Assembly: GCA_035488835.1 (NCBI GenBank)
Contig: DATHKX010000057.1
Coordinates: 21,149-85,148 of the forward strand
Reading direction: 5' to 3'
Length of the DNA: 64,000 nucleotides
Source of the DNA: Gemmatimonadales bacterium
Lineage (GTDB): Bacteria; Gemmatimonadota; Gemmatimonadetes; Gemmatimonadales; GWC2-71-9
In this document: positions 1 through 64,000 of the stretch, piece after piece
Layout: the number at the start of each line of letters is the position of its first letter
How positions within the stretch are numbered: the first letter of the stretch is position 1
The notes under the pieces: model-generated
What the model saw: the letters and a program-made list of their open reading frames with translations, nothing else
Databases searched by the model: none
What the model was told of the DNA's origin: nothing
Translations under genes and position numbers: made by a program

Positions 1-38
1 GGCGCGGGGCGACACGACGCAAGCGAAGGCGGACACCG

Positions 39-1325
39 TCAGCGCGGTGCCGTAATCGCCGTTTTCAAACGCTCGAGCGCTGCTTCTTTCCCCACCACGT
101 ATAACAGCTCGTTCACCGGCTCCGATACCGTGCCGCCGGTCAGCGCGATGCGGATCGGCTGGAAGATCTTCCCCGCAGCAACACCCTGCTGCTCCGCAAG
201 CGCGCGCAGCCGCCGCTCGAGCTGGTCCGGCGTCCAGTCGGTGTCCCGGAGGGCCGCCACGCTCGCCTCGAGCGACGCCTTGTAACCGGCCGGATCCTTT
301 GCGATCTCCTGTTTCGCTTTGTCATCGAGCCGGACGTGTTTGGCGTCGAGCCGGGCGGCCACCTGGCGCGCCACATCGAGCGTGGTGCGCGACCGGGTCT
401 TCACGGCGGCGATCGCTTTGACCACGGCCTCCGCGTTCCCCTTCACACCGAGCTTCTCGAGCTCCGGGGCCACCAGCGGCAACAGGTCCTCGGCCGGCGT
501 GGCGGAGAGATACTGCCCGTTCATCCACTCGAGCTTCGTCATGTCGAAGATCGCGGCCTTTTGCTGGATCCCGGCGAAGGAGAACAACTGGATCATTTCG
601 TCCAGCGTCATGATCTCGCGGTCGCCCCCGGGACTCCAGCCGAGCAGGGCCAGGAAGTTGCGCATCGCGGCGGGGAGAATGCCCATGTGCTGATAGTCGC
701 CCACCGCGGTCGCACCGTGGCGCTTCGAGAGCTTCTTGCCGTCGGGTCCGTTGATCATCGGGACGTGGCCGAACACCGGCAGCGGCGCGCCGAGCGCGCG
801 GTACAGCGCGATCTGCTTGGGCGTGTTCGAGATGTGGTCGTCGCCCCGCAGCACGTGGGTGATCCGCATGTCGAGATCGTCCACGACCACCGCGAGGTTG
901 TAGATCGGCGTGCGGTCGGAGCGCAGGATGATGAAGTCCTTGATGTCGGCACCCTGGAACGAGATCCGGCCGTGCACCGCGTCTTCCCAGGCGATCTCAC
1001 CGAGCGGGACGCGGAACCGGATCGCGCCCTCGTCCATGTACGCCTTGCCTTCGGCGAGGAGGCGGTCGGCGACCTCCTGGTGGCGCTTCACGCGGGCGCC
1101 CTGGAACACGAGCTCCTCGTCCCAGTCGAGCCCCAGCCAGGTGAGCCCGTCGAGGATCACCTGAGTGTGCTCGTCAGTCGACCGAGCCTTGTCGGTGTCT
1201 TCGATGCGCAGCAGGAACTTGCCGCCCTCGCGGCGGGCGTACAGCCAATTGAAGAGCGCCGTACGGGCGCCTCCGACGTGGAGATAACCCGTCGGGGACG
1301 GGGCGAAGCGGACGCGAACTGTCAT
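39..1325 (-). CDS. gltX: Glutamate--tRNA ligase
   Basis: N-terminus MTVRVRFAPSPTGYLHVGGARTALFNWLYAR carries the class I HIGH-type motif. A KLSKR (KMSKS-type) motif is present. The ORF is full length at 428 aa. Confidence 0.93.
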   Translation of the reverse strand: MTVRVRFAPSPTGYLHVGGARTALFNWLYARREGGKFLLRIEDTDKARSTDEHTQVILDGLTWLGLDWDEELVFQGARVKRHQEVADRLLAEGKAYMDEGAIRFRVPLGEIAWEDAVHGRISFQGADIKDFIILRSDRTPIYNLAVVVDDLDMRITHVLRGDDHISNTPKQIALYRALGAPLPVFGHVPMINGPDGKKLSKRHGATAVGDYQHMGILPAAMRNFLALLGWSPGGDREIMTLDEMIQLFSFAGIQQKAAIFDMTKLEWMNGQYLSATPAEDLLPLVAPELEKLGVKGNAEAVVKAIAAVKTRSRTTLDVARQVAARLDAKHVRLDDKAKQEIAKDPAGYKASLEASVAALRDTDWTPDQLERRLRALAEQQGVAAGKIFQPIRIALTGGTVSEPVNELLYVVGKEAALERLKTAITAPR

Positions 1326-1338
1326 GGGGGGTGAGGTA

Positions 1339-1429
1339 CGGAGGGGGGGGGATTCGAACCCCCGATAGGGGTATTAGCCCCTATAACGGTTTAGCAAACC
1401 GCCGCCTTCAGCCACTCGGCCACCCCTCC
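1339..1429 (-). tRNA. tRNA-Ser (anticodon GCU), class II with a long variable arm
   Basis: Reverse complement reads GGAGGGG-TG-GCCGAGTGGCTGAAGGC-G-GCGGT-TTGCTAA-ACCGT-(variable arm GGGGCTAATACCCC)-GGGGG-TTCGAAT-CCCCC-CCCCTCC-G. The 7-bp acceptor pairs. The loop TTGCTAA gives anticodon GCT. No CCA is encoded. Confidence 0.9.
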
Positions 1430-1454
1430 TCATTGTGGCCTAAGAACCTAGCGG

Positions 1455-1700
1455 CTAGGCGGGTACCGTGGAAGGTGGCGACTTTGCCGTTACTTTGCCA
1501 TTGAAGCGCTTGGCAACCGCTTCGGCAAGGTCGGCGTCGTTGACGATGTTGTAGTGGTCGAACATGGCCCGCGTTTTCCACCCGCACAGCGCCATGATCG
1601 TGCCCTCATCCACGCCGGCCACGCGGAATTCTAACGACGGATTGACCTTCGAATGCTGAGCGATCTGCCCATCGTGCCCCACCACTCGTCTCGAGCACAC
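1455..1700 (-). pseudogene. Tyrosine recombinase (phage-type integrase) C-terminal remnant
   Basis: The 81-aa ORF keeps only the catalytic-Tyr box region VAGVDEGTIMALCGWKTRAMFDHYNIVNDADLAEAV. The N-terminal and core catalytic parts are missing. It lies 25 bp from the tRNA-Ser 5' end and is a paralog of the relic at 18263-18667. Confidence 0.7.
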
Positions 1701-1718
1701 ACTCGCTCCGTCACGTTC

Positions 1719-2618
1719 ATGATGCTGGCGACGGTTTTCACCGTGAGCCGTGGACTACCGGCTCTTCAGCAACCCCTCTACCTGTCGGCCAACATCGACA
1801 AAGACGAGTTCTTCGAAAATGAGCCGATCTACGCTCTCTTTCAGTTGACGAACACGGGTTCCGATACGGCTTGGCTAGGCCGGTTTGAGTTGATGCCTGG
1901 GGAGTTGGACGTAAGGCTGATCAGGTCGGACGGCGCGGTCGTACCCCGTGTCACGGTCTGGGTCGATTACGTCACTGATCCGAGGTCCCGCGGAGATCCG
2001 CTGGCTCCGGGGGGACGTCGGTTTCTGCTGCTCGTGCTGCAGAATCGCTATGGTGTTGAACCGCGACCGGGGCCACGAATCTTCGACAAGTACCTTCCGC
2101 CGGGGCGATACACACTCACGGCGACGTTCAATCCTCACGCGATCTCGCTGCCCGTCGTTGTTATGACTCCGCTTTCCTTTGCGATACGACCGCGCACACC
2201 TGCAGAGGACGCGTCGTTCGGTGAAGTTGCGCGGGTTATGGGTCTCTGGTGGGATCGCGCGCAACAAGGGCAGTACGTGGCGGCCCTCGATGAGCTTGCA
2301 GACCGACGCCTTAAGGCGAATGGCGGCGATCCATATCTCGCTTACTTGCTCAACGAAGGTGAAGTGAAGGCCGAGGCCGCAGGCTTGCGGGTTGACAGCG
2401 CAGGAGATGCCCGCCTTGCGAACCTGCGCGTGCTCACTGCTCTTGCACAGCGGGCGCGCCCATCCGGAGCCCTGGCGGCGCAAGCCGCCTTCTTCGGAGG
2501 TGCGTGGAACATGCGACCGACTCTGTCCGAGCGTTTGGGTAGTTCGCTGGCCGCCGATGTGGTGCGAATGCACGAGGCGAGGGATCTGCTGTACCTCAAG
2601 GCTAGGTCGATTAAGTGA
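1719..2618 (+). CDS. Hypothetical protein (start uncertain; track ORF begins at 1653)
   Basis: Long ORF in visibly lower-GC DNA next to the integrase relic. I recognise no family. It has no signal peptide, so the 5' end may have been truncated by the integration event. Confidence 0.4.
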   Translation: MMLATVFTVSRGLPALQQPLYLSANIDKDEFFENEPIYALFQLTNTGSDTAWLGRFELMPGELDVRLIRSDGAVVPRVTVWVDYVTDPRSRGDPLAPGGRRFLLLVLQNRYGVEPRPGPRIFDKYLPPGRYTLTATFNPHAISLPVVVMTPLSFAIRPRTPAEDASFGEVARVMGLWWDRAQQGQYVAALDELADRRLKANGGDPYLAYLLNEGEVKAEAAGLRVDSAGDARLANLRVLTALAQRARPSGALAAQAAFFGGAWNMRPTLSERLGSSLAADVVRMHEARDLLYLKARSIK

Positions 2619-2766
2619 AACCGCGAACCACATATCTTTGGGGACCAGAAAGCATGACTAGCGGAATGGCTCAACTTGGGGCCCGTGAGTCCGCAGGCGA
2701 GTCCCAAGGCCAGTGCCAGATACGTCGGGATGCGCTTCATGGCTCCCCTTTCGCTGCCTGCCCACG

Positions 2767-3090
2767 TCAGTAGCCGCGCTCCATGAGCTTCACGCGCTCG
2801 GCCAGGTCGGCCGGCTCGGTCTTGACCAAGTCGCCGAACGGCGTGATGTAGATGCGCACGGTGGGGGCTCCGGGAATGCGGGTGGGTCCGAATGCGAAGC
2901 GCCATACGCGTGGGTGTCCCGCCAGCTCTGGCGCGCCCTGCCACAGCAACGTCGTGGATTGCGTTCCCATCTCGGGCGGCGGAGCGCCGAGCAGGTTACC
3001 CACGGTGTAAAAGGCGGCGGCCCACGACGCTCCGAGCAGCAGGGCGCCCACGAAGGCGGCCACGAGCGTCATCCAGAACAGGCGTGCCAT
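2767..3090 (-). CDS. Small N-terminally membrane-anchored hypothetical protein
   Basis: 107-aa ORF with a hydrophobic N-terminus, MARLFWMTLVAAFVGALLLGASWAAAF. Codon usage looks GC3-rich like the host genes. Confidence 0.5.
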   Translation of the reverse strand: MARLFWMTLVAAFVGALLLGASWAAAFYTVGNLLGAPPPEMGTQSTTLLWQGAPELAGHPRVWRFAFGPTRIPGAPTVRIYITPFGDLVKTEPADLAERVKLMERGY

Positions 3091-3304
3091 TTTGAAGTCC
3101 CTGTGGAGGAGGCAGGCGCCCTAACGGATAGCGGGGAAGGCCCGGCGGCACAACTTAGCAGCGAAAATGTCACAGTTCGACCACAAAAACCGGGTCGTCG
3201 CGATACGCGCGGTGACGCCGTGAAATGCCTGTGAGCCCAGTCACCGTGCGGCTTTAGCACGGTTCAGCCTGCACGTGGCACCGCCCTTGCCCCTGCCGTG
3301 GGCC

Positions 3305-3886
3305 ATGCGGCGGATCGCGGTAGTGCTCGTTACAGCGGCGGCAATCGGCGGGTGGCTCACACCATCGGCCGCACAAAAGGCCGCCAGGGTACCCAGTCTC
3401 AGGGCGGCGTCCTACATCTATCTCACGCCGAACCCGTTTCTGGGATCGTTGACGGCCCGGGTCCCGCGCACCGTGCGGCCCAGCGCCGATCGTCGAGCCC
3501 TGCACGCCGTTGCGGAAGCGATGCCGGCCCGAGCCTCGTGGAGTACGGAGCACCTGACCCAGCTTCCTGCGCGCGTGTCGTGGACGCCATCTCACACGGC
3601 GCTGGCGAGTGCATTCCTCGTCACCCTGTTGATCGATGCCGCGCAGACGCGCGAGCTCGCGCGCCAGGGCTGGGTTGGCTTCCGCGAATCGAATCCGCTG
3701 CTGGGCGAGCGGCCGAGCGTCGGCCGGGTGAACAGTTACACCGCCCTGGCGGGCCTCAGCGTGCTCGGCGCGGCCGCGGCGGCCCCGCCGCGCTTGCGCC
3801 CCTGGCTGCTCGGCGCCGCGATCGCGGTGCAGGCATTCACGATCCAGAGTAGTGTGCGCCAGGGGATACCCATCCGGTTTCCCTAG
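3305..3886 (+). CDS. Hypothetical secreted/membrane protein
   Basis: An internal ATG gives MRRIAVVLVTAAAIGGWLTPSAAQ, a signal-like N-terminus. Hydrophobic segments occur later in the protein. No family was recognised with confidence. Confidence 0.5.
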   Translation: MRRIAVVLVTAAAIGGWLTPSAAQKAARVPSLRAASYIYLTPNPFLGSLTARVPRTVRPSADRRALHAVAEAMPARASWSTEHLTQLPARVSWTPSHTALASAFLVTLLIDAAQTRELARQGWVGFRESNPLLGERPSVGRVNSYTALAGLSVLGAAAAAPPRLRPWLLGAAIAVQAFTIQSSVRQGIPIRFP

Positions 3887-3937
3887 ACGCAACGCGCGAG
3901 TGAGTTCGCGGCTTGAGCCGCGGATTACATTCGGTGA

Positions 3938-4645
3938 ATGACCCTCGGTGTTCTGTCAACGATCCCCAACGTCAACCGCTCCATCGTTCGCTGCACCCGC
4001 TGTCCGCGGTTGCGGGCCTATTGCCGCCGTGTAGCCCGGGACAAGAAGCGTGAATTTCGCGACTGGGAGTACTGGGGGAAGCCGGTTCCGGGCTTGGGCG
4101 ATCCGGATGCGCGGTTGCTCGTCGTCGGGCTCGCCCCCGCGGCGCACGGCGCCAACCGCACCGGGCGCATGTTCACGGGAGACTCGAGCGGCAGCTGGTT
4201 GTACGAGGCGCTCTATCGGCACGGGTTCGCGAGCCAGCCGCAATCGCTGTCCCGCGATGACGGCCTGACGCTCAACGACTGCTACATCTCCGCGGCGGCG
4301 CGGTGCGCGCCGCCCGGCAACAAGCCCAGCCGTGTCGAGCTCGACCGTTGCCGGCCGTATCTCGCAGCCGAGCTGCGATTGCTCCGGCGGGTGCGGGTGG
4401 TGGTAACGCTGGGACGGATCGCGCACGAGAGCTGGCTCAAGGCAGCGGGGTGGTGGGAGCGGCTCCCACCGCGCGCGCGGCCTCCGTTCGCTCACGGCGC
4501 GGAGACGATGCTGCCCGACGGCGCCGTGGTCATCGCGTCGTATCACCCGAGCCGCCAGAACACCAACACGGGCAAGCTGACCCCGACGATGTGGAACGCG
4601 GTGTTTCGGACAGCGCGGGCGCTGCTCGGGCAACCGACTCTTTAG
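3938..4645 (+). CDS. Uracil-DNA glycosylase superfamily protein (family 4/5, UdgB-like)
   Basis: CTRCPRL Fe-S Cys cluster region, the GLAPAAHGANRTGRMFTGDSSG motif, and a C-terminal YHPSRQN motif. Confidence 0.85.
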   Translation: MTLGVLSTIPNVNRSIVRCTRCPRLRAYCRRVARDKKREFRDWEYWGKPVPGLGDPDARLLVVGLAPAAHGANRTGRMFTGDSSGSWLYEALYRHGFASQPQSLSRDDGLTLNDCYISAAARCAPPGNKPSRVELDRCRPYLAAELRLLRRVRVVVTLGRIAHESWLKAAGWWERLPPRARPPFAHGAETMLPDGAVVIASYHPSRQNTNTGKLTPTMWNAVFRTARALLGQPTL

Positions 4646-4773
4646 GCTACCCGGACCCAAGTGGGCGGCGAACTGGCGATACGTCAGCGAGATACGCTCC
4701 CAGGGGCTGAGCAACCTGCAGGAGGATCGCGAGCCGTTCCGCTATCGGCCCTACCTTGGCTCCTTTTACGGCC

Positions 4774-4802
4774 TTGACAGTTCTTAAATCGTCTCTATTT
4801 TA
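4774..4802 (+). promoter_or_regulatory. Candidate sigma70-type promoter for the 4.9-12 kb operon
   Basis: TTGACA at 4774-4779, then a 16-17 nt spacer, then TATTTT/ATTTTA at 4796-4802. It sits in an AT-rich patch about 100 nt upstream of the GTG start at 4909. Confidence 0.35.
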
Positions 4803-4908
4803 GTGACGTTATGCGTCCCTAAAACACCGTGCGGTGGGACGCAACCAGGCCAGAAAAAGTGCGGGGTATGACCGTCGCCGTCAAGACGCCCGACTCCATG
4901 AATAGACC

Positions 4909-5457
4909 GTGAGATCCCTCCGACCGGTGGGAGTCGGGCTGGTGGTCGGCGCGATCGCGTTCGCGTGCGATCGCTCGCCCACCGCCGTGCCGATCCCAAC
5001 CCCGCTGGCGGCTCGGTCCCAACCCGGGCCAAGCAAGAAGTCCGGTCTGATCCCGTGTGCCCAATCCTATGACTCCGTAACCAAGCTCATCGGCCGACAG
5101 GGAGGGGCATTCCCCGTAGGCCCCCATTACGTGTTCGTCGATTCGCTGGCGTTGCGCGACACAGTGAGGATCACCATCGTGGCGCCAGCGGGCGCCGTGA
5201 GGTGGGTTCGGTTCCGGCCCGACGGCCTCGTCTTCCAGACGACCGTGGACGGTTGGTCCGCACTGCTCTACACGAATTACAAGGACTGCGGGGTGCCGAC
5301 GAGTGACACGCTCCGGATCGCTCAGGTCAGCGACTCGCTGCGCGTCCTCGGGTACCTGCAGACCTTCGTCAAATCCAAGAAGAACCCCTGGAGTCAAGGG
5401 ACACAATTCGTCGTCGGGCTGTTGCCGCATTTCTCGAACTACGCGGTCGCCTGGTAG
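4909..5457 (+). CDS. Lipoprotein with ZU5-like core and C-terminal HFSNYAVAW motif (paralog 1)
   Basis: Signal/lipobox ...LVVGAIAFAC. Core reads GGAFPVGPHYVFVDSLAL...VRFRPDGLVFQ. It ends ...LLPHFSNYAVAW. Confidence 0.7.
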   Translation: MRSLRPVGVGLVVGAIAFACDRSPTAVPIPTPLAARSQPGPSKKSGLIPCAQSYDSVTKLIGRQGGAFPVGPHYVFVDSLALRDTVRITIVAPAGAVRWVRFRPDGLVFQTTVDGWSALLYTNYKDCGVPTSDTLRIAQVSDSLRVLGYLQTFVKSKKNPWSQGTQFVVGLLPHFSNYAVAW

Positions 5458-5465
5458 GACTCACA

Positions 5466-6164
5466 ATGGCCTCGGAGAATCGTATGTCCCTTCGCCGTTC
5501 ACTGATCCCGCTGGCGCTCGCGCTGTTGGCCACCCGATGCGCCGACGGACCGCATCCCACGGCGGTGCAGCAGCCGACCGCCCCAGCGCCGCACTTCCTG
5601 CGGTGGGCCGGGGGCGCCGCGCCGCAGTTCACCTCGATCGGCGCGCTGTCGGGCGGGGTCGGTGATCGCGCTCGCCTCGCCGCTCCCGCGGGTGGGGTCA
5701 GTCTCGATCGGTATACGGCGTCGTTCTGGGCGGTCCGCGGCGAGCCGCGGTCTCTGCAGATCAACTACCTGAGCTCCACCGGGGACACCAGCTCGCCGTT
5801 CTTGCGGCTCACCACCACTGATCCGGCATATGTACCTGGGGTCGGCGACCTCGCGCCCGGCGACTCTGTGCTGATCACGGTGACGATCGACCCAGAGAAC
5901 ATCAAAGTGTCGCTCGAGCCGACAGGATTGCTGTTCGGCGAGCCCGGCCAGCTGGAGATCTCCTATGGCGGCGCCGATGGCGACCTGAACGGCGACGGTG
6001 TGCTGGACGACGCCGACTCCTACATCGAAGGCCGGCTGCTGGGGCTGTGGTATCGCGAGGGCACTGAGGGTGCGTGGGAGAGAATCCCTGCAGTGCAATT
6101 GCTCTCGGACAAGTCGTTCACCAGTGCGTTGCCCCACTTCTGCGAGTACGCGGTTTCCTGGTAG
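5466..6164 (+). CDS. Lipoprotein with C-terminal HFCEYAVSW motif (paralog 2; alternative start 5484)
   Basis: Signal MSLRRSLIPLALALLATRC. Contains a Ca-binding-like DGDLNGDGVLDDAD stretch. It ends ...ALPHFCEYAVSW. Only 8 nt separate it from paralog 1. Confidence 0.7.
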   Translation: MASENRMSLRRSLIPLALALLATRCADGPHPTAVQQPTAPAPHFLRWAGGAAPQFTSIGALSGGVGDRARLAAPAGGVSLDRYTASFWAVRGEPRSLQINYLSSTGDTSSPFLRLTTTDPAYVPGVGDLAPGDSVLITVTIDPENIKVSLEPTGLLFGEPGQLEISYGGADGDLNGDGVLDDADSYIEGRLLGLWYREGTEGAWERIPAVQLLSDKSFTSALPHFCEYAVSW

Positions 6165-6183
6165 TCGGCGGGGGACAAGCAGC

Positions 6184-8274
6184 ATGCACGCGTCGTCAAT
6201 CGTAATCGACAAGGCCCGGCAGCTCGCCGCCGCCGGACACCACGCCGAGGTCGTCGAGTACCTCGGCGGGCGACCGGGAAGTGAGCTGGCGGATTCGCCG
6301 AGCCTCGCGCTGCTGTACGGCACCGCGTACGCGCGGCTCGGGCGCCACGATGAGGGACAGCGGTGGCTCGACCTGGCGCTCGACCAGGCGCGCAAGCTTG
6401 ACGAGCAGACGGTCGAGCGTCACGCCCTCAATGCGCGGGGCGCCATCGCCCTGGTGAGCGGGCGGATCGACGAGGCAGCGGAGTACTTCACGCAGGCCCT
6501 CATGGCCGCCAGCCGTGACGGCGATCCTGCCACGACGGCCCGTTCCTCCAACAATCTCGGGATCATCAGCAACCTGCGGGGACGGCACGCGGAGGCGATC
6601 GGGTCCTGGGAGATCGCGGCTGCCGCCTTCGACCGCGCTGGTTTGCGCCAGGGCGTCGCCGAGTGCTACCACAACTTGGCGATCGCGTATCGGCAGCAGG
6701 GCGCGCTCGACCGCGCGCTGGCCACGGCCGACCGGGCCGTCGCCGAAGCCGAAGCGGCTGGAGATCGCACGCTCCTGGCGATGGCGCTCCGGGGGCACGC
6801 GGAGATCCGCTTGGTCCGCGGCGAGCCGGAGCTGGCGCGGGGTGAGCTGGACCGCGTTGGGGAGATCCGCCGCGGGCTGCGCGATACGGTCGGAGAGGCC
6901 GAGGACCTGCGGGTCGCGGCGTCGCTGTTGGTGGCCGAGGGCCAGCCGGCGGCCGCGGAGCGAGCCCTGCGCGAGGTGATCGCGCGGGCCGAGCCGCACG
7001 GGCGGCCGCAGCTTTTGGCGCAGGCGACCCGGGACTTGAGCGGGGTCCTGCGCCGCACCGGGCGGGACACCGAAGCCCATGCGGTGGCGCGCACGGCGCG
7101 GGCCATGTTCGCGCGCCTCGGCGCCGAGGGCGAAATCCGCGATCTGGCCGGTCAGGGCTGGGATGAGGCTTTCGCGGCCGAGCTGCGCGGGTCGCTGGCG
7201 CCGCTCCATGCGGCGCAGGAGTTGGCCGATGCCGGGCGCTATGCCGAGCTACTCAGCTACCTGAGTAAGCGCTCGCCGGACGAGCTCGAGCAGTCCCCCA
7301 TGCTGACCCTACTGTGTGGCCTCGCACACAGTCGACTGGGCCGGCTGGACCTGGGCCAGCAGTGGGCCATGGTCGCGCAGTTGCGGGCGCGCATGCTGGG
7401 GGATCGGAAGCTGGAAGCGCGGGCGCTCAACGTCTCCGGCGCCATCGCGCTGGAGCGGGGCGGCATCAGCGAGGCTACCTACTTCTTCACGCGGGCGCAG
7501 GAAAAGGCGATGCAGGATCATGACATGGCCGGCGTGGGCCGATGCGCCAACAACCTCGGCATCATCGCCAACATGCAGGGGGACTACACCCGGGCCGTCG
7601 GAGCGTACACCCGCGCGATCGCCGCGTACCAGAAGGCCCACCACGACCGCGGCATCATCGAGTCGCAGCACAACCTCGGGATCACGTACCGCGAGCAGGG
7701 GCAGCTGGACCGCGCGATGCGGGCCGCCGACGCGGCGCTGGGGAAGGCCGAGCGGCTGGGCGACCGGACGCTCGAGGCTCAGGCGCTCGCGGGACGGGCT
7801 GAGATCCGGGTCATTCGGGGTGAGCCCGAGCTCGCGATCCGCGACGCGGAGCGGGCGCTGGCGGTGCACCGCGAGCTGAAGGACGCTGTCCTCGAGACCG
7901 AGGACCTGCGAATCCTCGCCGTGGCGCTAGGCACCGCGGGGAAGACGCGAGAGGCCGAGGACATGCTCCGCGGGGTGATCGCCCGCGCGACGGCGCAGGA
8001 GCGGCCCCTGCTCGTCGCCGGTGCCCAGCGCGATCTCGCCCACCTGCTGGCGCTCCTGGGAGACGTCGCTGCGGCGAAACCGATGGCGCAGACGGCCCGT
8101 GCCACGTTCGACCGGCTGGGGGCGAAGGTGGAAATCCAGAAGCTGGACGTGTTGCTGGCGATCCCGGACCTCCTGGTTGCAAAGCAGGAGAGCGAACGCA
8201 TGACGGGATCGCATGCAGGACTGCGTGATGACGTACAACGAGGACGTTCGGGCGACCGTGCCCCACAGGAGTAA
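6184..8274 (+). CDS. Tandem-duplicated TPR-repeat protein (two homologous modules of about 340 aa)
   Basis: Two colinear modules share NNLGIISNLRG/NNLGIIANMQG, CYHNLAIAYRQQGALDRAL/SQHNLGITYREQGQLDRAM and RGEPELA in both. The second module starts near nt 7200. Confidence 0.8.
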   Translation: MHASSIVIDKARQLAAAGHHAEVVEYLGGRPGSELADSPSLALLYGTAYARLGRHDEGQRWLDLALDQARKLDEQTVERHALNARGAIALVSGRIDEAAEYFTQALMAASRDGDPATTARSSNNLGIISNLRGRHAEAIGSWEIAAAAFDRAGLRQGVAECYHNLAIAYRQQGALDRALATADRAVAEAEAAGDRTLLAMALRGHAEIRLVRGEPELARGELDRVGEIRRGLRDTVGEAEDLRVAASLLVAEGQPAAAERALREVIARAEPHGRPQLLAQATRDLSGVLRRTGRDTEAHAVARTARAMFARLGAEGEIRDLAGQGWDEAFAAELRGSLAPLHAAQELADAGRYAELLSYLSKRSPDELEQSPMLTLLCGLAHSRLGRLDLGQQWAMVAQLRARMLGDRKLEARALNVSGAIALERGGISEATYFFTRAQEKAMQDHDMAGVGRCANNLGIIANMQGDYTRAVGAYTRAIAAYQKAHHDRGIIESQHNLGITYREQGQLDRAMRAADAALGKAERLGDRTLEAQALAGRAEIRVIRGEPELAIRDAERALAVHRELKDAVLETEDLRILAVALGTAGKTREAEDMLRGVIARATAQERPLLVAGAQRDLAHLLALLGDVAAAKPMAQTARATFDRLGAKVEIQKLDVLLAIPDLLVAKQESERMTGSHAGLRDDVQRGRSGDRAPQE

Positions 8275-8282
8275 GAGAAGCC

Positions 8283-8819
8283 ATGAAGAAAGGTGAGATC
8301 ATGAAGGCCCTTCGTTTGCTGGTGGTCGCGCTGATCGTGGGCGGGTGCAGCGACCGCGCCCTCATCAGCGCTCCAAACGCGGCTCCGCAGGCCCCTGAGG
8401 CGTCGCTCATCGGAGACCTGCTCGGGGCCACGGGGCTCCTGCAATGCTCCAGCCTCTCGTACGCGTCGGCGACCCAGACGATCGGGTCTGGGGGCGGCAC
8501 GATTCGCGTCGGTCCGCACACCCTGACGGTCCCCGCCGGGGCGCTGCTCTCCCCGGTGGTGATCACGGGTGCGCTGGTGACGGGCCGCGGCGTCAACGCC
8601 GTCCGGTTCCAGCCGGAAGGGCTGAGGTTCCAACGGTCGGCGTATCTCACGATGAGCTACGCGAACTGCAACCTGCTCGGCCGGTTGCTGCCGAAGCGGA
8701 TCGCGTACGTCGGCGACGCGCTCAACATCCTTTCGTACCTCCTGTCGATCGACAACGTGCTCGGTACGAAGGTCACCGGGCGGATCGATCACTTCTCCAA
8801 CTACGCGGTCGCCTGGTGA
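8283..8819 (+). CDS. Lipoprotein with ZU5-like core and C-terminal HFSNYAVAW motif (paralog 3; alternative start 8301)
   Basis: Signal MKALRLLVVALIVGGC. Core reads IGSGGGTIRVGPHTLTVPAGALLSPVVITG...VRFQPEGLRFQRSAYLTMSY. It ends ...RIDHFSNYAVAW. Confidence 0.72.
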   Translation: MKKGEIMKALRLLVVALIVGGCSDRALISAPNAAPQAPEASLIGDLLGATGLLQCSSLSYASATQTIGSGGGTIRVGPHTLTVPAGALLSPVVITGALVTGRGVNAVRFQPEGLRFQRSAYLTMSYANCNLLGRLLPKRIAYVGDALNILSYLLSIDNVLGTKVTGRIDHFSNYAVAW

Positions 8820-10429
8820 CCGCGGCGGACCTGCTCCACGAAGGTCGCGCCCGAGAGCGGGCGGCTCGGATTCCCGAGGCGATCGCGTCGTACGAGGCGG
8901 CGATCGCCGCGGCGGAGCCCGCGGGAGAGGATGCGGCGTTGGCCGAGGCGCTGCGGCGCCTCGCCATCGTGCGCCACCGCCGGGGCGACTCCGCCGACGC
9001 GCGGGGGCTGTGCCGCCGCAGCCACGCGGTGGCGCTCCAGGCCGGTAACACCGTGCTCGCGGGCGAAGCGCTCAACACGCTCGGCGGGATCGACCTGGAG
9101 ACGGACGCCGTCGCCGATGCCCGCGAGAATTTCCTCCGCGCCCTGGAGCTGGGTGGGCAGAGTCGCGAGCTGCGCGCACGGGTGGAGCAGAACCTCGGCA
9201 TCCTCGCGAACATCCAAGGCGACTTCGACGAAGCGGTGGCGCGCTACGGGCGGTCCCTCGAGGCGTATCGCGCGTCCAACGACGAGCATGGCTGCGCGAT
9301 CGCCTATCACAACCTCGGCATGGCGAGCGCGGACCTGCAGCAATTCGACGAAGCGGAGCGCTACTTCCTGCAGAGCTACGAGATCGCCGAGCGCGCGGGC
9401 GACGTGCACCTCCAGGGCCTGTGCCTGGTCAACCACGCCGACGTGCATCTCGTGCGGGGGCGCTATGAGGACGCGCGGCGCAACGCGGAGGCCGCGCTCG
9501 TCACGTTCGATCGGCTCGACGCGCTCAGCGACAAGGCCAACGCGTATCGCGTTCTCGGCATGGTGTTCCGCGAGACCGGCCGGCCCGTGCTCGCCGAGGC
9601 GCGGCTGCGGTCAGCGATCGAGCTGGCGGTGAGTGCGGGCGCGGCATTGAACGAGGCGGAGGCCTCGCGCGAGCTGGCCCTGCTCCACCAGGCGATGGGG
9701 CGCAACCAGGAGGCGCTGAGCCTGCTCAACGCCGCGCATCGCCTGTTCGGGCGGCTCGACGCGCGTCGCGAGCTGGTCCATGTCGATGGCAAGATGGCCG
9801 AGCTCGAGGCCACCTACCTCGCGGTGGTGCGCGAGTGGGGCCAGTCCATCGAGTCCGCCGACCCCTACACCTTCGGCCACTGCGAGCGCGTGGCGCGGCA
9901 TGGCGTGGCCGTGGCCCGGGCGCTCGGGATGGACGAGCACGCCCAGACGACGCTCCGGCTCGGCGCCTACCTCCACGACCTGGGAAAAGTGCGCGTGCCG
10001 CACGAGATCCTGAGCAAGCCCGGCCCGCTGACACGCGACGAGCTCGAGGTGGTGCAGATGCATCCGATCTGGGGGATCGAGCTCCTCGCGAGCGTCGAGT
10101 TCCCCTGGGACTTGAAGCCCATCATCCGCTGGCACCACGAGCGCTATGATGGCACGGGATACCCGGATCGCCTGCGGGGAGACGAGATCCCACTTTCCGC
10201 GCAAGTCGTGGGGATCGCGGACGTCTACGACGCGCTCACCACCGCGCGTCCCTACCGGCCGGCCTTCTCCCGTGGGGCGGCGCTCAAGCAGATCGAGAGC
10301 TGCCGTGGGTTTTGGTCGAAGGCCGTGTATGGCGCCTTCGTCGCTTCGCTGGGCCAACCAGAAGCGCCGATGCGGGCGCACCCGCTACACGGCATAGTTG
10401 CGTCTCCGCCACACGCGGCCCGTCGCTAA
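8816..10429 (+). CDS. TPR module fused to an HD-GYP domain (cyclic-dinucleotide phosphodiesterase family)
   Basis: An in-frame GTG start overlaps the upstream stop (GTGA). The N-terminal TPR module is colinear with the 6184-8274 modules (QNLGILANIQGD, AYHNLGMASADL). The C-terminus has HDLGK...HHERYDGTGYP, the HD-GYP signature. Confidence 0.85.
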   Translation: MTAADLLHEGRARERAARIPEAIASYEAAIAAAEPAGEDAALAEALRRLAIVRHRRGDSADARGLCRRSHAVALQAGNTVLAGEALNTLGGIDLETDAVADARENFLRALELGGQSRELRARVEQNLGILANIQGDFDEAVARYGRSLEAYRASNDEHGCAIAYHNLGMASADLQQFDEAERYFLQSYEIAERAGDVHLQGLCLVNHADVHLVRGRYEDARRNAEAALVTFDRLDALSDKANAYRVLGMVFRETGRPVLAEARLRSAIELAVSAGAALNEAEASRELALLHQAMGRNQEALSLLNAAHRLFGRLDARRELVHVDGKMAELEATYLAVVREWGQSIESADPYTFGHCERVARHGVAVARALGMDEHAQTTLRLGAYLHDLGKVRVPHEILSKPGPLTRDELEVVQMHPIWGIELLASVEFPWDLKPIIRWHHERYDGTGYPDRLRGDEIPLSAQVVGIADVYDALTTARPYRPAFSRGAALKQIESCRGFWSKAVYGAFVASLGQPEAPMRAHPLHGIVASPPHAARR

Positions 10430-10518
10430 AGCATAGCAGCGCGCGGCACCTCTCTTGCGGCCCCGCCACAACCGGCTGCAGCACTTTCCGGTGGGGGTCC
10501 ATCACAGAGGGGGATTCC

Positions 10519-11952
10519 ATGAAACGTTGGCTACTTGCCGCCGCGCTGCTCGCCGGCGCGGCGTGCGACTCGCAGCGCGAACCCGCGGCACCGAGCCGCA
10601 CCGTCGATCCCGCGCTCACGGCGGCGCTCGCGACCGTCACGCCGAGCGACAGGCTGGTGGTGATCGTCAACTACGACGAAACGGCGACCACGTCGGATGC
10701 GATGAGCGCGGCCATCATGAACGTCGGCTCCGGCGTGATCCAGTTCAACAACCTGGACCTCGTGGCCGCCTTCGCCACGCCGGCCGAGATCACGGCGATC
10801 AGCGCGCTGCCGGGCGTGCAGGGCGTGTACGCGAACAAGCAGCTCAGGTACTCGATGCTGCACGAGAGCGTCCCGACCATCCGAGCCGATGCGGTCCACG
10901 CATCGGGCATCACCGGAAAAGGCGTCGGGATCGCCATCCTCGACTCGGGGATCGACGGGTTGTACAACCCCGACCTGCACTATCCCGACAAGACGGTCCA
11001 GAACATCAAGGTGATCGCGAACCTCACCGATCTGTTCACGTTCAAGGGCTCGATCAACAAGACCGCGAAGGCAGCGAACCTGTTCGTCGAGAATCTGCCC
11101 AACAGCGAGACTTCGGTCGGCCACGGCACCCACGTCGCCGGCATCGCGGCGGGCCTGGGCACGGCGTCCGGGGGCTATTACACGGGGGTCGCGCCGGGGG
11201 CGAAGCTCATCGGCATCGGGACGGGCGACATCCTGTTCATCTTCTGGGCCCTGGCGGGCTTCGACTACATCCTCGATCACCAGCAGGCCTACAACATCAA
11301 GGTTGTGAACAACTCCTGGGGAACGAGCGGTCCGTTCGATCCGAAGGATCCGATCAACAAGGCGACGAAGAAAGTGGCCAGCAAGGGCATCACGGTCGTG
11401 TTCGCCGCGGGGAACGACGGCCCCGATCAGAACACGCTCAATCCGTACAGCGTGGCGCCCTGGGTGATCGGCGTGGCGGCGGGCTGCAAGAATCTGCCCG
11501 ATCCGACCAACTCCGCAATCCACTGCGCCGATCAGACGGGACAGAATCGGGCCGCGGTGCTGGCCGACTTCTCGTCGCGGGGCATCCCCGGTGATCCGAT
11601 GTACCATCCCGACGTCACCGCGCCGGGCGTGCACATCGTGTCCACCCGCGCCTCGACCGGCACGGTGCTCAACGCCAGCGACGCGAACCACGACTTCGAT
11701 CTGACGAGCAGCTGCGCCATCAGCTTGGCGAACGAGCAGTATTACACCTGCGCGTCCGGCACCTCGATGGCGACCCCCCACGTCGTCGGCGTGGTGGCGC
11801 TGATGCAGGAAGCGGCAGGGGGGCGCCTGACGCCCAATCAGATCGCGTCGGTCCTGACGCAGACGGCGCGCCCGCTCCCGGGGTTTGCTCTATGGGAAGT
11901 GGGAGCGGGGTACGTGGACGCGCTGGCCGCGGTGAACGCGGTACGGCGGTAG
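10519..11952 (+). CDS. Exported subtilisin-like serine protease (peptidase S8)
   Basis: RBS agagggggA upstream. Signal/lipobox MKRWLLAAALLAGAAC. Catalytic triad contexts AILDSGID, HGTHVAGIAAG and SGTSMATPHVVG are all present. Confidence 0.9.
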   Translation: MKRWLLAAALLAGAACDSQREPAAPSRTVDPALTAALATVTPSDRLVVIVNYDETATTSDAMSAAIMNVGSGVIQFNNLDLVAAFATPAEITAISALPGVQGVYANKQLRYSMLHESVPTIRADAVHASGITGKGVGIAILDSGIDGLYNPDLHYPDKTVQNIKVIANLTDLFTFKGSINKTAKAANLFVENLPNSETSVGHGTHVAGIAAGLGTASGGYYTGVAPGAKLIGIGTGDILFIFWALAGFDYILDHQQAYNIKVVNNSWGTSGPFDPKDPINKATKKVASKGITVVFAAGNDGPDQNTLNPYSVAPWVIGVAAGCKNLPDPTNSAIHCADQTGQNRAAVLADFSSRGIPGDPMYHPDVTAPGVHIVSTRASTGTVLNASDANHDFDLTSSCAISLANEQYYTCASGTSMATPHVVGVVALMQEAAGGRLTPNQIASVLTQTARPLPGFALWEVGAGYVDALAAVNAVRR

Positions 11953-12611
11953 GGCGATAAGGGGGGCGGGGGCGGCTCGAGTCGACTGAGCGCGGAGAGG
12001 TTGCGACCGATCCGCACCGCCACCATCACGAACATCCCGACGACGAGCGCGACCGCCGCGCCGGTGGCGATCGGCGCGACGGCCGCGCCTGGCCCGCTCA
12101 GAGCCAGCGCGATGTTGGCAGCGACGAGGACGATCCGAGCTTCGGTCGGGCCGATCCGGCTGTACCCCAGCCGGAACACGCCGAAGGCCTGGGACTCGAG
12201 ATAGATGTTGATCGACAGGATGAGGTAGGCGAGCACGCCCGCCAGCGCCACGCCCAGATCCACATAGGGAGACAGGCCGATCCCCGCGCCGATCGCCGCC
12301 GTCGAGAACGCATCGACGACATGGTCCAGGTAGTAGCCGTAGCGCGGCCGCTCCGCACGGCGCACGCGCGCGAGCGTTCCGTCCAGACTGTCGCCGAACC
12401 AATTCACCACCAGCAAGGCGCTCGCCGCCCACAGCCACGCCGCGCTCAGGGTGGAAAGCGCGTACGCCACTCCCGTGCCGAGCGCGCCCACCATCCCGAG
12501 GACGGTCAGGCCGTCGGAGGTCATCCACGGCGGCAACCGGGCCGCGATGGCGCGGAGCAGCCACCGCTCGGGCTCGGCGAGCAGGAACGTCAGCTCGCGG
12601 CGCGCCGCCAC
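11838..12611 (-). CDS. CDP-alcohol phosphatidyltransferase family protein (GTG start inferred)
   Basis: The motif DSLDGTLARVRRAERPRYGYYLDHVVD fits D-G-x2-A-R-x8-G-x3-D-x3-D. The protein is multi-pass hydrophobic. The start was chosen at an in-frame GTG overlapping the stop of the upstream gene. The track ORF extends to 12896, but that would overlap the upstream gene. Confidence 0.72.
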   Translation of the reverse strand: MAARRELTFLLAEPERWLLRAIAARLPPWMTSDGLTVLGMVGALGTGVAYALSTLSAAWLWAASALLVVNWFGDSLDGTLARVRRAERPRYGYYLDHVVDAFSTAAIGAGIGLSPYVDLGVALAGVLAYLILSINIYLESQAFGVFRLGYSRIGPTEARIVLVAANIALALSGPGAAVAPIATGAAVALVVGMFVMVAVRIGRNLSALSRLEPPPPPLSPYRRTAFTAASASTYPAPTSHRANPGSGRAVCVRTDAI

Positions 12612-13141
12612 CAGACCATCCGGAGCGAGGGGATCATCAAGAGCGCGAACAGGGCGACCATGATCCACACCGGGACTTGCACGGCGGCACCGAGCCATGC
12701 GAGCAGGGCATAGCGCGGTAGGCAGCGCGCCGCCACGGCGGCGGTGTATTTGCCGGCCGGGCAACCGGTCGCGAACGCCAGGGCTTTGAAGGGGAAGAAC
12801 GGCAGCGGTGTCAGACCCGACAGCGCGATCGTTACAAAGGGGAAGCGACGGAACAACCGCTCGGGCCACGTCCTCACCCCCTGGCCCCCTCTCCACTGAT
12901 CGCGCGCCATCCGCGCGATCAGGGGTACGAACATTCGGTGGTCCGCGACGGCGGCGAGCATCGTGCCCGCCGTCGCGACGAGGGTCGTGGTCCAGACGCC
13001 GAGCCGCGGCCCATACCAGATGATGGCGGGCTCGTGCGGCACAAAGGCGAGGGCGATGTTGGACAGGAACGCGTACGCGAAGAGCAGCGCGGCGGAGGTC
13101 GCGGGGGGATGCATGACCCGATATTCGCGCGCCGCTTTCAA
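12590..13141 (-). CDS. DedA/VTT-domain-like membrane protein
   Basis: 183-aa polytopic ORF. The pattern FVPHEPAIIWYG...LSGLTPLPFFPFKALAFATG resembles SNARE-associated/DedA family proteins. The assignment is tentative. Confidence 0.55.
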   Translation of the reverse strand: MKAAREYRVMHPPATSAALLFAYAFLSNIALAFVPHEPAIIWYGPRLGVWTTTLVATAGTMLAAVADHRMFVPLIARMARDQWRGGQGVRTWPERLFRRFPFVTIALSGLTPLPFFPFKALAFATGCPAGKYTAAVAARCLPRYALLAWLGAAVQVPVWIMVALFALLMIPSLRMVWWRRAAS

Positions 13142-13156
13142 GCAGACGTCAAGACG

Positions 13157-13894
13157 CTACCGCACGTCGAACTCCGCCGTGATGTCGTAGTCGTCCACGT
13201 CGCAGATCCCCACGTGCGCGTAATAGTGTCCCGGCCGGGCCGCGGCTTCCTCGGGGAAGTGGATGGCGTCCCGGAACCGCCCGCCGCGCTGCATGGTGAA
13301 GCGTCGGGCGTCCGGGCTCGGCACGATCGTCGTGGTGTCCCACACCGTGACCCCTTCGTGCGACTTAACGGCGATGCACAGGAATCGGTTGTTCTGGAGG
13401 ATGAAGAAGATCGGCGCGGCGCGCCGGTTGAGGATGGTGTACACGAGCATCGGATTCACGCCCGTCGGGCTGCCGGCGTCGTCCTTCCAGCTGAAGCGAT
13501 TGGGGATCACGGAGAGCGTAACGTCGGCGTGGAGGGTCACGCCCCTGTCCACGGTCCCCCGGGCCGTTCCCGGTGGGTCGAGCTCCTTGGCGTTTTCCAC
13601 CTCCATGCCGATGCTGGGATCGCCGCGTTCCGGGAGACGCGTGACCCGCCCACTGGCCTCGATGTACCGATTGAGGTAGCGACCCCAGCGCTCCGGTTTA
13701 CCGACCACCGGCACCACGTACGTCCGCGTACCGAGCACACGGAGCGGCAGCGGGACCACGATCGTCCACACGCCGAACTCGTTGTCCCGCTGGAGGAACC
13801 CTTGGATGGTCAGCGCGGTGTCGACCGACTCCTGCGTGGCCGCGGGTGCGGCGGTGCAGACGAGGAGAGCGAGTACGAGGGCGCGTTCGCGCAT
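13157..13894 (-). CDS. Secreted hypothetical protein
   Basis: Signal peptide MRERALVLALLVCTAAPAATQ. 245-aa ORF with host-like codon bias. No family recognised. Confidence 0.55.
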   Translation of the reverse strand: MRERALVLALLVCTAAPAATQESVDTALTIQGFLQRDNEFGVWTIVVPLPLRVLGTRTYVVPVVGKPERWGRYLNRYIEASGRVTRLPERGDPSIGMEVENAKELDPPGTARGTVDRGVTLHADVTLSVIPNRFSWKDDAGSPTGVNPMLVYTILNRRAAPIFFILQNNRFLCIAVKSHEGVTVWDTTTIVPSPDARRFTMQRGGRFRDAIHFPEEAAARPGHYYAHVGICDVDDYDITAEFDVR

Positions 13895-14154
13895 GCAACA
13901 ATTCTCCGCCGAATGCCGCCCGTCCGCTAGGGCGTTTTTGCGGCACGAGGGGGCGGGGATGCGACAGGGCGGCCTGTGGCGGGGCGCAGCGCGACCCGCC
14001 CGGCAGCTTCATGGATGGATTGTTCCCTCGAGCGCGGACGAGGGGACGAAGGCTCGCAATCAACTCCGAAACGTACCAGCGAGCGTATCGGCCGCTCGGC
14101 GGCTGGCGTCAGAAGGATGCACGAGCCGCCAAGGGGCCAGCCACAGACGTCCGC

Positions 14155-14676
14155 TCAGTGAGCCCCATTGGGCATGACCTCATGGTGAGCGGCGTGATGC
14201 TCGGTGCGTTGGAAGGCCAGGAACGCGTGGATGGCCGCGACGGCTGCCGAGTCTGTGGTCCACATGCGAACCTCGGCGCCGCGTGGACGATCGGTAGCCT
14301 CATAGGTGATCTTGCTGCCGCGAGCCGCCATGACCGAGGTACCTGGGACTACGCGGGCATGCACCTGGAACGGTCTGGCAAAGTCTCCGGCTCGAAACGC
14401 CGTCGCGATGTCGCGCATGTGGTGTCGGATCGCGACGATCCCGGCGGTGTCAGAGAGATTGTCAGCGTCAAGGACGATGCGGCCACCATCCCCAAGGTCC
14501 TCAAAAACATGCGCCGATGCGTATTGATCCACGCCCATGACGGTTTGACCGCGTGCCTGCAGGGCCGCGAACGCGCTGTCCGATTGGTGTCTAACAGATT
14601 CGCCCCCGCGCTCGCAGTTGGCGAAAGCGATAATCAGGGCGAGGGTCGAGATCTTCGCGGCGTAGTTTCTTGTCAT
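14155..14676 (-). CDS. Hypothetical lipoprotein with His-rich C-terminus
   Basis: An internal ATG gives MTRNYAAKISTLALIIAFANC (lipobox). The C-terminus reads HHAAHHEVMPNGAH. The track ORF starts at 14739. Confidence 0.5.
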   Translation of the reverse strand: MTRNYAAKISTLALIIAFANCERGGESVRHQSDSAFAALQARGQTVMGVDQYASAHVFEDLGDGGRIVLDADNLSDTAGIVAIRHHMRDIATAFRAGDFARPFQVHARVVPGTSVMAARGSKITYEATDRPRGAEVRMWTTDSAAVAAIHAFLAFQRTEHHAAHHEVMPNGAH

Positions 14677-15009
14677 GGATGGCTCGGGGGCGCCTTGCGG
14701 ATCGCGCCTAAGCTGCGGGCGAAGGGCTGGCCGGCGCAAGTACGGTGAAGGGCTGCTCCCTTCACCGAATCCGTCGTCGTTCTTCTTGCCGCTAAACGTA
14801 GACCGCTAATCTGTTGCGATCGTTAGGCCATCGCAGCCCCGCGCGTTGTCGGCCGAGGGCGATTCCGCTACGCCTCGACGTAAATCCGTTACGCGGTGAT
14901 CGGGATCACGACGCGTTCGCCCTGTGGGTGCTATCAACCAGTGAGCGTGCCGTGTTCAATTCGTCCTGCGAATGTCGCAAAAGGGACGGGCGTTGCTGCA
15001 TTCTGGGAA

Positions 15010-15051
15010 TGGTCGCGACAGGACTCCAACCTGTGACCTCTGGCATGTGAG
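15010..15051 (-). other. tRNA-like 3'-half fragment (anticodon loop to discriminator; Val-CAC-like)
   Basis: Reverse complement reads CTCACAT-GCCAG-AGGTC-ACAGG-TTGGAGT-CCTGT-CGCGACC-A. The T-arm is 16/17 identical to the tRNA-Ser(UGA) T-arm at 18168-18184. No matching 5' anticodon-stem strand or acceptor strand lies upstream. The T-loop has G where the conserved C56 is expected. Confidence 0.35.
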
Positions 15052-15093
15052 AGTCGTAGTTCTCGTGATGCCAACAAAGAGTGGAGGAAAACC

Positions 15094-15942
15094 ATGGCAT
15101 ACCAGGCCGAAATCAGTCGTAAGAACCCGGGTTGTTTCTTGTTTTTGGTGGACCAGTCAGAGTCGATGGAAGACCCTTTTGGCGGCGGAGAGGCTGGCAG
15201 ACAGAAGGCCGAAGAGCTCGCGACGATACTCAACAAGCTCATTCATAACCTGTGCATCCGTTGCTCCAAGTCGGACTCTATGTACGACTACTTTCATGTC
15301 GGTGTGCTGGGCTACAGCGAAGCGAGCTGTAAACCAGCGCTCGGCGGTGAACTGAGCGGGCGCTCTCTGGTACCGATCAGTGAATTGGCCAATAAGCCGT
15401 TGCGCATCGAAGACAGGGTAAAGAAATCGGACGATGGCGCCGGCGGAGTCATGGACCAAACCGTCAAATTTCCAGTCTGGTTCGATCCATACTCGAAGGG
15501 GGGCACTCCGATGTGCGCCGCGCTCAAGGAGGCAACCCAGATTACCCAGACGTGGTGTCAGGAGCATCCGAACGGCTTTCCGCCGATCGTTATCAACATC
15601 ACCGACGGCGAGGCAACGGATGGAGATCTCGTTGCCGAGGCGCGTAAATTAACGGCGGTCAGTGGCGAAGACGGTTCGGTGTTGCTCTTCAACATCCATC
15701 TTTCGTCGACGGCCGGACCATCGATCGAATTACCGGGCAACGGCAACAAACTGCCGGATCAACATGCCAAACAGCTCTTTGAAGCCTCATCGACGCTCAC
15801 ACCATTCATGGTTGCACGCGCGACAGAGCTGGGTATGCCGGCCGAGGAAAACTCTCGAGGATTCATCTTTAACGCGCAACCGTTGCACGTAATCCATTTT
15901 CTCGATATCGGCACGCGACCGGCGAATGTGCATCTGCGCTGA
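15094..15942 (+). CDS. von Willebrand factor A (vWA) domain protein, TerY-like
   Basis: RBS GGAGG upstream. MIDAS elements are present: DQSES (DxSxS), GGTPM and the TDGEATDG Asp. 282 aa. Confidence 0.85.
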   Translation: MAYQAEISRKNPGCFLFLVDQSESMEDPFGGGEAGRQKAEELATILNKLIHNLCIRCSKSDSMYDYFHVGVLGYSEASCKPALGGELSGRSLVPISELANKPLRIEDRVKKSDDGAGGVMDQTVKFPVWFDPYSKGGTPMCAALKEATQITQTWCQEHPNGFPPIVINITDGEATDGDLVAEARKLTAVSGEDGSVLLFNIHLSSTAGPSIELPGNGNKLPDQHAKQLFEASSTLTPFMVARATELGMPAEENSRGFIFNAQPLHVIHFLDIGTRPANVHLR

Positions 15943-15953
15943 GTACCACTGCA

Positions 15954-16754
15954 ATGGGCACCTCCGGCGGTGAAGCACGCCACGCGGCCAACGAGTGCGA
16001 CATCAAGGTCTTCTGCTGCCCAAAGCTGGGCAACAGCCTTGAGGAGTACGAGGATGCCTGGGCGCATCGGCAAACTCGTCCCCCGGTCGGCATCCGCGTG
16101 GCGGTGGCTGACGGCGCCACCGAAAGCAGTTTTGCCAAGCTATGGGCCGTGCTGTTGGCCGAAAGCTATGTGCGAAGTGAGGTCACCGGGGCAGAGTTTT
16201 TTGCGCGGTTGAACCCGGCGCGCCGCCTCTGGCGGCGAAGATTAGCGGGCCGACCTCTCCCCTGGTTCGCTAGCGAAAAGGCCGAGCAGGGGGCCTTTGC
16301 GGCTTTCCTCGGTGTCCAGATTGACGCTCACACGAACCGTTGGACGGCGCTGGCCATGGGCGACTGTTGTCTTATGCAGCTCGATAACGTCGGGAAAAGG
16401 ATGCGGGTGGTCGAAACGTTTCCCTTACAGAAATCTTCGCAATTCACGATGAGCCCTTATCTGATCGGCTCCAGGTCGAATGGGGAATCACTGAACGAAC
16501 GGATACAAATCAGCAAGGGCAGCCTGCGCGATGGAGACATGCTGCTGCTCGCCACGGATGCGATGGCCGCCTGGCTGCTTAAACGGCATGAAGAGGGGCG
16601 ACCATTATGGAATTGGCTTTACCGGAAGCTCGGCACGCCTGAGAGCTTTGCCGCGATCGTCGCCTACGGCCGCAAAAATGGATTGCGCAACGACGACTTC
16701 ACCCTTGTCCGTGTCATTCATCACGATTCACGGGTTGAAGCGAAGGAGAGGTAG
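15954..16754 (+). CDS. PP2C-family protein phosphatase-like protein
   Basis: Metal-binding-type motifs EEYEDAW, VAVADGATES, AMGDCCL and LLLATDAMAAW occur in PP2C order. The gene starts 11 nt after the vWA gene. Confidence 0.72.
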   Translation: MGTSGGEARHAANECDIKVFCCPKLGNSLEEYEDAWAHRQTRPPVGIRVAVADGATESSFAKLWAVLLAESYVRSEVTGAEFFARLNPARRLWRRRLAGRPLPWFASEKAEQGAFAAFLGVQIDAHTNRWTALAMGDCCLMQLDNVGKRMRVVETFPLQKSSQFTMSPYLIGSRSNGESLNERIQISKGSLRDGDMLLLATDAMAAWLLKRHEEGRPLWNWLYRKLGTPESFAAIVAYGRKNGLRNDDFTLVRVIHHDSRVEAKER

Positions 16755-16756
16755 CG

Positions 16757-17800
16757 ATGCGTGCATGGCCAGACCTGACTGAATACCATGAGGCGGTTCA
16801 GCACCCGCCAAAGGCTTTTGCCGACCCAGGATTGAAAGCGGTCACCCTCGAGCTCGATCGGTTCGGTATGCCCAAGCCGGCCACCGGCGGCAACGCCGTG
16901 GTCTACAAGGCCAACGAACCGGGCGGACTTTTGACATTCAAGAAGACCTGGGCAATTCGCTGCTTCCTGCGCCCGATCAGCGACCATGCCGAACGTTATG
17001 AGGCGATCTCCAAACATCTTCGCAAGGTGCGCCTGCCCTATGATGTCAATTTTCAGTTTCTCAAGCAGGGCATTCAAATTCGCTCCAACTGGTTCCCTAT
17101 CGTCAAAATGCAATGGGCCAAGGGCGACCTTCTGCACAGTCACATTGAGAAGCATCTAGGCTATCCGGCCGCACTGGCGGCATTGCGGGTAAAATGGGTC
17201 ACACTTGTTCGCCACCTCGAAGCCGCCCAGGTGGCGCACGGCGATTTACAGCACGGTAATATCCTGGTGCGCGGCGGATCGATCCAGTTGGTGGACTACG
17301 ACGGCATGTGGGTGCCGGCCTTACGGGGCCGCCACGCCACGGAAATCGGCCACCGTGCCTACCAACATCCCGAACGGAGCGAGCAAGACTACGGCCAAGA
17401 GATTGATCGTTTTTCAGCTCTCGTCATTTATCTATCGCTGGCGGCGCTGGAGAGGGATGTCACCCTGTGGGAACGTTTTCATACCGGCGACAATCTGATC
17501 TTCGTGCGCGAAGATTTCCAGCAGTTGGGTCGATCGGCAATTTGGCAACAATTACGCCGTATCGGATCGGGGGAAATCGATCAGCTCGCCGCTGTCGTGG
17601 CGGCCATGGCGCAGCAGCATCCGATGAAGGTCAGCAATCTCGATAGCGTTCTCCAAAATCCGGCGAGCTACAAGTTCCCTAGCTCGATTCCGGCGTCGAC
17701 TCCGCCCCAGCGAGTCGCTCCCAAGCCGGCGCGCGTGCCGACGCCGCCAGTGCCGAGTTGGATGAAAAAGGGCGGTTATCGTGATCATTCGGATGACTGA
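16757..17800 (+). CDS. Ser/Thr protein kinase-like protein with Pro-rich tail
   Basis: RBS GGAGAGG upstream. Gly-loop-like TGGNAVVYKA, catalytic loop HGDLQHGNIL, a DYDG (DFG-equivalent) motif and GHRAYQHPER are present. The gene starts 2 nt after the PP2C stop. Confidence 0.8.
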   Translation: MRAWPDLTEYHEAVQHPPKAFADPGLKAVTLELDRFGMPKPATGGNAVVYKANEPGGLLTFKKTWAIRCFLRPISDHAERYEAISKHLRKVRLPYDVNFQFLKQGIQIRSNWFPIVKMQWAKGDLLHSHIEKHLGYPAALAALRVKWVTLVRHLEAAQVAHGDLQHGNILVRGGSIQLVDYDGMWVPALRGRHATEIGHRAYQHPERSEQDYGQEIDRFSALVIYLSLAALERDVTLWERFHTGDNLIFVREDFQQLGRSAIWQQLRRIGSGEIDQLAAVVAAMAQQHPMKVSNLDSVLQNPASYKFPSSIPASTPPQRVAPKPARVPTPPVPSWMKKGGYRDHSDD

Positions 17801-18159
17801 GGATCATCGGCGGCATTGCTCGTCGCTGACCCTTTCCATCCACTCGACATTTTTGCCGTAGTGACTGCGTCGGCCGGATCGGCTTGCGGCACACGCTCGG
17901 CAGTACAAACCCAGCGCCTCACGAGACACCGAAGCCCGTCACGTAACTCTAGCCCCGCACACAGCGCCGGAATAGCAACGCGCGCGCGTGCGGAATCATG
18001 AGCGCGCGGCTCGTCCGGTCGCGGCGGGCGCACATGATGCTTGTCCACCATGCCGGAAGGGTGATCGCACGGGCTTTGACGCGATCCTCGGCTCGACGGC
18101 GGCGAGTGGAGGCGCCTGACCCCAATGGCCGCGACGCGGCAAGTTGTTGCGGTAGAAAG

Positions 18160-18243
18160 CGGAGGGCACAGGACTCGAACCTGTACGGGCTTGCGCCCAG
18201 CGGTTTTCAAGACCGCCGCCTTACCAGTTAGGTCTAGCCCTCC
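18160..18243 (-). tRNA. tRNA-Ser (anticodon UGA)
   Basis: Reverse complement reads GGAGGGC-TA-GACCTAACTGGTAAGGC-G-GCGGT-CTTGAAA-ACCGC-(variable arm GGGCGCAAGCCC)-ACAGG-TTCGAGT-CCTGT-GCCCTCC-G. The acceptor, anticodon and T stems pair. The D-stem has one A/G mismatch. Confidence 0.85.
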
Positions 18244-18245
18244 CG
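18205..18245. repeat. 41-bp direct repeat, copy A (tRNA-Ser 5' end through anticodon loop, plus 2 nt)
   Basis: tttcaagaccgccgccttaccagttaggtctagccctcccg is identical base for base to 19283-19323. The flanking bases differ on both sides. Confidence 0.95.
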
Positions 18246-18262
18246 TGTTACTGCGCTTGAAC

Positions 18263-18667
18263 TTAGCGGCTCAGTGGTACCGTCAGAAGGCCCGATTTTG
18301 TCGCTCCTTTGCCGTTCGGCGCGGCAAAGCGCCGACCGACGGCGGCCGCAAGGTCCGCTTCATCAATCACGTTGTACCTGTCAAACATCGCGTGCGTGCG
18401 CCAGCCGCACAGTCGCATAATCTCACCCTCCGATACGCGGCGCCCGACACCGCCGCGCTGGCCGGGTTCAAAATTCACGGCCAACAACACGGCATCCCCG
18501 GCGTAGAGGGCGCACGTCAGCACCAAGTCCCGGCTCGTCGCGGTTGCGCAAACGCAGGTCGGCCCGCGCTGTGTCACGGCTTCGCCTTCTCTTGCTGTCG
18601 GAGCCATTCGCGCAACTGGCCCAACGGTCGCTCCAAGGACGGCGCGTCCTTCATCGCACTGATCCAC
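18263..18667 (-). pseudogene. Tyrosine recombinase (integrase) remnant
   Basis: RRVSEGEIMRLCGWRTHAMFDRYNVIDEADLAAAV matches the integrase C-terminal Tyr box. The expected HxLRR box is degraded to FEPGQRGG. The N-terminal two thirds are absent, and the upstream part overlaps another small ORF. Confidence 0.7.
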
Positions 18668-18816
18668 CGCTGCGTGAGCGGAGCGTCGCCGTGTCCCGTG
18701 GGCAGCCAGCCGTTGCGGTAGTGCTCGGTCAGGGCCAGCTCGCCAATGCCCACGAGCCGGAACAGTTGGTGCGCCTGCGCGGCGGTGAGCACGAGGCTAA
18801 AGGTTGGCTCGGTCAT
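18574..18816 (-). CDS. Small hypothetical protein (80 aa) of the relic element
   Basis: An internal ATG is preceded by GGAGA at appropriate spacing. The product begins MTEPTFSLVLTAAQAHQLFRLVG. No family recognised. Confidence 0.45.
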   Translation of the reverse strand: MTEPTFSLVLTAAQAHQLFRLVGIGELALTEHYRNGWLPTGHGDAPLTQRWISAMKDAPSLERPLGQLREWLRQQEKAKP

Positions 18817-18865
18817 TCTGTCTCCGTTGCGTCGTCGCGTTTTGGCGCGCAGTTTCAGCGCGAGC

Positions 18866-18891
18866 GCCGATAATAGTGGCCGATAATAGTG
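18866..18891. repeat. Perfect tandem 13-mer (gccgataatagtg x2) in a divergent intergenic region
   Basis: 18866-18878 and 18879-18891 are identical. Each copy contains a TAATAG -10-like hexamer. The repeat lies between the divergently oriented small genes. Confidence 0.85.
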
Positions 18892-18930
18892 AAGGAAGGA
18901 TTGAGGGGCATAACAAAGGGAGGTAGCCCA

Positions 18931-19176
18931 ATGGCCGACAAGGTACCATGTCCGGTATGTGGCGCAGCCTCTGACGGCGGCTACAGCATCGGTGACAGCA
19001 CGGTGTTCAAGTGTCTGCATTGTGGCGGCTATCGCTTGGCGGGAACGGTTATCGCGTTGTTTGAGAAGGGCACCTTGCGGAAGCCAGACCCGAAGGCGTT
19101 CCTGGACCTGGTGCGGCGCAAGCGCGGCAGCTCGCGCGAGTATCCCGTCATAATCCCGGCCGACCTTGGCGGATAA
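18931..19176 (+). CDS. Small zinc-ribbon protein (81 aa)
   Basis: RBS AGGGAGG lies 7 nt upstream of the ATG. CPVC...CLHC forms a four-Cys ribbon. The track ORF starts at an upstream GTG at 18889. Confidence 0.5.
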   Translation: MADKVPCPVCGAASDGGYSIGDSTVFKCLHCGGYRLAGTVIALFEKGTLRKPDPKAFLDLVRRKRGSSREYPVIIPADLGG

Positions 19177-19260
19177 AACTTTGTCGTAACTTTGCCGGCG
19201 GCGCGCTGCGGCACGCGTCAGGCGCGGTCCTACGGCGTCACAGTTAGCTATAAAAGCAAC

Positions 19261-19286
19261 GGCCCCGCTTGGGGCCGTTGTCTTTC
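19261..19286 (+). terminator. Intrinsic-terminator-like hairpin
   Basis: GGCCCC-GCTT-GGGGCC followed by gttgtctttc. It sits immediately before repeat copy B. Confidence 0.45.
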
Positions 19287-19323
19287 AAGACCGCCGCCTT
19301 ACCAGTTAGGTCTAGCCCTCCCG
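19283..19323. repeat. 41-bp direct repeat, copy B (orphan tRNA-Ser 5' half)
   Basis: Identical to 18205-18245. No tRNA 3' half follows it. Confidence 0.95.
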
Positions 19324-19359
19324 AACTGGAGGCAACCTAGCCGCGCGCCCGCGCGCCGG

Positions 19360-21693
19360 TCAACGCTCGGTCGGGGGGATGTACCCGTAGCTGGTGTTCT
19401 TGAACACCGAGTCGGCGAGCAGCAGGGCCCGGTTCGCGACCTCCGGGTTGGTGGACCGCAGCGCCTGCGCCAAAGACTGATACAACAGCCCGTACGTCGC
19501 GAGGATCCCTTCCGACGGCCGGTCCACCCAGCCGCGCGGGCGATGGCGCGCCGCGGCGTCCGCGTGATACACGCCGAAGGCGAGCGCCTCCGTGCGCGGC
19601 AGGTTCACGAAACCGAACACGGACATCAGCTTGATGCTGTCCCGCTCGGCGAGCGGCTGCGAGTGCAGCTTGCGCGCGAAGCCGTGCCCTTCGAGGTACC
19701 CGGTGAGGCCGAACTGGTCGGCGTACGGGCCCACCGTGCGCGAGTAGTAGATCGGCCGCTTGCCCATCTGGTCCTTGATCGCCTGAAGCACGATCACGTC
19801 CGCGCGCTCGAGATACTGGCGGCCGAGCTGCTGGGGATCGAGCGTGACCGTGACCCCGCCCAGGTTCGCGTACGTCTTGTGCTCGCCGAGCCAATACACA
19901 GGCTGCAGCGAGTCCTGCACGTAAGTGTCTGAGAAGCTGAGCAGCTTGCCCGTGGGCTTGGGCCAGGCACGGCCCCGGTAGATCGCGGGCGCCGTCGTGG
20001 AATCGAAGTTCGCAAGCGGCCGGCGCTGCAGCTGGCGCACATACCAGTCGGTGTTCGCGAGCGACAGGTTCACGACGGTCACGTCCTGGCGAACGTGCTC
20101 GACCTCCTGGGCGTACCACAGGGGGAAGGTGTCGTTGTCGCCCGCCGTCACGAGCACGCCGTAGGGCTCGACCGACTGCAGCAGGTCGTACGCGAAATCG
20201 CGCGCCAGGGTCTCACCCTTGCGCGAGGCGGTGAGATGATTCCCCCACAGCGGGATGAGCGCGAGTGCGAGCACCGGCGTCGCGAGCATCCAACGGCGGG
20301 CGCCGTCGGGCACGCGGAGCTCGAGGCCCTCGCTGATCCACTCCATGAGGGTCGCGAGCCCCATCCCGACCCACACACCCCACAGCGCGAACGACGCGAT
20401 GAAGAAGTAGTCGCGCTCGCGCACCTCTCGCGCGAGCTGCTTGTCGGCGTCCCACGAGTAGCCGTACTTGAAGTTCAAGTAAAAGATCAGGAGCAGCGTG
20501 AACGTGGCCATGAGTACGGTCATCGCGATCGCGCGGCGGCGGTCCGCCAGCCAATGGCGCACCGCGCCAAGCAGGCCGACCGCCCCGAACAGCACCGCCA
20601 GGCCGTACTGAATGTTGCGGGGAAAATCACGTCCCCATTGCCAACTGAAATACTGGAACCACATCCCGAGCTGGGCCCACAACGTCGCCTGCCGCTCCCA
20701 CACGGGCGGCTTGCCGTACTGCTGGCGAGTGAGCACGTCCCACAGCGCCTTCGCCGTCGTCGGCTCGCCTTCGTTGATGGGTGGGAAGTGCGCCGCGCGG
20801 AGCGGGAGGAAGAGGTAGACCGACACGCCCACGATCGCGACCAGCAGCACCGCGACCGCGAACTCCCAGTTGCGCGCCTGGATGAACGCGTACGCCAGCG
20901 CGCCGAGGAACAGCACGGCGGCGAGCTTCAACGGGCCCGAATTCTCGAGCCCGCTCGCCACGATCAGCGCGTAGACGCTGCAGAACACGAACCACTGCGA
21001 CCACTCGACCCGGCGCGCGGCGTCGTCCGCCGGCCGCTGGTCCTTGAGGAGCGGGTACAGCAGCACCAGGACCACCGGCCCCACCAGCACGCCCATCATA
21101 TGGTTGGTGGACGTCAGGGCGAGCAGGAACACGATCATCAGGAGATGATGGTCGTGCCCTTCGCCGGCGGGCTGATCGTCCCAGCGCACGATGAGCCACA
21201 GCACCAGGGCGATCGAGAGCAGCGACAGCGTGTAGACCTTCTCGTTCACCACCGACTGGTTCCACACGGTGAACGCCGTGGCCGCGGCGAGGGCCCCCGC
21301 TACGGCGGCGAGGCGGCGCGGCAGCCGCGCGGGCACCCACGCCCGCATCCAGCGCTCGCTCACCAGGAACCAGCACCCGGCCGCGATCGCGCTCGTGACG
21401 GCCGCCAGCAAGTTGATCCGCATGGCGTACCCTGCCGCGAGCGGCAACAGGCCCCACGTGTGGGCGATCAGCACGAACAGCGGATTGCCGGGCGGATGCG
21501 GGATCCCGAGCACGTAGGCGGCGGCGATGTATTCCGAGGTGTCCCAGAACTGCGTGGTGGGTGCGAGCGTCAACACGTACAGCACCAGGGCGCCCAGGGC
21601 CACGAGGCCCGCCCAGAGATACGGCGGACCCTCGGGTGTCACCGCGGCGTACGAAGGCTGGGAGAGCCGCTGAGGCTCGGTCATGGTCGTCAT
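19360..21693 (-). CDS. DUF2723-family polytopic membrane protein (glycosyltransferase-like)
   Basis: N-terminus ...[31 protein letters not shown] is typical of DUF2723. Many TM segments precede a large C-terminal soluble domain. 777 aa. Confidence 0.8.
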
Positions 21694-21696
21694 AGG

Positions 21697-23307
21697 TCAG
21701 TGCCTGAACTGTCGAATGCCGGTGAACACCATCGCCAAGTCCGCCTCATCGGCCGCCGCCACGACCTCGGCGTCCTTCACCGAGCCGCCCGGCTGGATGA
21801 TCGCGCGCACGCCCGCCCGCGCGGCTTCTTCTACCCCGTCCGCGAAGGGAAAGAACGCGTCGGAAGCTAACACGGCGCCCTTGGGATCGTGACCCTGCTG
21901 GCGCGCCTTGTGGATCGCCAGGAACGATGCGTCCACGCGCGACGTCTGCCCCGCGCCGATCCCGATCGCGGCCTCGTCACGGGCGAGCAGGATCGCGTTC
22001 GACTTGACCGCGCCCACGGCGCCCCAGGCGAAGCGCAGGTCGCGCCACTCGACGTCGCCTGGCGGCCTCCTGGTCACGACCTTCCAGCCGGTTTCATCCA
22101 TCACCTGCTGGATGTGGGAGCGCTGCTGCGCGAGGAACCCGCCCCGAATCCGCTTCCAGTCCCAACCGGCGGCCTCTCCGGCCGGGAGCCGCACGACGCG
22201 CAGGTTCTTCTTCTCCCGGAACACAGCGATGGCGTCGTCCGCGAACGCGGGTGCCACCACCACCTCGACGAACAGCTCTCGCATTGCCTCCGCCGCCGCG
22301 CGGTCCACCGCCACATTGAAGGCGATCACCGATCCGAACGCGGACGTGCGATCCGTGGCGAGGGCGCGCTCGTATGCCTCGCGCGCTGAGCGGCCCAGCG
22401 CGATGCCACACGGCGTGGTGTGCTTGATGATGGCGCACGCGGCGCGGTCGGCACCGCTCGAGCTCCAGGGCGCGACCGCCAGGAGCCCCGCGTCCAGGTC
22501 CAGCAGATTGTTGAACGACAGCTCTCTTCCGGAAAGCTGCTCCAGGTCGCGGATGCCGGGCTCCGCCGTCGCGTATAGGGCCGCGGCCTGGTGCGGATTC
22601 TCCCCGTAGCGGAGCTCCTGGCGGCGCTCGAGCGCGAGCGTGATCCGCTCGGGCCACCCGGGCGCGTCCTTGGTGAGGTAACCGTGGATCGCGGCGTCGT
22701 ACGCGGCTGTATGCGCGAACACCTTGGTGGCTAGGCGACGACGTAACCCCGGGTCGACTGACCCCGGGCGCGAGCCCGGGGTGCCCGGTCGGTCCTTGTT
22801 CCCCGGGCTGGCGCCCGGGGTCAGTTCGCCTTGCTTCAGCGCTGCTATCACCTGCGGATAATCGTCCGGATCGACAACAACGAACACGTCCTGGTGATTC
22901 TTCGCGGCCGAGCGGAGCATCGAGGGGCCGCCGATATCGATCTGCTCGATCGCCTGCTCGAAGGTGACGCCGGGCTTCGCGACCGTCTCGCGGAACGGAT
23001 AGAGGTTGACGACGACCAGGTCGATCGGCGTGATGCCGTGCTCGGCGAGCGCGGCGCGGTCCCCGGGATGGGCCCGGCGGGCGAGCAGGCCGCCGTGCAC
23101 CTTGGGGTGCAGCGTCTTCACTCGACCATCCATCATCTCGGGGAATCCCGTCACCTGCTCGATCGGGATCACGGAGATGCCCGCCTGGCGTAGGGCCTCC
23201 GCGGTGCCACCGGTGGAGACGATCTCCCAGCCGAGCGCGACCAGCTCGCGCGCCAGCTCCACGATGCCGCGCTTGTCCGACACCGACAGCAGGGCTCGTG
23301 CCTTCAC
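21697..23307 (-). CDS. purH: Bifunctional AICAR transformylase / IMP cyclohydrolase
   Basis: [36 protein letters not shown] (MGS-like IMPCH N-terminus) plus a full AICARFT domain ending ...[11 protein letters not shown]. Confidence 0.93.
22757..22825. repeat. GC-rich palindromic element inside the purH linker
   Basis: The arms 22758-22781 and 22801-22824 are reverse complements at 23/24 positions, with a 19-nt loop. Five CCCGGG sites fall within 22748-22819. Confidence 0.85.
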
Positions 23308-24398
23308 CAGGTCTCGGCCACGGCCCGGATGATGTCGGCGAGGCTCACCACGTCCTTCAGGTCGATCACCTCGGCGGGGGAATGGGAGTAGCGCAGCGGC
23401 CAGCCGATGGCGACGTCCACCACACCGTACGGGGTGAATTCGGATCCGTCGTTGCCGCCGTTGGTGGTTCCGATTTGCAGCGCGACGCCGCGCGCCCGCG
23501 CCACCTGGACCAGGGAGTCCACGTAGGCGGGGGGCGTGATGGACGAGTTGTCCAGCGCCCGCGCCACCGCCCCCAGCCCGATCGGCGCCACGGCGAAGTT
23601 GGGCAGCTCGAGCGGCGAGTCCGCCGACACGAACGTGTCGATGGCGTGGACGCGCCGCGGCGTCGTGCCGAGCGACGCAGCCGCTGCGGCCGCGCCCTCG
23701 AGTCCGATTTCCTCGCGCACGCTCCAGATGAAAATCACCTGGTGCTTGAGCGCCGCGCGGTCCAGGTGCCGCAGCGCGAGGAGCTGTGCCGTCGAGCCGA
23801 CGCGGTCGTCGAACGACCGGCCCGTCGCCCGGGTGCCGGCCAGGCGCACGTACTGCTTCGGCATCGTCAGCGTCGCCCCGGGGCCTATGCCCCGAGCCAG
23901 GGTGGCCGCTCGCGAAGCGGTGCCCACGCTGACACGGAGCGGGGGAGGGGTGTGGCGCGTGAAGCCGGAGTCGCGCGGCAGGAAGACCCCGGCGACGATG
24001 CCCTTGTCAGTATGCACCAGCGCCGGTTTTGCCTCGAACAGGGACAAGATGAATCCGCCGCGGGTCTCGAGCTCGAGCGTGCCGTCGTCGCGGATCCCGG
24101 TCACCCGGAAGCCGATTTCGTCCAGGTGCGCGACGAACACGACCACCGGGTTACCCTGGCCGACCCGCACCCACAGGTTGCCCGCGGTGTCGGTCGAGGA
24201 CGTGGCCCACGCCGGCAGGAGTCGCTTCACCGTCTCCCGCACCGGGCCCTCGGCGCCGGAGACGCCGTAGGATTCCACGAGCGGGGCGAGGACGGCCTGC
24301 GCTTCGGAGATTCGCGTGGAATCTTGGGCGGACAGGCGGACCGGCGGACTGGCGGACAGAAGAAGCAGCGCCAGCACGCAGCCTCTGACCGTTCTCAT
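23304..24398 (-). CDS. M42-family metallopeptidase (exported)
   Basis: Signal MRTVRGCVLALLLLSASPPVRLSAQ. Metal-ligand contexts VAHLDEIGF, SFDDRVG, SVREEIGLEGA and LRYSHSPAE are present. Confidence 0.8.
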   Translation of the reverse strand: MRTVRGCVLALLLLSASPPVRLSAQDSTRISEAQAVLAPLVESYGVSGAEGPVRETVKRLLPAWATSSTDTAGNLWVRVGQGNPVVVFVAHLDEIGFRVTGIRDDGTLELETRGGFILSLFEAKPALVHTDKGIVAGVFLPRDSGFTRHTPPPLRVSVGTASRAATLARGIGPGATLTMPKQYVRLAGTRATGRSFDDRVGSTAQLLALRHLDRAALKHQVIFIWSVREEIGLEGAAAAAASLGTTPRRVHAIDTFVSADSPLELPNFAVAPIGLGAVARALDNSSITPPAYVDSLVQVARARGVALQIGTTNGGNDGSEFTPYGVVDVAIGWPLRYSHSPAEVIDLKDVVSLADIIRAVAETW

Positions 24399-25294
24399 CG
24401 TCCCTCCATCCATTGCGCGATTTCCCGGACGAGCCTGTCCGCGTCGCCCAGGGCCACGGTCTCCACCGCCGTGTCCGCATAGCGCGCCGGCAGCACAGCG
24501 GTCTTGATGTCGTCGAACGGCCCGAGCAGCGCTTTCACGCTCGCGAGGCCGGCGTCGCTCGCATAGAGGCTCTGCACCGTGAAGGCGACGACGACCGTGC
24601 CCTTCACGTTTGGCTTCGATTGCACCGCCGCGGCGAGCGCGGCACAGGCGGCGCGCCGTCCCGCGGACGGGGCGGCGAGCAGCCGCTCACCGTACAGTTG
24701 CGGCCGCTTGGCGAGCGACACGGGCGCGAGCACCGCGATCCCGAGACCCTGTACCTCGGCCGCGGAGGTCGCGCCCACGTCCACGTATGCGTTGTCCACC
24801 GTGAAGACGGGATCGGGCGCGCCGCCCGCGGGCCCCACGCGGCCGCGCGTCAGGTGCGTCGACTTCACGGCGACGACGCCGGGCACCGCGCCGCGCGTTC
24901 CAAACACGGTCACGCGGTGCCCCTCGAGCTGCTGATCGAGCAGCGGCGACGCGGTACGGCCCGCCCCTCCACCTCCCACGCGCCGCAACAGCAGGAACCC
25001 GTCGGGCAGGATGTTGCCCACGACGTAGCCGACTTCGTCGAGCGGGCAGGTGCAGAGGCGCTTGGGGGAGCCCTGACCCAGCGTGAGCGTCACGTTGCCC
25101 GCTCGATCGCGCACGCTGCCGGGGAGCAGCACCCGGAGCGAGTCGGCCATGGCCTGCTCGAGACCGGTGACGGCGGTCATGGAGGCGAACCGGAGCGCGA
25201 GGTGATCCACGTCGCCTTGGGCGGACAGGCGGACCGGCGGAAGGGCGGACAGAAGAAGCACGAGCACGCTGAGACGTCTCGATCTATCGCTCAT
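24395..25294 (-). CDS. M42-like paralog lacking catalytic/metal residues
   Basis: Colinear with the downstream M42 gene, but AHLDEIG becomes CPLDEVG, DDRVG becomes GRRAA and REEIG becomes VQSLY. It shares the ...LLLLSALPPVRLSAQ signal peptide. Confidence 0.65.
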   Translation of the reverse strand: MSDRSRRLSVLVLLLSALPPVRLSAQGDVDHLALRFASMTAVTGLEQAMADSLRVLLPGSVRDRAGNVTLTLGQGSPKRLCTCPLDEVGYVVGNILPDGFLLLRRVGGGGAGRTASPLLDQQLEGHRVTVFGTRGAVPGVVAVKSTHLTRGRVGPAGGAPDPVFTVDNAYVDVGATSAAEVQGLGIAVLAPVSLAKRPQLYGERLLAAPSAGRRAACAALAAAVQSKPNVKGTVVVAFTVQSLYASDAGLASVKALLGPFDDIKTAVLPARYADTAVETVALGDADRLVREIAQWMEGR

Positions 25295-25934
25295 CCCGGA
25301 ATCTCACTGAAGGTTGGTCACCCGCCACGAAACCGGACCCACTCTGGACCAGCCGCACCGCCTCCTCTGGTACGCCCAGCCGCGCCAACTCCAACACGAC
25401 CTGCGGCAGCAACCGATGCTCCACTTCCAGGACGCGTGCGGCGAGCGTCTCCGGCGTGTCGTGCGGACGGACGGGCACGGGCCACTGCGCGATGATCGGA
25501 CCCCGGTCATACTCCTCGTCCACGTAGTGGACGGTCGCTCCCGAGAGCGTGGCGCCGCTCGCGAGCACGGCTTCGTGGACGCGGCGGCCGTACATCCCGG
25601 GGCCGCCGAACGCGGGGAGCAAGGCCGGATGGATATTAATCACGCGCCAGCGAAGCCGCGCGACCGCGGCGGGCGGAATGCGTTTCACGTATCCCGCGAG
25701 CACGACGAGCCGCGCGTCGCCGGTGGCGGTCACGAACTCGGCGGGATCCTCGGGGTCCGTGAGCACGACCGTAGGGACCCCCGCCCGCCGCGCCCGCTCG
25801 AGCGCGCCCGCGCCGGCGGCGCTCGCGACCACGCGTGCGACCCGTGCTACGGCCGAGTCGCGCAGCGCGTCGAGCAGCGCCTGGAGGTTCGTGCCGCCGC
25901 CCGAGACGAGCACGGCCACCGGAACCGGCGTCAT
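25284..25934 (-). CDS. purN: Phosphoribosylglycinamide formyltransferase
   Basis: VAVLVSGGGTNLQALLDA, NIHPALLPAFGG and other GART-family motifs. 216 aa. Confidence 0.9.
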   Translation of the reverse strand: MTPVPVAVLVSGGGTNLQALLDALRDSAVARVARVVASAAGAGALERARRAGVPTVVLTDPEDPAEFVTATGDARLVVLAGYVKRIPPAAVARLRWRVINIHPALLPAFGGPGMYGRRVHEAVLASGATLSGATVHYVDEEYDRGPIIAQWPVPVRPHDTPETLAARVLEVEHRLLPQVVLELARLGVPEEAVRLVQSGSGFVAGDQPSVRFRDER

Positions 25935-26362
25935 TTATCGCAAGGGGCGAGCGAGCGAGGCTTCGTTCCGGGGACGACGCTGAGTGTGAACGCCCCGGTC
26001 GCGAATCGCTCGCTGCTCGTCACCACGATGAAGTAGTCTCCCGTTCGGGGCAGGCGTACGGTAAGCCGGGCGTTGCAGCGGCCGCCCGAGTCATCGTCCT
26101 GGGGCGTCGCACCCTCGAAGCCGGGGCCGAGCAGGAAGGCGTACGCGTCGAACGCGTGCGCTGCGAGGTCGATGGTGACGGTCTTGCCCGCCGTGCCCGC
26201 GAGCCGCCACTGCTGCGTGTAGGTGCTCTCCGCGGGAAGCACGGCGTCGTGCCGCGTGAGCGAGTCGCGTACCGTGTCGCCCACGGCGATCGTTCGCTTC
26301 CCCTGCGCGGCGAGGGCGCTCGCGCTGAGCGCGAGCAGGGCGACCAGTCTCCACGGCTCCAT
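25931..26362 (-). CDS. Secreted PPC (pre-peptidase C-terminal)-like domain protein
   Basis: An internal ATG gives signal MEPWRLVALLALSASALAAQ. The pattern FDAYAFLLGPG...DDDSGG...TGDYFIVVTS is present. The track ORF start at 26467 would overlap gmhB. Confidence 0.5.
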   Translation of the reverse strand: MEPWRLVALLALSASALAAQGKRTIAVGDTVRDSLTRHDAVLPAESTYTQQWRLAGTAGKTVTIDLAAHAFDAYAFLLGPGFEGATPQDDDSGGRCNARLTVRLPRTGDYFIVVTSSERFATGAFTLSVVPGTKPRSLAPCDK

Positions 26363-26384
26363 GGCGCCCAGCAATCTGCGGGCC

Positions 26385-26943
26385 CTACCCGCCGCGCACA
26401 ATCTCGGCGGCGGCGGCGGCGAGGTCGGGCACGACCGCGATGCCGAGCGCGCGCGCCTTCCCGACATGCGTCGCGCCGTGCCCCGTCGCCACGAGCAGCG
26501 CGCGCCCGCCCAGCTTGCGCGCCGGTGCGACGTCGCTCAGCCGGTCGCCCACCCAACGGGACTGCGTCAGGTCCAACCCGAATGCGGCCGTCGCGTCTCG
26601 AAACAGCTTGAGCCCGGGCTTGCGGCACTCGCATGGACCGGTGAACTCGGGGTGATGCGGGCAGAAATACGCGGCGTCGAGCCGGGCGTCGTGCGTCGCG
26701 AGCAGCTCCACCAGACGGCGCTGCACCGCGCTGTAGGCCGCTGTGTCGTACAGGCCGCGCGCGATTCCCGACTGGTTGGAGACGGTGATCACCAGCCAGC
26801 CCGCTTGGTTCAACTGGTGAATCGCCTCGCCGGCGCCTGGGAGCAGACGGACCTTGCCGGGCTCGTGCAGGAATCCCGGGTCCTCCACGATGGTGCCGTC
26901 GCGGTCGAGAAAGACGGCGCGGCGGCCGGCCGCCGCGCGGGCG

Positions 26944-26951
<8 letters not shown>
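26385..26951 (-). CDS. gmhB: HAD-IIIA phosphatase, D-glycero-D-manno-heptose-1,7-bisphosphate phosphatase-like
   Basis: FLDRDGTI (DxDxT), VSNQSGIARG, the Zn-site CPHHP...CECRKP, and GDRLSD. Confidence 0.78.
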
Positions 26952-28301
<1,350 letters not shown>

Positions 28302-28305
<4 letters not shown>

Positions 28306-29615
28306 CGCGTCTTGGCCTTCGTCGAGTCGCGGGGCGCGGGTTTCGGCACGGGGATCTCCACCACGCCAACGCCGTCCCCGGCGACGCCACTCAGGTTGAT
28401 CGCCCCGCGCACGCGCACGAGGTACTTCGCACCCGGGGTGAGCGGCGGCGCGGTCTGGACGACGAGCCGGTCGTAGGGCACGGGACGCTGTGCCAGGAGC
28501 TTGCGCACGCGAGCCGTATCGACGCGGGCCGCGGAGGTGTCCTGAGGCGACCGCGGGGCTGCCGCAACGCGAGGCGGAGAGGGGGGCGCCGCTCGGGCGC
28601 GCGAGCTGTCCCGGCGCGCCGTCGTATCTCGCCGGGCCGTGGTATCCTGCAGCCGCTTGAGCGAATCGGCCACCGCGCGCGCCCGCGCCTGCAGCGAATC
28701 GAACTGGGCCGGCCGGTACAGCGCCCGCACGCCGACGGGCGTCGTGTCGGGCAGGGCGAACACGCGCACCGCGGTCGTATCGGGCGGCCGCGCCGGATCG
28801 AGCGGCTGCGAGAAGCTGATGCGCAGGGTGGTCGAGTCCAGCGACTCGATGGTGCGGATCCGCGGGCCGACGGTGTCGTGCACGAACGCCCAGAGCACGA
28901 CACTCGCCGTCGAGTCGACCGTGACGGTGACCGTGTCGAACAGCTCGCGCCGGTCGAGGCGGCGGTTGTTGTTCTGGTCCTGCAGGGCCCACACACGATA
29001 GCGCCCGGGAGGGATCTCCCGCAGCCGGAAGTTTCCGGCGGAGTCCGTCAGCGTGACGTAGGCGGCGGTATCGGGGAGCGGAGCGGCCCGGATCACGGCC
29101 TGGGCGAGCAGCCGCTGCTCGACCCACAGCACCACCGTACCGCTGAGCCCGGCCCCGGGCAGGGGGCCGCCGGTGGAGAAGACGATGGTCGTGCCGGTCT
29201 TCGTGACGTTGCGGTGCAGGTCCGCGATCCCGGGCAGCAGCTCGAGGTGGTACACGCGGTTCGGCTTCCACCCCTCCTCCGGCTGGATGTGAATGGCGCT
29301 GCGGTGCCAGGACACGTTGACATCGCCCGCGACCGGCGACAACACGACCTTCTGCGCCAGGCCGGTGATAGCGCCTCCGCCACCTGCGCCGCCGGGCGTC
29401 TCGTCGATCACCTCGTCGAACTGGACGACGGCCTTGCCCCGGAAATCCGGCACGACCGCTCCCGACTCAGGTGTCGTGCGCAGGATGGCGGCGGGCGTGG
29501 TGCGGGGCGGGCCGCCCGGTGGCGGACCCTGGCTCGCGCAGCCGAACGCCAGGGCGCTTAGGAGCAGCCCAGCGACTTGAGCTTGTCGGCCAGCACCTGC
29601 CGCTGGTCTCGCCAC
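28302..29615 (-). CDS. Ig-like / carboxypeptidase-regulatory-like domain lipoprotein (GTG start inferred)
   Basis: The lipobox ...VAGLLLSALAFGC is reachable from an in-frame GTG at 29615. The motif GNFRLREIPPGRYRVWALQDQNNNRRLD is present. The start overlaps the valS 3' end by about 58 nt, so it is uncertain. Confidence 0.55.
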
Positions 29616-32275
29616 GCCCGCTCCTTCTCGCGCTCCTTGGCGACCACCTCGGCGGGCGCCCGCGCGACGAATTGCTGGTTGGCCAGCTTGGTGCTGAGCC
29701 CCGCGAGCTGTTGCTCGAGACGGGTCAGCTCGCCCGACAAACGCCGACACTCCTGCTGCACGTCGATCGCATCCGACAGGGCGACGAACACCTCGCTCCC
29801 GTCCGCGAGCACAGCGTGCGCGCCTGCGCCCCTCAAGCTGCCATCGAACTGCAGCTCGGAAAGCTGGGCCAGACGCATGATCGTGTCGCGTTCTCCGTCG
29901 AATGCGGCTCTGATCAGCTCCGTTCTCGGTTTGATAGTAGCTGCGACGCGCGTCTTAGGAGCCACGCGGTATTCTGCGCGAATCGCCCGGATCCTGGAGA
30001 TCGCCTCCTGAACGCGCGCGAATTCGAAGTCAGCCCGAAGCTTCGGGAACGCCGCTGGCACGGTAGGCCAGGCTGCGACCGCAAGAAGGTCTTCGGGCTG
30101 TCGGCCGGGAAGCTTCTGCCACAACTCTTCTGTAATGAAAGGCACGACTGGATGTAGCAGCCGGAGCACAGTGTCGAAGCAGAACGCCAGGACGGCCTGA
30201 GCAGCGGCGGCGTCGCCCGAAGCAGCGGGCGCCCGCTGGGCTGCTGCGGAGGGCGACGTCGCCGCTGCGAGGCGCGGCTTGACTGCCTCCACGTACCAGT
30301 CAGCGAGATCGCTCCACGCGAACTCGAAGCAGGTCTTGGCAGCGTCGTCGAGGCGGAACGTCTCGAGCTGTTCCGTGGCAGCCACGATCGTCTTGTGGGC
30401 CTGGCCGAGAATCCATCGATCTGCCAGCGCGAGTCGCGACGGATCCAAGTTGCCGATAGACGGCACCTGGTCCGGCAGTTGCGCCAAGATGAAGCGTCCA
30501 ATGTTCCAGAGCTTGTTCGCGAAGTTCCGGCCCGGCGCGAAGGTTGTCTCGAGGTCGTTCGGGTCGAGCATAAGGTCCGACCCGAGCGACACGCCGGCGA
30601 TGGTCGTCCAGCGCAGCGCGTCTGCGCCGAACTTCCGGACCACGTCGAGCGGGTCGATGCCGTTGCCCAGCGACTTCGACATCTTGCGATGCTGCGTGTC
30701 CCGCACGATGCCGTGGAGGTACACAGTCTGGAACGGCTTGTCGCCCTTGAAGTGGTAGCCCGCCATGATCATGCGGGCGACCCAGAAGAACAGGATGTCC
30801 GAGCCGCTGACGAGCGTATGCCCGGGATAGAAGCGGGCCACATCGGGCGTCTTGTCCGGCCACCCGAGCGTCGCGAACGGCCACAGCCAGGACGAGAACC
30901 ACGTGTCGAGCACGTCGGGGTCCTGTTCGACCGGCCCGCCGCACTTGGGGCAGGCCTTCGGGTCCTCGCGGTCGGCCCATTGATGGGCGCACTTGGTGCA
31001 GTTGAACACCGGGATGCGGTGACCCCACCACAGCTGCCGCGAGATATTCCAGTCCCGGATGTTTTCCATCCAGTGCTCGTACGTCGCGCCCCACCGCTCG
31101 GGCACGAGGCGAATGGCCCCGGTCCGGTACGCCTCGAGCGCCGGCTCCGCGAGCGGCTTCATCTTCACGAACCACTGATCGGATAGCCGCGGCTCCACCA
31201 CCGAGTCGCAGCGGTAGCAGTGGCGTACCGCATGCCGATGCGGCTCGACCTTCTCGAGCAGGCCGCGCTCCTTGAGCATGTCTACGATCTTTTCGCGCGC
31301 GTCGAAGCGGTCGAGGTCGGCGAGCGCCTTCGGCACGCGGGTCGGATGCTCCATCCGCGCGTCCTCGGTCATCACCAGCGGCATCTCGAGCTTGTGCCGC
31401 AGCCCGATCTCGAAATCCGTCGCGTCATGCGCCGGGGTCACCTTCACGAACCCCGTCCCGAACCCGGGCTCGACCGCGTCATCGGCGAGGATCGGCACCG
31501 GCAGGTCGATGATCGGCACCCGGGCCACCTTGCCGACGAAGGCTCGATGGCGCGGGTCCTTGGGATTCACGGCCACCGCCGTGTCGCCCAGCAGCGTCTC
31601 GGGGCGCGTCGTGGCCACCGTGAGGTAGGGCTTGGGGCCGCCCTCCACGGGATAGCGGATGTAGTACAGCTTGCCGTCGATGTCCTTCGATTCGGCCTCC
31701 TCGTCCGACAGCGCCGTGAGGCAGCGCGGGCACCAGTGGATTACCCGATGGCCCCGATAGATGAGCCCTTCTTTCCACAGGCGCACGAACACTTCCCGCA
31801 CCGCCTGCGAGTAGGCCGGGTCGAGGGTGAACCGCGTGCGGGTCCAATCACACGACGCGCCGATCATCTTGAGCTGCTCGAGAATGGTGGGGCCGGTCTC
31901 GCGCACGAACGCCCAGACCCGCGCGACGAACGCCTCGCGGCCCAGGTCGAAGCGGGTCTTCCCCTCCTTCGCGATCAGGCGCTCCACCACGTTCTGCGTG
32001 GCGATCCCGGCGTGGTCGGTGCCCGGGAGCCACAGGGCTTCGCGGCCGCGCATCCGCTCGAACCGGATGAGCACGTCCTGCGTCACGTTGTTCAGCCCCT
32101 GGCCCATGTGCAGCACGGCCGTGACGTTAGGCGGGGGGATCACGATCACGTACGGCGGCTTGGGGGAGTCCACCCGGGCTGTAAACACGCCGCGCTCGAG
32201 CCAGCGCCGGTACAGCGGGCGCTCGACGGCGTGCGGGTCGTATTGCGGCGGAAGCTCGAAGCGCGGCTCGGGCAT
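29558..32275 (-). CDS. valS: Valine--tRNA ligase
   Basis: 905 aa with PPPNVTAVLHMGQ (HIGH region), KMSKSLGN and a C-terminal coiled coil. Confidence 0.95.
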   Translation of the reverse strand: MPEPRFELPPQYDPHAVERPLYRRWLERGVFTARVDSPKPPYVIVIPPPNVTAVLHMGQGLNNVTQDVLIRFERMRGREALWLPGTDHAGIATQNVVERLIAKEGKTRFDLGREAFVARVWAFVRETGPTILEQLKMIGASCDWTRTRFTLDPAYSQAVREVFVRLWKEGLIYRGHRVIHWCPRCLTALSDEEAESKDIDGKLYYIRYPVEGGPKPYLTVATTRPETLLGDTAVAVNPKDPRHRAFVGKVARVPIIDLPVPILADDAVEPGFGTGFVKVTPAHDATDFEIGLRHKLEMPLVMTEDARMEHPTRVPKALADLDRFDAREKIVDMLKERGLLEKVEPHRHAVRHCYRCDSVVEPRLSDQWFVKMKPLAEPALEAYRTGAIRLVPERWGATYEHWMENIRDWNISRQLWWGHRIPVFNCTKCAHQWADREDPKACPKCGGPVEQDPDVLDTWFSSWLWPFATLGWPDKTPDVARFYPGHTLVSGSDILFFWVARMIMAGYHFKGDKPFQTVYLHGIVRDTQHRKMSKSLGNGIDPLDVVRKFGADALRWTTIAGVSLGSDLMLDPNDLETTFAPGRNFANKLWNIGRFILAQLPDQVPSIGNLDPSRLALADRWILGQAHKTIVAATEQLETFRLDDAAKTCFEFAWSDLADWYVEAVKPRLAAATSPSAAAQRAPAASGDAAAAQAVLAFCFDTVLRLLHPVVPFITEELWQKLPGRQPEDLLAVAAWPTVPAAFPKLRADFEFARVQEAISRIRAIRAEYRVAPKTRVAATIKPRTELIRAAFDGERDTIMRLAQLSELQFDGSLRGAGAHAVLADGSEVFVALSDAIDVQQECRRLSGELTRLEQQLAGLSTKLANQQFVARAPAEVVAKEREKERAWRDQRQVLADKLKSLGCS

Positions 32276-32352
32276 TCCTTATAATAGAACAGGTTGGTGG
32301 AGGTTGGTGGAGGTCCTTCACCATCCTTCCGTTTGTGCTAAAATACCGTCCC

Positions 32353-32511
32353 ATGCCCGACGAGTCTCCGGTGCTCGCGCCGAGCCGCATCGCGCGCTGG
32401 TTCGCAATCGCCGCGGTGATCCTGTTCACCGTCGCGCTCTACTTCCGCGACGGGCGTCGCGTGCCGCCCATGACGGGCACTCCCGCGACGACCGGTCAGC
32501 CGGCCAACTGA
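32353..32511 (+). CDS. Possible 52-aa single-TM peptide upstream of thrS
   Basis: ATG...TGA read by hand: MPDESPVLAPSRIARWFAIAAVILFTVALYFRDGRR.... It ends 4 nt before the thrS ATG. It is below the ORF-track size cutoff and has no homology support. Confidence 0.3.
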   Translation: MPDESPVLAPSRIARWFAIAAVILFTVALYFRDGRRVPPMTGTPATTGQPAN

Positions 32512-32515
32512 CCTG

Positions 32516-34465
32516 ATGCCTCCCGAAATCCGTGTCACGCTCCCCGACGGGAGCGAGAAACGCGTCCCCGCCGGCTCCACCGGCGCCGACCTCGCGAAGG
32601 CGATCGGACCGGGGCTCGCGAAGGCGGCCCTCGCGGTGCGCGTGAACGGCACCGTGTGGGATCTGACGCGCCCGCTCCCCGACGGGGCGAAGGTCACCAT
32701 CATCACGGACAAGGATCCGCAGGCGCTCGAGCTGCTACGCCACTCCTCGGCCCACGTCCTGGCGACGGCCGTGCGGCAACTGTTCCCCCAGGCGAAGATC
32801 GGCTTTGGTCCTCCGATCGAGGACGGGTTCTACTACGACTTCGAGGTGGGACGGCCCTTCGCGCCGGAGGATCTGGAGGCAATCGAAAACAAGATGGTGG
32901 AGGTTGTGAAGGCCGATTACCCGTTCGTGCGCGAGGAGGTGGACCGCGCGGAGGCGAAGCGGCGCTTCAAGGACGACCCGCTGAAGCTCGAGCGCATCGA
33001 GGACCTCGGTCCGGACGAGGTGATTTCGGTTTACACCGACGGCCCGTTCGTGGACCTGTGCCGCGGGCCCCACGTGCCGAGCACCGGGCGGATCAAGCAC
33101 TTCAAGCTGCTGCACGCCGCCGGCGCTTACTGGCGCGGCGACGAGCGCCGCCAGATGCTGCAGCGCATCTACGGCACTGCCTGGTTCACCAAGGAGGACC
33201 TCGAGGGCTACGTGCGGCGCCTCGAGGAGGCCAAGAAGCGCGACCATCGGGTGCTGGGGAAGCAGCTCGATCTCTATTCGATCCAGGAGGACACGGGACC
33301 GGGATTGATCTTCTGGCATCCCAAGGGCGCCATGCTCCAGTTCCAGCTGCGGCGATTTATCGAGGATACGATCCTCGAGCGCGGCTACTCGCTCGTGTAC
33401 ACGCCGCACGTGACGCGCGAGCAGCTGTTCCTGCGCTCCGGTCACTTGCCGCTGTACGCCGAGAATCAATTCCCCCCGATGGCGGCGGGGGAAGGTGAGG
33501 CGGAGGAGGTGCGCTATCGGGTGAAGCCGATGAACTGCCCGATGCACATCCTCATCTACGCCTCGCAGCAGCGCAGCTACCGTGACCTGCCGATCCGGCT
33601 CGCCGAGATCGCCAACGTGTATCGCAACGAGCGGTCGGGGACGCTGCATGGGATGCTGCGCGTGCGCGGCCTCACCATGGACGACGCGCACATTTTCCTG
33701 CGCGAGGACCAGATCGAGGATGAGATCTTCCGGCTGCTCGACATCGTGGAGCTGGTGCTCGGGAAGACGTTCGGGTTGAGCTATCGCCTCGATCTCGCCA
33801 CGCGGCCGGAAAAGAAGCTCGGCTCGGACGACTTGTGGACGGCGGCGGAGCGGGCGCTCGAGCAGGCCCTGAAGCGGCGCGGCCTCACCTACCGGATCGA
33901 CCAGGGCGGCGGCGCGTTCTACGGTCCCAAGATCGACGTCAAGTTCAACGACGCCATCGGCCGCGAGTGGCAGGGATCCACGATCCAGCTCGATTTCCAG
34001 CTCCCCGAGCGCTTCCGCCTGGAGTACACGGGGGAGGACAACCGCCCGCATCAGCCGGTCATGATCCACCGCGCGATCTACGGCACGCTGGAGCGGTTCG
34101 TCGGATTCCTGATCGAGCACTTCGCGGGGGCGTTCCCCCTCTGGCTTGCTCCCGAGCAGGTCCGCGTGTTGCCCATCTCGGACGCGCAGGCGCCTGCTGC
34201 GCGCGCGCTGCACGAGCGGCTGCGCGCGGCGGGCATCCGCTCGCATCTTGACGAGCGCAACGAGACCCTCAACTACCGGATCCGCGACGGCGAGCTGCAG
34301 AAAATCCCGTACATGGCCGTGGTGGGGCAGCGCGAGGCCGATGCGGGCTCGGTGGCGGTGCGGGGACGGGGAGCGGGGAACAAGCAGACAGTGCTGTCCA
34401 TCGCTGATTTCGTGGCGAAGTTGCAAGAAGAGGTTAGCACCCGCTCACTGACACCGTTAGTTTGA
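32516..34465 (+). CDS. thrS: Threonine--tRNA ligase
   Basis: 649 aa with a TGS domain N-terminus, class II core motifs and an anticodon-binding C-terminus. Confidence 0.95.
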   Translation: MPPEIRVTLPDGSEKRVPAGSTGADLAKAIGPGLAKAALAVRVNGTVWDLTRPLPDGAKVTIITDKDPQALELLRHSSAHVLATAVRQLFPQAKIGFGPPIEDGFYYDFEVGRPFAPEDLEAIENKMVEVVKADYPFVREEVDRAEAKRRFKDDPLKLERIEDLGPDEVISVYTDGPFVDLCRGPHVPSTGRIKHFKLLHAAGAYWRGDERRQMLQRIYGTAWFTKEDLEGYVRRLEEAKKRDHRVLGKQLDLYSIQEDTGPGLIFWHPKGAMLQFQLRRFIEDTILERGYSLVYTPHVTREQLFLRSGHLPLYAENQFPPMAAGEGEAEEVRYRVKPMNCPMHILIYASQQRSYRDLPIRLAEIANVYRNERSGTLHGMLRVRGLTMDDAHIFLREDQIEDEIFRLLDIVELVLGKTFGLSYRLDLATRPEKKLGSDDLWTAAERALEQALKRRGLTYRIDQGGGAFYGPKIDVKFNDAIGREWQGSTIQLDFQLPERFRLEYTGEDNRPHQPVMIHRAIYGTLERFVGFLIEHFAGAFPLWLAPEQVRVLPISDAQAPAARALHERLRAAGIRSHLDERNETLNYRIRDGELQKIPYMAVVGQREADAGSVAVRGRGAGNKQTVLSIADFVAKLQEEVSTRSLTPLV

Positions 34466-34469
34466 AAGG

Positions 34470-35657
34470 ATGCCCGACAGCACCACCCCCGTCATTCTCT
34501 CCGCTTGCCGCACGCCGATCGGCAAGTACCTGGGCGGCCTCTCACCCTTGTCCGCGCCCAAACTCGGCGCGCTGGTGATCCGCGAGGCGGTGCGCCGCGC
34601 CGGGATCGAGGTCGGGACCGTCGAGGAAGTGATCATGGGGAACGTGCTCCAGGGCGGGGTGGGCCAGGCGCCTGGCCGCCAGGCGGCGATTCACGCCGGT
34701 CTCCCGGGGACGGTTCCGGCGCTCACGATCAACAAGGTCTGCGGGTCGGGACTCAAGGCCGTGATGCTCGCCGCCCAGGCCATCCGGGCGGGCGACGAGC
34801 AGTGCATCGTGGCCGGCGGAATGGAATCGATGTCGAACGCGCCCCACTACGTGTACGGGATGCGCGGCGGCATCAAGGCGGGCAACAGCCAGCTCGTCGA
34901 CGGCATGATCCACGACGGGCTGTGGGACTCGTTCTCGAACACCCACATGGGCAACCTCGCCGAATACACCGCCAAGAAGGCCGGCGTGTCGCGCGCCGAC
35001 CAGGATGCCTTCGCGCTCGCGAGCCATCAGAAGGCCGTGGCGGCCATGACCGCATGCCGCTTCAAAGCGGAGACCGTGCCGGTCGAGATCCCGGGAAAGA
35101 AGGGGCCGACCGTTATCGACAAAGATGAAGGCCCCCGTCCGGAGACGTCGCTCGAAGCGCTGGCGGCGCTCAAGCCGTCGTTCGAAAAGGACGGCACGGT
35201 GACACCGGGCAACGCACCCGGCCTGAACGACGGCGCGAGCGCGCTCGTCGTCACGTCGCTCGCGTTCGCGAAGGCGCACGGTCTCAAGCCGCTGGCCCGC
35301 GTCACCGCGTACGCGAGCGCCGGCGGCGAGCCCAGGGATTTGTTCTTCGCGCCCATCGTCGCGGTGCAGAATCTCATGGCGAAAGCCAAGACGAAAATCG
35401 GCGACTACGATCTGATCGAGGCGAACGAGGCATTCGCCGTCCAGGCGATCGCTGACGGGCGCGCCCTCGGCTGGGACTGGGACCGCGTGAACGTGAACGG
35501 GGGCGCCATTGCCCTCGGGCACCCCATCGGCGCCTCCGGCGCGCGTATCCTCACGACGCTCCTGTTCGCCCTGACCAACCGGAAACAAACGACCGGCCTC
35601 GCCACCCTGTGTCTGGGCGGCGGCAATGCAGTGGCCCTCAGCGTGGAGATGCTCTGA
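34470..35657 (+). CDS. Acetyl-CoA C-acetyltransferase (thiolase II)
   Basis: [11 protein letters not shown] (active-site Cys), [20 protein letters not shown] and CLGGGNAVA. Confidence 0.92.
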
Positions 35658-36220
35658 TGCAGGCTCAGACCGCCGTCGTATCCGCTCCGTCGCTCACCGG
35701 GCGGCGCGCGCTCGCCGTCGTCGCAGGTGTCGCCCTCGTCGCGATCGCGGCCCAGGTCGCGATTCCGCTCCCCGGCACCCCGGTGCCGCTGACGCTGCAG
35801 CCGCTGGCCGTGCTGCTCGTGGGGGGCCTGCTCGGGCCCCGGCTCGGCGCCGCCTCGCTGCTCTTGTATCTCGCGCTCGGCGCCACGGGCCTCCCGGTCT
35901 TCACGCCGTTCGGCGCGCCCGGAGTCGGCCGGCTGTTCGGTCCGACGGGCGGATACCTGCTCGCCTACCCGATCGCCGCCTACGCCGTCGGCGGACTCGT
36001 GGGTGACGGGCGCCGCTGGGCCCGCGTTGCCCTCGCGGTGTTCGTCGGCCTCGCGCTCATCCACCTCGGCGGGCTGGCGCAGCTGCTGATTATTACTCAC
36101 AGCCTGCACGACGCCGCGCGACTCGGCACGTGGCCGTTCCTGGTCGGCGACCTGGCGAAACTGGTCATCGCAGGCGTCGTCCTGCGGCCCACGGTGAGTC
36201 CGCTGCGCGCGCGCCTATGA
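35657..36220 (+). CDS. bioY: Biotin transporter BioY
   Basis: The ATG overlaps the thiolase stop by 1 nt. [21 protein letters not shown]...[11 protein letters not shown] is typical of BioY. Confidence 0.8.
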
Positions 36221-36242
36221 CGGCGCGCGTTTCGTTTGCGGC

Positions 36243-37091
36243 ATGAGCCGTGTGGCGGTGGTCGGCGCCGGCACGATGGGGAACGGCATCGCGCACGTGT
36301 TCGCCCAGCACGGCTGGGACACCACGCTGATCGACGTCGCGCCCGGCCCGCTCGAGCGAGTGCTCGCCGTCATTCGCACGAACTTCGAGCGACAGGTAAA
36401 GAAAGGGACCGTCACGGCGGAGCAGCGCGACGCGGCGCTGGCCCGGATCCGGACCTCGATGAGCCTCGACGCGGTCGCGGACGCCGAGCTGGTCATCGAA
36501 GCCGCGACCGAGCAGCCCGACGTCAAGTTCAGGATTTTCTCGGACCTCGATCGGCTGGCACCGCCTGCCGCCATCCTCGCGAGCAATACGTCGTCCATCT
36601 CGATCACCACGATCGCCGCCCAGACCAAGCGCGCTTCCCAGGTGATCGGGATGCACTTCATGAACCCGGTCCCCGTGATGCCGCTGGTCGAGGTGATTCG
36701 CGGGCTCGAGACGCGTGAAGAGACCGTGGGGAATGTCGTGGAGGTCGTGAAGGCGCTGGGGAAGACGCCGGTCGTGGTGAACGACGCGCCCGGGTTCGTG
36801 TCGAACCGCGTGCTCATGCCGATGGTCAACGAGGCGATCTTCTGCGTGATGGAGGGCGTCGCGACGCCGGAGGCGATCGACACGGTCATGAAGCTGGGCA
36901 TGAACCATCCGCTCGGGCCGTTGGCGCTCGCCGATCTGATCGGACTCGACGTGTGTCTCGCGATCCTCGAGGTGCTGCACCGCGACCTGGGGGACGACAA
37001 GTACCGGGCGGCGCCGCTGCTGCGGACGATGGTGGCGGCCGGGCGCCTGGGCCGGAAGAGCGGGCGCGGGTTCTATGTCTATCGCGATTGA
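36243..37091 (+). CDS. hbd: 3-hydroxybutyryl-CoA dehydrogenase
   Basis: VAVVGAGTMGNGIAHV Rossmann motif, HFMNPVPVMPLVE and a 3HCDH C-terminal domain. Confidence 0.9.
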   Translation: MSRVAVVGAGTMGNGIAHVFAQHGWDTTLIDVAPGPLERVLAVIRTNFERQVKKGTVTAEQRDAALARIRTSMSLDAVADAELVIEAATEQPDVKFRIFSDLDRLAPPAAILASNTSSISITTIAAQTKRASQVIGMHFMNPVPVMPLVEVIRGLETREETVGNVVEVVKALGKTPVVVNDAPGFVSNRVLMPMVNEAIFCVMEGVATPEAIDTVMKLGMNHPLGPLALADLIGLDVCLAILEVLHRDLGDDKYRAAPLLRTMVAAGRLGRKSGRGFYVYRD

Positions 37092-38220
37092 GCCGCCGGG
37101 CCTCTCGGAGACGCAGCGTCAGATCGTCGAGCTGGCGCGGGAATTCGCGCGCACCAAAATCGAGCCGTTCGCGGCGGAGTGGGACCGCCGGGCGCACTTC
37201 GACCGCGAGGTGATCGACGAGCTCGGCCGGCTCGGGTTCCTCGGCATGTGCGCGCCCGAAGAATACGACGGGATGGGGTTGGACACCGTCACCTACCTGC
37301 TGGCGCTCGAGGAGATCGCCGCCGCGGACGCGAGCGTCGCCGTATCGCTCTCGATCCACAACGCCATTCCGACGACGATGCTCGCGCGCCACGGCAGCCC
37401 CGCGCAAAAAAATCGCTGGCTCAAGGCGATGGCGCGCGGCGAGCTGTTAGCCGGCTTCGCACTGTCCGAGCCGGAGTCCGGCTCCGACGCCGCGTCGCTC
37501 TCCACGCGGGCGGTGCGCGACGGCGATCGCTGGGTGCTGTCGGGCGCGAAGGCCTGGGCCACCAACGGCGGCACGGCCGACCTGATGATGGTGATGGCCC
37601 GCTCCGAGCGCGGGATTAGCGCGTTTATTGTGCCCACCGACGCCGCCGGTTATCGTCCGGGGAAGCCGGAGGATAAAATGGGCCTCCGGGCCTCGAACAC
37701 CGTGTCGCTCGCCCTCGAGGACGTGCGGCTACCGGCCGACCACCTCTTGGGGGATGAGGGCGAGGGGTTCGGGTACGCAATGGAGGGCCTCGACGCCGGG
37801 CGCCTGGGCATCGCGGTTCAGGCGGTCGGGATCGCGCGTCGGGCGCTGGAGCACTCGGTCGCCTATTGCGCCGAGCGACGGCAGTTCGGCCGACCCCTGC
37901 GCGAGTTTCAGGGGGTGCAGTTCAAGCTCGCCGACATGGTGACGCGGGTAGAGGCGGCACGCGCGCTGACGCACTCGGTGGCGACGCGCCGGGACCGGGG
38001 CGAGGACACCACCATGCAGGCGAGCATGGCCAAGCTGTTCGCCTCCGAGGCCGCGATGTGGGTGACGACCCAGGCCGTGCAGCTGTTCGGCGGCTACGGC
38101 TACATGCGCGATTTTCCCGTGGAGAAGCTGTTCCGGGACGCCAAGGTGACGGAGATCTATGAAGGCACCAGCGAAATCCAGCGGATCATCGTCGCCCGCG
38201 GTCTCTACCCCCGCGCCTAG
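37075..38220 (+). CDS. Acyl-CoA dehydrogenase (short/branched-chain type)
   Basis: 381 aa with ACAD N/M/C domain motifs, and the catalytic Glu context YEGTSEIQRIIVAR. Confidence 0.9.
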   Translation: MSIAIEPPGLSETQRQIVELAREFARTKIEPFAAEWDRRAHFDREVIDELGRLGFLGMCAPEEYDGMGLDTVTYLLALEEIAAADASVAVSLSIHNAIPTTMLARHGSPAQKNRWLKAMARGELLAGFALSEPESGSDAASLSTRAVRDGDRWVLSGAKAWATNGGTADLMMVMARSERGISAFIVPTDAAGYRPGKPEDKMGLRASNTVSLALEDVRLPADHLLGDEGEGFGYAMEGLDAGRLGIAVQAVGIARRALEHSVAYCAERRQFGRPLREFQGVQFKLADMVTRVEAARALTHSVATRRDRGEDTTMQASMAKLFASEAAMWVTTQAVQLFGGYGYMRDFPVEKLFRDAKVTEIYEGTSEIQRIIVARGLYPRA

Positions 38221-39319
38221 CCCTGCTGCTGACGCCGGGCGCAAGCCCGGGGAACGCGAAGGGCTCGAGCTATTCTCCCTGCTCGCCGAACACGAGCACG
38301 AACAGGTCAGCGCGTACTACGATCCGTCCACCGGGTACCGCGGCCTCATCGCGATCCACTCGACAGTACTCGGGCCCGCGCTCGGCGGCACGCGCTTCTG
38401 GAGCTACCCCAGCGACGCGGCCGCGCTGGTCGACTGCCTCCGCTTGGCGCGCGGTATGACCTACAAGGCCGCGGTGGCGGGGCTCAACCTGGGCGGCGGG
38501 AAGAGCGTCATCATCGGGGACAACCGCACCACGCGGCGCGAAGCACTGTTCCGTGCCCACGGGCGCCACGTCGAATCGCTCAAAGGGCGCTACATCACGG
38601 CCGAGGACGTCGGGACCAGCACCAGCGACATGGAGTACATCAAGGCCGAGACGAACCACGTCACCGGCCTGGTGGGCACATCGGGGGACCCATCCCCCGT
38701 CACCGCCTACGGCGTGTACCGCGGCATCAAGGCCTGCGCGCGCTACCGCTACGGCTCGGATAGCCTGGCCGGGAAGTCGGTCGCTTTGCAGGGATGCGGC
38801 TCCGTAGGCTATCATCTGGCGAAGCTGCTCTACGCCGAGGGGGCCGTCATCACCTGCAGCGACATCGACCCGCAGCGCGTGAAGCGCGTGGTGGAGGAGT
38901 GCGGAGCCAAGGCGGTGGCGTCGGACGCCATCTACGACGTGCGGGCCAGCATCTTCGCCCCCTGCGCCCTCGGGGCGGTGATCAACGACGACACCGTGCA
39001 GCGGCTGCAGGTGGACATCGTGGCCGGCGCGGCGAACAACCAGCTCGCCGAGGACCGGCACGGCGATCTGCTCGAGCGGCGGGGGATCACCTACGCGCCC
39101 GACTACGTGATCAACGGCGGCGGCCTGATCAACGTGAACGCCGAGCTGCACGGCTGGGCGCCCGAGCGCGCGCGCTCGAAGGCGGGGGAGATCTACGACA
39201 CCCTGCTGCGCGTGTTCGAGATCGCGCGGGAAGAGGGGTGTCCCAGCCACCAGGCGGCGGACCGGCTGGCAGAGCAGCGGATTGCGGCGATCGCGAAGGT
39301 GCGGCGGAACTTTGTCTGA
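38159..39319 (+). CDS. Leucine (Glu/Leu/Phe/Val family) dehydrogenase; start uncertain
   Basis: GGTRFWSY...ARGMTYKAAVAGLNLGGGKSVI plus an NAD-binding GCGSVG motif. Homology begins at LELFSLL (about 38264), but the only in-frame start seen upstream is the ATG at 38159. Confidence 0.85.
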   Translation: MKAPAKSSGSSSPAVSTPAPSPAADAGRKPGEREGLELFSLLAEHEHEQVSAYYDPSTGYRGLIAIHSTVLGPALGGTRFWSYPSDAAALVDCLRLARGMTYKAAVAGLNLGGGKSVIIGDNRTTRREALFRAHGRHVESLKGRYITAEDVGTSTSDMEYIKAETNHVTGLVGTSGDPSPVTAYGVYRGIKACARYRYGSDSLAGKSVALQGCGSVGYHLAKLLYAEGAVITCSDIDPQRVKRVVEECGAKAVASDAIYDVRASIFAPCALGAVINDDTVQRLQVDIVAGAANNQLAEDRHGDLLERRGITYAPDYVINGGGLINVNAELHGWAPERARSKAGEIYDTLLRVFEIAREEGCPSHQAADRLAEQRIAAIAKVRRNFV

Positions 39320-39749
39320 GAAGATCTACGTGGGCGCGGACCACGCGGGCTTTCAGCTGAAGCAGAAGCTCGTGGACGAGCTGAAGCGGCTGGGCTACGA
39401 GCCGGTGGACGCGGGGCCCAAGGCGATGGATCCGGCGGACGACTATCCCGACTTCGGCCGTCCGGTGGCCGAGGCGGTGAGCAAGGGCACTGTGAAGCGC
39501 GGCGTGCTGACCTGCGGGACGGGGGCCGGCATGGCGTTCGTGGCCAACCGGTTTCCGCGGGTGCGGGCGGCGGTGGCGTGGAGCCCGGAGATCGCGGAGC
39601 TGGCGCGCAAGCACAATGACGCGAACGTGCTCGTGCTGCCGTCGCGGTTCGTGAGCGAGGAGGAAGGGATGGACATCCTGCACAAATGGCTCGACACCGC
39701 ATTCGAGGGCGGGCGCCACGAGCGGCGCGTCGGGAAGATCGACGCATGA
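39312..39749 (+). CDS. rpiB: Ribose-5-phosphate isomerase B
   Basis: An in-frame TTG gives [17 protein letters not shown]... and a 145-aa product typical of RpiB. CGTGAGM is present. Confidence 0.85.
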
Positions 39750-41032
39750 TCGATCGGCGCACCCCGCTCGCCAAGGCGGACCCGGTCATCTTCCAGCTGA
39801 TCCGCCGCGAGGTGGAGCGGCAGGAGCACGGGCTGGAGCTGATCGCGAGCGAGAACTTCGTCTCCGTCGCGGTGCTCGAGGCGATGGGCACCGCGCTCAC
39901 GAACAAGTATGCCGAAGGGCTGCCGAGGAAGCGGTACTACGGCGGCTGCGAGATCGTGGACGAGGTCGAGCAGCTCGCCATCGATCGGGCCAAGGCGCTG
40001 TTCCAGGCGGAGCACGCGAACGTCCAGCCGCATTCCGGGGCGCAGGCGAACATGGCGGCGTACTTCGCGGTAGCGAAGCCGGGCGATACGCTGCTCGGGC
40101 TGGCGCTGCCGCACGGCGGCCACCTGACCCACGGCGCGCCCGTGAATTTTTCGGGGACGCTGTTCCGCGCGACGCATTACGGCGTGCGCGAGGACACCGG
40201 CCGCATCGACTACGATCAGGTGCGCGACGTCGCGCGCCGCGAGCGTCCGCGCATCCTGATCGGCGGCGGGAGCGCCTACGCGCGCATCATCGATTTCGCG
40301 ACGCTCAGAGCCATCGCGGACGAGGTCGGCGCGATCTTCATCGTGGATATGGCGCATTTCGCCGGGCTCGTGGCCGCGGGGATCCACCCCTCGCCCGTGC
40401 CGCACGCGCACATCGTCACGACCACCACTCACAAGACCCTGCGCGGTCCGCGCGGCGGGTTGATCCTCTGCCAGGAGGCGTTCGGGAAGGACGTCGACAA
40501 GCAGGTGTTCCCGGGCATCCAGGGCGGCCCGCTCGAGCACGTGATCGCGGCGAAGGCGGTGGCGTTGGGAGAGGCGCTCGCCCCGGAGTTCAAGGCGTAC
40601 GCCACGCAGGTCGTGCGGAATGCGCAGGCCCTCGCCGCGGCGCTCGTCGAGCGGGGCTACGCCATCGTGTCGGGTGGGACGGACACGCACCTGATGCTCG
40701 TGGATCTGCGGCCCAAGCAGGTGACCGGCAAAGAGGCGCAGGAGCTGCTCGACCGGGCCGGCATCACTGTGAACAAGAACACGATTCCCGGCGATCCCCA
40801 GAAGGCATTCGTCACGAGCGGGGTCCGCATCGGCACCCCGGCCGTGACCACGCGAGGTTTCACCGAGGCCGAGATGCTCAAAGTGGCGGAGTTCATCGAC
40901 ACCGTGCTCACGAAAAAAGACGACGCGACCATCGCGCGCGTGAAGGCCGAAGTGCGCGAGCTGGCCGAGCAATTCCCGCTGTACGCGCCGCCGGTGCGCG
41001 CGACCGTCGCGGGGGTGCACCATGCGCGATAG
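39746..41032 (+). CDS. glyA: Serine hydroxymethyltransferase
   Basis: The ATG overlaps the rpiB stop (ATGA). [11 protein letters not shown] and the PLP-Lys context [14 protein letters not shown] are present. Confidence 0.95.
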
Positions 41033-41486
41033 CGGCGCGTCCTCGGGCCGGCCCGGCCGCGGCTCGGGCTCCTTCACGGTGCATCCCGCCGAAGAGCTCG
41101 AGGTCTACTTCAACGAAGTCGCCCACGGCCGCCCGGTGGGCTTCGTCGCCTCGTCCAAGTGGAAGCCGCCGACGGACATCTACGAGACCGACGACGCGCT
41201 GGTGGTCTACATGGACATTTCCGGGATGCGCTCGGAAGACTTCACGGTCGAGTACGTGGACGGCGTCCTGACCATCGCCGGCGAGCGCACCGCCCGGCGC
41301 CACGAAGGCAAGCCGCACTATCACGCGATGGAGGTGCAGGTCGGTCCCTTCGAGCGCCGCTTCCGCCTCCCCGTGCCGGTCGACCCCGGGAGCATTCGGG
41401 CGAACTACGAGCAGGGCTTCCTCGAGGTCCGGCTGACGAAGCTCCCGGCCCGTCTCTCGGGCCCACAGTCGGTGCGGGTGCAGTAG
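41022..41486 (+). CDS. Hsp20/alpha-crystallin family small heat-shock protein
   Basis: ACD pattern [22 protein letters not shown]...[12 protein letters not shown]...GFLEVRL. Confidence 0.85.
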
Positions 41487-43871
41487 GTGGATCGCCTCCC
41501 CGTCCTGCCGCTCGGCCGGATCGTCGTCTACCCGCACGTCGTGCTGCCCATGGCGCTGACCGATCCGCACGCCGTGCAGCTGATCGACGAGGTGGTGCAG
41601 GGCAACAAGCGCCTGCTGCTGGGCGTGGTGCGGCCGCTGGGCGGCACCGAGCCGCCCGAGGGCGCCGTGATGCAGGCCCGCGCCGACGAGCTGTACGAGG
41701 TCGGCACGCTCGGCACCGTGGTGCGCATGCTCAAACTGGGCGACGGGTCGGTGCGCGTCATGGTGCAGGGGCTCGAGCGGGCGCGGCTCGTCGAGGTCGC
41801 GCCGATGGAGCACTGGCTGGTCGCGGGCTACGAGACACTCCCCAACACCGTGCCCGAGGACGCGCGCACCGAAGCCTTGAAGCGCACCGTGCACGCCCAG
41901 TTCTCCCGGGTGATCGACATCGCGCCCTACCTGGGCGAGGAGCTGCACGAGGTCCTGGTCGGCATCACCGAGGGCGGCAAACTGGCCGACTTCGTGGCCG
42001 CGAACCTGGACCTGGCCCTCCCGGCCAAGGCCGAGCTGCTGGCGCTCGACGACGTGAACCGCCGCCTGGAACGGCTCGCCGAGCTGCTGGGCCAGGAGCT
42101 GCAGGTGCTCGAAGTCGGCAGTCAGATCCAGGAGAAGGTGCGTACCCGCCTCGATCAGAATCAGCGGGAGTACGTGCTGCGCGAGCAGATGCGGGTGATC
42201 CGCCAGGAGCTGGGGGAAGAGGAGGGAGAAGACGAGCTGACCGAGCTGGCCGGCCGGCTCGAGGCCGCCGGGCTCCACGACGAGGCCAAGAAGGTCGTCG
42301 ACCGGGAGCTCAAGCGGTTACGCCAGATGTCGCCGCAGTCGGCCGAGTACCATGTGGCCCGCACTTACCTCGAGGTCATCGCGACGCTGCCCTGGGGCCG
42401 CACGTCGGAGGACCGGCTCGATCTGAAGGCGGCGCGCGACATCCTCGACCGCGACCACTACGACCTGAAGACCGTCAAGGAGCGGATCCTCGAGTACCTC
42501 GCGGTCCGCACCCTCAACCCCGCGGCGCGCGGCGGCATCCTGTGCTTCGTGGGCCCGCCGGGCGTCGGCAAGACCTCGCTCGGCCAGAGTATCGCCGAAG
42601 CGCTGGGGCGCCGCTTCACCCGCGTCTCGCTCGGAGGCGTGCGCGACGAGGCCGAGGTCCGCGGCCACCGGCGCACCTACGTCGGCGCGCTCCCGGGACG
42701 CATCATCCACGCGCTGCAGCGCTGCGAGACGCGCAACCCCCTGCTGATGCTCGACGAAGTGGACAAGATGGGAGCCGACGTGCGCGGCGATCCGACGGCC
42801 GCCCTGCTCGAGGTGCTCGACCCCGCGCAGAACGGCACCTTCGTGGACCACTACCTCGAGGTACCGTTCGACCTGTCGGGCGTCATGTTCATCGCCACGG
42901 CCAACAGCCTGGCACCGATCCCCGACCCGCTGCTCGACCGGATGGAAGTGATCACCTTGCCGGGGTACACGCCCGGCGAGAAGCTCGCGATCGCCAAGCG
43001 CTTCCTCCTGCCGCGCCAGCTGAAGGAGACGGGGCTCCAGACGGAGCGGGCGAGCATCGCCGACGGGGCGCTCGAGCGGCTGATCGGCGAATACACGCGG
43101 GAAGCCGGCGTGCGCCAGCTCGAGCGCGAGATTCAGGGCGTGCTCCGCAAGGTGGCGCTCGAAGTGGTCGAGGGACGGGCGGCGACCATCAAGGTCACCG
43201 CGAAGAACCTCGAGAAGTTCGCCGGCCAGCCGAAGGTCCAGAGCGAGGTGGCGGGACGCAGTCCGGAGGTGGGGGTGGCCACCGGGCTCGCATGGACGCC
43301 CGTGGGCGGCGACATCATGTTCATCGAAGCGATTCAGATGCCGGGGAAGGGGCAGATCACCCTCACCGGGCAGCTGGGGGACGTAATGAAGGAGTCCGCC
43401 CAGGCGGCGTGGAGTCTGCTGCGGGCGCGGGCGGGGCCGCTCGGGATTCCGCTCGACGCGTTCACGCAGACCGACGTGCACCTGCACCTGCCGGCTGGGG
43501 CGGTGCCGAAGGACGGTCCGTCGGCCGGGATCGCGATCGCGACCGCGCTGGCGTCGCTGTTGTGCCGCCGTCCGTCGCGCCACGATGTCGCGATGACGGG
43601 CGAGCTCACGCTGCGCGGGCGCATCCTCCCGATCGGCGGGCTCAAGGAGAAGCTGACGGCGGCGGCGCGCGCCGGCGTCAAGACCGTGCTGGTGCCGGCG
43701 CGCAACCAGAACGACATCGTGGATGTCCCCGACGAGGTGAAACAGCTGCTCGAGATCAAGCCGGTGGAGACGATCGACGAGGTGCTCGAGCTGGCGCTGC
43801 TCGAGCCGCACCCGTTGCGGCCCGTTGCGGTACGGGCTCGCCCGTCGGGACAAACGGAGGCGCGGCCGTGA
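41487..43871 (+). CDS. lon: ATP-dependent Lon protease
   Basis: LON N-domain, Walker A GPPGVGKTS and the catalytic Ser context PKDGPSAGIA. 794 aa with a GTG start. Confidence 0.95.
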   Translation: MDRLPVLPLGRIVVYPHVVLPMALTDPHAVQLIDEVVQGNKRLLLGVVRPLGGTEPPEGAVMQARADELYEVGTLGTVVRMLKLGDGSVRVMVQGLERARLVEVAPMEHWLVAGYETLPNTVPEDARTEALKRTVHAQFSRVIDIAPYLGEELHEVLVGITEGGKLADFVAANLDLALPAKAELLALDDVNRRLERLAELLGQELQVLEVGSQIQEKVRTRLDQNQREYVLREQMRVIRQELGEEEGEDELTELAGRLEAAGLHDEAKKVVDRELKRLRQMSPQSAEYHVARTYLEVIATLPWGRTSEDRLDLKAARDILDRDHYDLKTVKERILEYLAVRTLNPAARGGILCFVGPPGVGKTSLGQSIAEALGRRFTRVSLGGVRDEAEVRGHRRTYVGALPGRIIHALQRCETRNPLLMLDEVDKMGADVRGDPTAALLEVLDPAQNGTFVDHYLEVPFDLSGVMFIATANSLAPIPDPLLDRMEVITLPGYTPGEKLAIAKRFLLPRQLKETGLQTERASIADGALERLIGEYTREAGVRQLEREIQGVLRKVALEVVEGRAATIKVTAKNLEKFAGQPKVQSEVAGRSPEVGVATGLAWTPVGGDIMFIEAIQMPGKGQITLTGQLGDVMKESAQAAWSLLRARAGPLGIPLDAFTQTDVHLHLPAGAVPKDGPSAGIAIATALASLLCRRPSRHDVAMTGELTLRGRILPIGGLKEKLTAAARAGVKTVLVPARNQNDIVDVPDEVKQLLEIKPVETIDEVLELALLEPHPLRPVAVRARPSGQTEARP

Positions 43872-44254
43872 GCGACTTCGCGACGCTCGACGAGGCGTTC
43901 CAACGCATCGGGCGGCAGGACGGCCGCTATCACGAGCGCGGCTATCTGTTCGTGCTGGCGGCGCTGGAGTACGCCCAGGGCAAGCTCCCGGTGCGCCGGC
44001 ACCTGAGCGGCGGGGAGCTGGCCTGGGCGTGCCGGGACTTCGCGCGAGAGCAGTTCGGCTTGCTCGCGCCGAGCGTCCTCGGGCACTGGGGCATCGCCAC
44101 CACCGAGGACCTGGGACGGATGGTGTTCACGCTGATCGACGTGGGGCTGCTCGCGAGCCAGCCGACCGACAAGCTGGAAGACTTCGAGCGGGTCTACGAT
44201 TTCGCGGAGGTGTTCCGGGCCGGCTATCCGTGGCCCGGCGTGGAGCGCGGATAG
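43868..44254 (+). CDS. Conserved hypothetical protein, TIGR04138 (Minf_1886)-like
   Basis: The GTG overlaps the lon stop (GTGA). The pattern RYHERGYLFVLAALEY...RHLSGGELAWACRDFAREQFG...LGHWGI.TTEDLGRMVF.LI..GLL matches my recollection of that family. It was hidden inside a long off-frame track ORF. Confidence 0.55.
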   Translation: MSDFATLDEAFQRIGRQDGRYHERGYLFVLAALEYAQGKLPVRRHLSGGELAWACRDFAREQFGLLAPSVLGHWGIATTEDLGRMVFTLIDVGLLASQPTDKLEDFERVYDFAEVFRAGYPWPGVERG

Positions 44255-44283
44255 GGGCGTCGGATCGGGGGAAGGGGTGACGC

Positions 44284-44481
44284 ATGGACGACGTGAGGGA
44301 ATGGCCCGCCTGCAGAAAATGTCAGCAAGGTCTCCTCATTCCGTTGTCGGACTATGGCCGCGACGGGGCGCCGATCACTTACAAGGCCTGGGTCTGCTCG
44401 AACCCCGAGTGCGGGTTCAACATCCGGATTGACAACGGGGAGATCTCCTTCGGTCGCGCGATCGGCCAGAGCTTCAAATAA
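44284..44481 (+). CDS. Small zinc-ribbon protein (65 aa)
   Basis: CRKC...CSNPEC forms a four-Cys ribbon. The ORF is compact between coding neighbours. Confidence 0.45.
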   Translation: MDDVREWPACRKCQQGLLIPLSDYGRDGAPITYKAWVCSNPECGFNIRIDNGEISFGRAIGQSFK

Positions 44482-44483
44482 GC

Positions 44484-45308
44484 TTGGACGCCGTGCGCGC
44501 GCCCGCCGTGAGCGGGCGCTTCTACCCGGGAACGAGGGATGAGCTCGAGCGCACGGTGCGGGAGCTGCTCGACGCCGTGGGCGAGGCGCGCCCCGCCCCG
44601 GCGCGCGCCGCGGTGGCCCCGCACGCGGGCTACCTCTATTCGGGACTCACCGCGGCGCACGTGTTCGCGCGCCTCGAGATCCCGCCCATCGTCGTGATTT
44701 TGGCGCCCAATCACACCGGGGTGAGCCGGGCGCCCGGCGGTGCGTCACTGTGGGAGGCGGGCGCGTTCCGGACGCCACTCGGCGACGTGAGCGTGGACGA
44801 CGGCTTCGCGCGGGCGCTGCTCGAGACGTCGACGCTGGTGGGCCCCGACCACGCCGCCCATGCCTCCGAGCACGCGGTGGAAGTCGAGCTGCCCTTCCTG
44901 CAGTTGAGGCGAGCCGACGTGCGGATCGTGCCGCTCGTCCTGGCGTGGGACGCGTGGGAGGGGTGCCGCGGGTTGGGCGAGACACTGGCCGGGCTGGTGC
45001 GGCGCTGGCCCGACCGGGTCCTGCTCTTGGCGTCGAGCGATCTGAACCACTACGAGCCCGCGACCACGTCCGAGCACAAGGACCGGCACGCACTCGAGGC
45101 CATCGCAACGCTCGACGGCGCGGAGCTGCTGGCGCGTTGCCGCAGCGAGCGCATCTCGATGTGCGGCCGGGCGCCCGCGGCCACCGTGATGGCCGCCGCC
45201 CGCGCGCTCGGCGCGGAGCGCGCCGACGTCGTGCACTACAGCCACTCCGGCATGGTGACGGGGGACGACGACGCCGTGGTGGGATACGGAGGAGTGGTGA
45301 TCCCGTGA
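44484..45308 (+). CDS. Memo-like protein (AmmeMemoRadiSam system protein B family)
   Basis: PAVSGRFYPG, APHAGYLYSG and later His/Asp motifs. Non-ATG (TTG/GTG) start. Confidence 0.8.
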   Translation: MDAVRAPAVSGRFYPGTRDELERTVRELLDAVGEARPAPARAAVAPHAGYLYSGLTAAHVFARLEIPPIVVILAPNHTGVSRAPGGASLWEAGAFRTPLGDVSVDDGFARALLETSTLVGPDHAAHASEHAVEVELPFLQLRRADVRIVPLVLAWDAWEGCRGLGETLAGLVRRWPDRVLLLASSDLNHYEPATTSEHKDRHALEAIATLDGAELLARCRSERISMCGRAPAATVMAAARALGAERADVVHYSHSGMVTGDDDAVVGYGGVVIP

Positions 45309-46828
45309 ACCCGATCCCCGTGCTGTCCGCGACCGAGGCCGCCGCCTGGGATTCGGCCGCCCGCACGCAATACCGCATTCCCTCCCGCGTGCTCATGGAG
45401 ACCGCGGGACGCGCGGTCGCGCACCTCATCGTGCGCGACTATCCCGCCGTGCTCGGCCGCGGGGCGCTGGTCGTCGCCGGGGCGGGGAACAACGGGGGAG
45501 ACGGGTGGGTGGTGGCGCGCGCGCTGCATGCGAGCGGCGTCGCCGTCTGGGTGGCCGCGCTCGACCCCAAGACCGACGACGCCATCGACAACCGCGCGCT
45601 CGCCCGCATGGACGGCGCGCGCGAGACGGGCCGGGAAGAGCCGTGGCCCGCCACGGCCGTGGTGATCGACGCGCTGCTCGGCACCGGCGCCGCCGGACCG
45701 GCGCGCGGCGACGTGCTGGCGCTGGCCCAGCGGCTGGTCGCGTACGGAGCCCCGGTCGTCGCGATCGACGGCCCCACGGGACTCGACCTGTCGAGCGGCG
45801 AGGCACACGGGCCGGTGCGCGCCGAGCTGTCCGTCACATTCGGGGGCCCGCGCCGCGGCCACCTGCTCGCGCGTGAGTGGTGCGGCAAGATCGTGGTCGT
45901 CGACATCGGGCTGCCGCCCGCCGATCCCGTATGGCCCGTGCTGGTAACGGACGCGTGGGCGGGGGCGCGGCTGCCGAAGCTCACCCCGACGATGCACAAG
46001 GGCGACCGCGGCCGCGTCACGGTGGTCGGCGGCGCCAACGGCATGACGGGCGCCGCGCTGCACGCCGCGCGCGGGGCGCTCGCGGCCGGCGCGGGGCTCG
46101 TGAAGCTCGTGGCCGCGAAGGAAACGATCGAGGCGGCGCGCTCGAGCCTCCCCGACGTGCTCACGGTCGAGTCGGCGCTCGGCCCCGAGCTCGAGGCTGA
46201 GGCGGCGGAAGCACTCGAGTGGGCCGACGCCCTCGTGATCGGTCCAGGGCTGGGCCGCGAGCCGCCGCGCGCCCAGTTCCTCCATGCTGCGCTGGCGCGC
46301 CGCCCGATCCCCACCGTGCTCGACGCCGATGCCCTCACGCTGTTCCGCGGCCCCGCGGAGCGGCCGGTGGTGCTCGCGCCGCACCTGGGCGAGTTCCGCG
46401 CCCAGTTCGGCGACGAGCTCGCCGACGCGGCGGCGAACGACCGTTGGGCAGCCGCGGCGAAGGCCGCTCAGAAGGTGAAGGGCACCGTGCTCCTCAAGGG
46501 CGTGCCCACCGTCATCGCCGACCTGCGCGGGCCGATTCACGTGGTCGCGAGCGGCAACCCGGGACTCGCCACCGGCGGCTCGGGCGACCTGCTCGCGGGC
46601 TTCATCGGCGCCTTCCTCGCGCGCGGCAGCGCGGGGCCCGAGGCCGCCGCGCTGGGCGCCCATGCGCTGGGCCGGGCGGCGGAGCACGGCGCGCGCCAGT
46701 GGACGGCTCGCAGCCTGCGTCCCGCCGATGTCCTGGCCGCGCTGCCCGAGATCTGGCGCGCGTGGACCAACACGCAGCCGGTGGGGCCTCCCGTGCTCAC
46801 GGTCCTGGAGCCGCCGGAGACGGCGTGA
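45305..46828 (+). CDS. nnr: Bifunctional NAD(P)H-hydrate repair enzyme (epimerase/dehydratase)
   Basis: The GTG overlaps the upstream stop. YjeF-N motif VVAGAGNNGGDGWVVAR and C-terminal carbohydrate-kinase motif GGSGDLLAG. Confidence 0.88.
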   Translation: MNPIPVLSATEAAAWDSAARTQYRIPSRVLMETAGRAVAHLIVRDYPAVLGRGALVVAGAGNNGGDGWVVARALHASGVAVWVAALDPKTDDAIDNRALARMDGARETGREEPWPATAVVIDALLGTGAAGPARGDVLALAQRLVAYGAPVVAIDGPTGLDLSSGEAHGPVRAELSVTFGGPRRGHLLAREWCGKIVVVDIGLPPADPVWPVLVTDAWAGARLPKLTPTMHKGDRGRVTVVGGANGMTGAALHAARGALAAGAGLVKLVAAKETIEAARSSLPDVLTVESALGPELEAEAAEALEWADALVIGPGLGREPPRAQFLHAALARRPIPTVLDADALTLFRGPAERPVVLAPHLGEFRAQFGDELADAAANDRWAAAAKAAQKVKGTVLLKGVPTVIADLRGPIHVVASGNPGLATGGSGDLLAGFIGAFLARGSAGPEAAALGAHALGRAAEHGARQWTARSLRPADVLAALPEIWRAWTNTQPVGPPVLTVLEPPETA

Positions 46829-47786
46829 CGCGCCGGTCACTCCGCCTGGGCTCAGGGGGTGAGTTCGACCGCCTGCGCGCCATTTTCGCGGCGCTCGGCG
46901 CCGCGGGCCGCGACCTGGGTGACGATTGCGCGCTGCTCCCCGTCGGCGGCCGGACCATCGCGATCAGTATCGATCTGTCGCTCGAAGCGGTGCACTTCCG
47001 CACCGACTGGCTCTCGTTTCGAGAGATCGGCTGGCGCGCGACGGCGGCCGCATTGTCGGATCTCGCCGCGGACGGCGCGACCCCGCTCGGGGTCCTCGTT
47101 TCCCTCGGCGTGCCCGGCAACCGGCAACGGCGTCCCGGCAACGCCTCACCCGCCGTTCAGATCATGGCGGGAGTGGGATCCGCCGCCCGCAGCGTCGGAG
47201 CCAAGGTGCTCGGGGGCGACATGGCGCGCTCGCCCCGCTACCTCGTGGACGTCTGCGTGCTCGGGCGCGTCGCGCGGCCGGTGCGGCGGAGCGGCGCGCG
47301 TCCGGGTGACGGGCTGTGGGTCACGGGGCGGCTTGGTGGTGCGGGGCTCGCGCTCGCCGCGCTCCGGGCGGGCCGTCGCCCAGCGCCGACTGTACGGCGC
47401 CGCTTCGCCCGTCCGGTACCGCGCATCGCCGCGGGGCGCTGGCTGGCGCGGCGTGGAGCGCGCGCCATGATCGATATCTCCGACGGGCTGGCGGGGGACG
47501 CGGGGCACCTCGCGGCGGCGTCGGGCGTCGGGATTGCGATCGAGCTGGAGCGCGTTCCGTGCTGGCCGGGTGTCACGCCGCGCGCGGCCGCGGCGAGCGG
47601 CGAGGAGTACGAGCTGCTGGTCGCCCTGCCGCGCAGCTTCGGAACCGCGGGCGCCCGCGCCTTTCGCCGCGCCACGGGGCTGCCCTTGACGCGCATCGGC
47701 GCGTGTACCGCGGGCCGCGGCTTGCGGATCACCCACGAGGGGCGACTGATCACGCCTCCCCGCGGCTTCGATCATTTCCGCGCGCG

Positions 47787-47790
<4 letters not shown>
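46825..47790 (+). CDS. thiL: Thiamine-monophosphate kinase
   Basis: The GTG overlaps the nnr stop. GDDCALL, AIRS-family N and C domains, and DISDGL. Confidence 0.85.
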
Positions 47791-50129
<2,339 letters not shown>

Positions 50130-50132
50130 GTG

Positions 50133-50786
50133 CTATCGTGCTCCCACGATGATGGCCAGGCTGATCGCTTCCAGCGTCTCGCTTCCGCTGCCGCCTCTCC
50201 CTACCGCCGCGTCGTCCATGCGATAGGCGAGGCGCAGCGAGAACGGTCGCTGCGGCGGTCGGTACACCACGCCCGCCTCACCGCCCTGCACCCGGCCGGC
50301 TCCCGCCACCAGATTCACCTGCGAGGACAACGCTCGCCACAGCTCGACGTAGCTCGTCAGGCTCGCCGTCACGATCGGCGCATCCACGCGGGCCCGGGCC
50401 TGCCAGAAGACCCACCGCTCGGTGACGGAGTCCGTGACGTAGGCCCGCACGAAGGGACCGACACTCATTTCGAGCCAGGGGAGCGGCCGCGCGGAGACGA
50501 CCAACCGGCCTTCGATCAGATCGCGTTTCACGGCCTGATCCGCCGTCTGCAGCGTGCCGCTCGAGAGGCCCAGTCCCACAGCGAACCCGTTGAACACGAG
50601 TCGGCCCTCTCCGCCGAGCACCGGCCCGCGCAATCGAACGGGACCGGCGGCCCCGGCCGCCGCCGAATCGCTCCGCATCCACACAAAGCCGGCGTCCCCG
50701 CGGAACGCCAGGGTCGGCCGACCCTGCGAGCGAGCGACGGCCGTCGTGGCGATGGCCAGGATTCCGATCAGCCCGAGGGTCCTCAT
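50133..50786 (-). CDS. Secreted hypothetical protein, possibly an outer-membrane beta-barrel
   Basis: Signal MRTLGLIGILAIATTAVARSQ followed by an alternating-hydrophobicity pattern. No family recognised. Confidence 0.5.
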   Translation of the reverse strand: MRTLGLIGILAIATTAVARSQGRPTLAFRGDAGFVWMRSDSAAAGAAGPVRLRGPVLGGEGRLVFNGFAVGLGLSSGTLQTADQAVKRDLIEGRLVVSARPLPWLEMSVGPFVRAYVTDSVTERWVFWQARARVDAPIVTASLTSYVELWRALSSQVNLVAGAGRVQGGEAGVVYRPPQRPFSLRLAYRMDDAAVGRGGSGSETLEAISLAIIVGAR

Positions 50787-51829
50787 GGGGATCCTCGCTC
50801 CGCGATGGTCTCGGGTCCGGCGCGGACGACCAGGCGCACCGTGCGCAGGCGGGCGGCGTTCTCCGCCCTTACCGCATCGAGCTTTTGCTTCCAGGTATCG
50901 CGCAGCGATGCGTTCGCGCGAACGTTGGCGTCGAGCGGGCGCGGCTTCCGTGCGAAAAAGCCGACGAATCCGGCGACGCCCACCGTCGCGCCGACGGCAA
51001 AGCGTGCCCCGGTCGCGTCCTTGCCCGGCGCCAAAATCGACGGCAGCGCGACGGCGGCGGCTCCGGCGACGAGCCCCGCGGCGAGCGACCGGAAGGCCGG
51101 ACCGCTCGACATCCGCTCGGGCAAAAACGGCGGCTCTGGGGGCCAGGCGAGCGTATCGGGCAGCTCCCGCTTGACCTCGAGCACGACCTGGCGCGCGCGC
51201 GGCCCATCTGCCGTGGGGGTCTGCGGCGTTACCCGCAGGACGTAGCGGCCATTATCGGCAGGCGCCCCCGCCGCCGTGAGGCCGTCCCATGCCACGACCT
51301 GGCTGTCGGCCACCGGACCGCTGTACAGCTGGCGCACCGGTGTGCCGTCCTCCTGCGCGAGCGTCACCGTCACGTCCGCGAGCGAGCTCGCGAGCACGCG
51401 GGCGGTGAACTGCTCGAGCCGGGTCCGCAGCTCGGTGACGGGCGGTACCGCGACCGCGATCGCCCTGGTCGCCCGGCGAACTTCCTGAAACAGATTCGTG
51501 ACCTGCGGTGGAAAGATCAGCTCGTCCGGCCGATAGCGCGGGTTGAGCAGGACCAGCTGGCGGAACGCGGCGACGGCGGAGTCGCGCTGTCCCCCGAACA
51601 GCTCCGTCGCCGCGAGGTACGTGAGCGCCCGCGCCCGCAGCGAGTCGGCCAGCCCCGCGGCCAAATCGCGTCCCAGGCTCCGCTCGAGCAGGGCCGCTGC
51701 CGCATCGTAGTCCAACGCCTGATAGGCTCGCACGCCCGCTCCCAGGAGATCGCTCGCCGACTGGGCACGCAACGCCCGCGCTCCGCACAGCGGCAGCGAC
51801 AAGGCGAGAACGAGGGTGGCGCGCGTCAC
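50783..51829 (-). CDS. Secreted TPR-like plus Ig-like (FlgD-Ig-like) domain protein with C-terminal TM
   Basis: Signal MTRATLVLALSLPLCGARALRAQ and the central pattern VTVTLAQEDGTPVRQLYSG...WDGL...NGRYVLRV. The start overlaps the upstream gene end by 4 nt. Confidence 0.5.
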   Translation of the reverse strand: MTRATLVLALSLPLCGARALRAQSASDLLGAGVRAYQALDYDAAAALLERSLGRDLAAGLADSLRARALTYLAATELFGGQRDSAVAAFRQLVLLNPRYRPDELIFPPQVTNLFQEVRRATRAIAVAVPPVTELRTRLEQFTARVLASSLADVTVTLAQEDGTPVRQLYSGPVADSQVVAWDGLTAAGAPADNGRYVLRVTPQTPTADGPRARQVVLEVKRELPDTLAWPPEPPFLPERMSSGPAFRSLAAGLVAGAAAVALPSILAPGKDATGARFAVGATVGVAGFVGFFARKPRPLDANVRANASLRDTWKQKLDAVRAENAARLRTVRLVVRAGPETIAERGSP

Positions 51830-51832
51830 GGG

Positions 51833-52426
51833 CTAGCGCTCCACCAGCGTGATGTCGGTGATGCGGAGCCGCTGCCCTGACGCCACGTCGATCACGCGGT
51901 CGTACGGCCGGTAGCCCTCGCGCTCCACCCGCAGCCGGTGCCGGCCGGGCGCGACCGTGCGATCGGACTGTGGCGTGTTCCCGATGCGCTGATCATCGAG
52001 GTACACGCTGCCCCAGGGGACGGCGTTCACGGAGAGGAGACCGGGTTCCAGGCGGGGCCGCTCCACCCGCGCCGGGGGACGGGGGGAAGGCGGCGCCGGT
52101 CGCTTCGCGACCGGGGCACGCGGCGCGACGGTGGGACGGGTCGTGCGCGCCGGCGGTGATGTCGCAGATGGAGGCGACCCGGGATCCAGCCTGGACGGCA
52201 CGAACGTGTCGCTCCTCGCACTCGCGGGCGCGCTGGCGACCGGTTCTCGACTGGCCGGGGACGCGGGAATCGAGGAACTGCCTAGCCACACTGCGCCGCC
52301 AGCGAGCGCGACCAGGAGGCCCACGGCGACGGCAGCGACCCGCCCGCGGAGGCGATTCGTCGCTGGGTCCGCGTCGAAGTCGATGAGTACGACCGGTGGG
52401 CCCGGCCCTTGGTCGGGGCAGCCCAT
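51833..52426 (-). CDS. PEGA-domain membrane-anchored protein
   Basis: C-terminal VNAVPWGSVYLDDQRIGNTPQ...VAPGRHRLRVEREGYRPY matches the PEGA pattern. An N-terminal TM and a Pro-rich linker are present. Confidence 0.65.
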   Translation of the reverse strand: MGCPDQGPGPPVVLIDFDADPATNRLRGRVAAVAVGLLVALAGGAVWLGSSSIPASPASREPVASAPASARSDTFVPSRLDPGSPPSATSPPARTTRPTVAPRAPVAKRPAPPSPRPPARVERPRLEPGLLSVNAVPWGSVYLDDQRIGNTPQSDRTVAPGRHRLRVEREGYRPYDRVIDVASGQRLRITDITLVER

Positions 52427-52769
52427 CAGGGTCCCCCGACGTTGAAAGGCGCACTCTCGGTGCCATCCAGCGGGGAGCTGCGCGCCACCAGGGTGTAATC
52501 GCTGATCCCCGACTGGTCGATGCTCAGGTCTGCGAACAGTGCTCTCATGGCCTGCTCATCGAGCCTGCAAGCGTCGCACCGCGTCGGTGCCGGTTCGCGA
52601 GGCCGGTTGGGGCGGATCTCGAGGGTCGGCAGGCGCCACGTGTTGGATCGGTGCAACGGGTGTTTCGGGCGCCCAACGGTCTGGGGGCCTTTGTTGCATT
52701 CTGCGGGCGCCAGCTAGGCCGCCACTCCCGCCGTCGCGGCGGGCCCGCTAGGTTCTTCCCCTGCAGCTC

Positions 52770-52843
52770 GGCGGCGTAGCTCAGCTGGTTAGAGCAGCGG
52801 AATCATAATCCGCGGGTCGTCGGTTCGAGTCCGACCGCCGCTA
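52770..52843 (+). tRNA. tRNA with CAU anticodon (elongator Met, or Ile2 if lysidine-modified)
   Basis: GGCGGCG-TA-GCTCAGCTGGTTAGAGC-A-GCGGA-ATCATAA-TCCGC-GGGTC-GTCGG-TTCGAGT-CCGAC-CGCCGCT-A. It lacks the initiator hallmarks (no C1/A72 mismatch, no GGG/CCC anticodon stem). Confidence 0.85.
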
Positions 52844-52864
52844 CTGAGTAGCACTAAGGAGCCC

Positions 52865-54781
52865 ATGTCGCGTCGCTTCTTGTGGCCCTGCGGGCTCTTC
52901 GTACTACTCCACCTCCTCGTTGCCTCGTGCCGCTCTCCCCAGGCGCCGGCCTGGTTGGTCGAGCGAGCCCGCCAGGAAGCCGAGCTGGCCGCGCGCTCAC
53001 AGGTGGCTCACGACTTCCGGTTCACGGATCGGAGACAGGCTAGCGGCATCACGTTCGAGAACCGGGTCGTCGACGACGCGGGCAAGGACTACAAGCTGGT
53101 TCACTACGACCACGGAAGCGGACTGTGCGCCGCGGACGTCGATGCCGATGGTCTCCCCGATCTCTACTTCGTCACACAACTCGGCACCAACGAGCTCTGG
53201 AAGAACCTGGGTGGCGGTCGGTTCGTGAATGCCACTGCCGGGGCGGGGCTAGAGTGGCCCGACGCGATCGCGGTGGGATGCGCGTTCGCCGACATCGACA
53301 ACGACGGCGATCCCGACCTGTTCGCCACGACGGTGCGCCATGGCAATCGTTTGTACGAGAACCTCGGCGGCGGGACGTTTCGCGATATCACCGCACAGGC
53401 GGGCGTGGGATACGTCGGCCACTCCTCCGGCGCCGTGTTTTTCGATTATGACGGCGACGGCCTGCTCGATCTGTTCGTGACCAATGTGGGTGTGTACACC
53501 AGCAACGCGCGGGGTCCGGGCGGCTACTACGTCGGTCTGAGTGACGCGTTCATGGGCCACCTCCACCCCGAGCGCGCCGAAGCGAGCATTCTCTACCACA
53601 ATTTGGGCGGCAACCGCTTCAAGGACGTCACGCGCGAAGTCGGGCTGGTGGATCTGAGCTGGAGCGGCGATGCCACGGCGCTCGACATCAACGATGATGG
53701 GTTCCCCGACCTCTACATCCTGGACATGCAGGGAGGGGATCACCTCTGGCTGAACGAGGGCGGGAAGCATTTCCGCGACGCGACCACGACATACTTTCCG
53801 AAAACCGCCTGGGGCTCGATGGGGGTGAAGGCGTTCGACTTCGATGGCGATGGCCGGCTCGACCTCTTCGTCACCAGCATGCACCCGGACATGTGGGTCA
53901 ACATCGCGCCGGGCGACTGGAAGGCCGAGGGTCGCAAGGCCGACTCCTCGACCGTGGCCGCCGGGATGATTCCCGAAGGGAAGGCGCGCTTCATCTTCGG
54001 CAACGAGCTGTTCGCAAACCGCGGCGGCCGATTCGCGGAGGTGTCAGACTCGGTCGGCGTCGAAACGTATTGGCCGTGGGGGCCGAGCGTGGACGACCTC
54101 AACGCCGACGGATGGGACGACATTTTCATCGCCGCGGGTATGAACTTCCCGTACCGCTATGGCATCAACTCCCTCCTGCTCAACCAGGGAGGTCACCACT
54201 TCCTGCCGAGCGAATTCGTGCTGGGGGTCGAGCCGCGAGCGAACGGCGCTACGCAGCAGGTCTGGTTCACCATCGATTGCAACGGCGCGGGACTGCTCGA
54301 TCGTTGGTGTGAGGCGTGTTCCAAACCGACGGCGATTGCCGTGGGGTGTCGACTCGATACCGCACGCCGCCTGACCATGATGGGCTCGCTCGGTACGCGC
54401 GCCGCGGTCGCGCTCGACCTGGATGGTGACGGTGATCTCGACATCGTGACCAACGAGTTCAACGCCGGTCCCCAGGTGCTGGTGAGCGATCTCGCGCAGC
54501 GACATCGCATCCACTTCCTCAAGGTCCGCCTCAGGGGCACGCGCTCGAACCGCGAGGGGATGGGTGCGCAGGTCACCGTCGTGCTACCCGACGGGCGTCG
54601 GTTGCTGAAGGTCGTCGACGGAAAGTCGGGATACCTGTCCCAGAGCGACCTGCCGCTCTACTTCGGTCTTGCGGACGCCGACCACGCCGGATCGATCGAA
54701 GTGCGTTGGCCTTCGGGTCGACGCCAGAGCGTGGTCGGCCCCCTCAAGGCCGGTCAGACCATCGAGGTGATCGAGCCGTGA
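52865..54781 (+). CDS. CRTAC1-family protein (FG-GAP/VCBS repeats plus ASPIC/UnbV domain)
   Basis: Repeated D.DGD.DL motifs (DADGLPDLY, DNDGDPDLF, DYDGDGLLDLF, DFDGDGRLDLF, DLDGDGDLDIV) and a C-terminal GYLSQSDLPLYFGL. A signal peptide is present. Confidence 0.85.
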   Translation: MSRRFLWPCGLFVLLHLLVASCRSPQAPAWLVERARQEAELAARSQVAHDFRFTDRRQASGITFENRVVDDAGKDYKLVHYDHGSGLCAADVDADGLPDLYFVTQLGTNELWKNLGGGRFVNATAGAGLEWPDAIAVGCAFADIDNDGDPDLFATTVRHGNRLYENLGGGTFRDITAQAGVGYVGHSSGAVFFDYDGDGLLDLFVTNVGVYTSNARGPGGYYVGLSDAFMGHLHPERAEASILYHNLGGNRFKDVTREVGLVDLSWSGDATALDINDDGFPDLYILDMQGGDHLWLNEGGKHFRDATTTYFPKTAWGSMGVKAFDFDGDGRLDLFVTSMHPDMWVNIAPGDWKAEGRKADSSTVAAGMIPEGKARFIFGNELFANRGGRFAEVSDSVGVETYWPWGPSVDDLNADGWDDIFIAAGMNFPYRYGINSLLLNQGGHHFLPSEFVLGVEPRANGATQQVWFTIDCNGAGLLDRWCEACSKPTAIAVGCRLDTARRLTMMGSLGTRAAVALDLDGDGDLDIVTNEFNAGPQVLVSDLAQRHRIHFLKVRLRGTRSNREGMGAQVTVVLPDGRRLLKVVDGKSGYLSQSDLPLYFGLADADHAGSIEVRWPSGRRQSVVGPLKAGQTIEVIEP

Positions 54782-54880
54782 GGGTTCCGCCCCCAGGTCC
54801 TTGACCCCTGCTTGACCAGCCGAAACCAGATTGGCACGGCACGTTGACTCTTCTCATGGCTCTCAAACGCGGGTGTCGAT

Positions 54881-55390
54881 ATGCTCCGCACCGTTGCTGT
54901 CTGCTCGATCGCGCTGTTCGCACAAGGCATGGCGGCTGCCCAACGACTGGCGCCGCCCGTTGGCACGAGGATTCGCGTTACTCCTGTCGACGCCAGCGCA
55001 CCGTATCTGATCGGGACCGTAGTCGGACAGACGGGCGACACTCTCGTAGTCCTTTCCGAGCCACGCGACACGGTACGTGTTACGCTCGCGACTCTCGATT
55101 TTCTCGAAGTGAGCGGAGGTCGGCACGGACACGTCGGGAGAGGAATGGGACTCGGGTTCCTTGTTGGAGCCGCAGGAGGTGCCGCGATTGGCGCCGCAGC
55201 GATCGATTCGGAGTGGCGTGGGGTCGGGGCGCTTCTCGGTGCCGGGGTCGGAGGATTGGGCGGTCTGCTGGTCGGGGCGGCGGTCGGAAGCGCCGTTCGG
55301 ACGGAGCGCTGGGATGCCGCTCCCGGGTGGGACCTGGGGGTTTCGGTCTTGAGGGGCGGGGCTGGGTTCAAGGTGGCGATTCGGTTCTAG
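54881..55390 (+). CDS. Secreted hypothetical protein with Gly-zipper membrane segments
   Basis: Signal MLRTVAVCSIALFAQGMAAAQ and C-terminal GLGFLVGAAGGAAIGAAA...GAGVGGLGGLLVGAAVG. Confidence 0.5.
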   Translation: MLRTVAVCSIALFAQGMAAAQRLAPPVGTRIRVTPVDASAPYLIGTVVGQTGDTLVVLSEPRDTVRVTLATLDFLEVSGGRHGHVGRGMGLGFLVGAAGGAAIGAAAIDSEWRGVGALLGAGVGGLGGLLVGAAVGSAVRTERWDAAPGWDLGVSVLRGGAGFKVAIRF

Positions 55391-55395
55391 GCTTC

Positions 55396-55435
55396 AGGTT
55401 GGCCGGAGGCAAGTGAGCCCCCGGCCAGCCAACCT
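55396..55435. terminator. Hairpin between convergent genes (possible bidirectional terminator)
   Basis: aggttggccgg ... ccggccagccaacct forms an imperfect stem with a 4-nt bulge. It lies between the stops at 55390 and 55457. No clear U-tract is present. Confidence 0.35.
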
Positions 55436-55456
55436 TCAACCAAACTCCTTTCGCAA

Positions 55457-56068
55457 TCACTCGCGGTCCTGTAATCCCCTCCACACCACCGGCCGAACGT
55501 CGCCCGAGCGCTCCGCGGCGTACGCCTGCGCGGCGTGGAGCAGCGCTTCGTACTCGGCCCGCCACTCCGGCGGCATGTTCGCGCGGAAGTGAGTGGCGGT
55601 CATCACCGAACCCGTCGCGCCGCGGGCGGCGCCGTGACCCACGGCCACCACGTCGCCCAGGAAGCAGGTGGAGCTCCCCGTATCCATCACGTTCGCCACG
55701 CGGCACTCGAAGTGCGCGTAGCAGTCGTCGAGCACCGGCACGCCCAGCGCGCCCGGCCGGTGCGGGACGTCGGCGAGCTTGTCGCGCGCGCGCCCGCTCG
55801 CGAACCCGAGGCGGTGGATCAGCTCGAACTGGTCGTCGCGCAAGAGATGCAGCACGAAGCGGCCGGTCTCGAAGATCAGGTCGTGGCTGTAGTTGAACTT
55901 GTGGATGTAGACCGACACGCGCGGGATCGCGGGCACGATCGACGCGCGAACCGCGCTGTCGGCGATCATGCCGTTGCGCTTCCCACCGCGCTCGGACGTG
56001 ATCGCCACGACCGGGGAGGTCAAGTTGCGCAACAGCTGGTAGATCTGGTCGGGCTGCAGGATTGGCAT
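55457..56068 (-). CDS. Flavin reductase-like (FMN-binding split-barrel) protein
   Basis: LTSPVVAITSERGGKRNGMIADSA pattern. 203 aa. Confidence 0.72.
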   Translation of the reverse strand: MPILQPDQIYQLLRNLTSPVVAITSERGGKRNGMIADSAVRASIVPAIPRVSVYIHKFNYSHDLIFETGRFVLHLLRDDQFELIHRLGFASGRARDKLADVPHRPGALGVPVLDDCYAHFECRVANVMDTGSSTCFLGDVVAVGHGAARGATGSVMTATHFRANMPPEWRAEYEALLHAAQAYAAERSGDVRPVVWRGLQDRE

Positions 56069-56147
56069 GGCCCATATTTACGACTGCGCCGGAGCGGCGG
56101 GCAAGGCGCGCGGCCGCACCCGCCCCGCCAATCATTTATACTACAGC

Positions 56148-57506
56148 ATGACGTCGCTGCTGTCGCGCCTCCGCGACCACCTCGAACGCACCCGCCTCCT
56201 CGGGGAGCCCGGGATCGCCGTGCTGGCGGTGTCAGGGGGCGCCGACTCCGTAGCGTTGCTCGACCTGCTTCACGGCCTTGCTCCCGAGCTTGGCCTGTCG
56301 CTCGTCGTCGCGCACGTCGATCACGGTATTCGACCGGACAGCGGGGCGGTCGCACGGGCGGTCGCTCAGCTGGCCGAGCGCTACGAGGTGCCGTTCGAGG
56401 TCGGGGAGCTGAGTCTCGGTCCTGACGCCACGGAGACCGTCGCGCGCCGGGCGCGCTATGGGTGGCTCGGCGCGGTCCAGCGCCGGCACGGCGCGCGCTA
56501 CCTGCTGACCGCGCATCACCGGGACGACCAGGTCGAGACGATTCTGCTCCGGCTCCTGAAAGGGAGCGCGCCGGCGGGCCTCGCCGGCATCCCGGCGCGC
56601 GGGCGCGGCGGGCTCGTGCGGCCGCTACTCCCGTTCGCGAAAGCGCGGCTCCTGGCGCATGTCGCCGAGCTCGGCCTCCCCGTTCACGATGATCCCGCGA
56701 ATCGCGACCCGCGACACCTGCGCAGCTGGGTGCGCGGCGAGCTCCTGCCGCTCGTCGCGGAGCGGCTGGGGGCGCGCGCGAGCGACGACGTGCTGCGCGC
56801 CGGGCGGGCGGCGGCGCGCGAGAGGCGCGCCTGGGACAGCGTCCTCGACCACCTGCCCGATCTCGGACTGCGCGTCGAGCCGCACCGCATCGAAGTTGCC
56901 CGGGGGGGATTGGCCCGCTATGATGACGTCCTGTCCGCGGCGCTGTTGCGGGCCGCGGCGCGGCGTACCGGCCTGGTGCTGGGCGTGCGTCGCGCCCGGC
57001 AGCTGGTCGAGTTGGCGCGCCGCCCGTCCGGGCGGCGGCTGTCGCTGCCGGACGGCTGGATGGCGGAGGTGGCGTTCGATCGCCTGCGCGTGACCCGCGC
57101 GGTTCAGGACGCCGCCGTCGAAGTCGTTCCGACCGGTGAGCGGGGCAGTGCGGTGTTCGGCGAGTTTCGCGTGGCCTGGACGCCCGATCCGGCGCCGGCG
57201 CGGCTGCCGCGGACGGACTGGACGACGTGGATTGCGGGAGCGAACTGGGAAGTGCGGTCGCCCCGTTCGGGCGACCGGCTGGTTCCGCTCGGCGGCATCG
57301 GGCGGCGGCCGCTGCGCCGGATGCTGATGGAAGCGCGAGTGCCGCGGAGCGACCGGTCGGGCTATCCGGTCGTGGCCCGCGGCGAAACCATTCTGTGGGT
57401 GCCGGGCATCTGCCGGAGTGCTGCCGATCTCCCGCGGCCCGGAACCCGGGCGGTACGGGTGGATGTTACCAAGCACAGCGGGTCTCAAGCAGACGGGCGG
57501 GCGTGA
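56148..57506 (+). CDS. tilS: tRNA(Ile)-lysidine synthase
   Basis: The internal ATG at 56148 gives MTSLLSRL.... The PP-loop VAVSGGADSVALL is present, and the gene precedes hpt and ftsH (conserved order). Confidence 0.85.
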   Translation: MTSLLSRLRDHLERTRLLGEPGIAVLAVSGGADSVALLDLLHGLAPELGLSLVVAHVDHGIRPDSGAVARAVAQLAERYEVPFEVGELSLGPDATETVARRARYGWLGAVQRRHGARYLLTAHHRDDQVETILLRLLKGSAPAGLAGIPARGRGGLVRPLLPFAKARLLAHVAELGLPVHDDPANRDPRHLRSWVRGELLPLVAERLGARASDDVLRAGRAAARERRAWDSVLDHLPDLGLRVEPHRIEVARGGLARYDDVLSAALLRAAARRTGLVLGVRRARQLVELARRPSGRRLSLPDGWMAEVAFDRLRVTRAVQDAAVEVVPTGERGSAVFGEFRVAWTPDPAPARLPRTDWTTWIAGANWEVRSPRSGDRLVPLGGIGRRPLRRMLMEARVPRSDRSGYPVVARGETILWVPGICRSAADLPRPGTRAVRVDVTKHSGSQADGRA

Positions 57507-58016
57507 GCTCAAGCGGATCGTCTTCGACGAGGAGACGATCGCGCGGCGGGTCCGCGAGCTCGGCCAGGAAATCACCGCGGCGTACCCGGACGGCGAGCTG
57601 CTGGTGCTCGGTCTCCTCAAGGGAAGCTTCATTTTCCTGAGCGATCTCGTGCGCCGCATCGAGCGGCCGCTCCAGGTGGACTTCCTGGTGGCGGCGAGCT
57701 ACGGCGCCGATACGATCTCGAGTGGGAATGTCCGGCTGCTGTACGACCCGGAAACAGAGCTGCGGGGTAAGCACATCCTTCTGGTCGAGGATATCGTCGA
57801 TACGGGAAAAACCCTCAACCGACTGGTGGCGCTCCTGCGCGAGCGCGCGCCACGGAGCCTGGAAATCTGTGCCTTGTTGCACAAGCACCTGGCCGAGCAT
57901 CTCGAGCTCGAGCCGGCGTTCGTCGGGTTCGACGCTCCGCGGGTGTTCCTCGTGGGGTACGGGCTCGATCACGCCGAAAACTTCCGGCACCTGCCGTACG
58001 TGGCGAGCCTGACCTG

Positions 58017-58017
<1 letters not shown>
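57463..58017 (+). CDS. hpt: Hypoxanthine phosphoribosyltransferase
   Basis: LVLGLLKGSFIFLSDL and the PRPP motif LLVEDIVDTGKTL. The start was chosen at ATG 57463, giving 184 aa and overlapping the tilS end. Confidence 0.85.
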
Positions 58018-60002
<1,985 letters not shown>

Positions 60003-60066
60003 GCCACAGCGCCGCTCCCAGAGCAAGAAAATCGCACAGTTGCCGTAGGTGTTAGGATTGAGGGCC

Positions 60067-61260
60067 ATGGAAGCGAAGAACGCGGACCTCACGGCACTGC
60101 GCATCAACCGCTCACCCGAGCCCGCCGAGGCGGCGTCGTCCGGCCGCGCCCGGCGGTGGCTCACGATGGGACTGCCCGGCGCCACCATCCTGGTACTCGC
60201 GGCGGTCCTGCTGGTCCGCGGCGGCGCCCTTGGCTCCTCGCTCCCGGTGCACCTGACGCCCGCGACCATGGTATCGCCGATCCGCTCCGGCGCCGTCCTG
60301 GTCGCGAGCGGCTACGTCGTGGCCCAGCGCAAAGCCGCGGTCGCCTCCAAGGGCACGGGCCGGCTCGTCTATCTCGGCGTCGTCGAAGGGAACCGGGTGC
60401 GGGCTGGCCAGGTGATCGCCCGCATCGAGGACGCCGACGTCAAAGCCCAACTCGCCCAGGCCCAGGCCAACGTCCAGCTCAGCCGTGCCGAGCTGCACGA
60501 CGCCGAGCGGTCGTTGGCGCGGGAGCGCGTCCTCGGTGACAGCGGGGCCTCGTCGCAGGCGAGCTTCGACGCGGCGGAGTTCCGCTATCAGCGCGTGAAG
60601 GCCGGCATCGCGGCCGCGGAGGCGGCCGTGGATGCCGCGCAGGTGGCGCTCGAGAATACCGTGATCCGCGCGCCCTTCGATGGCACAGTGCTGACCAAGA
60701 ACGCGGACGTCGGCGAGGTGGTGGCGCCGCTCGCCGCGAGCGCATTCTCCAAGAGCGCCGTGGTCACGATCGCCGACCTGCGCTCGCTCCAGGTCGAAGC
60801 CGACGTCGCCGAGTCGAACCTCGAGGCGGTCAGCCCCGGCCAGCCGTGCGAGATCGTGCTCGACGCGTATCCCGACGCGCGCTATCCGGGTTCCGTCGCG
60901 ATGATCGTGCCCACGGCGGACCGCGCGAAGGCCACGGTGCAGGTGAAGGTGGCGTTCCGCTCCTATGACGCCCGGGTACTGCCGGAGATGAGCGCCAAGG
61001 TCCACTTCCTGCCGCGCCCGTCGCGCGTGGCCGTGGACACGCAGCTGGTCCTGGTCGTCCCGAGCACCGCGGTAGCCGAGCGAAACGGCCGCAGCGTCGT
61101 GTTCGTCGTAGAGCGGAACCGGGCGGTGGAGCTGCCGGTGGTCGTGGGCCGGCAGGTAGGGGCGTCCGTGGCCATCCGCGAAGGATTGCGTCCCGGCGTT
61201 CAGGTGGTCGACAGCGTCGGCGCCCGCCTGCGTGGCGGCGTCAAAGTCACCGTGCAGTAG
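60067..61260 (+). CDS. Efflux periplasmic adaptor subunit (HlyD/MacA family)
   Basis: N-terminal TM, coiled-coil hairpin region, RAPFDGTV lipoyl-like motif and a beta-barrel C-terminus. Confidence 0.85.
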   Translation: MEAKNADLTALRINRSPEPAEAASSGRARRWLTMGLPGATILVLAAVLLVRGGALGSSLPVHLTPATMVSPIRSGAVLVASGYVVAQRKAAVASKGTGRLVYLGVVEGNRVRAGQVIARIEDADVKAQLAQAQANVQLSRAELHDAERSLARERVLGDSGASSQASFDAAEFRYQRVKAGIAAAEAAVDAAQVALENTVIRAPFDGTVLTKNADVGEVVAPLAASAFSKSAVVTIADLRSLQVEADVAESNLEAVSPGQPCEIVLDAYPDARYPGSVAMIVPTADRAKATVQVKVAFRSYDARVLPEMSAKVHFLPRPSRVAVDTQLVLVVPSTAVAERNGRSVVFVVERNRAVELPVVVGRQVGASVAIREGLRPGVQVVDSVGARLRGGVKVTVQ

Positions 61261-61268
61261 AGGAGCTC

Positions 61269-61943
61269 ATGCCCAATCCGATCGTCCAGGTTCGCAGCGT
61301 CTCGAAGTCCTACCACCGCGACAGCATGGCGATTCCCGTGCTGCACGACATCTCGCTCGACGTTCCGGAGGGAGAATTTCTCGGCCTGATGGGCCCCTCG
61401 GGGTCGGGGAAGACCACGCTGCTGAACCTGATCGCGGGCATCGATCGCCCGGACGCGGGGGCGGTCACGGTCGCCGGCACCGACGTCACGAAGCTGAGCG
61501 AATCGGAGCTGGCCCGTTGGCGGGCCCGCCACATCGGGTTCGTGTTTCAGTTCTACAACCTGATTCCAGTGCTCACGGCCTACGAGAACGTCGAGCTGCC
61601 GCTGTTGCTTACCTCGCTCTCCAAGGCCGAGCGGCGCAAGCATGTCGAAACGGCGCTCGCGCTGGTCGGCCTGCAGGACCGGGTACACCATTATCCGCGG
61701 CAGCTCTCGGGCGGCCAGGAGCAGCGCGTGGCCATCGCGCGCGCCCTCGCGACCGACCCCACCATCCTCGTGGCGGACGAGCCGACGGGCGACCTCGATC
61801 GTAAGTCGGCCGAAGAGGTGCTCACGCTGCTCGAGCGGCTGAACAAGGAGTTCAAGAAGACCATCGTGATGGTGACGCACGATCCGCACGCGGCCGAGCG
61901 AGCGCACATCGTGCGCCACCTCGACAAAGGCGAGCTGCAATGA
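61269..61943 (+). CDS. ABC transporter ATP-binding protein (MacB/LolD type)
   Basis: Walker [10 protein letters not shown], signature LSGGQEQR and Walker [10 protein letters not shown]. Confidence 0.92.
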
Positions 61944-61953
61944 TGGGGCGAGC

Positions 61954-63120
61954 GTGAAACTGCTCAAAATCGTTCTCAAGAACCTGTTCCGGCACCGGCT
62001 GCGCACGATCCTCACGATGCTGGGGATTGCCACGGCGGTGATGGCGTTCGGCCTGATCCGCACGATCGTGGGCGCGTGGAACGCCGGCGTTGCCGCGTCG
62101 GCCGAGAACCGGATGATCACGCACCACAGCGTGTCGTTCATCTTCCCGGTGCCGCTGCCGTACCGCCAGCAGATCGCGCGGATCCCGGGCGTGACCGCGG
62201 TGTCGTGGGCCAACTGGTTCGGCGGCGTGTACGGCGACCCCAACGATTTCAAGAACTTCTGGCCACGCCTGGCGGTGGACCCGGAGACGTTCTTCGATCT
62301 GTACCCCGAGTTCCAAGTGCCGTCGGATCAGCTCGCCGCGTTCAAGAAGGAGCGCAACGCCTGCGTCATCGGTCGCAAGCTGGCGCAGCAGCATGGCTTC
62401 AAGCTCGGCGACGCGATCACGATGGAAGGCGACATCTTCCCCGGTCGCTGGGAGTGGGTGGTCCGGGGGATCTACACGGGCCGGGACCAGACGGTGGATG
62501 AGACCCAGATGTTCTTCCAGTGGCTGTATCTGCGCGAGCAGGTCCAGCAGCGGGAGCCGGGCCGTCCGGTGGATGCGGGTTGGTACATCCTCCGGGTCGC
62601 GTCGCCGGACGCGATGCCGCGGGTGGCGACCGCCGTCGACGAACAGTTCCTGAACTCGCGCGCGCCGACCAAGACCGAGAGCGAGAAGGCGTTCCAGCAG
62701 AGCTTCGTAGCGATGTCGAGCGCCATCATCACGTCGATGCAGGTGATCTCGGTCGTGATCGTGGGCATCATCCTGCTGGTGCTCGCGAACACGATCGTGA
62801 TGGCGGTGCGGGAGCGGACGCGCGAGTACGCCGTGCTCAAGACGCTGGGCTTCTCCGCGCGACACCTCGTGGGCCTCATCTTCGGGGAGTCACTGCTCAT
62901 CGCCTTGTGCGGGGGCCTGGTGGGTGTGGCCCTCACGTTCCCCATGGTGGCGGGCTTCGGCAAGGCGCTCCCGACGTTCTTCCCAATCATCAACGTCGCG
63001 CCGCTCACGATCGCGCTGGCGCTCGGTGCCGCGCTCGTCGCCGGCCTCGTCGCGGCAGCGTTCCCCGCAACTCGAGTGGTGCGCACGCCGATTGTGGCCG
63101 GCCTGCGCACCGTGGGATAG
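61954..63120 (+). CDS. ABC transporter permease (MacB_PCD plus FtsX domain)
   Basis: GTG start. An N-terminal TM, a periplasmic domain, then three C-terminal TMs with the [11 protein letters not shown] motif. Confidence 0.85.
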
Positions 63121-63129
63121 AGGACGCCG

Positions 63130-64000
63130 ATGCGGATTCCTTTCTCCTACATCTGGCGCAGCCTCTGGGCCCGTCGCCTGACGACCGTCCTGACGCTGGG
63201 CGGCGTGGCACTCGTGGTGTTCGTGTTCGCAGGCGTCCTGATGCTCGCGCGGGGCCTCGAGGCGACGCTGGTCGAGACGGGCTCGCCCGACAACGCGATC
63301 GTGCTGCGACGCTCGGCGGGCTCCGAGCTGGTGAGCCAGATCGATCGTGGGACGGCGAGCGTGCTGGAGACGCAGCCCGAGATCACCCCGGCCAAGGACG
63401 GCCGCCCGCTCTTGTCGCGGGAAGTCGTCGTCGTGATCAACCTGTTCAAGAAGACGACGAACGGGATGAGCAACGTCGTGGTGCGCGGCGTGTCGCCCCA
63501 AGCGTTCGAGCTGCGGCCCGGCGTCCGCATCACGGAAGGGCGCCCATTCCAGTTCGGTACCCACGAGATCGTCGTGGGGCGGAACATCTCGAGCCGGTTC
63601 AAGGGCGTCGCGCTGGGTGCCGACCTGGGGTTCGGCGGCGACCGCTGGACCGTGGTCGGGATCGCCGACGCCGGCGGCACGGGGTTCGACTCCGAGATTT
63701 GGGGGGACGCGGACCAGCTGATGCAGGCCTTCGGCCGGCCCGTGTACTCGTCGGCGACGTTTCGCCTGCGCGATCCGGCTCAGTTCGACGCCGTCAAAGC
63801 CCGACTCCAGGCCGATCCACGCTCCCAGTCTCTGGAGCTCAAGCGCGAGCAGGAGTTCTACCGCGAGCAGTCGCAGGCGATGGCCAAGTTCATCAAGATC
63901 CTCGGGCTCGTCGTGACCACCATCTTCAGCGTCGGTGCGATGATCGGCGCCATGATCACGATGTACGCCGCGGTTGCGAGCCGGGTCGTCGAGGTGGGGA
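63130..64000 (+). CDS. Second ABC transporter permease (FtsX/MacB type), 3' end outside the window
   Basis: Read by hand: MRIPFSYIWRSLWARRLTTVLTLGGVALVVFVF... stays open to the window end. It is absent from the track because no stop is reached. Confidence 0.8.
   Translation, partial: MRIPFSYIWRSLWARRLTTVLTLGGVALVVFVFAGVLMLARGLEATLVETGSPDNAIVLRRSAGSELVSQIDRGTASVLETQPEITPAKDGRPLLSREVVVVINLFKKTTNGMSNVVVRGVSPQAFELRPGVRITEGRPFQFGTHEIVVGRNISSRFKGVALGADLGFGGDRWTVVGIADAGGTGFDSEIWGDADQLMQAFGRPVYSSATFRLRDPAQFDAVKARLQADPRSQSLELKREQEFYREQSQAMAKFIKILGLVVTTIFSVGAMIGAMITMYAAVASRVVEVG

Follow-up and report, generated by a model that had tools for sequence, protein, structure and literature searches.

The conserved core of this locus is a two-gene cassette of Gemmatimonadota. 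A gene for an exported ZU5-family lipoprotein (Z) is followed by a TPR gene, whose product carries a module of eight TPRs fused to an HD-GYP domain or, instead of an enzyme, to a second TPR module. An earlier note on this DNA had read six adjacent genes as one envelope-to-second-messenger system. The coupling of an exported part to a cytoplasmic enzyme still fits best, but the six-part single system is not supported. A better description of the region is a tandem of two cassettes, Z-Z-TPR/TPR and Z-TPR-HD-GYP, behind one conserved promoter and with a passenger gene after them. The hosts of the cassette are soil Gemmatimonadota. No prior description of the pairing of Z with TPR-HD-GYP was found in the libraries and papers searched, in line with the earlier suggestion that the combination is undescribed, and the pairing may represent a new route of peptide signalling.

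Locus layout and conservation of the cassette

The window is the whole 64-kb stretch of DNA that was analysed. Six same-strand genes occupy 4909–11952 (+) in the order lipo1, lipo2, TPR-only, lipo3, TPR-HD-GYP and S8. The ORF list and the junction sequences confirm the intergenic gaps first reported, 8, 19, 8, -4 and 89 nt, values that hinge on the start codons chosen. The -4 nt junction joins lipo3 to TPR-HD-GYP, where a GTG start overlaps the TGA stop as GTGA.

A sigma-70-like promoter, TTGACA-N16-TATTTT, lies at 4774–4801 (+), where the earlier note had placed one. It matches the consensus at 10/12 positions and is the single such site that a consensus scan finds across 3800–13200. By itself the site is not significant, as shuffled sequence yields 0.6 such sites. 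Four further distinct lineages (representatives L051, L005, L009 and L007) keep the block TTGACAG-N16-TAnnTT followed by AGTGAC ahead of their first lipoprotein gene, despite differing upstream genes. A 5' leader of ~107 nt follows (4802–4908, +). An alignment of five lineages reveals conserved blocks in it, including an invariant GCCGTCAAGA[C/T]GCCC. The leader matches no Rfam family, and support for a consensus structure is weak.

The pairing of the two cassette genes is conserved. Of the species-level loci picked by their lipoprotein, 79/79 have a TPR gene at most 300 nt downstream of Z. With the TPR-HD-GYP gene as the criterion of choice, Z is the gene immediately upstream in 68/71 loci. 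This linkage far exceeds chance. It is kept in distant family members too. The Z-TPR junctions are overlapping or very short, and Z genes precede the TPR-only copies in every case. The number of Z genes is not strictly equal to that of TPR modules, reaching five Z for two modules.

The genes flanking the cassette vary from locus to locus. Elsewhere the HD-GYP gene is followed by a GGDEF gene (immediately adjacent in at least 10 loci), a sigma-54 activator with SBP_bac_5, SBP_bac_5 alone, or unrelated genes. The sigma-54 activator is encoded alongside the cassette in some lineages, and an OppA-family SBP_bac_5 gene adjoins it in several independent architectures. The window and most related loci have no permease or SBP gene nearby.

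ZU5 lipoproteins and their tails

Lipo1 (4909–5457, +; 182 aa) has a Cys-bearing signal peptide, and its alignment to lipo3 shows 43% identity. Lipo2 (5466–6164, +; 232 aa) has an atypical lipobox, with Arg preceding the Cys, and a Ca-binding loop of dockerin-like type; Dockerin_1 matches are sub-threshold. Lipo3 (8283–8819, +; 178 aa) has an alternative start at 8301, and its homologues mostly begin six codons further in, at MKALR. All three proteins end in HF[S/C]xYAV[A/S]W directly before the stop codon. No further ORF with this end occurs in the 64-kb window.

The lipobox Cys (Cys22 of lipo3) is invariant among Z proteins, and a disordered tether follows it. One clade has a conserved Cys pair and the other the Ca-binding loop, features that point to an extracytoplasmic location. 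By these sequence features together, Z is a predicted exported lipoprotein.

The AF2 model of lipo3 reaches pLDDT >90 in its folded part and places HFS in the turn joining the last two strands (163–170 and 173–177). Foldseek against the PDB returns the ZU5 domains of ankyrin and ZO-1 at ranks 1–16 (E from 3e-5), and after these the GAIN domains of BAI3, CD97 and BAI2. The Pfam ZU5 model aligns in register to the N-terminal half of 19/49 Z members, with scores below threshold. Judged by the model and the structure search, the lipoproteins have a ZU5 fold (a ZU5-superfamily beta-sandwich) of the autoproteolytic type.

The H-F-[S/C/T] tripeptide occupies the turn that leads into the final strand, at a distance of exactly 7 residues from the C-terminus. 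The Z end consensus, H-F-[S/C/T]-x-Y-A-V-A-W, gives a predicted heptapeptide SxYAVAW. Lipo1 has HFS at 5428–5436 and a predicted released tail SNYAVAW at 5434–5454; the corresponding positions are 6135–6143 (HFC) and 6141–6161 (CEYAVSW) in lipo2, and 8790–8798 (HFS) and 8796–8816 (SNYAVAW) in lipo3. His and Phe are essentially invariant among Z homologues. The next residue is Ser in 324, Cys in 45 and Thr in 2, and 357/371 motif-bearing homologues have a 7-residue tail. Within the lipo2 clade Ser and Cys swap at the nucleophile position (74 versus 45), and the Cys of the lipo2 HFC is a putative nucleophile. No segment of Z is more conserved than the tail. Its second residue alone varies, and tail variants follow phylogeny.

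Ser, Cys and Thr would be exactly the nucleophiles permitted for an acyl shift. For PIDD, Nup98 and CARD8, both the HFS site and acyl-shift chemistry with Ser, Thr or Cys are on record (PMC3210808). We predict that H-F-[S/C/T] is an autoproteolytic site of the PIDD/Nup98 type, and in its conservation it appears to behave like a catalytic site.

By structure search, Z has its beta-sandwich fold in common with PIDD, the Nup98 C-terminal domain, the NLRP1/CARD8 FIIND and the GPCR GAIN domain. In this autoproteolytic superfamily, as in Z, the turn ahead of the last strand carries a tripeptide of the H-F-S type, with S/T/C as the allowed nucleophiles. After the cut the fragment stays in the fold as a strand (the GAIN tethered agonist, the FIIND UPA fragment), and the same is predicted for Z. 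Unlike in these relatives, the ZU5 domain of Z is the sole domain on the tether of a bacterial lipoprotein, and it is sub-threshold for Pfam ZU5. Its predicted released piece is a mere heptapeptide and not a domain, and its partner would be a separate cytoplasmic TPR protein. Polymorphic toxins and large surface proteins of bacteria also contain ZU5 domains (Zhang et al. 2012), which like Z are exported and predicted to process themselves. Those domains are N-terminal in very large RHS/toxin proteins and release a large product, whereas the Z locus has no toxin, RHS repeat or immunity gene.

TPR and HD-GYP proteins

The TPR-only protein (6184–8274, +; 696 aa) consists of two tandem 8-TPR modules (Pfam TPR_12, 1.6e-37). 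The internal duplication is visible in the translation, and each half used as a tblastn query finds the same genes in related loci. Neither a signal peptide nor an output domain is present in the translation. The TPR-HD-GYP protein (8816–10429, +; 537 aa) joins eight TPRs (residues 3–312, nt 8822–9751) to an HD-GYP domain (approximately residues 345–497, nt 9848–10306), with Pfam matches to TPR_12 (2.4e-39), HD_5 (2.2e-33) and HD (8.9e-21). It too lacks a signal peptide, so both TPR proteins are taken to be cytoplasmic.

Pfam and the translation show the TPR, HD-GYP and S8 assignments of the earlier note to be sound. The HHERYDGTGYP motif (residues 440–450, nt 10133–10165) is intact, and the domain is a putative cyclic-dinucleotide phosphodiesterase with c-di-GMP or 3'3'-cGAMP as substrate. 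The best PDB sequence matches are V-cGAP3 (1.8e-33) and PmGH (2.4e-28). Like these two and RpfG, TPR-HD-GYP combines intact HD and GYP motifs with an N-terminal sensor domain on a cyclic-dinucleotide enzyme. Its sensor is a TPR domain rather than REC or GAF, and its putative partner is an exported ZU5 lipoprotein. That a TPR domain can control a c-di-GMP enzyme has been shown experimentally for the TPR-GGDEF pair RcbAB, where the RcbB TPR represses the catalytic domain and the partner lifts the repression (PMC12282931).

In the AF2 model of TPR-HD-GYP the eight TPRs have pLDDT >90 and the HD-GYP part has low confidence. The top Foldseek matches of the TPR domain are those of LGN/Pins (TM 0.76–0.78), mostly with a partner peptide bound. 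Polar residues recur periodically along the A helices as a conserved stripe (E/R/N at +5 and +8/9), with 36/132 conserved positions on A helices versus 21/137 on B helices. From these matches and the stripe, the TPR domain looks like a candidate peptide binder. LGN/Pins (GPSM2), the best structural match, is likewise an eight-TPR superhelix and shares NLG-type motifs on the A helices lining its peptide-binding channel. It is, however, a eukaryotic polarity protein with 17–21% identity to the cassette TPR, and common function beyond extended-peptide binding is unsupported.

Proposed peptide signalling and its alternatives

The reading that we favour, tentatively, is that an exported ZU5 carrier cuts itself and yields a peptide that controls the HD-GYP enzyme. 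After export, an N-to-O or N-to-S acyl shift of the kind known from PIDD, Nup98 and the FIIND domain would let the ZU5 domain cut itself at the Phe-Ser/Cys bond (step 1). The 7-residue product would remain bound as the last beta-strand, akin to the GAIN tethered peptide (step 2), and would be released solely upon unfolding or degradation of the carrier (step 3). The free heptapeptide would then be taken up, for which some loci encode an OppA-family binding protein (step 4). Bound in the concave TPR groove, it would alter HD-GYP activity and with it the c-di-GMP level (step 5). The TPR-only protein would relay the same signal to another partner (step 6).

This arrangement resembles the RRNPP systems of Firmicutes (Rap-Phr, NprR-NprX, PlcR-PapR and AimR-AimP). 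Both place the gene for a Sec-exported precursor next to the gene of a cytoplasmic TPR receptor. In both, the C-terminal 7 residues of the precursor are the candidate signal, and an Opp-family binding protein is at times encoded nearby. Receptors without an output and with a fused output both occur. The two are not homologous, as no RRNPP structure is among the top 50 Foldseek matches of the TPR domain, which also counts against the peptide model. The Z precursor is a folded lipoprotein of 170–230 aa with putative built-in cleavage, whereas RRNPP precursors are propeptides of 10–100 aa. The cassette also has the opposite gene order and belongs to a diderm phylum, and its output is an HD-GYP phosphodiesterase, not the HTH or phosphatase of RRNPP receptors. 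Cassette tails are undiversified. Such conservation is expected of a structural last strand, unlike the diversified RRNPP peptides, and therefore weighs against a peptide signal. So do the costly route to a heptapeptide through a ~170-aa carrier, the scarcity of nearby permease and SBP genes, the mismatch between Z and TPR module numbers, and the low confidence of the modelled HD-GYP part.

The fold by itself would account for the tail conservation if Z proteins are envelope or surface proteins that cleave themselves for their own maturation, and TPR-HD-GYP adjusts c-di-GMP alongside while its TPRs bind other partners. One option is that the ester intermediate passes the new C-terminus to an envelope component, with the heptapeptide as leaving group. 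Elsewhere in bacteria, large surface proteins and toxins use ZU5 domains for processing (PMC3482391), and RcbAB shows that the TPRs of a c-di-GMP enzyme can have another TPR protein as their binding partner (PMC12282931). We consider such mere co-expression unlikely, though it is the strongest of the alternatives. The near-universal pairing across varied flanks, with its overlapping or very short junctions, argues for direct functional coupling, and TPR-only copies too always have Z genes ahead.

Coupling without import is offered by a sentinel of export or lipoprotein maturation. The TPR domain would bind the Z tail, or whole Z, in the cytoplasm solely when export fails, and c-di-GMP would report secretion or lipoprotein-trafficking stress. 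This would reconcile exported Z with cytoplasmic TPRs with no need of a transporter, the gene for which most loci lack, and an undiversified tail suits an intracellular signal. NlpE of the Cpx system is a precedent for a lipoprotein as trafficking sentinel. We nevertheless regard this as quite improbable, since it leaves unexplained the extracytoplasmic-type features of the ZU5 fold (Cys pair or Ca-binding loop), the recurrent OppA-family gene and the retention of up to five Z paralogues.

The earlier note had instead made the exported subtilisin (S8; 10519–11952, +; 477 aa; Pfam Peptidase_S8, 4.7e-41) an integral member that cuts or releases the lipoprotein tails. Its catalytic D/H/S motifs are legible in the translation (ILDSGID, HGTHVAG and GTSMATPHV). 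The gene lies on the same strand, 89 nt downstream of the cassette, with a good Shine-Dalgarno (GAGGGGG) ahead of its ATG and no terminator-like site in the gap, and may be co-transcribed. In Bacillus, Phr peptides are matured by subtilisin-type proteases, and degradation of the ZU5 carrier by an S8-type enzyme could liberate an already cleaved tail. However, S8 follows the HD-GYP gene in 1/54 species-level and 5/58 metagenome loci, all close relatives of the window with TPR-HD-GYP at least 88% identical to its own, and is absent from all others. This linkage is not beyond chance. Across gene neighbourhoods the lipoprotein-TPR-HD-GYP set recurs but S8 does not. S8 is a lineage-specific passenger, outside the conserved module. 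The cleavage motif also appears to be built into the tails themselves, and because HFS would be the autoproteolytic tripeptide of the ZU5 fold, no outside protease would be needed. The six-gene system is thus very unlikely.

Equally doubtful is a ZU5 domain that does not cleave, with HFS as a purely structural turn and the lipoprotein acting whole as a binding module. Self-cleavage is lacking in some ZU5 domains, such as that of UNC5b with Leu at the Phe position (PMC3210808), and the Pfam scores are under threshold, but the near-total conservation of His-Phe, the restriction of the next residue to Ser, Cys or Thr and the 7-residue tail point to catalysis.

Gene layout and a recurrent pair

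Six genes lie in a row on the + strand: lipo1 (4909-5457, 182 aa), lipo2 (5466-6164, 232 aa), a TPR-only protein (6184-8274, 696 aa), lipo3 (8283-8819, 178 aa), a TPR-HD-GYP protein (8816-10429, 537 aa) and an S8 subtilase (Peptidase_S8; 10519-11952). Lipo1 to lipo3, which the earlier note called HFS lipoproteins, are termed Z here. The TPR-only protein consists of two tandem copies of the TPR module of the TPR-HD-GYP protein. Junction sequences give gaps of 8, 19, 8, -4 (a GTGA overlap) and 89 nt, just as that note had them, and GC is about 0.67-0.71 across the region. Its domain calls also held. TPR_12, HD_5/HD and Peptidase_S8 all score well over their Pfam thresholds in the window proteins (141.4 bits for Peptidase_S8, whose cut-off is 21.8), and the Asp/His/Ser triad motifs are readable in the S8 translation.

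The note had read these genes as one six-gene module linking the envelope to a second messenger, in which the subtilase could process or release the lipoprotein tails. Two censuses bear on this reading. For the forward census, 80 species-representative genome loci were fetched by the lipoprotein, and the window proteins were located in them by tblastn. A TPR gene lies on the same strand no more than 300 nt downstream of Z in 79/79 loci with enough DNA, and it is fused to HD-GYP wherever sequence continues. The reverse census took 80 metagenome loci picked by the TPR-HD-GYP protein. Here Z is directly upstream of TPR-HD-GYP in 68/71, and the 3 exceptions carry a Z-Z-TPR/TPR block immediately upstream. 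The proposed linkage of lipoprotein, TPR and HD-GYP is thus recovered, but its extension to S8 is not, since a subtilase follows in only 1/54 forward and 5/58 reverse loci. In all five of the latter the TPR-HD-GYP protein is at least 88% identical to that of the window. When the flanking ORFs of 80 loci were clustered, only the Z and TPR/HD-GYP genes recurred everywhere; the next families reach at most 27/80 loci, which local synteny accounts for. Distant family members with other tails (HFSGYLLAE and HFSNYSVAF among them) likewise have a TPR gene next downstream.

What is conserved is therefore a cassette of Z and, next to it downstream, TPR(-HD-GYP). Two of these cassettes stand in tandem in the window, with S8 as a lineage-specific passenger rather than part of a single unit. 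The pairing of Z with TPR-HD-GYP is a conserved one of known domain types that we did not find described in the literature and libraries searched. No paper that connects ZU5 to HD-GYP, to such lipoproteins or to Gemmatimonadota turned up in full-text searches; the note, too, had not recognised the combination as a described system.

Copy number varies among cassettes. The window has two Z genes for its double TPR module and one for its single module. A rule of one Z per TPR module was tried and dropped: by a crude count the trend appears in 26/32 clusters, but ratios reach five Z to two modules. Tandem arrays of five Z lie 5' of a double-module TPR gene in two related loci (L022, 13223-16434; L072, 3552-6706), and 5' of each array are a sigma-54 enhancer-binding protein and an SBP_bac_5 lipoprotein. 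Two further loci carry a second TPR-HD-GYP paralogue about 1.2 kb 3' of the first and without its own Z (L024, 13332-14879; L045, 3969-5516).

The genes 3' of the pair vary as well. In at least 10 loci the gene directly 3' of TPR-HD-GYP is an orthologous GGDEF (diguanylate cyclase) gene, in the position held by S8 in the window's lineage (L005, 14774-15637; same slot in L022, L023, L030, L040, L099, L104, L106, L108 and L130). Other loci have a sigma-54 activator and an OppA-family SBP_bac_5 lipoprotein there, and in one distant contig the order is sigma-54 activator, Z, single-module TPR, SBP_bac_5. Both the SBP_bac_5 and the activator genes are absent from the window. A simple scan for TGGC-N8-TGC[A/T] found no suitably placed sigma-54 promoter 5' of the Z arrays in activator-bearing loci.

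Upstream of lipo1, a consensus scan found TTGACA-N16-TATTTT at 4774-4801 as the sole sigma-70-like site in 3800-13200. The promoter-like site of the note is thus present, but one such site against 0.6 expected from shuffles is not significant alone. However, TTGACAG-N16-TAnnTT-AGTGAC is kept 5' of the leading lipoprotein gene in four further, distinct lineages (those of L051, L005, L009 and L007), and in the two whose flanks were examined, L005 and L007, the upstream genes are unlike the window's. In the window and these four orthologous loci, a segment 5' of the -35 element is conserved (CGAGCCGnTCCGCTAT), and the leader of about 107 nt (4802-4908) has conserved blocks with an invariant GCCGTCAAGA[C/T]GCCC. 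No Rfam match to this leader was found, and a riboswitch or known RNA was rejected on that ground together with weak consensus-fold and covariation support. At the other end, the last ~115 nt of the S8 gene (11838-11952) overlap the 3' end of a convergent - strand ORF (11838-12896) with a CDP-alcohol phosphatidyltransferase domain, leaving no space for a terminator between the two.

Z lipoproteins and the ZU5 fold

Each of lipo1, lipo2 and lipo3 begins with a Cys-containing signal peptide, continues through a low-complexity tether and a beta-rich domain, and ends in HF[S/C]xYAV[A/S]W right before the stop. Pfam and NCBIfam hold no family for any of the three. All 240 close homologues retrieved are from metagenomes or MAGs of Gemmatimonadota, and every one carries the tail. 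Searched against 1.84 billion representatives, a lipoprotein profile matched 2786 clusters at E <= 1e-3 and 941 at E <= 1e-10, these being protein clusters at 50% identity in a library without taxon labels. Almost all are 165-235 aa long, and the profile ends where the protein ends. A scan of genome loci keyed to the tail motif gave a single label outside Gemmatimonadota, a 2-kb contig binned as Thermoleophilia; one locus, L057, is assigned to Gemmatimonas.

The N-terminus is basic and then hydrophobic, and the lipobox Cys (Cys22) is invariant across 49 aligned members; a regular expression recovers a lipobox-like motif in 95/120 and 103/149 homologues. By inspection, Z is a putative Sec-exported lipoprotein. 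The lipo2 clade departs from the others in several ways. It has an atypical Arg directly before the lipobox Cys (-1), a dockerin-like Ca-binding loop (DGDLNGDGVLDDAD) in place of the conserved Cys pair of lipo1 and lipo3, and an insertion of ~27 aa. Some of its members end in LCWD/E, giving a tail of 8 residues.

The C-terminal motif occurs as xF[S/T/C] near the C-terminus in 371/389 homologues, with His before Phe in 368 of the 371. Phe is followed by Ser in 324, by Cys in 45 and by Thr in 2, a restriction that reads as a nucleophile signature. Seven residues follow Phe in 357/371, the last usually Trp.

An AlphaFold2 model of lipo3 is a beta-sandwich with pLDDT >90 over the core, in which HFS forms the turn between the last two strands (163-170 and 173-177). 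In a Foldseek search of the PDB, the first 16 ranks all go to ZU5 domains of ankyrin and ZO-1 (E 3e-5 to 2e-3, probability 1.0), and GAIN domains, those of BAI3, CD97 and BAI2, come next. The lipoprotein profile found nothing among PDB chains (best E 1.4, unrelated). Pfam ZU5 (PF00791) reaches at best 16-18 bits, below its gathering cut-off of 21, aligns in register only over the first part of the fold (positions 2-43 of the 97 in the model, weakly in 19/49 members) and does not match the three window lipoproteins. We therefore assign Z to the ZU5 superfamily by modelled fold and by motif, short of the curated sequence model.

In PIDD and Nup98, HFS is the autoproteolytic site, where an N-O acyl shift cuts the Phe/Ser bond; the nucleophile can be Ser, Thr or Cys, and the motif H/S-F-S/T/C precedes the last strand (PMC3210808). 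Bacteria are already predicted to have ZU5 autopeptidase domains, in polymorphic toxins and in surface proteins (PMC3482391). The Z tripeptide matches this autoproteolytic subgroup, and cleavage at Phe/Ser (Phe171/Ser172 in lipo3) is predicted.

The TPR-HD-GYP protein

The translation of TPR-HD-GYP has no signal peptide. Its AlphaFold2 model shows sixteen helices forming eight TPRs (residues 3-312, pLDDT >90) and a less confident HD-GYP domain. The best Foldseek matches to the TPR domain are the TPR domains of LGN/Pins (TM 0.76-0.78), mostly solved with a bound partner peptide. Across 68 orthologues, down to 55% identity, conserved positions favour the A helices (36/132) over the B helices (21/137), and those on the A helices include a periodic polar stripe (E44/R47, E84/N87, R122/N126, N166, Y244, E282/R285). 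Pfam scores HD_5 at 115.9 bits (cut-off 27.2) and HD at 74.8 bits. The residues H387-D388, H440-H441-E442...G446 and G448-Y449-P450 (HHExxDGxGYP) are invariant in 38 homologues, and the nearest relatives of known structure are V-cGAP3, PmGH and PA4781. Hydrolysis of c-di-GMP (or cGAMP) is predicted, with contextual support from the GGDEF genes directly 3' in related loci.

A heptapeptide model and its rivals

A self-cleaving type of domain, a peptide-binding type of TPR and genes that almost never part are most simply linked if the heptapeptide is the ligand. The exported ZU5 domain would cut itself to give a 7-residue C-terminal piece, and this heptapeptide, SxYAVAW, would be stored as the domain's own last strand. 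Being the last strand of the fold, it would stay bound until unfolding or degradation of the carrier, on the same logic as GAIN tethered agonists and FIIND "functional degradation". Once freed, the peptide would be imported into the cytoplasm, a step that the recurrent OppA-family gene fits, and LGN-like TPR receptors would read it there and set the c-di-GMP level via HD-GYP. In some lineages the signal may also run via the sigma-54 activator. That the heptapeptide of a self-cleaving Z is the ligand of the TPR protein, and so controls a c-di-GMP enzyme, is our tentative preference, at somewhat less than an even chance; every step after folding is inferred. That the cassettes form a new kind of diderm peptide-signalling system, with a tethered ZU5 heptapeptide read by cytoplasmic TPR receptors, is a slightly more doubtful possibility.

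Three observations count against the peptide model: the tail is conserved, undiversified and tracks phylogeny; most loci have no transporter gene; and Z copy number does not strictly match TPR module number. Co-variation between tail and TPR residues was dropped as a line of evidence, since tail variants follow the TPR-HD-GYP tree with too few independent changes. One rival is mere co-expression, with cleavage serving the maturation of Z itself. The fold alone would then explain the conserved tail, but this rival is unlikely given a gene pair kept in nearly every locus. Somewhat less likely is a cytoplasmic sentinel that detects failed export of Z; a receptor with no signal peptide and loci without a transporter would suit it, and the OppA-family gene fits uptake instead. 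A ZU5 domain that does not cleave agrees with the weak PF00791 scores, but it is very improbable given the Ser/Cys/Thr restriction after Phe. Release of the tail by S8, as the earlier note proposed, has in its favour a subtilase gene on the same strand 89 nt downstream and is equally improbable for a gene so rarely found beside the pair.

Among known systems, the heptapeptide model would make the cassette work most like RRNPP signalling. The published five-point RRNPP signature comprises a Sec-exported propeptide of 10-100 aa, a TPR receptor of 250-500 aa, neighbouring receptor and propeptide genes, and receptor homology to Rap/Rgg/NprR/PlcR/PrgX/AimR (PMC10075063). The neighbouring genes are here (window gaps of -4 to 19 nt within cassettes and the near-constant pairing in both censuses), and inspection of the sequences suggests export. 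By contrast, the Z precursors, at 178, 182 and 232 aa, are too long, and they include a folded domain. The window receptors have TPRs and are borderline in size, at 537 and 696 aa, with the module alone at ~320-345 aa. They lack the receptor homology: no RRNPP receptor is among the top 50 Foldseek matches or the phmmer PDB matches, which are LGN/Pins and consensus TPRs instead. The carrier side is closest to the GAIN, FIIND and PIDD autoproteolytic domains. The output side resembles HD-GYP enzymes with N-terminal sensor domains, and TPR control of a c-di-GMP enzyme has a precedent in RcbAB (PMC12282931).

The cassette is widespread among Gemmatimonadota, judging by the number of clusters that match the lipoprotein profile. 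These bacteria are abundant in soil, and to our knowledge almost nothing is known of their signalling. The model gives a testable role to thousands of proteins that are unnamed or called "hypothetical protein" in the sources consulted. If it is right, cytoplasmic sensing of peptides by TPRs reaches beyond Firmicutes and Gram-positive bacteria, ZU5 autoproteolysis serves signalling in bacteria, with the self-cleaving domain acting as a conditional store of peptide, and envelope events are tied directly to c-di-GMP turnover. It would also give bacteria a parallel to the GAIN tethered agonist and the FIIND fragment, against which the eukaryotic logic could be compared. If it is wrong, a free-standing HF[S/C/T] lipoprotein locked to a TPR-HD-GYP gene is still a pairing that we have not found described.

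The chromosomal surroundings are ordinary. A glutamyl-tRNA synthetase-like ORF (39-1325, - strand) was read from its translation, and a uracil-DNA glycosylase family protein is encoded at 3938-4645 on the + strand (Pfam UDG, 1.3e-29). Such housekeeping flanks indicate that the cassette is chromosomal, with no obvious mobile element. A role for the cassette in anti-phage defence was rejected, as its PADLOC matches were all generic (TPR, HD and subtilase). Separately, three adjoining + strand genes at 15094-17800 form a PADLOC candidate TerY-P defence triad (TerY-like vWA, 3.7e-99; PP2C, 1.3e-28; Ser/Thr kinase, 9.1e-77). GC falls to 0.59 at 14-18 kb, against 0.67-0.71 nearby, which suggests that this stretch is an acquired island.

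Follow-up and report, generated by a model that had tools for sequence, protein, structure and literature searches.

Three open reading frames on the + strand of a 64-kb window (the whole stretch of DNA analyzed) share the C-terminal ending HF[S/C]xYAV[A/S]W. Why should three separate proteins finish on nearly the same residues? The proteins, here called P1, P2, and P3, end in PHFSNYAVAW, PHFCEYAVSW, and DHFSNYAVAW, just as a preliminary description of this DNA had claimed. A six-frame regular-expression scan of the 64 kb found three instances of the motif and no more, each immediately 5' of a stop codon. The three genes lie among the following features:

4774-4801, + strand: candidate promoter of sigma-70 type (TTGACA-16-TATTTT) ahead of the five genes, a consensus match only
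4909-5457, + strand: P1, predicted ZU5-fold lipoprotein of 182 aa with a signal and lipobox AFA-C20
5428-5436, + strand: P1 site H174-F175-S176, with the tail SNYAVAW at 5434-5454
5466-6164, + strand: P2, divergent predicted ZU5-fold exported protein of 232 aa with a predicted Cys nucleophile and a Tat-like RR signal
6135-6143, + strand: P2 site H224-F225-C226, with the tail CEYAVSW at 6141-6161
6184-8274, + strand: TPR1, cytoplasmic, 696 aa, two tandem TPR modules of ~330 aa and no output domain (Pfam TPR_12, E=1.2e-38)
8283-8819, + strand: P3, predicted ZU5-fold lipoprotein of 178 aa with lipobox VGG-C22
8790-8798, + strand: P3 site H170-F171-S172, with the tail SNYAVAW at 8796-8816
8816-10429, + strand: TPR-HD-GYP, cytoplasmic, 537 aa, a single TPR module joined to an HD-GYP domain of the c-di-GMP phosphodiesterase type (Pfam TPR_12, 2.1e-37; HD_5, 3.7e-33)

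The promoter candidate has 10/12 matches and is the sole + strand promoter-like site in 4500-10700; the same scan found no + strand terminator-like site inside the five genes. The GTG start of TPR-HD-GYP overlaps the P3 stop codon by 4 nt (TGGTGA). A single operon is the best explanation for the five genes at 4909-10429. Its surroundings are a housekeeping neighborhood, with no PADLOC defense match, and peptide importer genes were found neither in the operon nor in the rest of the window.

The three homolog searches returned 811, 857, and 356 sequences; hence, these are real genes rather than chance open reading frames. All three had been described as paralogs. P1 and P3 clearly are (37% identity, E=4e-24). 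P2 is related more distantly (E about 1e-4), and its predicted model shows the same fold. The core first noticed in the window, GG-x-[FI]-x-VGPH ... SY, is real and reaches the entire family, where it reads IGxxGGxIxVGPHxLxIPxGAL ... VxFxPxGLxF ... SY. This family comprises 2,186 clusters at 50% identity, carries no annotation, and occurs in Gemmatimonadota. Three lipoprotein signals had also been proposed, and all three proteins do begin with a hydrophobic signal followed by a Cys. The P2 lipobox (A-T-R-C) is atypical, however, with Arg at -1. Since a twin-arginine motif, SVRRSLIP, is also conserved in the P2 ortholog group (111/120), P2 may, judging by its sequence, be exported by Tat instead of as a classical lipoprotein. 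A lipobox with a hydrophobic region occurs in 103/128 members and exactly two mature Cys residues in 105/128. The Cys pair is absent from P2; in P3, a disulfide C55-C129/130 is probable.

What fold do these proteins adopt? The AF2 model of P3 reached a pLDDT of >90 over residues 50-178, and its top 23 Foldseek matches in the PDB were all ZU5 (ankyrin, ZO-1, UNC5b) or GAIN (BAI3, CD97) domains, with a probability of 1.00 and a best E value of 1.2e-5; below these, the matches fell off abruptly into noise. Nup98 structures were absent from the top 50 matches of P3. The P2 model (pLDDT 74) gave the same leading matches as P3, headed by ankyrin ZU5 (probability 1.0). Pfam ZU5 was matched by 51/118 diverse family members, collinear with the model, every match scoring below the gathering score; no other Pfam family was matched by more than 2 of the 118. 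The models thus show a minimal ZU5 fold for the P1-P3 family, in agreement with the beta-sandwich that had been suspected. The contrary outcome raised at that time was an unrelated fold, such as a small outer membrane beta-barrel in which YAVAW is a BAM beta-signal. Outer membrane protein beta-signals consist of alternating hydrophobic residues and a terminal aromatic, which the tail resembles. Yet the confident models, those of P3 and P2, show beta-sandwiches whose matches are confined to ZU5 and GAIN domains; Foldseek returned no barrel. We therefore give the barrel virtually no credence.

The HF[S/C/T] triplet is located in the modeled turn preceding the last strand, where autoproteolytic ZU5 domains and Nup98 also carry theirs. 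Across 118 diverse family members, no columns other than H and F are invariant, and only S, C, or T follows them, a restriction expected of a nucleophile. P1 orthologs carry HFS in 117/120 cases and HFT in 1, and P2 orthologs divide into 75 with Ser (HFS) and 45 with Cys (HFC). Rare family members have RFS or SFS in place of HFS. The conservation of H-F-[S/C/T] on which the preliminary description had staked its proposal therefore extends across the 118 members, and the Ser-to-Cys swap that it had read as the mark of a nucleophile recurs within a single ortholog group. By analogy with the known domains, we infer self-cleavage at HF|[S/C/T]. Invariance of the His is not in itself proof of catalysis, since the -2 His of Nup98 is only marginally needed for cleavage (PMC3210808).

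Perhaps HF[S/C/T] is instead a structural turn with a buried Phe, in a ZU5 domain that does not cleave and whose tail is simply the domain end? The best structural matches (ankyrin, UNC5b, ZO-1) are indeed ZU5 domains without self-cleavage, and the subthreshold Pfam scores and the RFS and SFS members point the same way. However, the motif is missing from noncleaving ZU5 domains (in UNC5b, for instance, a Leu takes the place of the Phe), and CARD8 and NLRP1 are themselves cleaved at SFS (PMC3210808). Two invariant columns followed by one of three possible nucleophiles, together with frequent Ser/Cys exchange inside one ortholog group, also argue for catalysis. We consider a noncatalytic turn quite unlikely.

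Cleavage at this site would liberate very little. The tail is exactly 7 residues past the predicted scissile bond in 127/131 diverse representatives carrying the site, and the protein end is strictly W/Y/F. No other 9-residue window of the domain has an entropy as low as HFS plus the tail: 0.71 bits, versus a domain mean of 1.95 and 1.46 to 2.49 for the other strands. SNYAVAW is identical in P1 and P3, and the heptapeptide is highly conserved phylum-wide, with only position 2 free to vary. Within the tail, synonymous codons and stop codons are free to change; selection therefore targets the peptide rather than the DNA or a ribosome-binding site.

The strongest evidence for a releasable peptide comes from two observations missed by the preliminary description: the near-obligatory TPR neighbors and a set of mini lipoproteins. 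In 69/89 cases, the gene after a P3-type gene encodes TPR-HD-GYP, down to 44% identity; 7 contig ends and 7 tandem copies make up most of the exceptions. P1/P2-type genes are followed by a TPR1-type gene in other genomes too. Operon linkage of ZU5-like genes with TPR genes is thus near-obligatory. The two halves of TPR1 are 48% identical (E=8.5e-76), and each is 31 to 33% identical to the TPR module of TPR-HD-GYP. Because TPR1 is a duplicated module, three ZU5 genes stand beside three TPR modules. No signal or transmembrane segment was found in the TPR1 and TPR-HD-GYP proteins, and TPR1 has no hydrophobic segment at all. The TPR proteins retain a conserved Asn ladder and intact HD-GYP motifs: in 70 TPR-HD-GYP orthologs, YLHDxGK, HHExxDGxGYP, and five groove Asn residues are at least 95% conserved.

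The mini lipoproteins (81 to 100 aa) have no ZU5 body and no His-Phe, yet they end in SNYAVAW. We found them at 26 metagenome and 3 genome loci, in at least 4 body types that are 32 to 65% identical, always between TPR1 and TPR-HD-GYP. In loci L084, L094, and L107-109, a mini is the sole occupant of the P3 slot. All minis end in [R/H]-SNYAVAW and retain only the signal and the tail; among the metagenome minis, this invariance is partly by construction, because the scan pattern required [RH]SNYAVAW. Presumably, the mini takes over the role of P3 in some genomes, where an external protease would be needed.

What might the tail do? RRNPP pro-peptides usually carry the mature peptide as their last 4 to 10 C-terminal residues, which are read by an adjacent cytoplasmic TPR receptor (PMC10075063). 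Tentatively, and with a little less than even confidence, we propose that P1-P3 are pro-peptides made for export, and that the adjacent TPR sensors, which would control c-di-GMP hydrolysis, recognize their C-terminal heptapeptide as ligand. P1 and P3 would be exported as Sec lipoproteins and P2 possibly via Tat, each folding into a minimal ZU5 beta-sandwich with a strained His-Phe-(Ser/Cys/Thr) turn before the last strand. There, the chain would be cut by an N-to-O (or N-to-S) acyl shift followed by hydrolysis, the chemistry of PIDD, UNC5CL, and Nup98. The last strand, a heptapeptide ([S/C]-x-Y-A-V-[A/S]-W) whose C terminus is free, would then be held only noncovalently. Freed spontaneously or on unfolding or degradation of the body, the heptapeptide would reach the cytoplasm and dock in the concave groove of each adjacent TPR module (TPR1 has two, TPR-HD-GYP one), altering c-di-GMP hydrolysis. 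The mini pro-peptides, with SNYAVAW after a basic residue, would substitute for P3 in some genomes. Peptide release, import, TPR binding, and the phosphodiesterase effect are all predicted steps.

Several observations count against a ligand. Quorum-sensing peptides typically diversify into pherotypes, whereas the tail is conserved, as a purely structural last strand would also be. The window holds no importer. Mutual information between tail and partner is no higher in the TPR module than in HD-GYP (position 2, 0.179 versus 0.179), so there is no specific signal of tail-TPR coevolution, and at two loci a duplicated TPR-HD-GYP gene has no partner of its own.

Could cleavage occur and the tail stay bound? 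The proteins would then be envelope binding or adaptor modules, linked to TPR/HD-GYP by coregulation in a c-di-GMP-controlled envelope program. Most ZU5 domains are binding or adaptor modules. The fragments of PIDD, NLRP1/CARD8, and Nup98 remain associated after cleavage, and the strand past the cut is important for fold stability (PMC3210808). The conserved tail has the alternating hydrophobic Y/V/W pattern of a buried strand, and both the lack of tail-TPR covariation and the lack of a nearby importer fit. A bound tail does not account for the minis, which have lost body and HF, kept the export signal and heptapeptide, and replaced P3. Also unexplained would be why ZU5 genes and TPR modules come three to three, and why the linkage, with its start/stop overlap, still holds at identities as low as 44%. 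We regard it as unlikely, though the likeliest of the rival readings.

TPR domains commonly clamp free C-terminal peptides, as in PEX5-PTS1 and Hop-EEVD. In the same way, the TPR modules might bind the free C terminus of the precursor in the cytoplasm before export, acting as a chaperone or as an export-backlog sensor that tunes c-di-GMP. The strict W/Y/F end suits recognition of a carboxylate end, the Tat-like signal of P2-type proteins implies folding, and possibly cleavage, in the cytoplasm, and translational coupling implies cosynthesis. Such a route requires no importer. In this model, however, neither the conserved nucleophile nor autoproteolysis has a role in P1 and P3, whose Sec export precludes earlier folding, and the export and disulfide bonding of the ligand carrier go unexplained. 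It strikes us as improbable.

Finally, the (thio)ester at Phe-Ser/Cys might be resolved by a nucleophile other than water, in Hedgehog-like fashion, ligating Phe to peptidoglycan or lipid with the heptapeptide as leaving group. Ester intermediates of autoprocessing domains are open to a second nucleophile (PMC3210808), and a small conserved leaving group at the extreme C terminus suits the chemistry. However, a leaving group need not be the most conserved segment of a protein, the TPR linkage goes unexplained, and minis without HF and the fold still keep the tail. Ligation is thus very improbable. Returning to the exported pro-peptide, the operon suggests an undescribed peptide-signaling module in a Gram-negative phylum.

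How does such a module compare with known systems? Animal ZU5 domains (PIDD1, UNC5CL, and the ZU5-like FIIND of NLRP1 and CARD8) share the beta-sandwich fold, and the autoproteolytic ones also share an [H/S]-F-S triplet at the turn that leads into the last strand, with a buried Phe, a Ser nucleophile, and a C-terminal piece beginning with the strand that completes the sandwich. They are cytoplasmic and followed by UPA and death-fold domains, whereas the P1-P3 family is exported, often lipidated, has Cys/Thr nucleophile variants, and resembles Pfam ZU5 only below threshold. Because it ends 7 residues past the predicted cut, one beta-strand is the only possible product. The Nup98 site, HF|SKYGL in PDB sequences, is almost identical to HF|SNYAV in P1/P3, and in one isoform self-cleavage at HF|S removes only a short tail (PMC4483485). 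Nup98 is nevertheless eukaryotic and nuclear pore bound, and its tail has no known ligand role. It had been called convergent with ZU5, a view at odds with PMC3482391, which treats Nup98, GPS, and ZU5 as homologous. The GAIN domains of BAI3 and CD97 are significant fold matches in which the cut leaves the last beta-strand embedded noncovalently, later to serve as a ligand, as we propose for P1-P3. GAIN cleaves at H-L|T/S in a much larger domain, and its Stachel is tethered to a 7TM receptor and acts in cis; the P1-P3 strand would be untethered, with a separate cytoplasmic TPR protein as candidate receptor.

The preliminary description knew of no bacterial system with a lipoprotein that stops exactly six residues after an HFS site. 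Only the minimal architecture is undescribed, since Zhang et al. 2012 (PMC3482391) had predicted ZU5 autopeptidases in bacterial RHS toxins and in large surface proteins. Those domains are likewise secreted and predicted to self-process, but they lie at the N terminus of very large RHS, SpvB, and adhesin proteins and release a large remainder. The P1-P3 proteins stand alone, with ~130 mature residues and just 7 downstream, in a signaling operon rather than a toxin/immunity locus. The RRNPP(A) systems of Firmicutes (Rap-Phr, NprR-NprX, PlcR-PapR, PrgX, Rgg-SHP) share a gene for an exported pro-peptide adjoining that of a cytoplasmic TPR receptor, a conserved or active peptide in the last 4 to 10 residues (7 here), and the possibility of several modules per genome. 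Among natural PDB entries, RapF ranks with the nearest relatives of the TPR module, although the likeness to RRNPP receptors is generic TPR similarity only. The P1-P3 system differs in belonging to Gram-negative Gemmatimonadota, in a far less diversified peptide, and in a pro-peptide that is usually a folded, predicted self-cleaving domain of 170 to 230 aa rather than a peptide of 10 to 100 aa. Its TPR is N-terminal with HD-GYP or no output, where RRNPP(A) receptors have HTH or phosphatase outputs.

Three genes of the window encode proteins that end in HF[S/C]xYAV[A/S]W, here called P1, P2 and P3:

4909-5457, + strand: P1, 182 aa, C-terminus PHFSNYAVAW
5466-6164, + strand: P2, 232 aa, C-terminus PHFCEYAVSW
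8283-8819, + strand: P3, 178 aa, C-terminus DHFSNYAVAW

The coordinates and termini given for these ORFs in the preliminary description were borne out by an ORF check and a six-frame scan, in which the terminus occurred three times in the 64-kb window, each time abutting a stop codon. The three had also been called paralogs, which is clear for P1 and P3 (37% identity, E = 4e-24); P2 is only a remoter relative of that pair (E about 1e-4). None of the three matched a Pfam or NCBIfam model at E <= 1. Searches of PDB sequences by phmmer and profile hmmsearch gave no ZU5 chain among the matches; the sole "significant" profile match, the WD40 protein 2ymu, was an artefact of the repeated V-x-F-S-P-D-G motif, and a query with the C-terminal 33 residues gave no relevant match. 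A word-indexed search found 811 homologs of P3, 857 of P2 and 356 of P1, the named ones being "hypothetical protein" entries from Gemmatimonadetes/Gemmatimonadales MAGs. A profile run exhaustively against 1.84 billion cluster representatives placed 2,186 clusters (50% identity) in the family at E <= 1e-3 and 861 at E <= 1e-10; the family is without functional annotation in Pfam, NCBIfam or elsewhere. When 185,579 species-representative genomes were scanned with the tail itself as the pattern, so that relatives with other tails escape, 120 loci were confirmed; all but two of the 80 listed bear a Gemmatimonadota label. Judged by these sequence comparisons, P1, P2 and P3 are real genes in a large family.

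What fold might these proteins adopt? A ZU5-type beta-sandwich had been suggested for them, to be set against an outer membrane (OM) beta-barrel in which the C-terminus is a BAM signal. P3 was modelled with AlphaFold2 from a 48-sequence alignment; the model was all-beta, with pLDDT >90 over residues 50-178. When it was compared with the PDB by Foldseek, the top 23 matches were all to ZU5 (ankyrin-R/B/G, ZO-1 and UNC5b) or GAIN (BAI3 and CD97) chains, with probability 1.00, E values down to 1.2e-5 and a target-normalised TM of about 0.55; thereafter the probability fell below 0.4. The P2 model (pLDDT 74) likewise had an ankyrin ZU5 domain as its first match, at probability 1.0. Both models are two-sheet beta-sandwiches superimposable on solved ZU5 domains, in keeping with the original suggestion. 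No barrel appeared among the structural matches of P3 or P2; the fold contradicts the OM barrel, to which we assign next to no probability.

When the Pfam cutoff was relaxed to E <= 10, 51 of 118 relatives matched ZU5 (best 4.9e-5), and no other family was matched by more than two. These matches scored 17-20 bits, below the 21-bit gathering score of PF00791, and were collinear with profile positions 1-37 and 61-81 of 97. We read such sub-threshold matches as evidence of remote homology, not of Pfam membership. Together with the Foldseek matches, they argue that the P1-P3 family consists of remote ZU5 superfamily members missed by current models. The Nup98 autoproteolytic domain (PF04096) gave no Pfam match, and no Nup98 chain was among the top 50 Foldseek matches. 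The GAIN chains of BAI3 and CD97 were significant fold matches of P3 (ranks 16 and 19-21); the motif here is HF[S/C/T], and neither subdomain A nor a Pfam GPS match is present. The animal ZU5-UPA-death-domain architecture is also absent, the proteins stopping 7 residues past the site.

In the description by D'Osualdo et al., autoproteolytic ZU5 domains carry [H/S]-F-S on the loop that precedes the last strand, their Phe is deeply buried and their Ser is essential, and the non-cleaving UNC5b has Leu in the Phe position (PMC3210808). Using the definition of a ZU5/Nup98-type site drawn from that paper, [H/S]-F-[S/T/C] on the turn directly before the last beta-strand, we located the site in both models. 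H170-F171-S172 of P3 lies between strands 163-170 and 173-177, and HFC 224-226 of P2 lies between strands 217-222 and 227-231. For each protein we examined the triplet in the 120 closest homologs: it was HFS in 120 of 120 for P3, HFS in 117 and HFT in 1 for P1, and HFS in 75 and HFC in 45 for P2. The 148 representatives at 50% identity included 128 with HFS and 3 with HFT, and the chain ended exactly 7 residues past the Phe in 127 of these 131; the 13 representatives without the motif were mostly ORFs broken inside the domain, at a contig end or a frame break.

Across 118 diverse aligned members, H170 and F171 were the only invariant columns. Conservation was at least 90% for S172, Y174, A175, the lipobox Cys, the C55 and C129/130 pair and the GG...G / P-x-G-L-x-F core. 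The entropy minimum over 9-residue windows of the domain fell on HFS plus the tail (0.71 bits; domain mean 1.95, other strands 1.46-2.49), the tail being the C-terminal heptapeptide after the scissile bond, SNYAVAW in P1 and P3 and CEYAVSW in P2. Only position 2 of the tail varied freely. The preliminary description had made its case depend on conservation of H-F-[S/C/T] in homologs, which the alignment upholds. It had also taken the Ser-to-Cys swap as the mark of a nucleophile, and this idea gains from a third residue that is S, C or T only and from the 75:45 split in the P2 group: a position limited to Ser, Cys or Thr, where Ser and Cys often replace each other within a single ortholog group, is, in an alignment, what a nucleophile shows. 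By its sequence features, then, the P1-P3 family resembles the cleaving type of ZU5 domain, and we regard self-cleavage as such as probable. Where paralogous modules share a genome, their tails sometimes differ (SNYAVAW versus SDYVIAW) and are sometimes identical. In one P2-type protein (locus L083, 3731-4633), which ends in ...LLHFCDYEVSFSEYAVSW, the site and tail are tandemly doubled, as HFC plus tail and then SFS plus tail.

The proteins also bear export signals. P1 (...IAFA-C20) and P3 (...LIVGG-C22) have standard lipoprotein signals that fit the lipobox [LVI][ASTVI][GAS]-C. A third such signal had been proposed for P2; its N-terminus (5466-5545) reads ATR-C, with Arg at -1, and does not fit. 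A regular expression alone found a lipobox-like motif and a hydrophobic region in 103 of 128 diverse members, and 105 of the 128 had exactly two Cys in the mature part, a pattern that would fit a disulfide outside the cytoplasm. The Cys pair is missing from the P2 group, in which 111 of 120 orthologs have a twin-arginine-like S-V-R-R-S-L-I-P. P2-type proteins may be exported by Tat already folded, with possible cleavage before export.

Two TPR genes are interleaved with P1, P2 and P3:

6184-8274: TPR1, a TPR-only protein with no output domain; a tandem duplication of a ~330-aa TPR module, with halves 48% identical (E = 8.5e-76)
8816-10429: TPR-HD-GYP, a TPR module with a C-terminal HD-GYP domain of c-di-GMP phosphodiesterase type (Pfam HD_5, 3.7e-33)

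The genes are separated by 8 bp (P1-P2), 19 bp (P2-TPR1) and 8 bp (TPR1-P3), and P3 overlaps TPR-HD-GYP by 4 nt at TGGTGA. A single promoter-like site (4774-4801) lies upstream of the five genes, with no + strand terminator inside them. Compared with the one TPR module of TPR-HD-GYP, the halves of TPR1 show 31-33% identity each. Because TPR1 is a tandem duplication, the operon's three TPR modules (two in TPR1, one in TPR-HD-GYP) match its three ZU5-like genes. TPR1 and TPR-HD-GYP should both be cytoplasmic, since neither shows a signal peptide or any hydrophobic segment. Across 70 orthologs, at least 95% conservation was seen for the HD-GYP motifs YLHDxGK and HHExxDGxGYP and for five Asn residues of the TPR helices. 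Across 83 loci in other genomes, a P3-type gene was followed by a same-strand TPR-HD-GYP gene in 69 of 89 cases; other successors included a TPR gene cut by a contig end (7) and a tandem ZU5-like copy (7). This linkage persists down to 44% identity, and the order elsewhere is P1-type, then P2-type, then TPR-only gene.

Elsewhere in the window the genes are of housekeeping type: aminoacyl-tRNA synthetases, PurH, SelA, TilS and a UDG-family gene. A defence or toxin system was considered and rejected, because the only PADLOC matches were to generic TPR and HD, in a neighbourhood of housekeeping genes. Two long putative ORFs, 41159-44254 (+ strand, 1031 aa) and 57969-60269 (- strand, 766 aa), had no Pfam match at E <= 1e-5. 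Rfam found only tRNAs in the window, at 1339-1429 (-), 18161-18242 (-) and 52770-52843 (+); the second, with a low score of 38 bits, overlaps the beginning of a 198-aa + strand ORF (18125-18721). Directly downstream of the operon, 10519-11952 encodes a subtilase (Peptidase_S8, E = 6.9e-41) that bears a lipoprotein-type signal of its own, MKRWLLAAALLAGAAC. A role as a processing protease is conceivable for this subtilase, whose linkage is not conserved: of the other loci, only the closest (L004) has it. At loci L002 and L003, a gene for a GGDEF diguanylate cyclase (12702-13637), absent from the window, follows TPR-HD-GYP and reinforces the c-di-GMP context. Loci L019 (10323-11894) and L040 (3960-5531) have a second, closely related TPR-HD-GYP gene ~1 kb downstream of the first, the copies being separated by an unannotated minus-strand gene of 377-412 aa. 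We found no hidden, diverged ZU5 partner upstream of these second copies, where the minus-strand gene lies, and no short tail-bearing partner of their own at either locus.

Is the ZU5 domain needed in the P3 slot? Some loci encode "minis," short lipoproteins of 81-100 aa that consist of a signal peptide, a lipobox, a Pro-rich linker, a basic residue and SNYAVAW. Of the ZU5 domain no more than the opening one or two strands remain, and His-Phe is missing, with QR, HH, GR or RR before the Ser. A relaxed pattern found three at genome loci:

L002, 10755-11021: mini
L027, 6662-6964: mini
L035, 3-191: mini

A metagenome scan gave 26 mini loci (L084-L109) with at least 17 distinct sequences and at least four body types, the bodies being 32-65% identical; one of its two patterns demanded [RH]SNYAVAW, so tail invariance in this set is partly built in. 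The window itself has none. At all 26 of these, and at the three genome loci too, the mini lies between the TPR-only and TPR-HD-GYP genes. In three body types (L084; L094; L107-109) it is the sole gene in the slot, and so replaces P3. Codon usage in the tail is unrestricted: for Ser, Ala and Val all four codons turn up, and each of the three stop codons is used. Such free choice of codon and stop places the conservation at the peptide level, and a ribosome-binding site or the start region of the downstream gene is rejected as its cause. Nor is the L002 mini a single recent deletion, given the four or more divergent body types. Judged by these sequences, the ZU5 body and self-cleavage site are dispensable in the P3 slot, while the export signal and C-terminal heptapeptide are not.

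The reading we find best supported is that P1-P3 and the minis are exported pro-peptides whose functional unit would be the C-terminal heptapeptide, with the adjacent cytoplasmic TPR modules as candidate receptors. Cleavage of the ZU5 forms would proceed by an N-to-O or N-to-S acyl shift at HF|[S/C/T], and the peptide so freed would remain in place as the last strand until release; a rival reading, in which the ester mediates ligation, is very improbable. The minis would need an external protease to cut after the basic residue. Once released, the peptide would enter the cytoplasm and bind the TPR groove, and binding to TPR-HD-GYP would alter c-di-GMP hydrolysis; TPR1, having no output domain, might be a sink or a partner. 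That the tail is a TPR ligand we hold to be slightly short of an even prospect. The full route of release and import is tentative and on balance doubtful. The TPR modules might instead recognise the precursor C-terminus before export, which seems to us distinctly unlikely.

Several observations count against the proposed peptide signal. Throughout the phylum the tail varies very little, and one and the same peptide ends both P1 and P3. Such uniformity is unlike pherotype diversification, and a structural strand would look alike. Co-variation of the tail is no stronger with the TPR module than with the HD-GYP domain: mean mutual information was equal for the two parts and dominated by phylogeny. 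Some duplicate TPR-HD-GYP genes are partnerless, and no peptide importer lies within the 64-kb window. Perhaps, then, the ZU5 proteins are cleaved and the tail is never released, the TPR link being co-regulation only? We judge this unlikely. A ZU5 domain that is not catalytic at all we consider quite unlikely. Both alternatives leave the mini forms unexplained.

If cleavage occurs, no natural autoprocessing unit of ZU5/GAIN type smaller than these proteins would be known: they have about 125 residues and only the released strand downstream. Eukaryotic H-F-S chemistry in a bacterial lipoprotein would then make a simple study model. If the peptide-TPR link is true, the module would be a first among cytoplasmic TPR/peptide signalling modules in three respects: its occurrence outside Gram-positive bacteria, its self-processing pheromone precursor and its direct input into c-di-GMP degradation. 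The full pathway, if true, would couple a peptide cue (cell density, or envelope lipoprotein integrity or proteolysis) straight to c-di-GMP turnover. Gemmatimonadota are abundant in soil and poorly studied. Detectors of RRNPP systems, the peptide quorum-sensing systems of Firmicutes with cytoplasmic TPR receptors (Rap-Phr, PlcR-PapR etc.), would miss the family because of their length limits, exclusion of N-terminal TPRs and Gram-positive-only coverage. Since the family is large, unannotated and missed by these detectors, it may constitute a major unrecognised regulatory circuit in this phylum.

The likeness to RRNPP systems is that a secreted pro-peptide gene adjoins a cytoplasmic TPR receptor gene; the differences lie in phylum, precursor size and maturation, domain order and output. 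In RRNPP systems, the active peptide is usually the last 4-10 residues (PMC10075063). Their pro-peptides measure 10-100 aa (PMC10075063), a range that holds the minis (81-100 aa) and not P1, P2 or P3 (182, 232 and 178 aa). The apparent Sec/lipoprotein- or Tat-type N-termini correspond to the "relaxed" level of secretion signal in that paper. RRNPP receptors are TPR proteins of 250-500 aa; TPRs are clear here, and the lengths of 537 and 696 aa are just out of range. Adjacency is as in RRNPP systems, ranging from the 4-nt overlap to the 19-bp gap in the window and seen in 69 (+7) of 89 P3-type cases and all 26 mini loci. The N-terminal TPR module and HD-GYP output found here are features of the clusters that the filters of PMC10075063 discard. 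An independently built, self-maturing, RRNPP-like Gram-negative system, in which the heptapeptide re-enters the cytoplasm and one TPR sensor directly gates an HD-GYP phosphodiesterase, strikes us as a rather doubtful conjecture.

At the cleavage site, the family can be compared with Nup98, where VSHF|SKYGL in PDB sequences is close to HF|SNYAV here, in the local site only. A fission-yeast Nup98 isoform self-cleaves off just a 33-residue tail (PMC4483485). The preliminary description knew of no bacterial system of this kind. A bacterial ZU5 domain is not new in itself, since a 2012 paper had predicted ZU5 autopeptidases in bacteria, N-terminally placed in RHS toxins and also within large surface proteins (PMC3482391). 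The claim stands for the stand-alone form: our searches of the literature on ZU5, on HD-GYP, TPR and peptides, and on Gram-negative TPR peptide receptors found nothing relevant. We found no description of an exported, stand-alone minimal ZU5 domain that ends seven residues past the cut and is near-obligatorily paired with TPR and HD-GYP, nor of the replacement of a ZU5 form by short pro-peptides with the same tail. The proposed module draws on two kinds already known, ZU5 autoprocessing and pro-peptide/TPR-receptor signalling; the full pathway, should it be confirmed, would stand at a much greater distance from described systems.

Follow-up and report, generated by a model that had tools for sequence, protein, structure and literature searches.

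A conserved operon of small lipoproteins and cytoplasmic TPR proteins in Gemmatimonadales

Gene content of the operon

Within the window, the whole 64,000-nucleotide stretch of DNA analysed here from a Gemmatimonadales soil bacterium, five plus-strand genes (lipo1, lipo2, tprA, lipo3 and tprHD) form a single tight operon, conserved and previously undescribed, that combines small lipoproteins with cytoplasmic TPR proteins (Table 1). They run in the order two lipoproteins, two TPR modules, one lipoprotein, one module. The sequence-only reading had placed the system at 6184-10429, an interval that omits lipo1 and lipo2 just upstream, but it correctly described three paralogous lipoproteins, a double-module 696-aa protein and a single module fused to HD-GYP. 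The strings that it quoted as shared are all present in the translations, and the GTGA overlap shared by the end of lipo3 and the start of tprHD is real. The S8 peptidase gene downstream is accessory, found only in loci with window-type flanks (UDG upstream), namely L003, L015, L016, L018, L020, L023, L027, L028, L030 and L037.

Table 1. Features of the operon and its surroundings (window coordinates)
Feature	Position	Strand	Details
Candidate operon promoter	4774..4806	+	AT-rich; sigma-70-like TTGACA-N17-TATTTT upstream of lipo1; weak, consensus resemblance only
lipo1, N-type ZU5/GAIN-like lipoprotein (predicted)	4909..5457	+	182 aa; family-profile member
lipo1 H174-F175-S176	5428-5436	+	
lipo1 heptapeptide SNYAVAW	5434-5454	+	
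lipo2, E-type paralog	5466..6164	+	232 aa; C-terminus HFCEYAVSW
lipo2 H224-F225-C226	6135-6143	+	
lipo2 heptapeptide CEYAVSW	6141-6161	+	
tprA, two colinear 8-repeat TPR modules, without output domain	6184..8274	+	696 aa; Pfam TPR_12 E 1.6e-37; modules about 6184-7203 and 7204-8172
lipo3, N-type ZU5/GAIN-like lipoprotein (predicted)	8283..8819	+	178 aa; AlphaFold2, Foldseek
lipo3 H170-F171-S172	8790-8798	+	
lipo3 heptapeptide SNYAVAW	8796-8816	+	
tprHD, one TPR module plus HD-GYP phosphodiesterase domain (predicted)	8816..10429	+	537 aa; Pfam TPR_12 2.4e-39, HD_5 2.2e-33; TPR about 8816-9820, HD-GYP about 9821-10429
S8 subtilisin-like peptidase, lipoprotein-type signal (LAGAAC)	10516..11952	+	Pfam Peptidase_S8 4.7e-41

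The lipoprotein family and its C-terminal motif

The lipo1 and lipo3 proteins are 37% identical (E 4e-24), carry the lipoboxes AFAC and VGGC, respectively, and both end in HFSNYAVAW. The paralog lipo2 has diverged further (E 1e-4 and 3e-4 to the other two); it carries an insertion, has the C-terminal motif in common with them and contains a dockerin/EF-hand-like loop (DGDLNGDGVLDDAD). Its signal is twin-arginine-like (SLRRSLIPL...ATRC); signals of the lipo2 type combine a twin-arginine motif with an arginine in the c-region, and RR is present in 112/120 lipo2-type homologs and in 2/120 of the N-type.

Structural modelling suggests that the lipoproteins are minimal ZU5/GAIN-like beta-sandwiches. 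AlphaFold2 modelled residues 50-178 of lipo3 with pLDDT above 90, and the top PDB matches of this model in Foldseek were all ZU5 or GAIN domains (E 2e-5 to 4e-2), including the ZU5 domains of ankyrin (3f59, 4d8o), UNC5b (3g5b) and ZO-1 (2kxs) and the GAIN domains of BAI3 (4dlo) and CD97 (9mqr). Pfam ZU5 matches were found in 32/79 family members, all below the gathering cut-off; an N-terminal GGxL...V.VP.GAL signature underlies them. A profile search of PDB sequences gave no match.

In the lipo3 model, H170-F171-S172 occupies the two-residue turn joining the last two strands, and the lipoproteins end exactly seven residues past this H-F-[S/C/T] motif of the last beta-turn. Among family representatives clustered at 50% identity (n=149), 133 end in the tail pattern x4-[YFW]-x3-[WYF], 125 of them with HFS; since these proteins end exactly at the tail, the position of the carboxylate is conserved. 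Among the matches listed, the top ones reach the end of the family profile. Ser, Cys and Thr are interchangeable at the nucleophile position across the family, and HF[SCT] is kept in 259/285 copies (91%) within loci. As the tail is predicted to be one strand of the beta-sandwich, structural constraint alone could account for its conservation; it is kept even in the 26/285 paralogs that lost H or S.

Earlier work brought ZU5, GPS and Nup98 domains together as autopeptidases (PMC3482391), and in bacterial MAIN (microbial GAIN-like) domains the F-S cut within HFS was mapped by Edman degradation and is abolished by an S-to-A exchange (Brogan & Rudner, bioRxiv 10.64898/2026.05.12.724683). By analogy, the lipoproteins probably cleave themselves at HF|S, and the location of HF|S at an autoproteolysis site of the ZU5/GAIN type makes it plausible that the tails exist as peptides. 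Similar to MAIN and to the GAIN/GPS region of adhesion GPCRs, the lipoproteins have a predicted beta-sandwich with H-hydrophobic-S/T in the turn that leads into the last strand; the cut at HF|S, predicted here, has been mapped experimentally in bacterial MAIN domains, and the post-cut fragment, a hydrophobic strand, would likewise remain bound. The tethered agonist ('Stachel') of adhesion GPCRs has the consensus T-x-F-A-V-L-M, which the tail S-N-Y-A-V-A-W resembles. MAIN/GAIN proteins, however, are large (mean 158 kDa), with a signal peptide, ectodomains, the domain itself and a C-terminal anchor or 7TM, whereas the lipoproteins of ~18 kDa have an N-terminal lipid anchor and no ectodomains and end as soon as the last strand is complete, so that a heptapeptide is all that cleavage would free. 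Moreover, MAIN domains come from Bacillota rather than Gemmatimonadota. Linkage to genes for cytoplasmic TPR and HD-GYP proteins also sets the lipoproteins apart, and the MAIN preprint gives the C-terminal fragment no signalling role (bioRxiv 10.64898/2026.05.12.724683).

The ZU5 autopeptidases (PIDD, UNC5CL and the FIIND of NLRP1/CARD8; PMC3482391) are alike in being the best structural matches and in their Ser/Cys nucleophile, and their site types HFS (PIDD) and SFS (FIIND) both occur in the lipoprotein family. Unlike them, the lipoproteins stay below the Pfam threshold and have no UPA, death or toxin domain past the cut site. The bacterial ZU5 domains described so far, including those of polymorphic toxins, form the N-terminal part of very large RHS/Tc toxins or of surface enzymes (PMC3482391).

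TPR proteins and copy number across related loci

Over a colinear alignment of 311 residues, the halves of tprA are 48.6% identical (E 1e-77), and the tprHD module is 31-33% identical to them (E 7e-20 and 7e-29), a likeness that, judged from sequence, goes far beyond chance and generic TPR similarity. Neither TPR protein has a signal peptide, in agreement with the sequence-only reading, which saw none, and both are placed in the cytoplasm; the signal-less N-terminus of tprA is conserved in 10 orthologs. The closest solved folds of the TPR module are LGN/Pins-type 8-repeat TPRs, and no RRNPP receptor is found among the best 50 Foldseek matches. LGN/Pins TPRs hold extended peptides in their inner groove. 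The tprHD model (pLDDT 85) matched the LGN TPR plus the HD-GYP domains 9rbz and 4mcw, and its intact HD (HDLGK) and HHERYDGTGYP motifs mark it as a predicted c-di-GMP-degrading phosphodiesterase. It resembles HD-GYP phosphodiesterases such as RpfG, PmGH (4mcw) and DvhD (9rbz) in its HD and GYP motifs, above-threshold Pfam HD_5 match and structure, but at its N-terminus an 8-repeat TPR module takes the place of REC or another common sensor domain, and a paralogous double-TPR protein without an output domain accompanies it. GGDEF genes directly adjoin the operon in many loci; its flanking genes in other lineages encode a GGDEF cyclase and a sigma-54 activator. The operon, the window genes scanned and the related loci examined showed no membrane transducer, and no peptide importer (Opp) was found among the window genes scanned or beside those loci.

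We compared 94 related loci and tallied copy numbers on 25 dereplicated cases. Wherever the flank is sufficient, lipoprotein and TPR genes are adjacent on the same strand: a TPR gene adjoins in 14/14 genome loci found via the lipoprotein motif, and all metagenome loci found via tprA with upstream sequence have at least one lipoprotein gene in front. The gap between lipoprotein gene and tprA has a median of 20 nt. This adjacency is subfamily-specific, as the gene right after a lipo2-type gene is always tprA, and E/Q-type tails end 84/92 genes just upstream of the double-TPR gene and N-type tails 39/43 just upstream of the TPR-HD-GYP gene (counts not dereplicated).

TPR module count is constant at 2 + 1 across the 94 loci, and no three-module TPR protein was found among them. 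Lipoprotein number, in contrast, varies from 1 to 5 before the double-TPR gene and from 0 to 3 before the HD-GYP gene, giving 11 arrangements with totals of 1 to 6 per three modules. The arrangement (2,1) accounts for 7/25 cases; the 2+2 / 1+1 count seen here is merely the commonest of many. Lipoprotein and module totals are equal in 11/25 three-module arrangements, and variants without the HD-GYP gene have two lipoproteins to two modules (L007, L022, L023-type). No lipoprotein gene lies directly in front of the HD-GYP gene in 10/25, and the lineage that lost this gene is also without lipo1, not without the adjacent lipo3.

Possible relations between lipoproteins and TPR modules

The sequence-only reading proposed RRNPP-like cognate pairs. 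Spelled out, the heptapeptide of each lipoprotein would be the ligand of one module (lipo1 for the N-module of tprA, lipo2 for its C-module, lipo3 for the HD-GYP module). RRNPP systems of Firmicutes (Rap/Phr, NprR, PlcR/PapR, PrgX) likewise place a cytoplasmic TPR gene beside that of an exported short-peptide precursor, putative here, and have 5-8-residue ligands comparable to the putative heptapeptide. The downstream S8 protease gene is a further parallel, since Phr peptides are processed by S8 proteases. The counts in this window, the commonest arrangement, the equal totals and the subfamily-specific adjacency all suit such pairs, and the conserved lipoprotein-TPR link and the plausible tail peptides survive from that proposal. 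Its stoichiometry does not: comparison with related genomes, the test it had named beforehand, shows lipoprotein number varying while module number stays constant, which largely refutes pairing. Co-divergence is not supported either, since the similarity order of the lipoproteins, ((1,3),2), conflicts with ((N,C),HD) for the modules. The expected differences in module specificity find no counterpart in tails that are nearly invariant across paralogs; those of lipo1 and lipo3 are identical and therefore cannot discriminate between modules. Loss of the HD-GYP gene together with lipo1 rather than lipo3 also argues against pairs. Unlike RRNPP systems, with small propeptides, diversified tails and HTH or phosphatase outputs, this one has folded 18-25 kDa precursors with predicted self-cleavage, LGN/Pins-like TPRs, an HD-GYP output, unpaired copy numbers and no Opp among the window genes scanned or beside the related loci examined; its host belongs to Gemmatimonadota, a diderm phylum. 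We consider cognate pairs very improbable.

Envelope outputs are often encoded within c-di-GMP operons, and the lipoproteins could act in the envelope or in adhesion, sharing no more than their regulation with a c-di-GMP module (HD-GYP, GGDEF, sigma-54 activator). What the TPR modules sense would then be something else, for example another protein, and HFS cleavage, if any, would serve lipoprotein maturation rather than signalling. The separation of lipoproteins and TPR proteins by compartment, an operon in which neither a transducer nor an importer was seen, the free drift of copy number expected of surface proteins, and a tail that suits a structural strand and outlasts the catalytic residues all fit co-regulation. 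It leaves unexplained why H-F-[S/C/T] is so widely kept although cleavage frees seven residues only, why a double-TPR gene without an output domain is never missing, and why given lipoprotein subfamilies are tied to given TPR genes by ~20 nt gaps or overlaps; we rate it as rather unlikely.

C-termini are common ligands of TPR domains, as with Hop and PEX5, and the cytoplasmic TPRs might grip the free ...Y-A-V-x-W-COOH of unexported precursors, acting either as chaperones that proofread Tat/Sec export or as sensors that reset c-di-GMP when export backs up; peptide import would then be unnecessary. The exact C-terminus in 133/149 representatives, the presence of tprA directly after every lipo2-type gene, and the twin-arginine motif and c-region arginine, which suggest folding before export, are consistent with export surveillance. 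However, the RR motif is nearly absent from N-type lipoproteins, the modelled tail is a strand within the folded domain rather than a free end, and a need for HFS catalysis is not explained. We consider this improbable.

At close to an even chance, we favour a conserved Gemmatimonadales signalling operon with many-to-few rather than one-to-one relations. It builds on the fold, motif, family-wide C-terminal truncation, synteny and variable copy number that the analysis shows. Several observations weigh against it: the tail may be a structural strand, being kept where H or S is lost; the lipoproteins leave the cytoplasm in which the TPR proteins stay, and neither a transducer nor an importer was seen in the operon, scanned window genes or examined related loci; ZU5 similarity stays below the Pfam cut-off and PDB-sequence profile search was empty; and many HD-GYP genes have no lipoprotein gene directly in front.

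In this signalling operon, the extracytoplasmic part would be a birth-and-death family of small lipoproteins, each with a lipid-anchor signal, a ~30-residue disordered linker and a single ZU5/GAIN-like beta-sandwich. As in the homologous ZU5, GAIN and MAIN domains, the Ser or Cys would attack the carbonyl of Phe in an N-to-O or N-to-S acyl shift and cut the chain at HF|S, leaving the last strand S/C-x-Y-A-[VI]-[AS]-W-COOH held only non-covalently. The cytoplasmic part is fixed, with three homologous LGN-like 8-repeat modules, two in tprA and one on HD-GYP, and any lipoprotein could supply the same near-invariant C-terminal tail. Recognition of this tail by the TPR modules is possible, if somewhat doubtful, and we divide it about equally between an imported peptide and contact before export: the signal may be a freed heptapeptide, let go on unfolding or degradation of the sandwich, or the tail of a cytoplasmic precursor of the twin-arginine lipo2 type, whose folding would precede export. 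In either case, binding of the tail in the TPR grooves would modulate HD-GYP activity and may thus tune c-di-GMP in these bacteria.

Organisation and surroundings of the operon

Six genes of a region with ~70% GC lie closely packed in the same direction (see the table). They comprise three paralogous lipoprotein genes (lipo1, lipo2 and lipo3), a gene for a double TPR-module protein (tprA), a gene for a single TPR module fused to HD-GYP (tprHD), and an S8 peptidase gene. Successive genes among the first five are separated by 8, 19, and 8 nt, except for lipo3 and tprHD, which overlap by 4 nt (GTGA). The interval covered by the sequence-only reading, 6184-10429, leaves out lipo1 and lipo2.

Positions (within the window) and products of the six co-directional genes
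Gene	Position	Length	Feature
lipo1	4909-5457	182 aa	C-terminus HFSNYAVAW
lipo2	5466-6164	232 aa	C-terminus HFCEYAVSW
tprA	6184-8274	696 aa	two TPR modules
lipo3	8283-8819	178 aa	C-terminus HFSNYAVAW
tprHD	8816-10429	537 aa	TPR module + HD-GYP
S8 peptidase	10516-11952	478 aa	lipoprotein-type signal MKRWLLAAALLAGAAC

The operon is preceded by genes for Glu-tRNA synthetase and uracil-DNA glycosylase (UDG) and followed, on the opposite strand, by a CDP-alcohol phosphatidyltransferase gene; the remaining scanned part of the window consists of housekeeping genes. Upstream of the operon the window carries UDG and a candidate sigma-70-like promoter; on neither side does the operon have a GGDEF gene or a sigma-54 activator beside it. 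We searched for a sigma-54 promoter before the operon because a sigma-54 activator sits upstream of many related loci, and found matches in the window at chance level and none upstream of lipo1. A -24/-12 match with one mismatch at 10444-10458, in the 86-nt gap before the S8 gene, is likewise at chance level. The S8 protease was considered as a core component of the system and rejected, because it is seen only in loci with window-type flanks.

Two other parts of the window stand out in composition. Over the 4 kb of 14001-18000, GC falls from ~0.69 to 0.59, and the ORFs there show weak VWA and protein kinase-like matches or, in several cases, no family, a segment of possibly foreign origin. Within the window, GC peaks at 0.76 in the region of 46001-48000. 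In an ORF at 45439-46467 (minus strand), 82% of second codon positions are G or C, pointing to either a low-complexity protein rich in Ala, Gly, Pro, and Arg or a wrong reading frame.

Conserved linkage and variable lipoprotein number in related loci

Scanning 185,579 species genomes with the lipoprotein motif as anchor yielded 14 loci, all from Gemmatimonadota except for one differently labelled soil MAG, and a tprA-anchored scan of metagenome contigs yielded 344 confirmed matches, of which the best 80 were used. On all loci, lipoprotein genes, TPR modules, HD-GYP, S8, and UDG were mapped by profile searches, and dereplication at 90% tprA identity gave 41 clusters. Clustering of stop-to-stop ORFs is noisy because of antisense ghost ORFs in DNA of 70% GC, and neighbour clusters obtained from such ORFs were used only once Pfam had confirmed them.

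All sequence strings quoted in the sequence-only reading were found in the translations, and pairwise alignment bore out its view that the TPR modules are homologous. The two halves of the tprA product are colinear over 311 residues (48.6% identity, E 1e-77), and the tprHD module aligns with them at 31% (E 7e-20) and 33% (E 7e-29) identity, a similarity among the three modules that, judged by sequence, is well beyond generic TPR resemblance. Each tprA half is far closer to its own ortholog than to its sister half; thus, the module duplication is older than all sampled lineages.

The same reading had paired one lipoprotein with each module, as two plus two and then one plus one. This correspondence does not extend to related loci. 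Module number is constant, the double protein always having two and the HD-GYP protein always one; tblastn matches of ~3 kb, taken as candidate three-module proteins, proved to be tprA directly followed by tprHD. Lipoprotein number varies from one to six per three modules, with a mode of three (11 of 25). We resolved 25 arrangements, written as the number of lipoprotein genes upstream of tprA and the number between tprA and tprHD: (2,1) occurs seven times, (3,0) four times, (2,0) three times, (1,0), (2,2), and (3,1) twice each, and (2,3), (3,2), (4,2), (5,0), and (5,1) once each. In 10 of the 25, the HD-GYP gene has no lipoprotein gene immediately before it. Gemmatimonadaceae-type loci (L012, L013, and L095) consist of a single lipoprotein gene and a TPR-HD-GYP gene, and one lineage inside the window's own 90% cluster is without the HD-GYP gene and lipo1 and retains the adjacent lipo3. 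At the other end, L051 (8600-19700) and L052 (5600-16700) carry a duplicated cassette with eight lipoprotein genes and five modules, in which the two double-TPR genes are preceded by two and by five lipoprotein genes, respectively, and the second is followed by one more lipoprotein gene and then by TPR-HD-GYP. Co-divergence of lipoproteins and modules fares no better: among the lipoproteins, lipo1 and lipo3 are closest, and among the modules the two tprA halves, so that the similarity orders disagree. Judged by the refuting condition that the sequence-only reading had set, its stoichiometric pairing is refuted; the striking 2 + 2 and 1 + 1 count is not the conserved feature.

In close relatives of the window that are without lipo1 and TPR-HD-GYP, a 200-aa ORF lies between UDG and lipo2 (L023, 2274-2876, minus strand). 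Its motif SPWDGISLTYRQFAAELG persists in the window at ~4655-4714 (minus strand) as the short remnant SPWERISLTYRQFAAHLG, which suggests a recent indel at the junction of UDG and the lipoprotein genes.

What is conserved is the linkage itself. Lipoprotein and TPR genes are adjacent in every locus with sequence available, and the gap between lipoprotein gene and tprA has a median of 20 nt. The gene directly before tprA encodes an E/Q-type tail (the last seven residues, x-[EQ]-Y-A-V-[SC]-W) in 84 of 92 cases, and the gene directly before tprHD an N-type tail (S-N-Y-A-[VI]-A-W) in 39 of 43, although these counts are not dereplicated and therefore partly reflect shared ancestry. Taken together, the flanking genes indicate a c-di-GMP signalling context: in several lineages, tprHD is immediately followed by a GGDEF gene, and a GGDEF gene together with a sigma-54 activator lies immediately upstream in 12 of the 44 loci with enough flank. 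Individual flanking genes of this kind, encoding a sigma-54 enhancer-binding protein (often preceded by GGDEF) or a GGDEF cyclase, are found in L008 (8000-9460), L080 (1279-3686), and L096 (11674-12609).

A lipoprotein family with a putative self-cleavage motif

The lipo1 and lipo3 proteins share 37% identity (E 4e-24), and lipo2, a more distant paralog, has ~45 inserted residues. Scans of all three against Pfam and NCBIfam gave zero matches, and the family has no model in either collection. Homology searches brought up 811 and 857 relatives, none of them named, and every named source is a Gemmatimonadetes/Gemmatimonadales MAG, placing all source-named homologs found within Gemmatimonadota. 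When 1.84 billion cluster representatives (50% identity) were searched with the family profile, 2,584 matched at E <= 1e-3, of which 916 reached E <= 1e-10; among the matches listed, nearly all are 165-235 aa long, and the alignment reaches the end of both profile and protein.

In the top 149 representatives, 133 end in x4-[YFW]-x3-[WYF]-COOH, with the consensus H-F-S-x-Y-A-V-A-W, and 125 of these 133 have HFS; free variation is confined to the residue following Ser. Ser and Cys alternate at the nucleophile position in the lipo2 subfamily (Cys in 44 of 120), and Thr is likewise found there in family representatives. Across the loci, HF[SCT] is kept in 259 of 285 lipoprotein copies. The other 26 (~9%) are degenerate, having lost His or Ser and kept the Y-A-V-x-W tail (SFS, SYF, SWS, QHS, GRS, LFA, and others). 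Such copies occur in L008, L010, L039-42, L047-48, L061, L069-71, L074, L088, and other loci. Some of them may still cleave, given that SFS is the motif used by the FIIND of NLRP1 and CARD8.

AlphaFold2, given an alignment of 79 sequences, models lipo3 as a signal helix and a beta-sandwich (50-178) with pLDDT >90, joined by a disordered linker (residues 19-46). In this model, His170 is the last residue of the strand 163-170, the two residues Phe171-Ser172 make the turn, and the last strand (173-177) is NYAVA. The top 20 Foldseek matches in the PDB are solely ZU5 (ankyrin, UNC5b, ZO-1) or GAIN domains (BAI3, CD97), with probabilities of 0.97-1.00 and TM scores of 0.41-0.53 when normalised on the full 178-residue query. 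As in ZU5 and GAIN domains, H-hydrophobic-[S/T/C] lies in the turn between the last two strands of the model. Scanning members one by one surfaced sub-threshold matches, among them Pfam ZU5 in 32 of 79, on the N-terminal GG.L...V.VP.GAL signature. The best ZU5 (PF00791) match listed reaches 17.8 bits (E 0.0041) against a gathering score of 21 bits, and the best E-value among the 79 members is 0.0015; the family stays under the gathering score, and the window's own three lipoproteins have no ZU5 match. A search of PDB sequences with the family-alignment profile gave a single chance match (E 1.4), so that the fold is assigned from structure prediction and Foldseek. Scanning member by member also gave weak Pfam Dockerin_1 matches in 28 of 79, to a loop that is confined to the lipo2 subfamily; in lipo2 itself (residues ~169-183, window ~5970-6015), the loop reads DGDLNGDGVLDDAD, resembles the calcium-binding loops of dockerins and EF-hands, and interrupts the ZU5-like sandwich.

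GAIN domains undergo autoproteolysis at an H-hydrophobic-S/T motif in the last beta-turn. ZU5, GPS, and Nup98 domains were earlier united as one autopeptidase superfamily (PMC3482391), and a preprint of May 2026 reports, by Edman degradation, that the cut in bacterial "MAIN" domains falls precisely between the F and the S of HFS, and that it is abolished by S-to-A and preserved by S-to-T substitution (bioRxiv 10.64898/2026.05.12.724683). By modelled fold and by motif, the family of lipo1, lipo2, and lipo3 consists of minimal ZU5/GAIN-like lipoproteins, although they miss the Pfam ZU5 threshold. [quoted passage not shown] By homology with these domains, each lipoprotein probably cuts itself between Phe and Ser (or Cys) of this motif, with the heptapeptide staying in place as the last strand.

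The lipobox Cys is invariant in all 79 aligned family members, and lipobox-like patterns are present, by pattern match only, in 100/120, 114/120, and 109/149 homologs. The lipo2-type signal (window 5466-5540; homologs P0121-P0240) differs from the lipo3 type in carrying S-x-R-R-x-L-I-P, found in 112 of 120 versus 2 of 120 sequences, and has an atypical Arg at lipobox position -1 (AARC or ATRC). The twin-arginine motif and this c-region Arg suggest that the lipo2-type proteins are exported by the Tat route after folding in the cytoplasm.

The TPR proteins and possible recognition of the tail

The 10 tprA orthologs compared have a common N-terminus, M-x-[ST]-S-S-x-V-[IV]-[DE]-K-A-x-Q-L-A-A-A-G, without a signal peptide, and tprHD orthologs leave no space for one. 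The tprHD model (pLDDT 85) shows sixteen helices forming eight TPRs, a connector helix, and the HD-GYP domain. Among its top 50 Foldseek matches, the peptide-binding 8-repeat TPRs of LGN/Pins are closest, followed by designed consensus TPRs and OGT; SPY and KLC are also present. The C-terminal domain matches the c-di-GMP-bound HD-GYP of DvhD (9rbz) and also PmGH (4mcw). Pfam HD_5 scores 115.9 bits (cut-off 27.2), and the HD and HHExxDGxGYP motifs of HD-GYP phosphodiesterases are all present, with H387 D388 and H440 H441 E442 ... G448 Y449 P450 nearly invariant in 51 sequences. The tprHD product is thus predicted to be a regular HD-GYP enzyme with an unusual TPR sensor.

The sequence-only reading had likened the TPR proteins to peptide receptors of the RRNPP class. 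No RRNPP receptor (Rap, NprR, PlcR, PrgX, or AimR) appears in the tprHD Foldseek top 50, and no RRNPP family is among the Pfam or NCBIfam matches. The operon resembles these systems by analogy only, differing in fold, pairing, and diversification: RRNPP loci have one propeptide gene per receptor gene, the two co-diversifying, whereas here one to six lipoprotein genes accompany three modules. Distinct module specificities, which that reading had expected from the tail variants, also find no support: with a tail that hardly varies, a single signal shared by the three fixed modules is a better fit than private pairs.

How such a signal might pass from lipoprotein to TPR protein is constrained by the lipoprotein itself, since self-cleavage within HFS could free nothing except the heptapeptide. 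Furthermore, the operon encodes no membrane transducer, and none was found among the scanned window genes or among the examined neighbours of related loci, which are housekeeping genes. Any information would therefore have to travel as the tail. On one route, the heptapeptide would come free as the lipoprotein unfolds or is degraded, and would then be imported; no peptide importer, Opp/Dpp or other, was found among the Pfam-scanned window genes (most of the 43 predicted) or the related-locus neighbours examined. On another route, the TPR protein would contact the tail before export, which is plausible for the lipo2 type because its signal suggests Tat export after folding. We regard recognition of the tail by the TPR modules as a tentative proposal, somewhat short of an even chance. 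The conserved adjacency could instead reflect pure co-regulation, with lipoproteins and TPR proteins never in contact, an explanation that we consider rather unlikely. Tail recognition can be extended to a full circuit, in which the minimal GAIN/ZU5-like lipoprotein would be a self-cleaving "Stachel-only" precursor of a heptapeptide (S-x-Y-A-V-A-W), freed when the sandwich unfolds, is degraded, or is pulled through the export machinery, and read by LGN-like TPRs that set HD-GYP activity and c-di-GMP; in this complete form the proposal is speculative and, in our judgement, improbable.

The lipoprotein-TPR system is undescribed, with no description of the cassette found in the literature searched, and it is experimentally tractable. 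Autoproteolysis of the GAIN/ZU5 type has only just been shown in bacteria, where it is thought to shed large surface proteins, and we know of no signalling role for the fragment left behind by such bacterial domains. In the present family, the domain is cut to a minimum, cleavage could yield only a conserved strand of seven residues, and operon structure hard-wires the family to TPR proteins of the cytoplasm and to a c-di-GMP phosphodiesterase, in a diderm soil phylum that is abundant and poorly studied. The "Stachel-only" circuit, if true, would for the first time give the C-terminal fragment of a GAIN-like domain a part in signalling in prokaryotes; it would also parallel tethered-agonist logic there and extend RRNPP-like peptide circuits beyond Firmicutes. 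Should the tail be a ligand, envelope self-cleavage would be tied to second-messenger control, and tethered-agonist-like signalling could be studied in a simple experimental system; otherwise, the operon would still define a new lipoprotein family and a new class of TPR sensors for HD-GYP enzymes.

Follow-up and report, generated by a model that had tools for sequence, protein, structure and literature searches.

What kind of system lies beside the tRNA-Ser(UGA) gene in the 64,000-nucleotide stretch of Gemmatimonadales DNA analysed here (the window), where three closely spaced genes of foreign composition interrupt the backbone, and can it function with so few parts? Triads of a vWA protein, a PP2C phosphatase and a Ser/Thr kinase are known as TerY-P systems. 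The first comparative-genomics proposal cast them as a metal-sensing stress switch and not as immunity (summarised in PMC11090510). TerY-P with an STK-OB kinase acts as a stand-alone defence against T7-like phages (PMC11090510; PMC7699616), and a Pseudomonas aeruginosa variant protects against Autographiviridae while the cells survive (10.1101/2022.08.12.503731). No description of the trigger, the substrate or the effector step of TerY-P was found in the papers searchable for this analysis. The locus belongs to a known kind, the TerY-P anti-phage cassette; what is new is its stripped-down form, in which the kinase has no accessory domain.

Identity and layout of the three genes

The first-pass annotation had read the genes as a tightly packed vWA, PP2C and Ser/Thr kinase triad with TerY-P architecture, and this identification is borne out. 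As claimed, 11 and 2 nt separate the genes, which lie adjacent on the same strand as in a TerY-P operon (Table 1); they are almost certainly co-transcribed. All of the motifs quoted at that stage occur in the translations: DQSES, GGTPM and TDGEATDG in the vWA protein, EEYEDAW, VAVADGATES, GDCCL and LLLATDA in the phosphatase, and HGDLQHGNIL, DYDG and GHRAYQHPER in the kinase. In the profile searches that had been suggested, the three proteins match the PADLOC profiles TerY (3.7e-99), PP2C (1.3e-28) and STK_OB (9.1e-77), respectively, and the Pfam matches (VWA, PP2C_2 and Pkinase) are weak but concordant with these identities. Among solved structures searched by sequence, only generic vWA and kinase matches were obtained (E-values of at least 0.006), and no close relative with a solved structure was found for any of the three proteins.

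Table 1. Features of the cassette and its surroundings (window positions)
Feature	Position	Strand	Remarks
Accessory insert (leader, three genes, trailer)	14756-18130	.	Downstream of the tRNA-Ser(UGA) 3′ end
Conserved leader	14896-15093	+	94-97% identical in L001, L072, L084, L089, L131, L133 and L136
tRNA 3′-end-like fragment	15010-15034	-	Within the leader; T arm and acceptor strand CGCGACC-A (discriminator)
vWA protein gene	15094-15942	+	ORF, 282 aa
PP2C-family phosphatase gene	15954-16754	+	ORF, 266 aa
Short Ser/Thr kinase gene	16757-17800	+	ORF, 347 aa
Trailer	17801-17950	+	Common to other cassette copies, in variable lengths
tRNA-Ser(UGA)	18159-18243	-	ARAGORN; integration hot spot
Separate eroded integrative element	18246-19323	-	On the 5′ side of tRNA-Ser

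The vWA-PP2C-kinase order is the same in all close and distant loci compared, being retained down to 36% kinase identity and across Planctomycetota, Alphaproteobacteria, Actinomycetota, Chloroflexia and Myxococcota. The public record labels two of the triad genes ‘hypothetical protein’, so this soil-bacterial system is probably under-counted in annotation-based surveys.

The G+C content of the triad had been put at 47-50%, and the measured value is higher, at 57.8% (55.6, 59.8 and 58.0% for the vWA, PP2C and kinase genes), with flanks at 67.7-69.7% (backbone 68-70%). The foreign composition itself stands, since GC3 is 66-70% in the triad versus 92% in the neighbouring DUF2723 gene.

ORF lengths are constant in 20-30 independent copies, over which the median dN/dS is 0.16 for the vWA gene, 0.24 for the phosphatase gene and 0.28 for the kinase gene. 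Judged from these comparisons, purifying selection acts on the short-kinase cassette, in which every catalytic and MIDAS residue is retained.

The vWA protein and the phosphatase

The vWA protein aligns almost end to end with the TerY profile (residues 1-278 on positions 1-275 of 277), and its match to Pfam VWA (7.7e-5, 23.4 bits) falls just under the cut-off of 23.8. The MIDAS expected of the TerY-like component of a TerY-P system is complete, and among 19 diverse relatives D20, S22, S24, T138 and D171 are kept in 90% or more. S232-S233 and T274 are also conserved in the family, as candidate phosphorylation sites. The protein's own cluster has 750 members.

In the phosphatase, the acidic motifs E33-D34, D53-G54, G136-D137, T201-D202 and D247-D248 are invariant, supplying the metal-binding acidic residues that characterise the PP2C-family component of TerY-P. 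Pfam PP2C_2 is matched by eight of nine diverse members of the phosphatase family (best 3.5e-9). An hhalign comparison of the family profile with one PstP sequence gave no more than a 23-residue match at a probability of 7%, and the AlphaFold2 model, built on a 7-sequence alignment of near-identical homologues only, has a mean pLDDT of 38, too low for use.

A kinase reduced to its catalytic domain

The kinase covers only positions 2-289 of the 562 in the STK_OB profile. It consists of a catalytic domain and a 57-residue Pro-rich tail (residues 291-347, containing no Cys), with no C-terminal domain. In the validated subtype an OB fold is fused to the kinase C-terminus; here, the protein stops at residue 347. 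The first-pass annotation had overlooked the absence of an OB or any other C-terminal kinase domain. The cassette belongs to a distinct minimal lineage in which the kinase is reduced to a catalytic domain and a short Pro-rich tail.

The kinase itself resembles a eukaryote-like Ser/Thr enzyme with a catalytic loop and an Mg-binding Asp. In hhalign it aligns to PKA with a probability of 93%, placing D163, N168 and D180 on catalytic positions, and its HGD-LQHGN and DYDG segments align with PKA catalytic motifs. R68 aligns to PKA Lys72, and an Arg is invariant across the kinase family at this ATP-binding Lys position; ordinary kinase chemistry is assumed despite R68. The family-invariant residues are all retained. 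The AlphaFold2 model of the kinase, from a 24-sequence alignment of near-identical homologues only, is likewise too poor for use (mean pLDDT 36).

The short form is not peculiar to the window, as over 120 clusters (90% identity) contain kinases of 345-351 aa, and the terminal motif PSWMKK..YRD.SDD is conserved. Among the best 150 of 6,964 kinase representatives (50% identity), almost all are 560-1,400 aa long, with the kinase N-terminal; the C-termini of long relatives hold WD40, a second kinase, a double zinc ribbon or FGE-sulfatase. A tblastn search with these C-termini against positions 17600-18200 returned nothing significant that could be a vestige of a lost C-terminal domain.

The insert and its leader

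The cassette resides in an insert whose left junction is exact: a triad-less locus (L079) shares window positions 14619-14755, and a triad-bearing one (L084) shares 14755-15100. The right junction falls between 17951 and ~18130, with the tRNA trailer at 18131-18158 common to L131, L133 and L136. In the closest relative (L077), 556 unrelated nucleotides occupy the place of the insert. The claim that the triad is accessory agrees with its absence at this locus from the closest relatives, the DUF2723 orthologue of which is 97% identical.

Upstream of the genes, a leader of ~200 nt accompanies the cassette, and its copies sit in unrelated flanking contexts. It begins with a palindrome, GTGATCGGGATCAC (14896-14909), which occurs once within the insert. 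Transposon-like terminal repeats were considered and rejected, as the palindrome has no second copy at the far end and the downstream edge is ragged, not fixed. Nor does the leader appear to be a structured RNA, having no Rfam match and a fold no better than that of shuffled sequences (z -0.63), or a promoter, no sigma-70-like promoter having been found in it. Past the stop codon of the kinase gene, the shared trailer extends for 5 to 150 nt depending on the locus (to 17950 in L011, 17921 in L130 and 17897 in L001).

The triad had been described as wedged between a tRNA-like fragment and tRNA-Ser(UGA). Both are present; the fragment, however, belongs to the leader and is not a local attachment-site scar. 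Seventeen of its bases match the T arm of tRNA-Ser with one mismatch, its acceptor strand differs, and the 85-nt stretch holding it is 96-99% identical in L001, L072, L084, L089, L131 and L136. Because the fragment occurs in loci unrelated to tRNA-Ser, the triad does not lie between attachment sites of this tRNA.

Turnover at the tRNA-Ser locus

L031 and L038 carry this tRNA-Ser(UGA) with 100% identity, and across 80 syntenic loci its two sides are occupied by varying inserts. The triad is found in ~8 of the 80, in four configurations, with copies on either side of the tRNA and in either orientation. A simple inversion linking the two 3′-side configurations was rejected, since the leader breakpoints differ (14886 in L131 versus 14756 in the window). 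If the cassette is defensive, this one locus, followed across a population, offers a clean example of the turnover of defence cargo at tRNA hot spots.

The separate element on the other side of the tRNA is eroded. It holds a C-terminal integrase remnant at 18317-18436, detected in a tblastn search that used the intact L120 integrase as query. At 19280-19323 it also carries positions 1-42 of the tRNA as a displaced copy (direct repeat D1, from the alignment of the copies). The same copies of the tRNA 5′ half are present in L076, L078, L079, L084, L087, L112 and L120. Like islands targeted to tRNA genes by tyrosine integrases, the cassette adjoins a hot-spot tRNA gene and has integrase remnants nearby (in the window and in L001). 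Unlike them, the insert has no integrase between 14756 and 18130 and no flanking repeats of the local tRNA, so that the classical arrangement of an internal integrase with direct repeats of the target-tRNA 3′ end at both ends is not seen.

The flanking ORFs comprise two without family matches, a VTT-domain protein, a CDP-alcohol phosphatidyltransferase and a TMEM260-like (DUF2723) protein; their Pfam matches are to membrane or lipid enzymes only, plus one weak zinc-ribbon match. A PADLOC scan of the six flanking ORFs, that is, the immediate neighbours only within the 64-kb window, gave no match. The earlier statement that no effector and no ter genes are linked to the triad agrees with the adjacent ORFs, among which there is none of these, nor any other PADLOC-recognised gene. 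The ‘typical defence-island context’ proposed with it does not hold for these six ORFs, which include no other defence gene; the locus is better described as a hot spot of integration in which the cassette stands by itself.

Distribution and transfer

A core of ~2.7 kb (~15077-17805) recurs, with 80-97% of its nucleotides identical, between otherwise unrelated flanks that the copies have in common over variable lengths. The MAGs that carry it are of Gemmatimonadales, Rokuibacteriota, a betaproteobacterium and an Acidobacteria member, a four-phylum range that rests on MAG taxonomic labels. The G+C content of the cassette is below that of the host flanks in 19 of 19 hosts checked. tRNA genes are ~25-fold enriched beside it; they are of at least eight identities, and the cassette lies on either side of them and in both orientations. 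In most loci the cassette is solitary among housekeeping genes. Integrase remnants lie beside the cassette itself in L001 and beside its tRNA in the window, deletions have trimmed the surroundings up to the cassette edges, and the surrounding elements are eroded, with ragged flanks. No copy was found among IMG/VR viral contigs or PLSDB plasmids as a phage or plasmid vehicle. Taken at the level of sequence, the cassette is horizontally acquired, repeatedly transferred and widespread in soil bacteria.

Comparison with known systems

The stand-alone TerY-P reported by Gao et al. 2020 has the same three families in the same order, each matched here by its PADLOC profile, and like the present cassette has no linked effector. 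It differs in its OB-fold half, in place of which the kinase described here has the 57-residue tail. The host also differs, as the soil Gemmatimonadales are unlike the hosts of validated TerY-P in lineage and habitat, and the activity of the present cassette is a predicted one. Systems that have been validated carry the C-terminal OB fold, possibly essential for sensing or targeting, which weighs against a defensive role for the short form. Weighing in the same direction are the lack of any other defence gene beside the cassette, its absence from IMG/VR and PLSDB, the original reading of such triads as a metal-sensing switch, and the Arg that the kinase family has in place of the ATP-binding Lys.

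[quoted passage not shown] The CoCoNuT-linked kinases end in a zinc ribbon (PMC11090510) and reside inside large McrBC/HEPN operons, whereas the kinase tail here has no Cys and no CoCoNuT, McrBC or helicase gene was found among the flanking ORFs. The triad defined by Anantharaman, Iyer and Aravind 2012, exemplified by a Helicobacter pylori island (PMC4978471), rests on the same combination of TerY, Ser/Thr/Tyr kinase and PP2C. The triads of that survey are reported from neighbourhoods of ter and DNA-processing genes; the present cassette is solitary, without ter, WXG100/FtsK or restriction-type genes, and no terD, terC, terZ or terB-type linkage is seen among its flanking ORFs.

The closest full-length relatives are the long-kinase loci L033 and L035 of Myxococcota (P0123 and P0130), with the same gene order and identities of 58-65% for the kinase, 72% for the vWA protein and 49% for PP2C. 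Their kinases, of 650-730 aa, have either a WD40 C-terminal region or a hydrophobic stretch that, by eye, possibly spans the membrane. The window kinase ends within what is linker in these proteins.

Proposed function and alternatives

On balance, it is probable that the three genes form a complete, predicted-functional, horizontally acquired minimal TerY-P-type cassette, most likely serving as a stand-alone anti-phage phosphorylation switch. We infer a defence function, together with its trigger, its substrate and the part played by the vWA protein, as follows. At rest, the phosphatase would cancel the kinase; on infection, the balance would tip, and a phosphorylated phage or host protein would bring phage development to a stop. 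As the kinase has no accessory domain, recognition would have to fall to either the kinase core or the vWA protein, the MIDAS of which would then bind an acidic or phosphorylated ligand in a metal-dependent manner.

The same parts could instead make up a stress or metal sensor, in which a cation or oxyanion is detected by the MIDAS and signalled to cellular targets through the kinase and the phosphatase. Such a role was the first proposed for TerY-P triads, those linked to tellurite-resistance genes (as summarised in PMC11090510), and would suit a cassette that in most loci has housekeeping genes all around it, without neighbouring defence genes in the six flanking ORFs here. It is nonetheless unlikely, given that no ter genes are present among the flanking ORFs, that two TerY-P systems protect against phage (PMC11090510; 10.1101/2022.08.12.503731), and that a patchy occurrence (~8 of 80 syntenic loci), a foreign composition in every host and re-acquisition at one locus in four configurations are not what one expects of a housekeeping sensor. 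Quite improbable, too, is a selfish, addiction-like module with the kinase as toxin, the phosphatase as antidote and the vWA protein as modulator, persisting because its loss is costly and spreading as cargo of integrative elements, with or without an anti-phage benefit. The very wide occurrence of the cassette (more than 120 clusters at 90% identity for its close homologues, and the large vWA cluster), its survival as the sole remainder of eroded elements, with integrase remnants in L001 and deletions up to its edges, and the lack of a linked effector would all be in keeping with addiction. Against this, the P. aeruginosa TerY-P protects without cell killing (10.1101/2022.08.12.503731), and a two-part toxin-antidote pair offers no obvious role for the product of the vWA gene, which is under strong purifying selection; addiction and abortive-type defence, moreover, overlap and are not mutually exclusive.

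A kinase about half the length of the STK_OB profile, among visibly eroded elements with integrase fragments and ragged flanks, might also be thought to have been truncated in island erosion, leaving a dead system. This reading is already disfavoured, and very remote, in view of the intact ORFs, the catalytic residues and the dN/dS of 0.16-0.28 in all three genes, the recurrence of the 345-351 aa form in so many clusters, and the conservation of the terminal motif itself.

For the anti-phage switch, the abundance of a minimal TerY-P under selection, one with no OB, zinc-ribbon or WD40 module, leaves just three small proteins to be explained, and the natural occurrence of this form predicts that sensing takes place in the vWA protein or the kinase core. 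A broader proposal, tentative and with the odds well against it, is that the short-kinase triad is a self-contained transfer unit repeatedly delivered beside tRNA genes, that the core three proteins suffice for TerY-P immunity and that the MIDAS is the sensor. The triad, having no recombinase of its own, would then ride on small integrative elements and outlive them, the carriers including a family whose integrase would cross over in the anticodon loop and thereby duplicate the tRNA 5′ half. Were this true, its success without an accessory domain would make the vWA protein, the kinase core and PP2C the sufficient engine of TerY-P immunity. So small a system of three proteins is also convenient for biochemistry and structural work.

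Protein families and catalytic residues

The three co-oriented genes of the triad occur in the ORF list at exactly the coordinates proposed in the first-pass annotation, with spacings of 11 nt between the vWA and phosphatase genes and 2 nt between the phosphatase and kinase genes, and every motif it quoted is present in the translations. The assignment of the products to the vWA, PP2C and protein kinase families is borne out by the PADLOC TerY-P profiles, which match all three: TerY (3.7e-99) and PP2C (1.3e-28) over the full length of the vWA protein and the phosphatase, and STK_OB, the profile for a TerY-P kinase with an OB fold, on the kinase (9.1e-77). Pfam agrees, with VWA, PP2C_2 and Pkinase matches slightly below their cut-offs; eight of nine diverse phosphatase-family proteins match PP2C_2 (best 3.5e-9, Pfam scan). 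Among the solved structures searched, a close relative was found for none of the three proteins. The system is of a known kind, and the basic TerY-P call is not new. What is distinctive is a kinase reduced to its core, the great abundance and recent transfer of this minimal form among soil bacteria, and its repeated insertion beside tRNA genes in either orientation.

Catalytic features are well preserved. In the alignment of the kinase family profile with PKA (probability 93%), the catalytic loop corresponds to HGD163-LQHGN168, the DFG aspartate to D180 of DYDG, and the APE segment to GHxxYQHPE. R68 (window 16958-16960), part of the family-invariant WAxRCF, takes the position of PKA's ATP-binding Lys72, and the remaining catalytic residues are canonical. 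The arginine is a trait of the entire kinase family rather than a defect of the window copy. The MIDAS residues D20, S22, S24, T138 and D171 are conserved among 19 diverse vWA relatives, as are the acidic motifs ED33-34, DG53-54, GD136-137, TD201-202 and DD247-248 among 19 phosphatase relatives.

Features of the window and of compared loci (L numbers; triad-bearing or syntenic)
Feature	Position	Strand	Details
VTT-domain gene	window 12590-13141		orthologue in L077
245-aa ORF	window 13157-13894		orthologue in L077
vWA gene	window 15094-15942	+	282 aa; ORF list
PP2C phosphatase gene	window 15954-16754	+	266 aa; ORF list
Ser/Thr kinase gene	window 16757-17800	+	347 aa; ORF list
Eroded element	window 18246-19323		integrase C-terminal remnant reads into tRNA; copy of tRNA positions 1-42 at 19280-19323
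Intact element	L120 4050-11127		384-aa PF00589 integrase; cargo ORF with weak SIR2-like match
Element of the family	L112 6514-8676
Element remnant	L001 9150-9340		integrase C-terminal fragment, then tRNA-Cys 5′ half; preceded by triad and 97-nt trailer
Element remnant	L064 ~360-430		tRNA-Trp 5′ half directly past trailer

A kinase shortened to its catalytic core

Of the 562 positions in STK_OB, the kinase covers only 2-289, and it ends 57 residues past its catalytic domain. According to the CoCoNuT paper (PMC11090510), the stand-alone TerY-P system validated by Gao et al. carries an OB fold at this C-terminal position and CoCoNuT-linked triads carry a zinc ribbon there, whereas the tail of the window kinase is proline-rich and lacks cysteine. 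When 1.84 billion cluster representatives were searched exhaustively, 6,964 relatives emerged, the best 150 of which are nearly all 560-1,400 aa long with an N-terminal kinase domain; the 347-aa form is essentially a single 50%-identity cluster. In the long relatives sampled, the kinase is joined by WD40 propellers, another kinase domain, a double zinc ribbon or an FGE-sulfatase domain. Because the nearest long forms come from Myxococcota and share the gene order (kinase 58-65% and vWA 72% identical), the simplest reading of the short form is a derived one, truncated at the linker. Downstream of the kinase gene, nothing was found that could be a coding remnant of a lost domain.

This short form is widespread. 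A word-indexed search recovered more than 120 clusters at 90% identity, each 75-95% identical to the window kinase over its full length and 341-413 aa long, apart from one 333-aa entry with 92% query coverage. Among independent copies, median pairwise dN/dS is 0.16 for the vWA gene, 0.28 for the kinase and 0.24 for the phosphatase, the last from only five sequences that passed the filter. ORF lengths are kept, and the extreme C-terminus of the kinase, PSWMKK..YRD.SDD, is conserved.

Variable occupancy of the tRNA-Ser(UGA) locus

The tRNA-Ser(UGA) gene reported beside the triad is placed by ARAGORN at 18159-18243 (-). Its surroundings were compared in 80 metagenome loci chosen for encoding an orthologue of the flanking DUF2723/TMEM260-like gene (75-97% identity). 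In the closest relative, L077 (97%), DUF2723 is followed by 45 nt, tRNA-Ser(UGA), 556 nt and then orthologues of the 245-aa ORF and VTT-domain gene, without the triad and with no insert flanking the tRNA on the 5′ or the 3′ side. L079 (96.7% nucleotide identity in the DUF2723 region) also lacks the triad and contains the 5′-side element, the tRNA, 588 unrelated nt and an orthologue of a 194-aa ORF. Together with L084, it fixes the left junction of the window insert at 14755/14756.

The triad is present in only about 8 of the 80 syntenic loci. L031 and L038, which come from the genome scan, bring further copies, and four configurations are seen in all: 5′ of the tRNA and pointing toward it (L084, L038) or away from it (L031, L126), and 3′ of the tRNA with the vWA end about 30 nt past it (L131, L133, L136) or with the kinase end nearest (window, L130). 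This patchy presence and variety of arrangement show that the triad is accessory and has repeatedly been gained at the tRNA-Ser(UGA) hot spot; vertical conservation here, the outcome that would have weakened the defence-island reading of the first-pass annotation, was not seen. Its foreign composition is likewise upheld by a GC3 of 66-70%, compared with 92% in the DUF2723 gene; the 47-50% G+C originally given, the sole factual error, is corrected to 57.8%, against 67.7-69.7% in the flanks. The 194-aa ORF (14155-14739, -), which has no family match, is present in L079 and absent from L077 and L083; since its presence varies (window 13970-14755), the 3′ flank of the tRNA has more than one accessory segment.

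Association with tRNA genes and integrative elements

Elsewhere too the cassette lies near tRNA genes, with one at most 500 nt away in 11 of 36 independent contexts (window excluded); the adjoining tRNAs are Cys, Trp, His, Ser, Lys/Arg/His, Asn and Leu. Within the same loci, tRNA genes number 0.56 per kb close to the cassette and 0.023 per kb farther out, an enrichment of about 25-fold (Poisson P ~3e-17, a generous value because tRNA genes cluster).

Integration at tRNA genes usually duplicates the 3′ part of the tRNA. A family of tyrosine-integrase elements found here has its crossover in the anticodon loop, so that the 5′ half (positions 1-39 to 1-43) is the part duplicated, and its integrase gene reads into the 5′ end of the tRNA gene. 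It occupies tRNA-Ser(UGA) in eight loci and occurs also at tRNA-Cys and tRNA-Trp. In L009, L010 and L075, the triad is followed by 12-41 nt of shared trailer and then by the tRNA-Cys upstream sequence of L001 and a full tRNA-Cys, an arrangement that would be expected after integrase deletion. The 5′-side triad copies are therefore best read as cargo of such elements, which they have outlived; the 3′-side copies, including that of the window, are not explained by 5′-half-duplicating elements.

The eroded element of the window contains two small ORFs (18889-19176, +, and 18574-18813, -), one encoding a 95-aa zinc-ribbon protein that is 90-100% conserved in L078, L079 and L087. Directly upstream of tRNA-Ser(GCU) (1339-1429, -) is a second integrase C-terminal remnant (1470-1625, -), which over 52 residues shares 58% identity with the integrase of L120; no duplicated tRNA half was found in the first 9 kb of the window.

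Spread of the cassette

Close copies in GTDB genomes come mostly from Gemmatimonadales MAGs, and further ones from Rokuibacteriota, a betaproteobacterial MAG (76-kb contig) and an Acidobacteria gp6 MAG. A core block (~15077-~17805) is 80-97% identical to the window in nucleotide sequence (85-97% in nearly all copies), with unrelated flanks, and in 19 of 19 hosts checked the cassette has a lower G+C (56-63%) than its surroundings (63-71%). Neighbouring genes vary, and in the loci examined they include no recurrent partner, effector or intact recombinase; the IMG/VR viral contigs and PLSDB plasmids searched yielded no copies. Two MAGs, Rokuibacteriota AR7 (L014, L016) and Gemmatimonadales SMAG_U6436 (L026, L068), each have two short-kinase cassettes on different contigs, which suggests repeated acquisition or the binning of strain mixtures.

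The downstream edge is ragged, with 5 to 150 nt of shared trailer; upstream, three leader modules recur in a mosaic. The tRNA-like fragment noticed upstream of the triad is indeed present (15010-15034, -), comprising a 17-nt match to the T arm of tRNA-Ser(UGA) and, after it, an acceptor strand that differs (CGCGACC-A). It sits within a leader of 200 nt that L001, L072, L084, L089, L131 and L136 share at 94-97% identity (96-99% close to the fragment), and since the surroundings of these copies differ, the fragment does not represent a scar left by the local tRNA. Each alternative leader module has a short palindrome, GTGATCGGGATCAC in the window (14896-14909) and GTGACAACAGTCAC in module B (L021, L022, L025, L027, L029, L031 and L034). 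Conceivably these are operator sites, although no linked regulator gene was found.

Proposed function

PMC11090510 and PMC7699616 describe TerY-P with STK-OB as a stand-alone defence against T7-like phages, and a Pseudomonas aeruginosa variant gives protection from Autographiviridae whether the multiplicity of infection is low or high, with cells surviving (10.1101/2022.08.12.503731). By analogy with these precedents, the triad probably serves in anti-phage defence, and an anti-phage phosphorylation switch is proposed, its details with less confidence. Kinase output would be held down by the phosphatase until infection shifts the balance between them, whereupon phosphorylation of a phage or host protein might block phage development. 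As the kinase has no accessory domain, the MIDAS protein would most likely be the sensor or adaptor.

The same proteins could instead form a stress switch without an immune role, which seems unlikely, or an addiction-like selfish module, which is somewhat more doubtful still. That the triad is a decaying remnant is highly improbable in view of the many clusters that keep the short kinase, the low dN/dS and the maintained ORF lengths and C-terminal motif, all of which argue that the short form is not a product of decay. The defence-island setting initially envisaged does not hold for the immediate neighbours, which gave no matches in the PADLOC scan and whose Pfam matches, apart from one weak zinc-ribbon match, are to membrane or lipid enzymes; the triad stands alone as a cassette at an integration hot spot.

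Public records of the exact triad proteins exist under HTD69741.1 to HTD69743.1, their source being a Gemmatimonadales MAG. At NCBI the first is named “vWA domain-containing protein”, and the phosphatase (HTD69742.1) and kinase (HTD69743.1) are each a “hypothetical protein”, their cluster members being mostly without names. Because of these labels, annotation-based surveys will probably miss TerY-P systems of the short-kinase kind.
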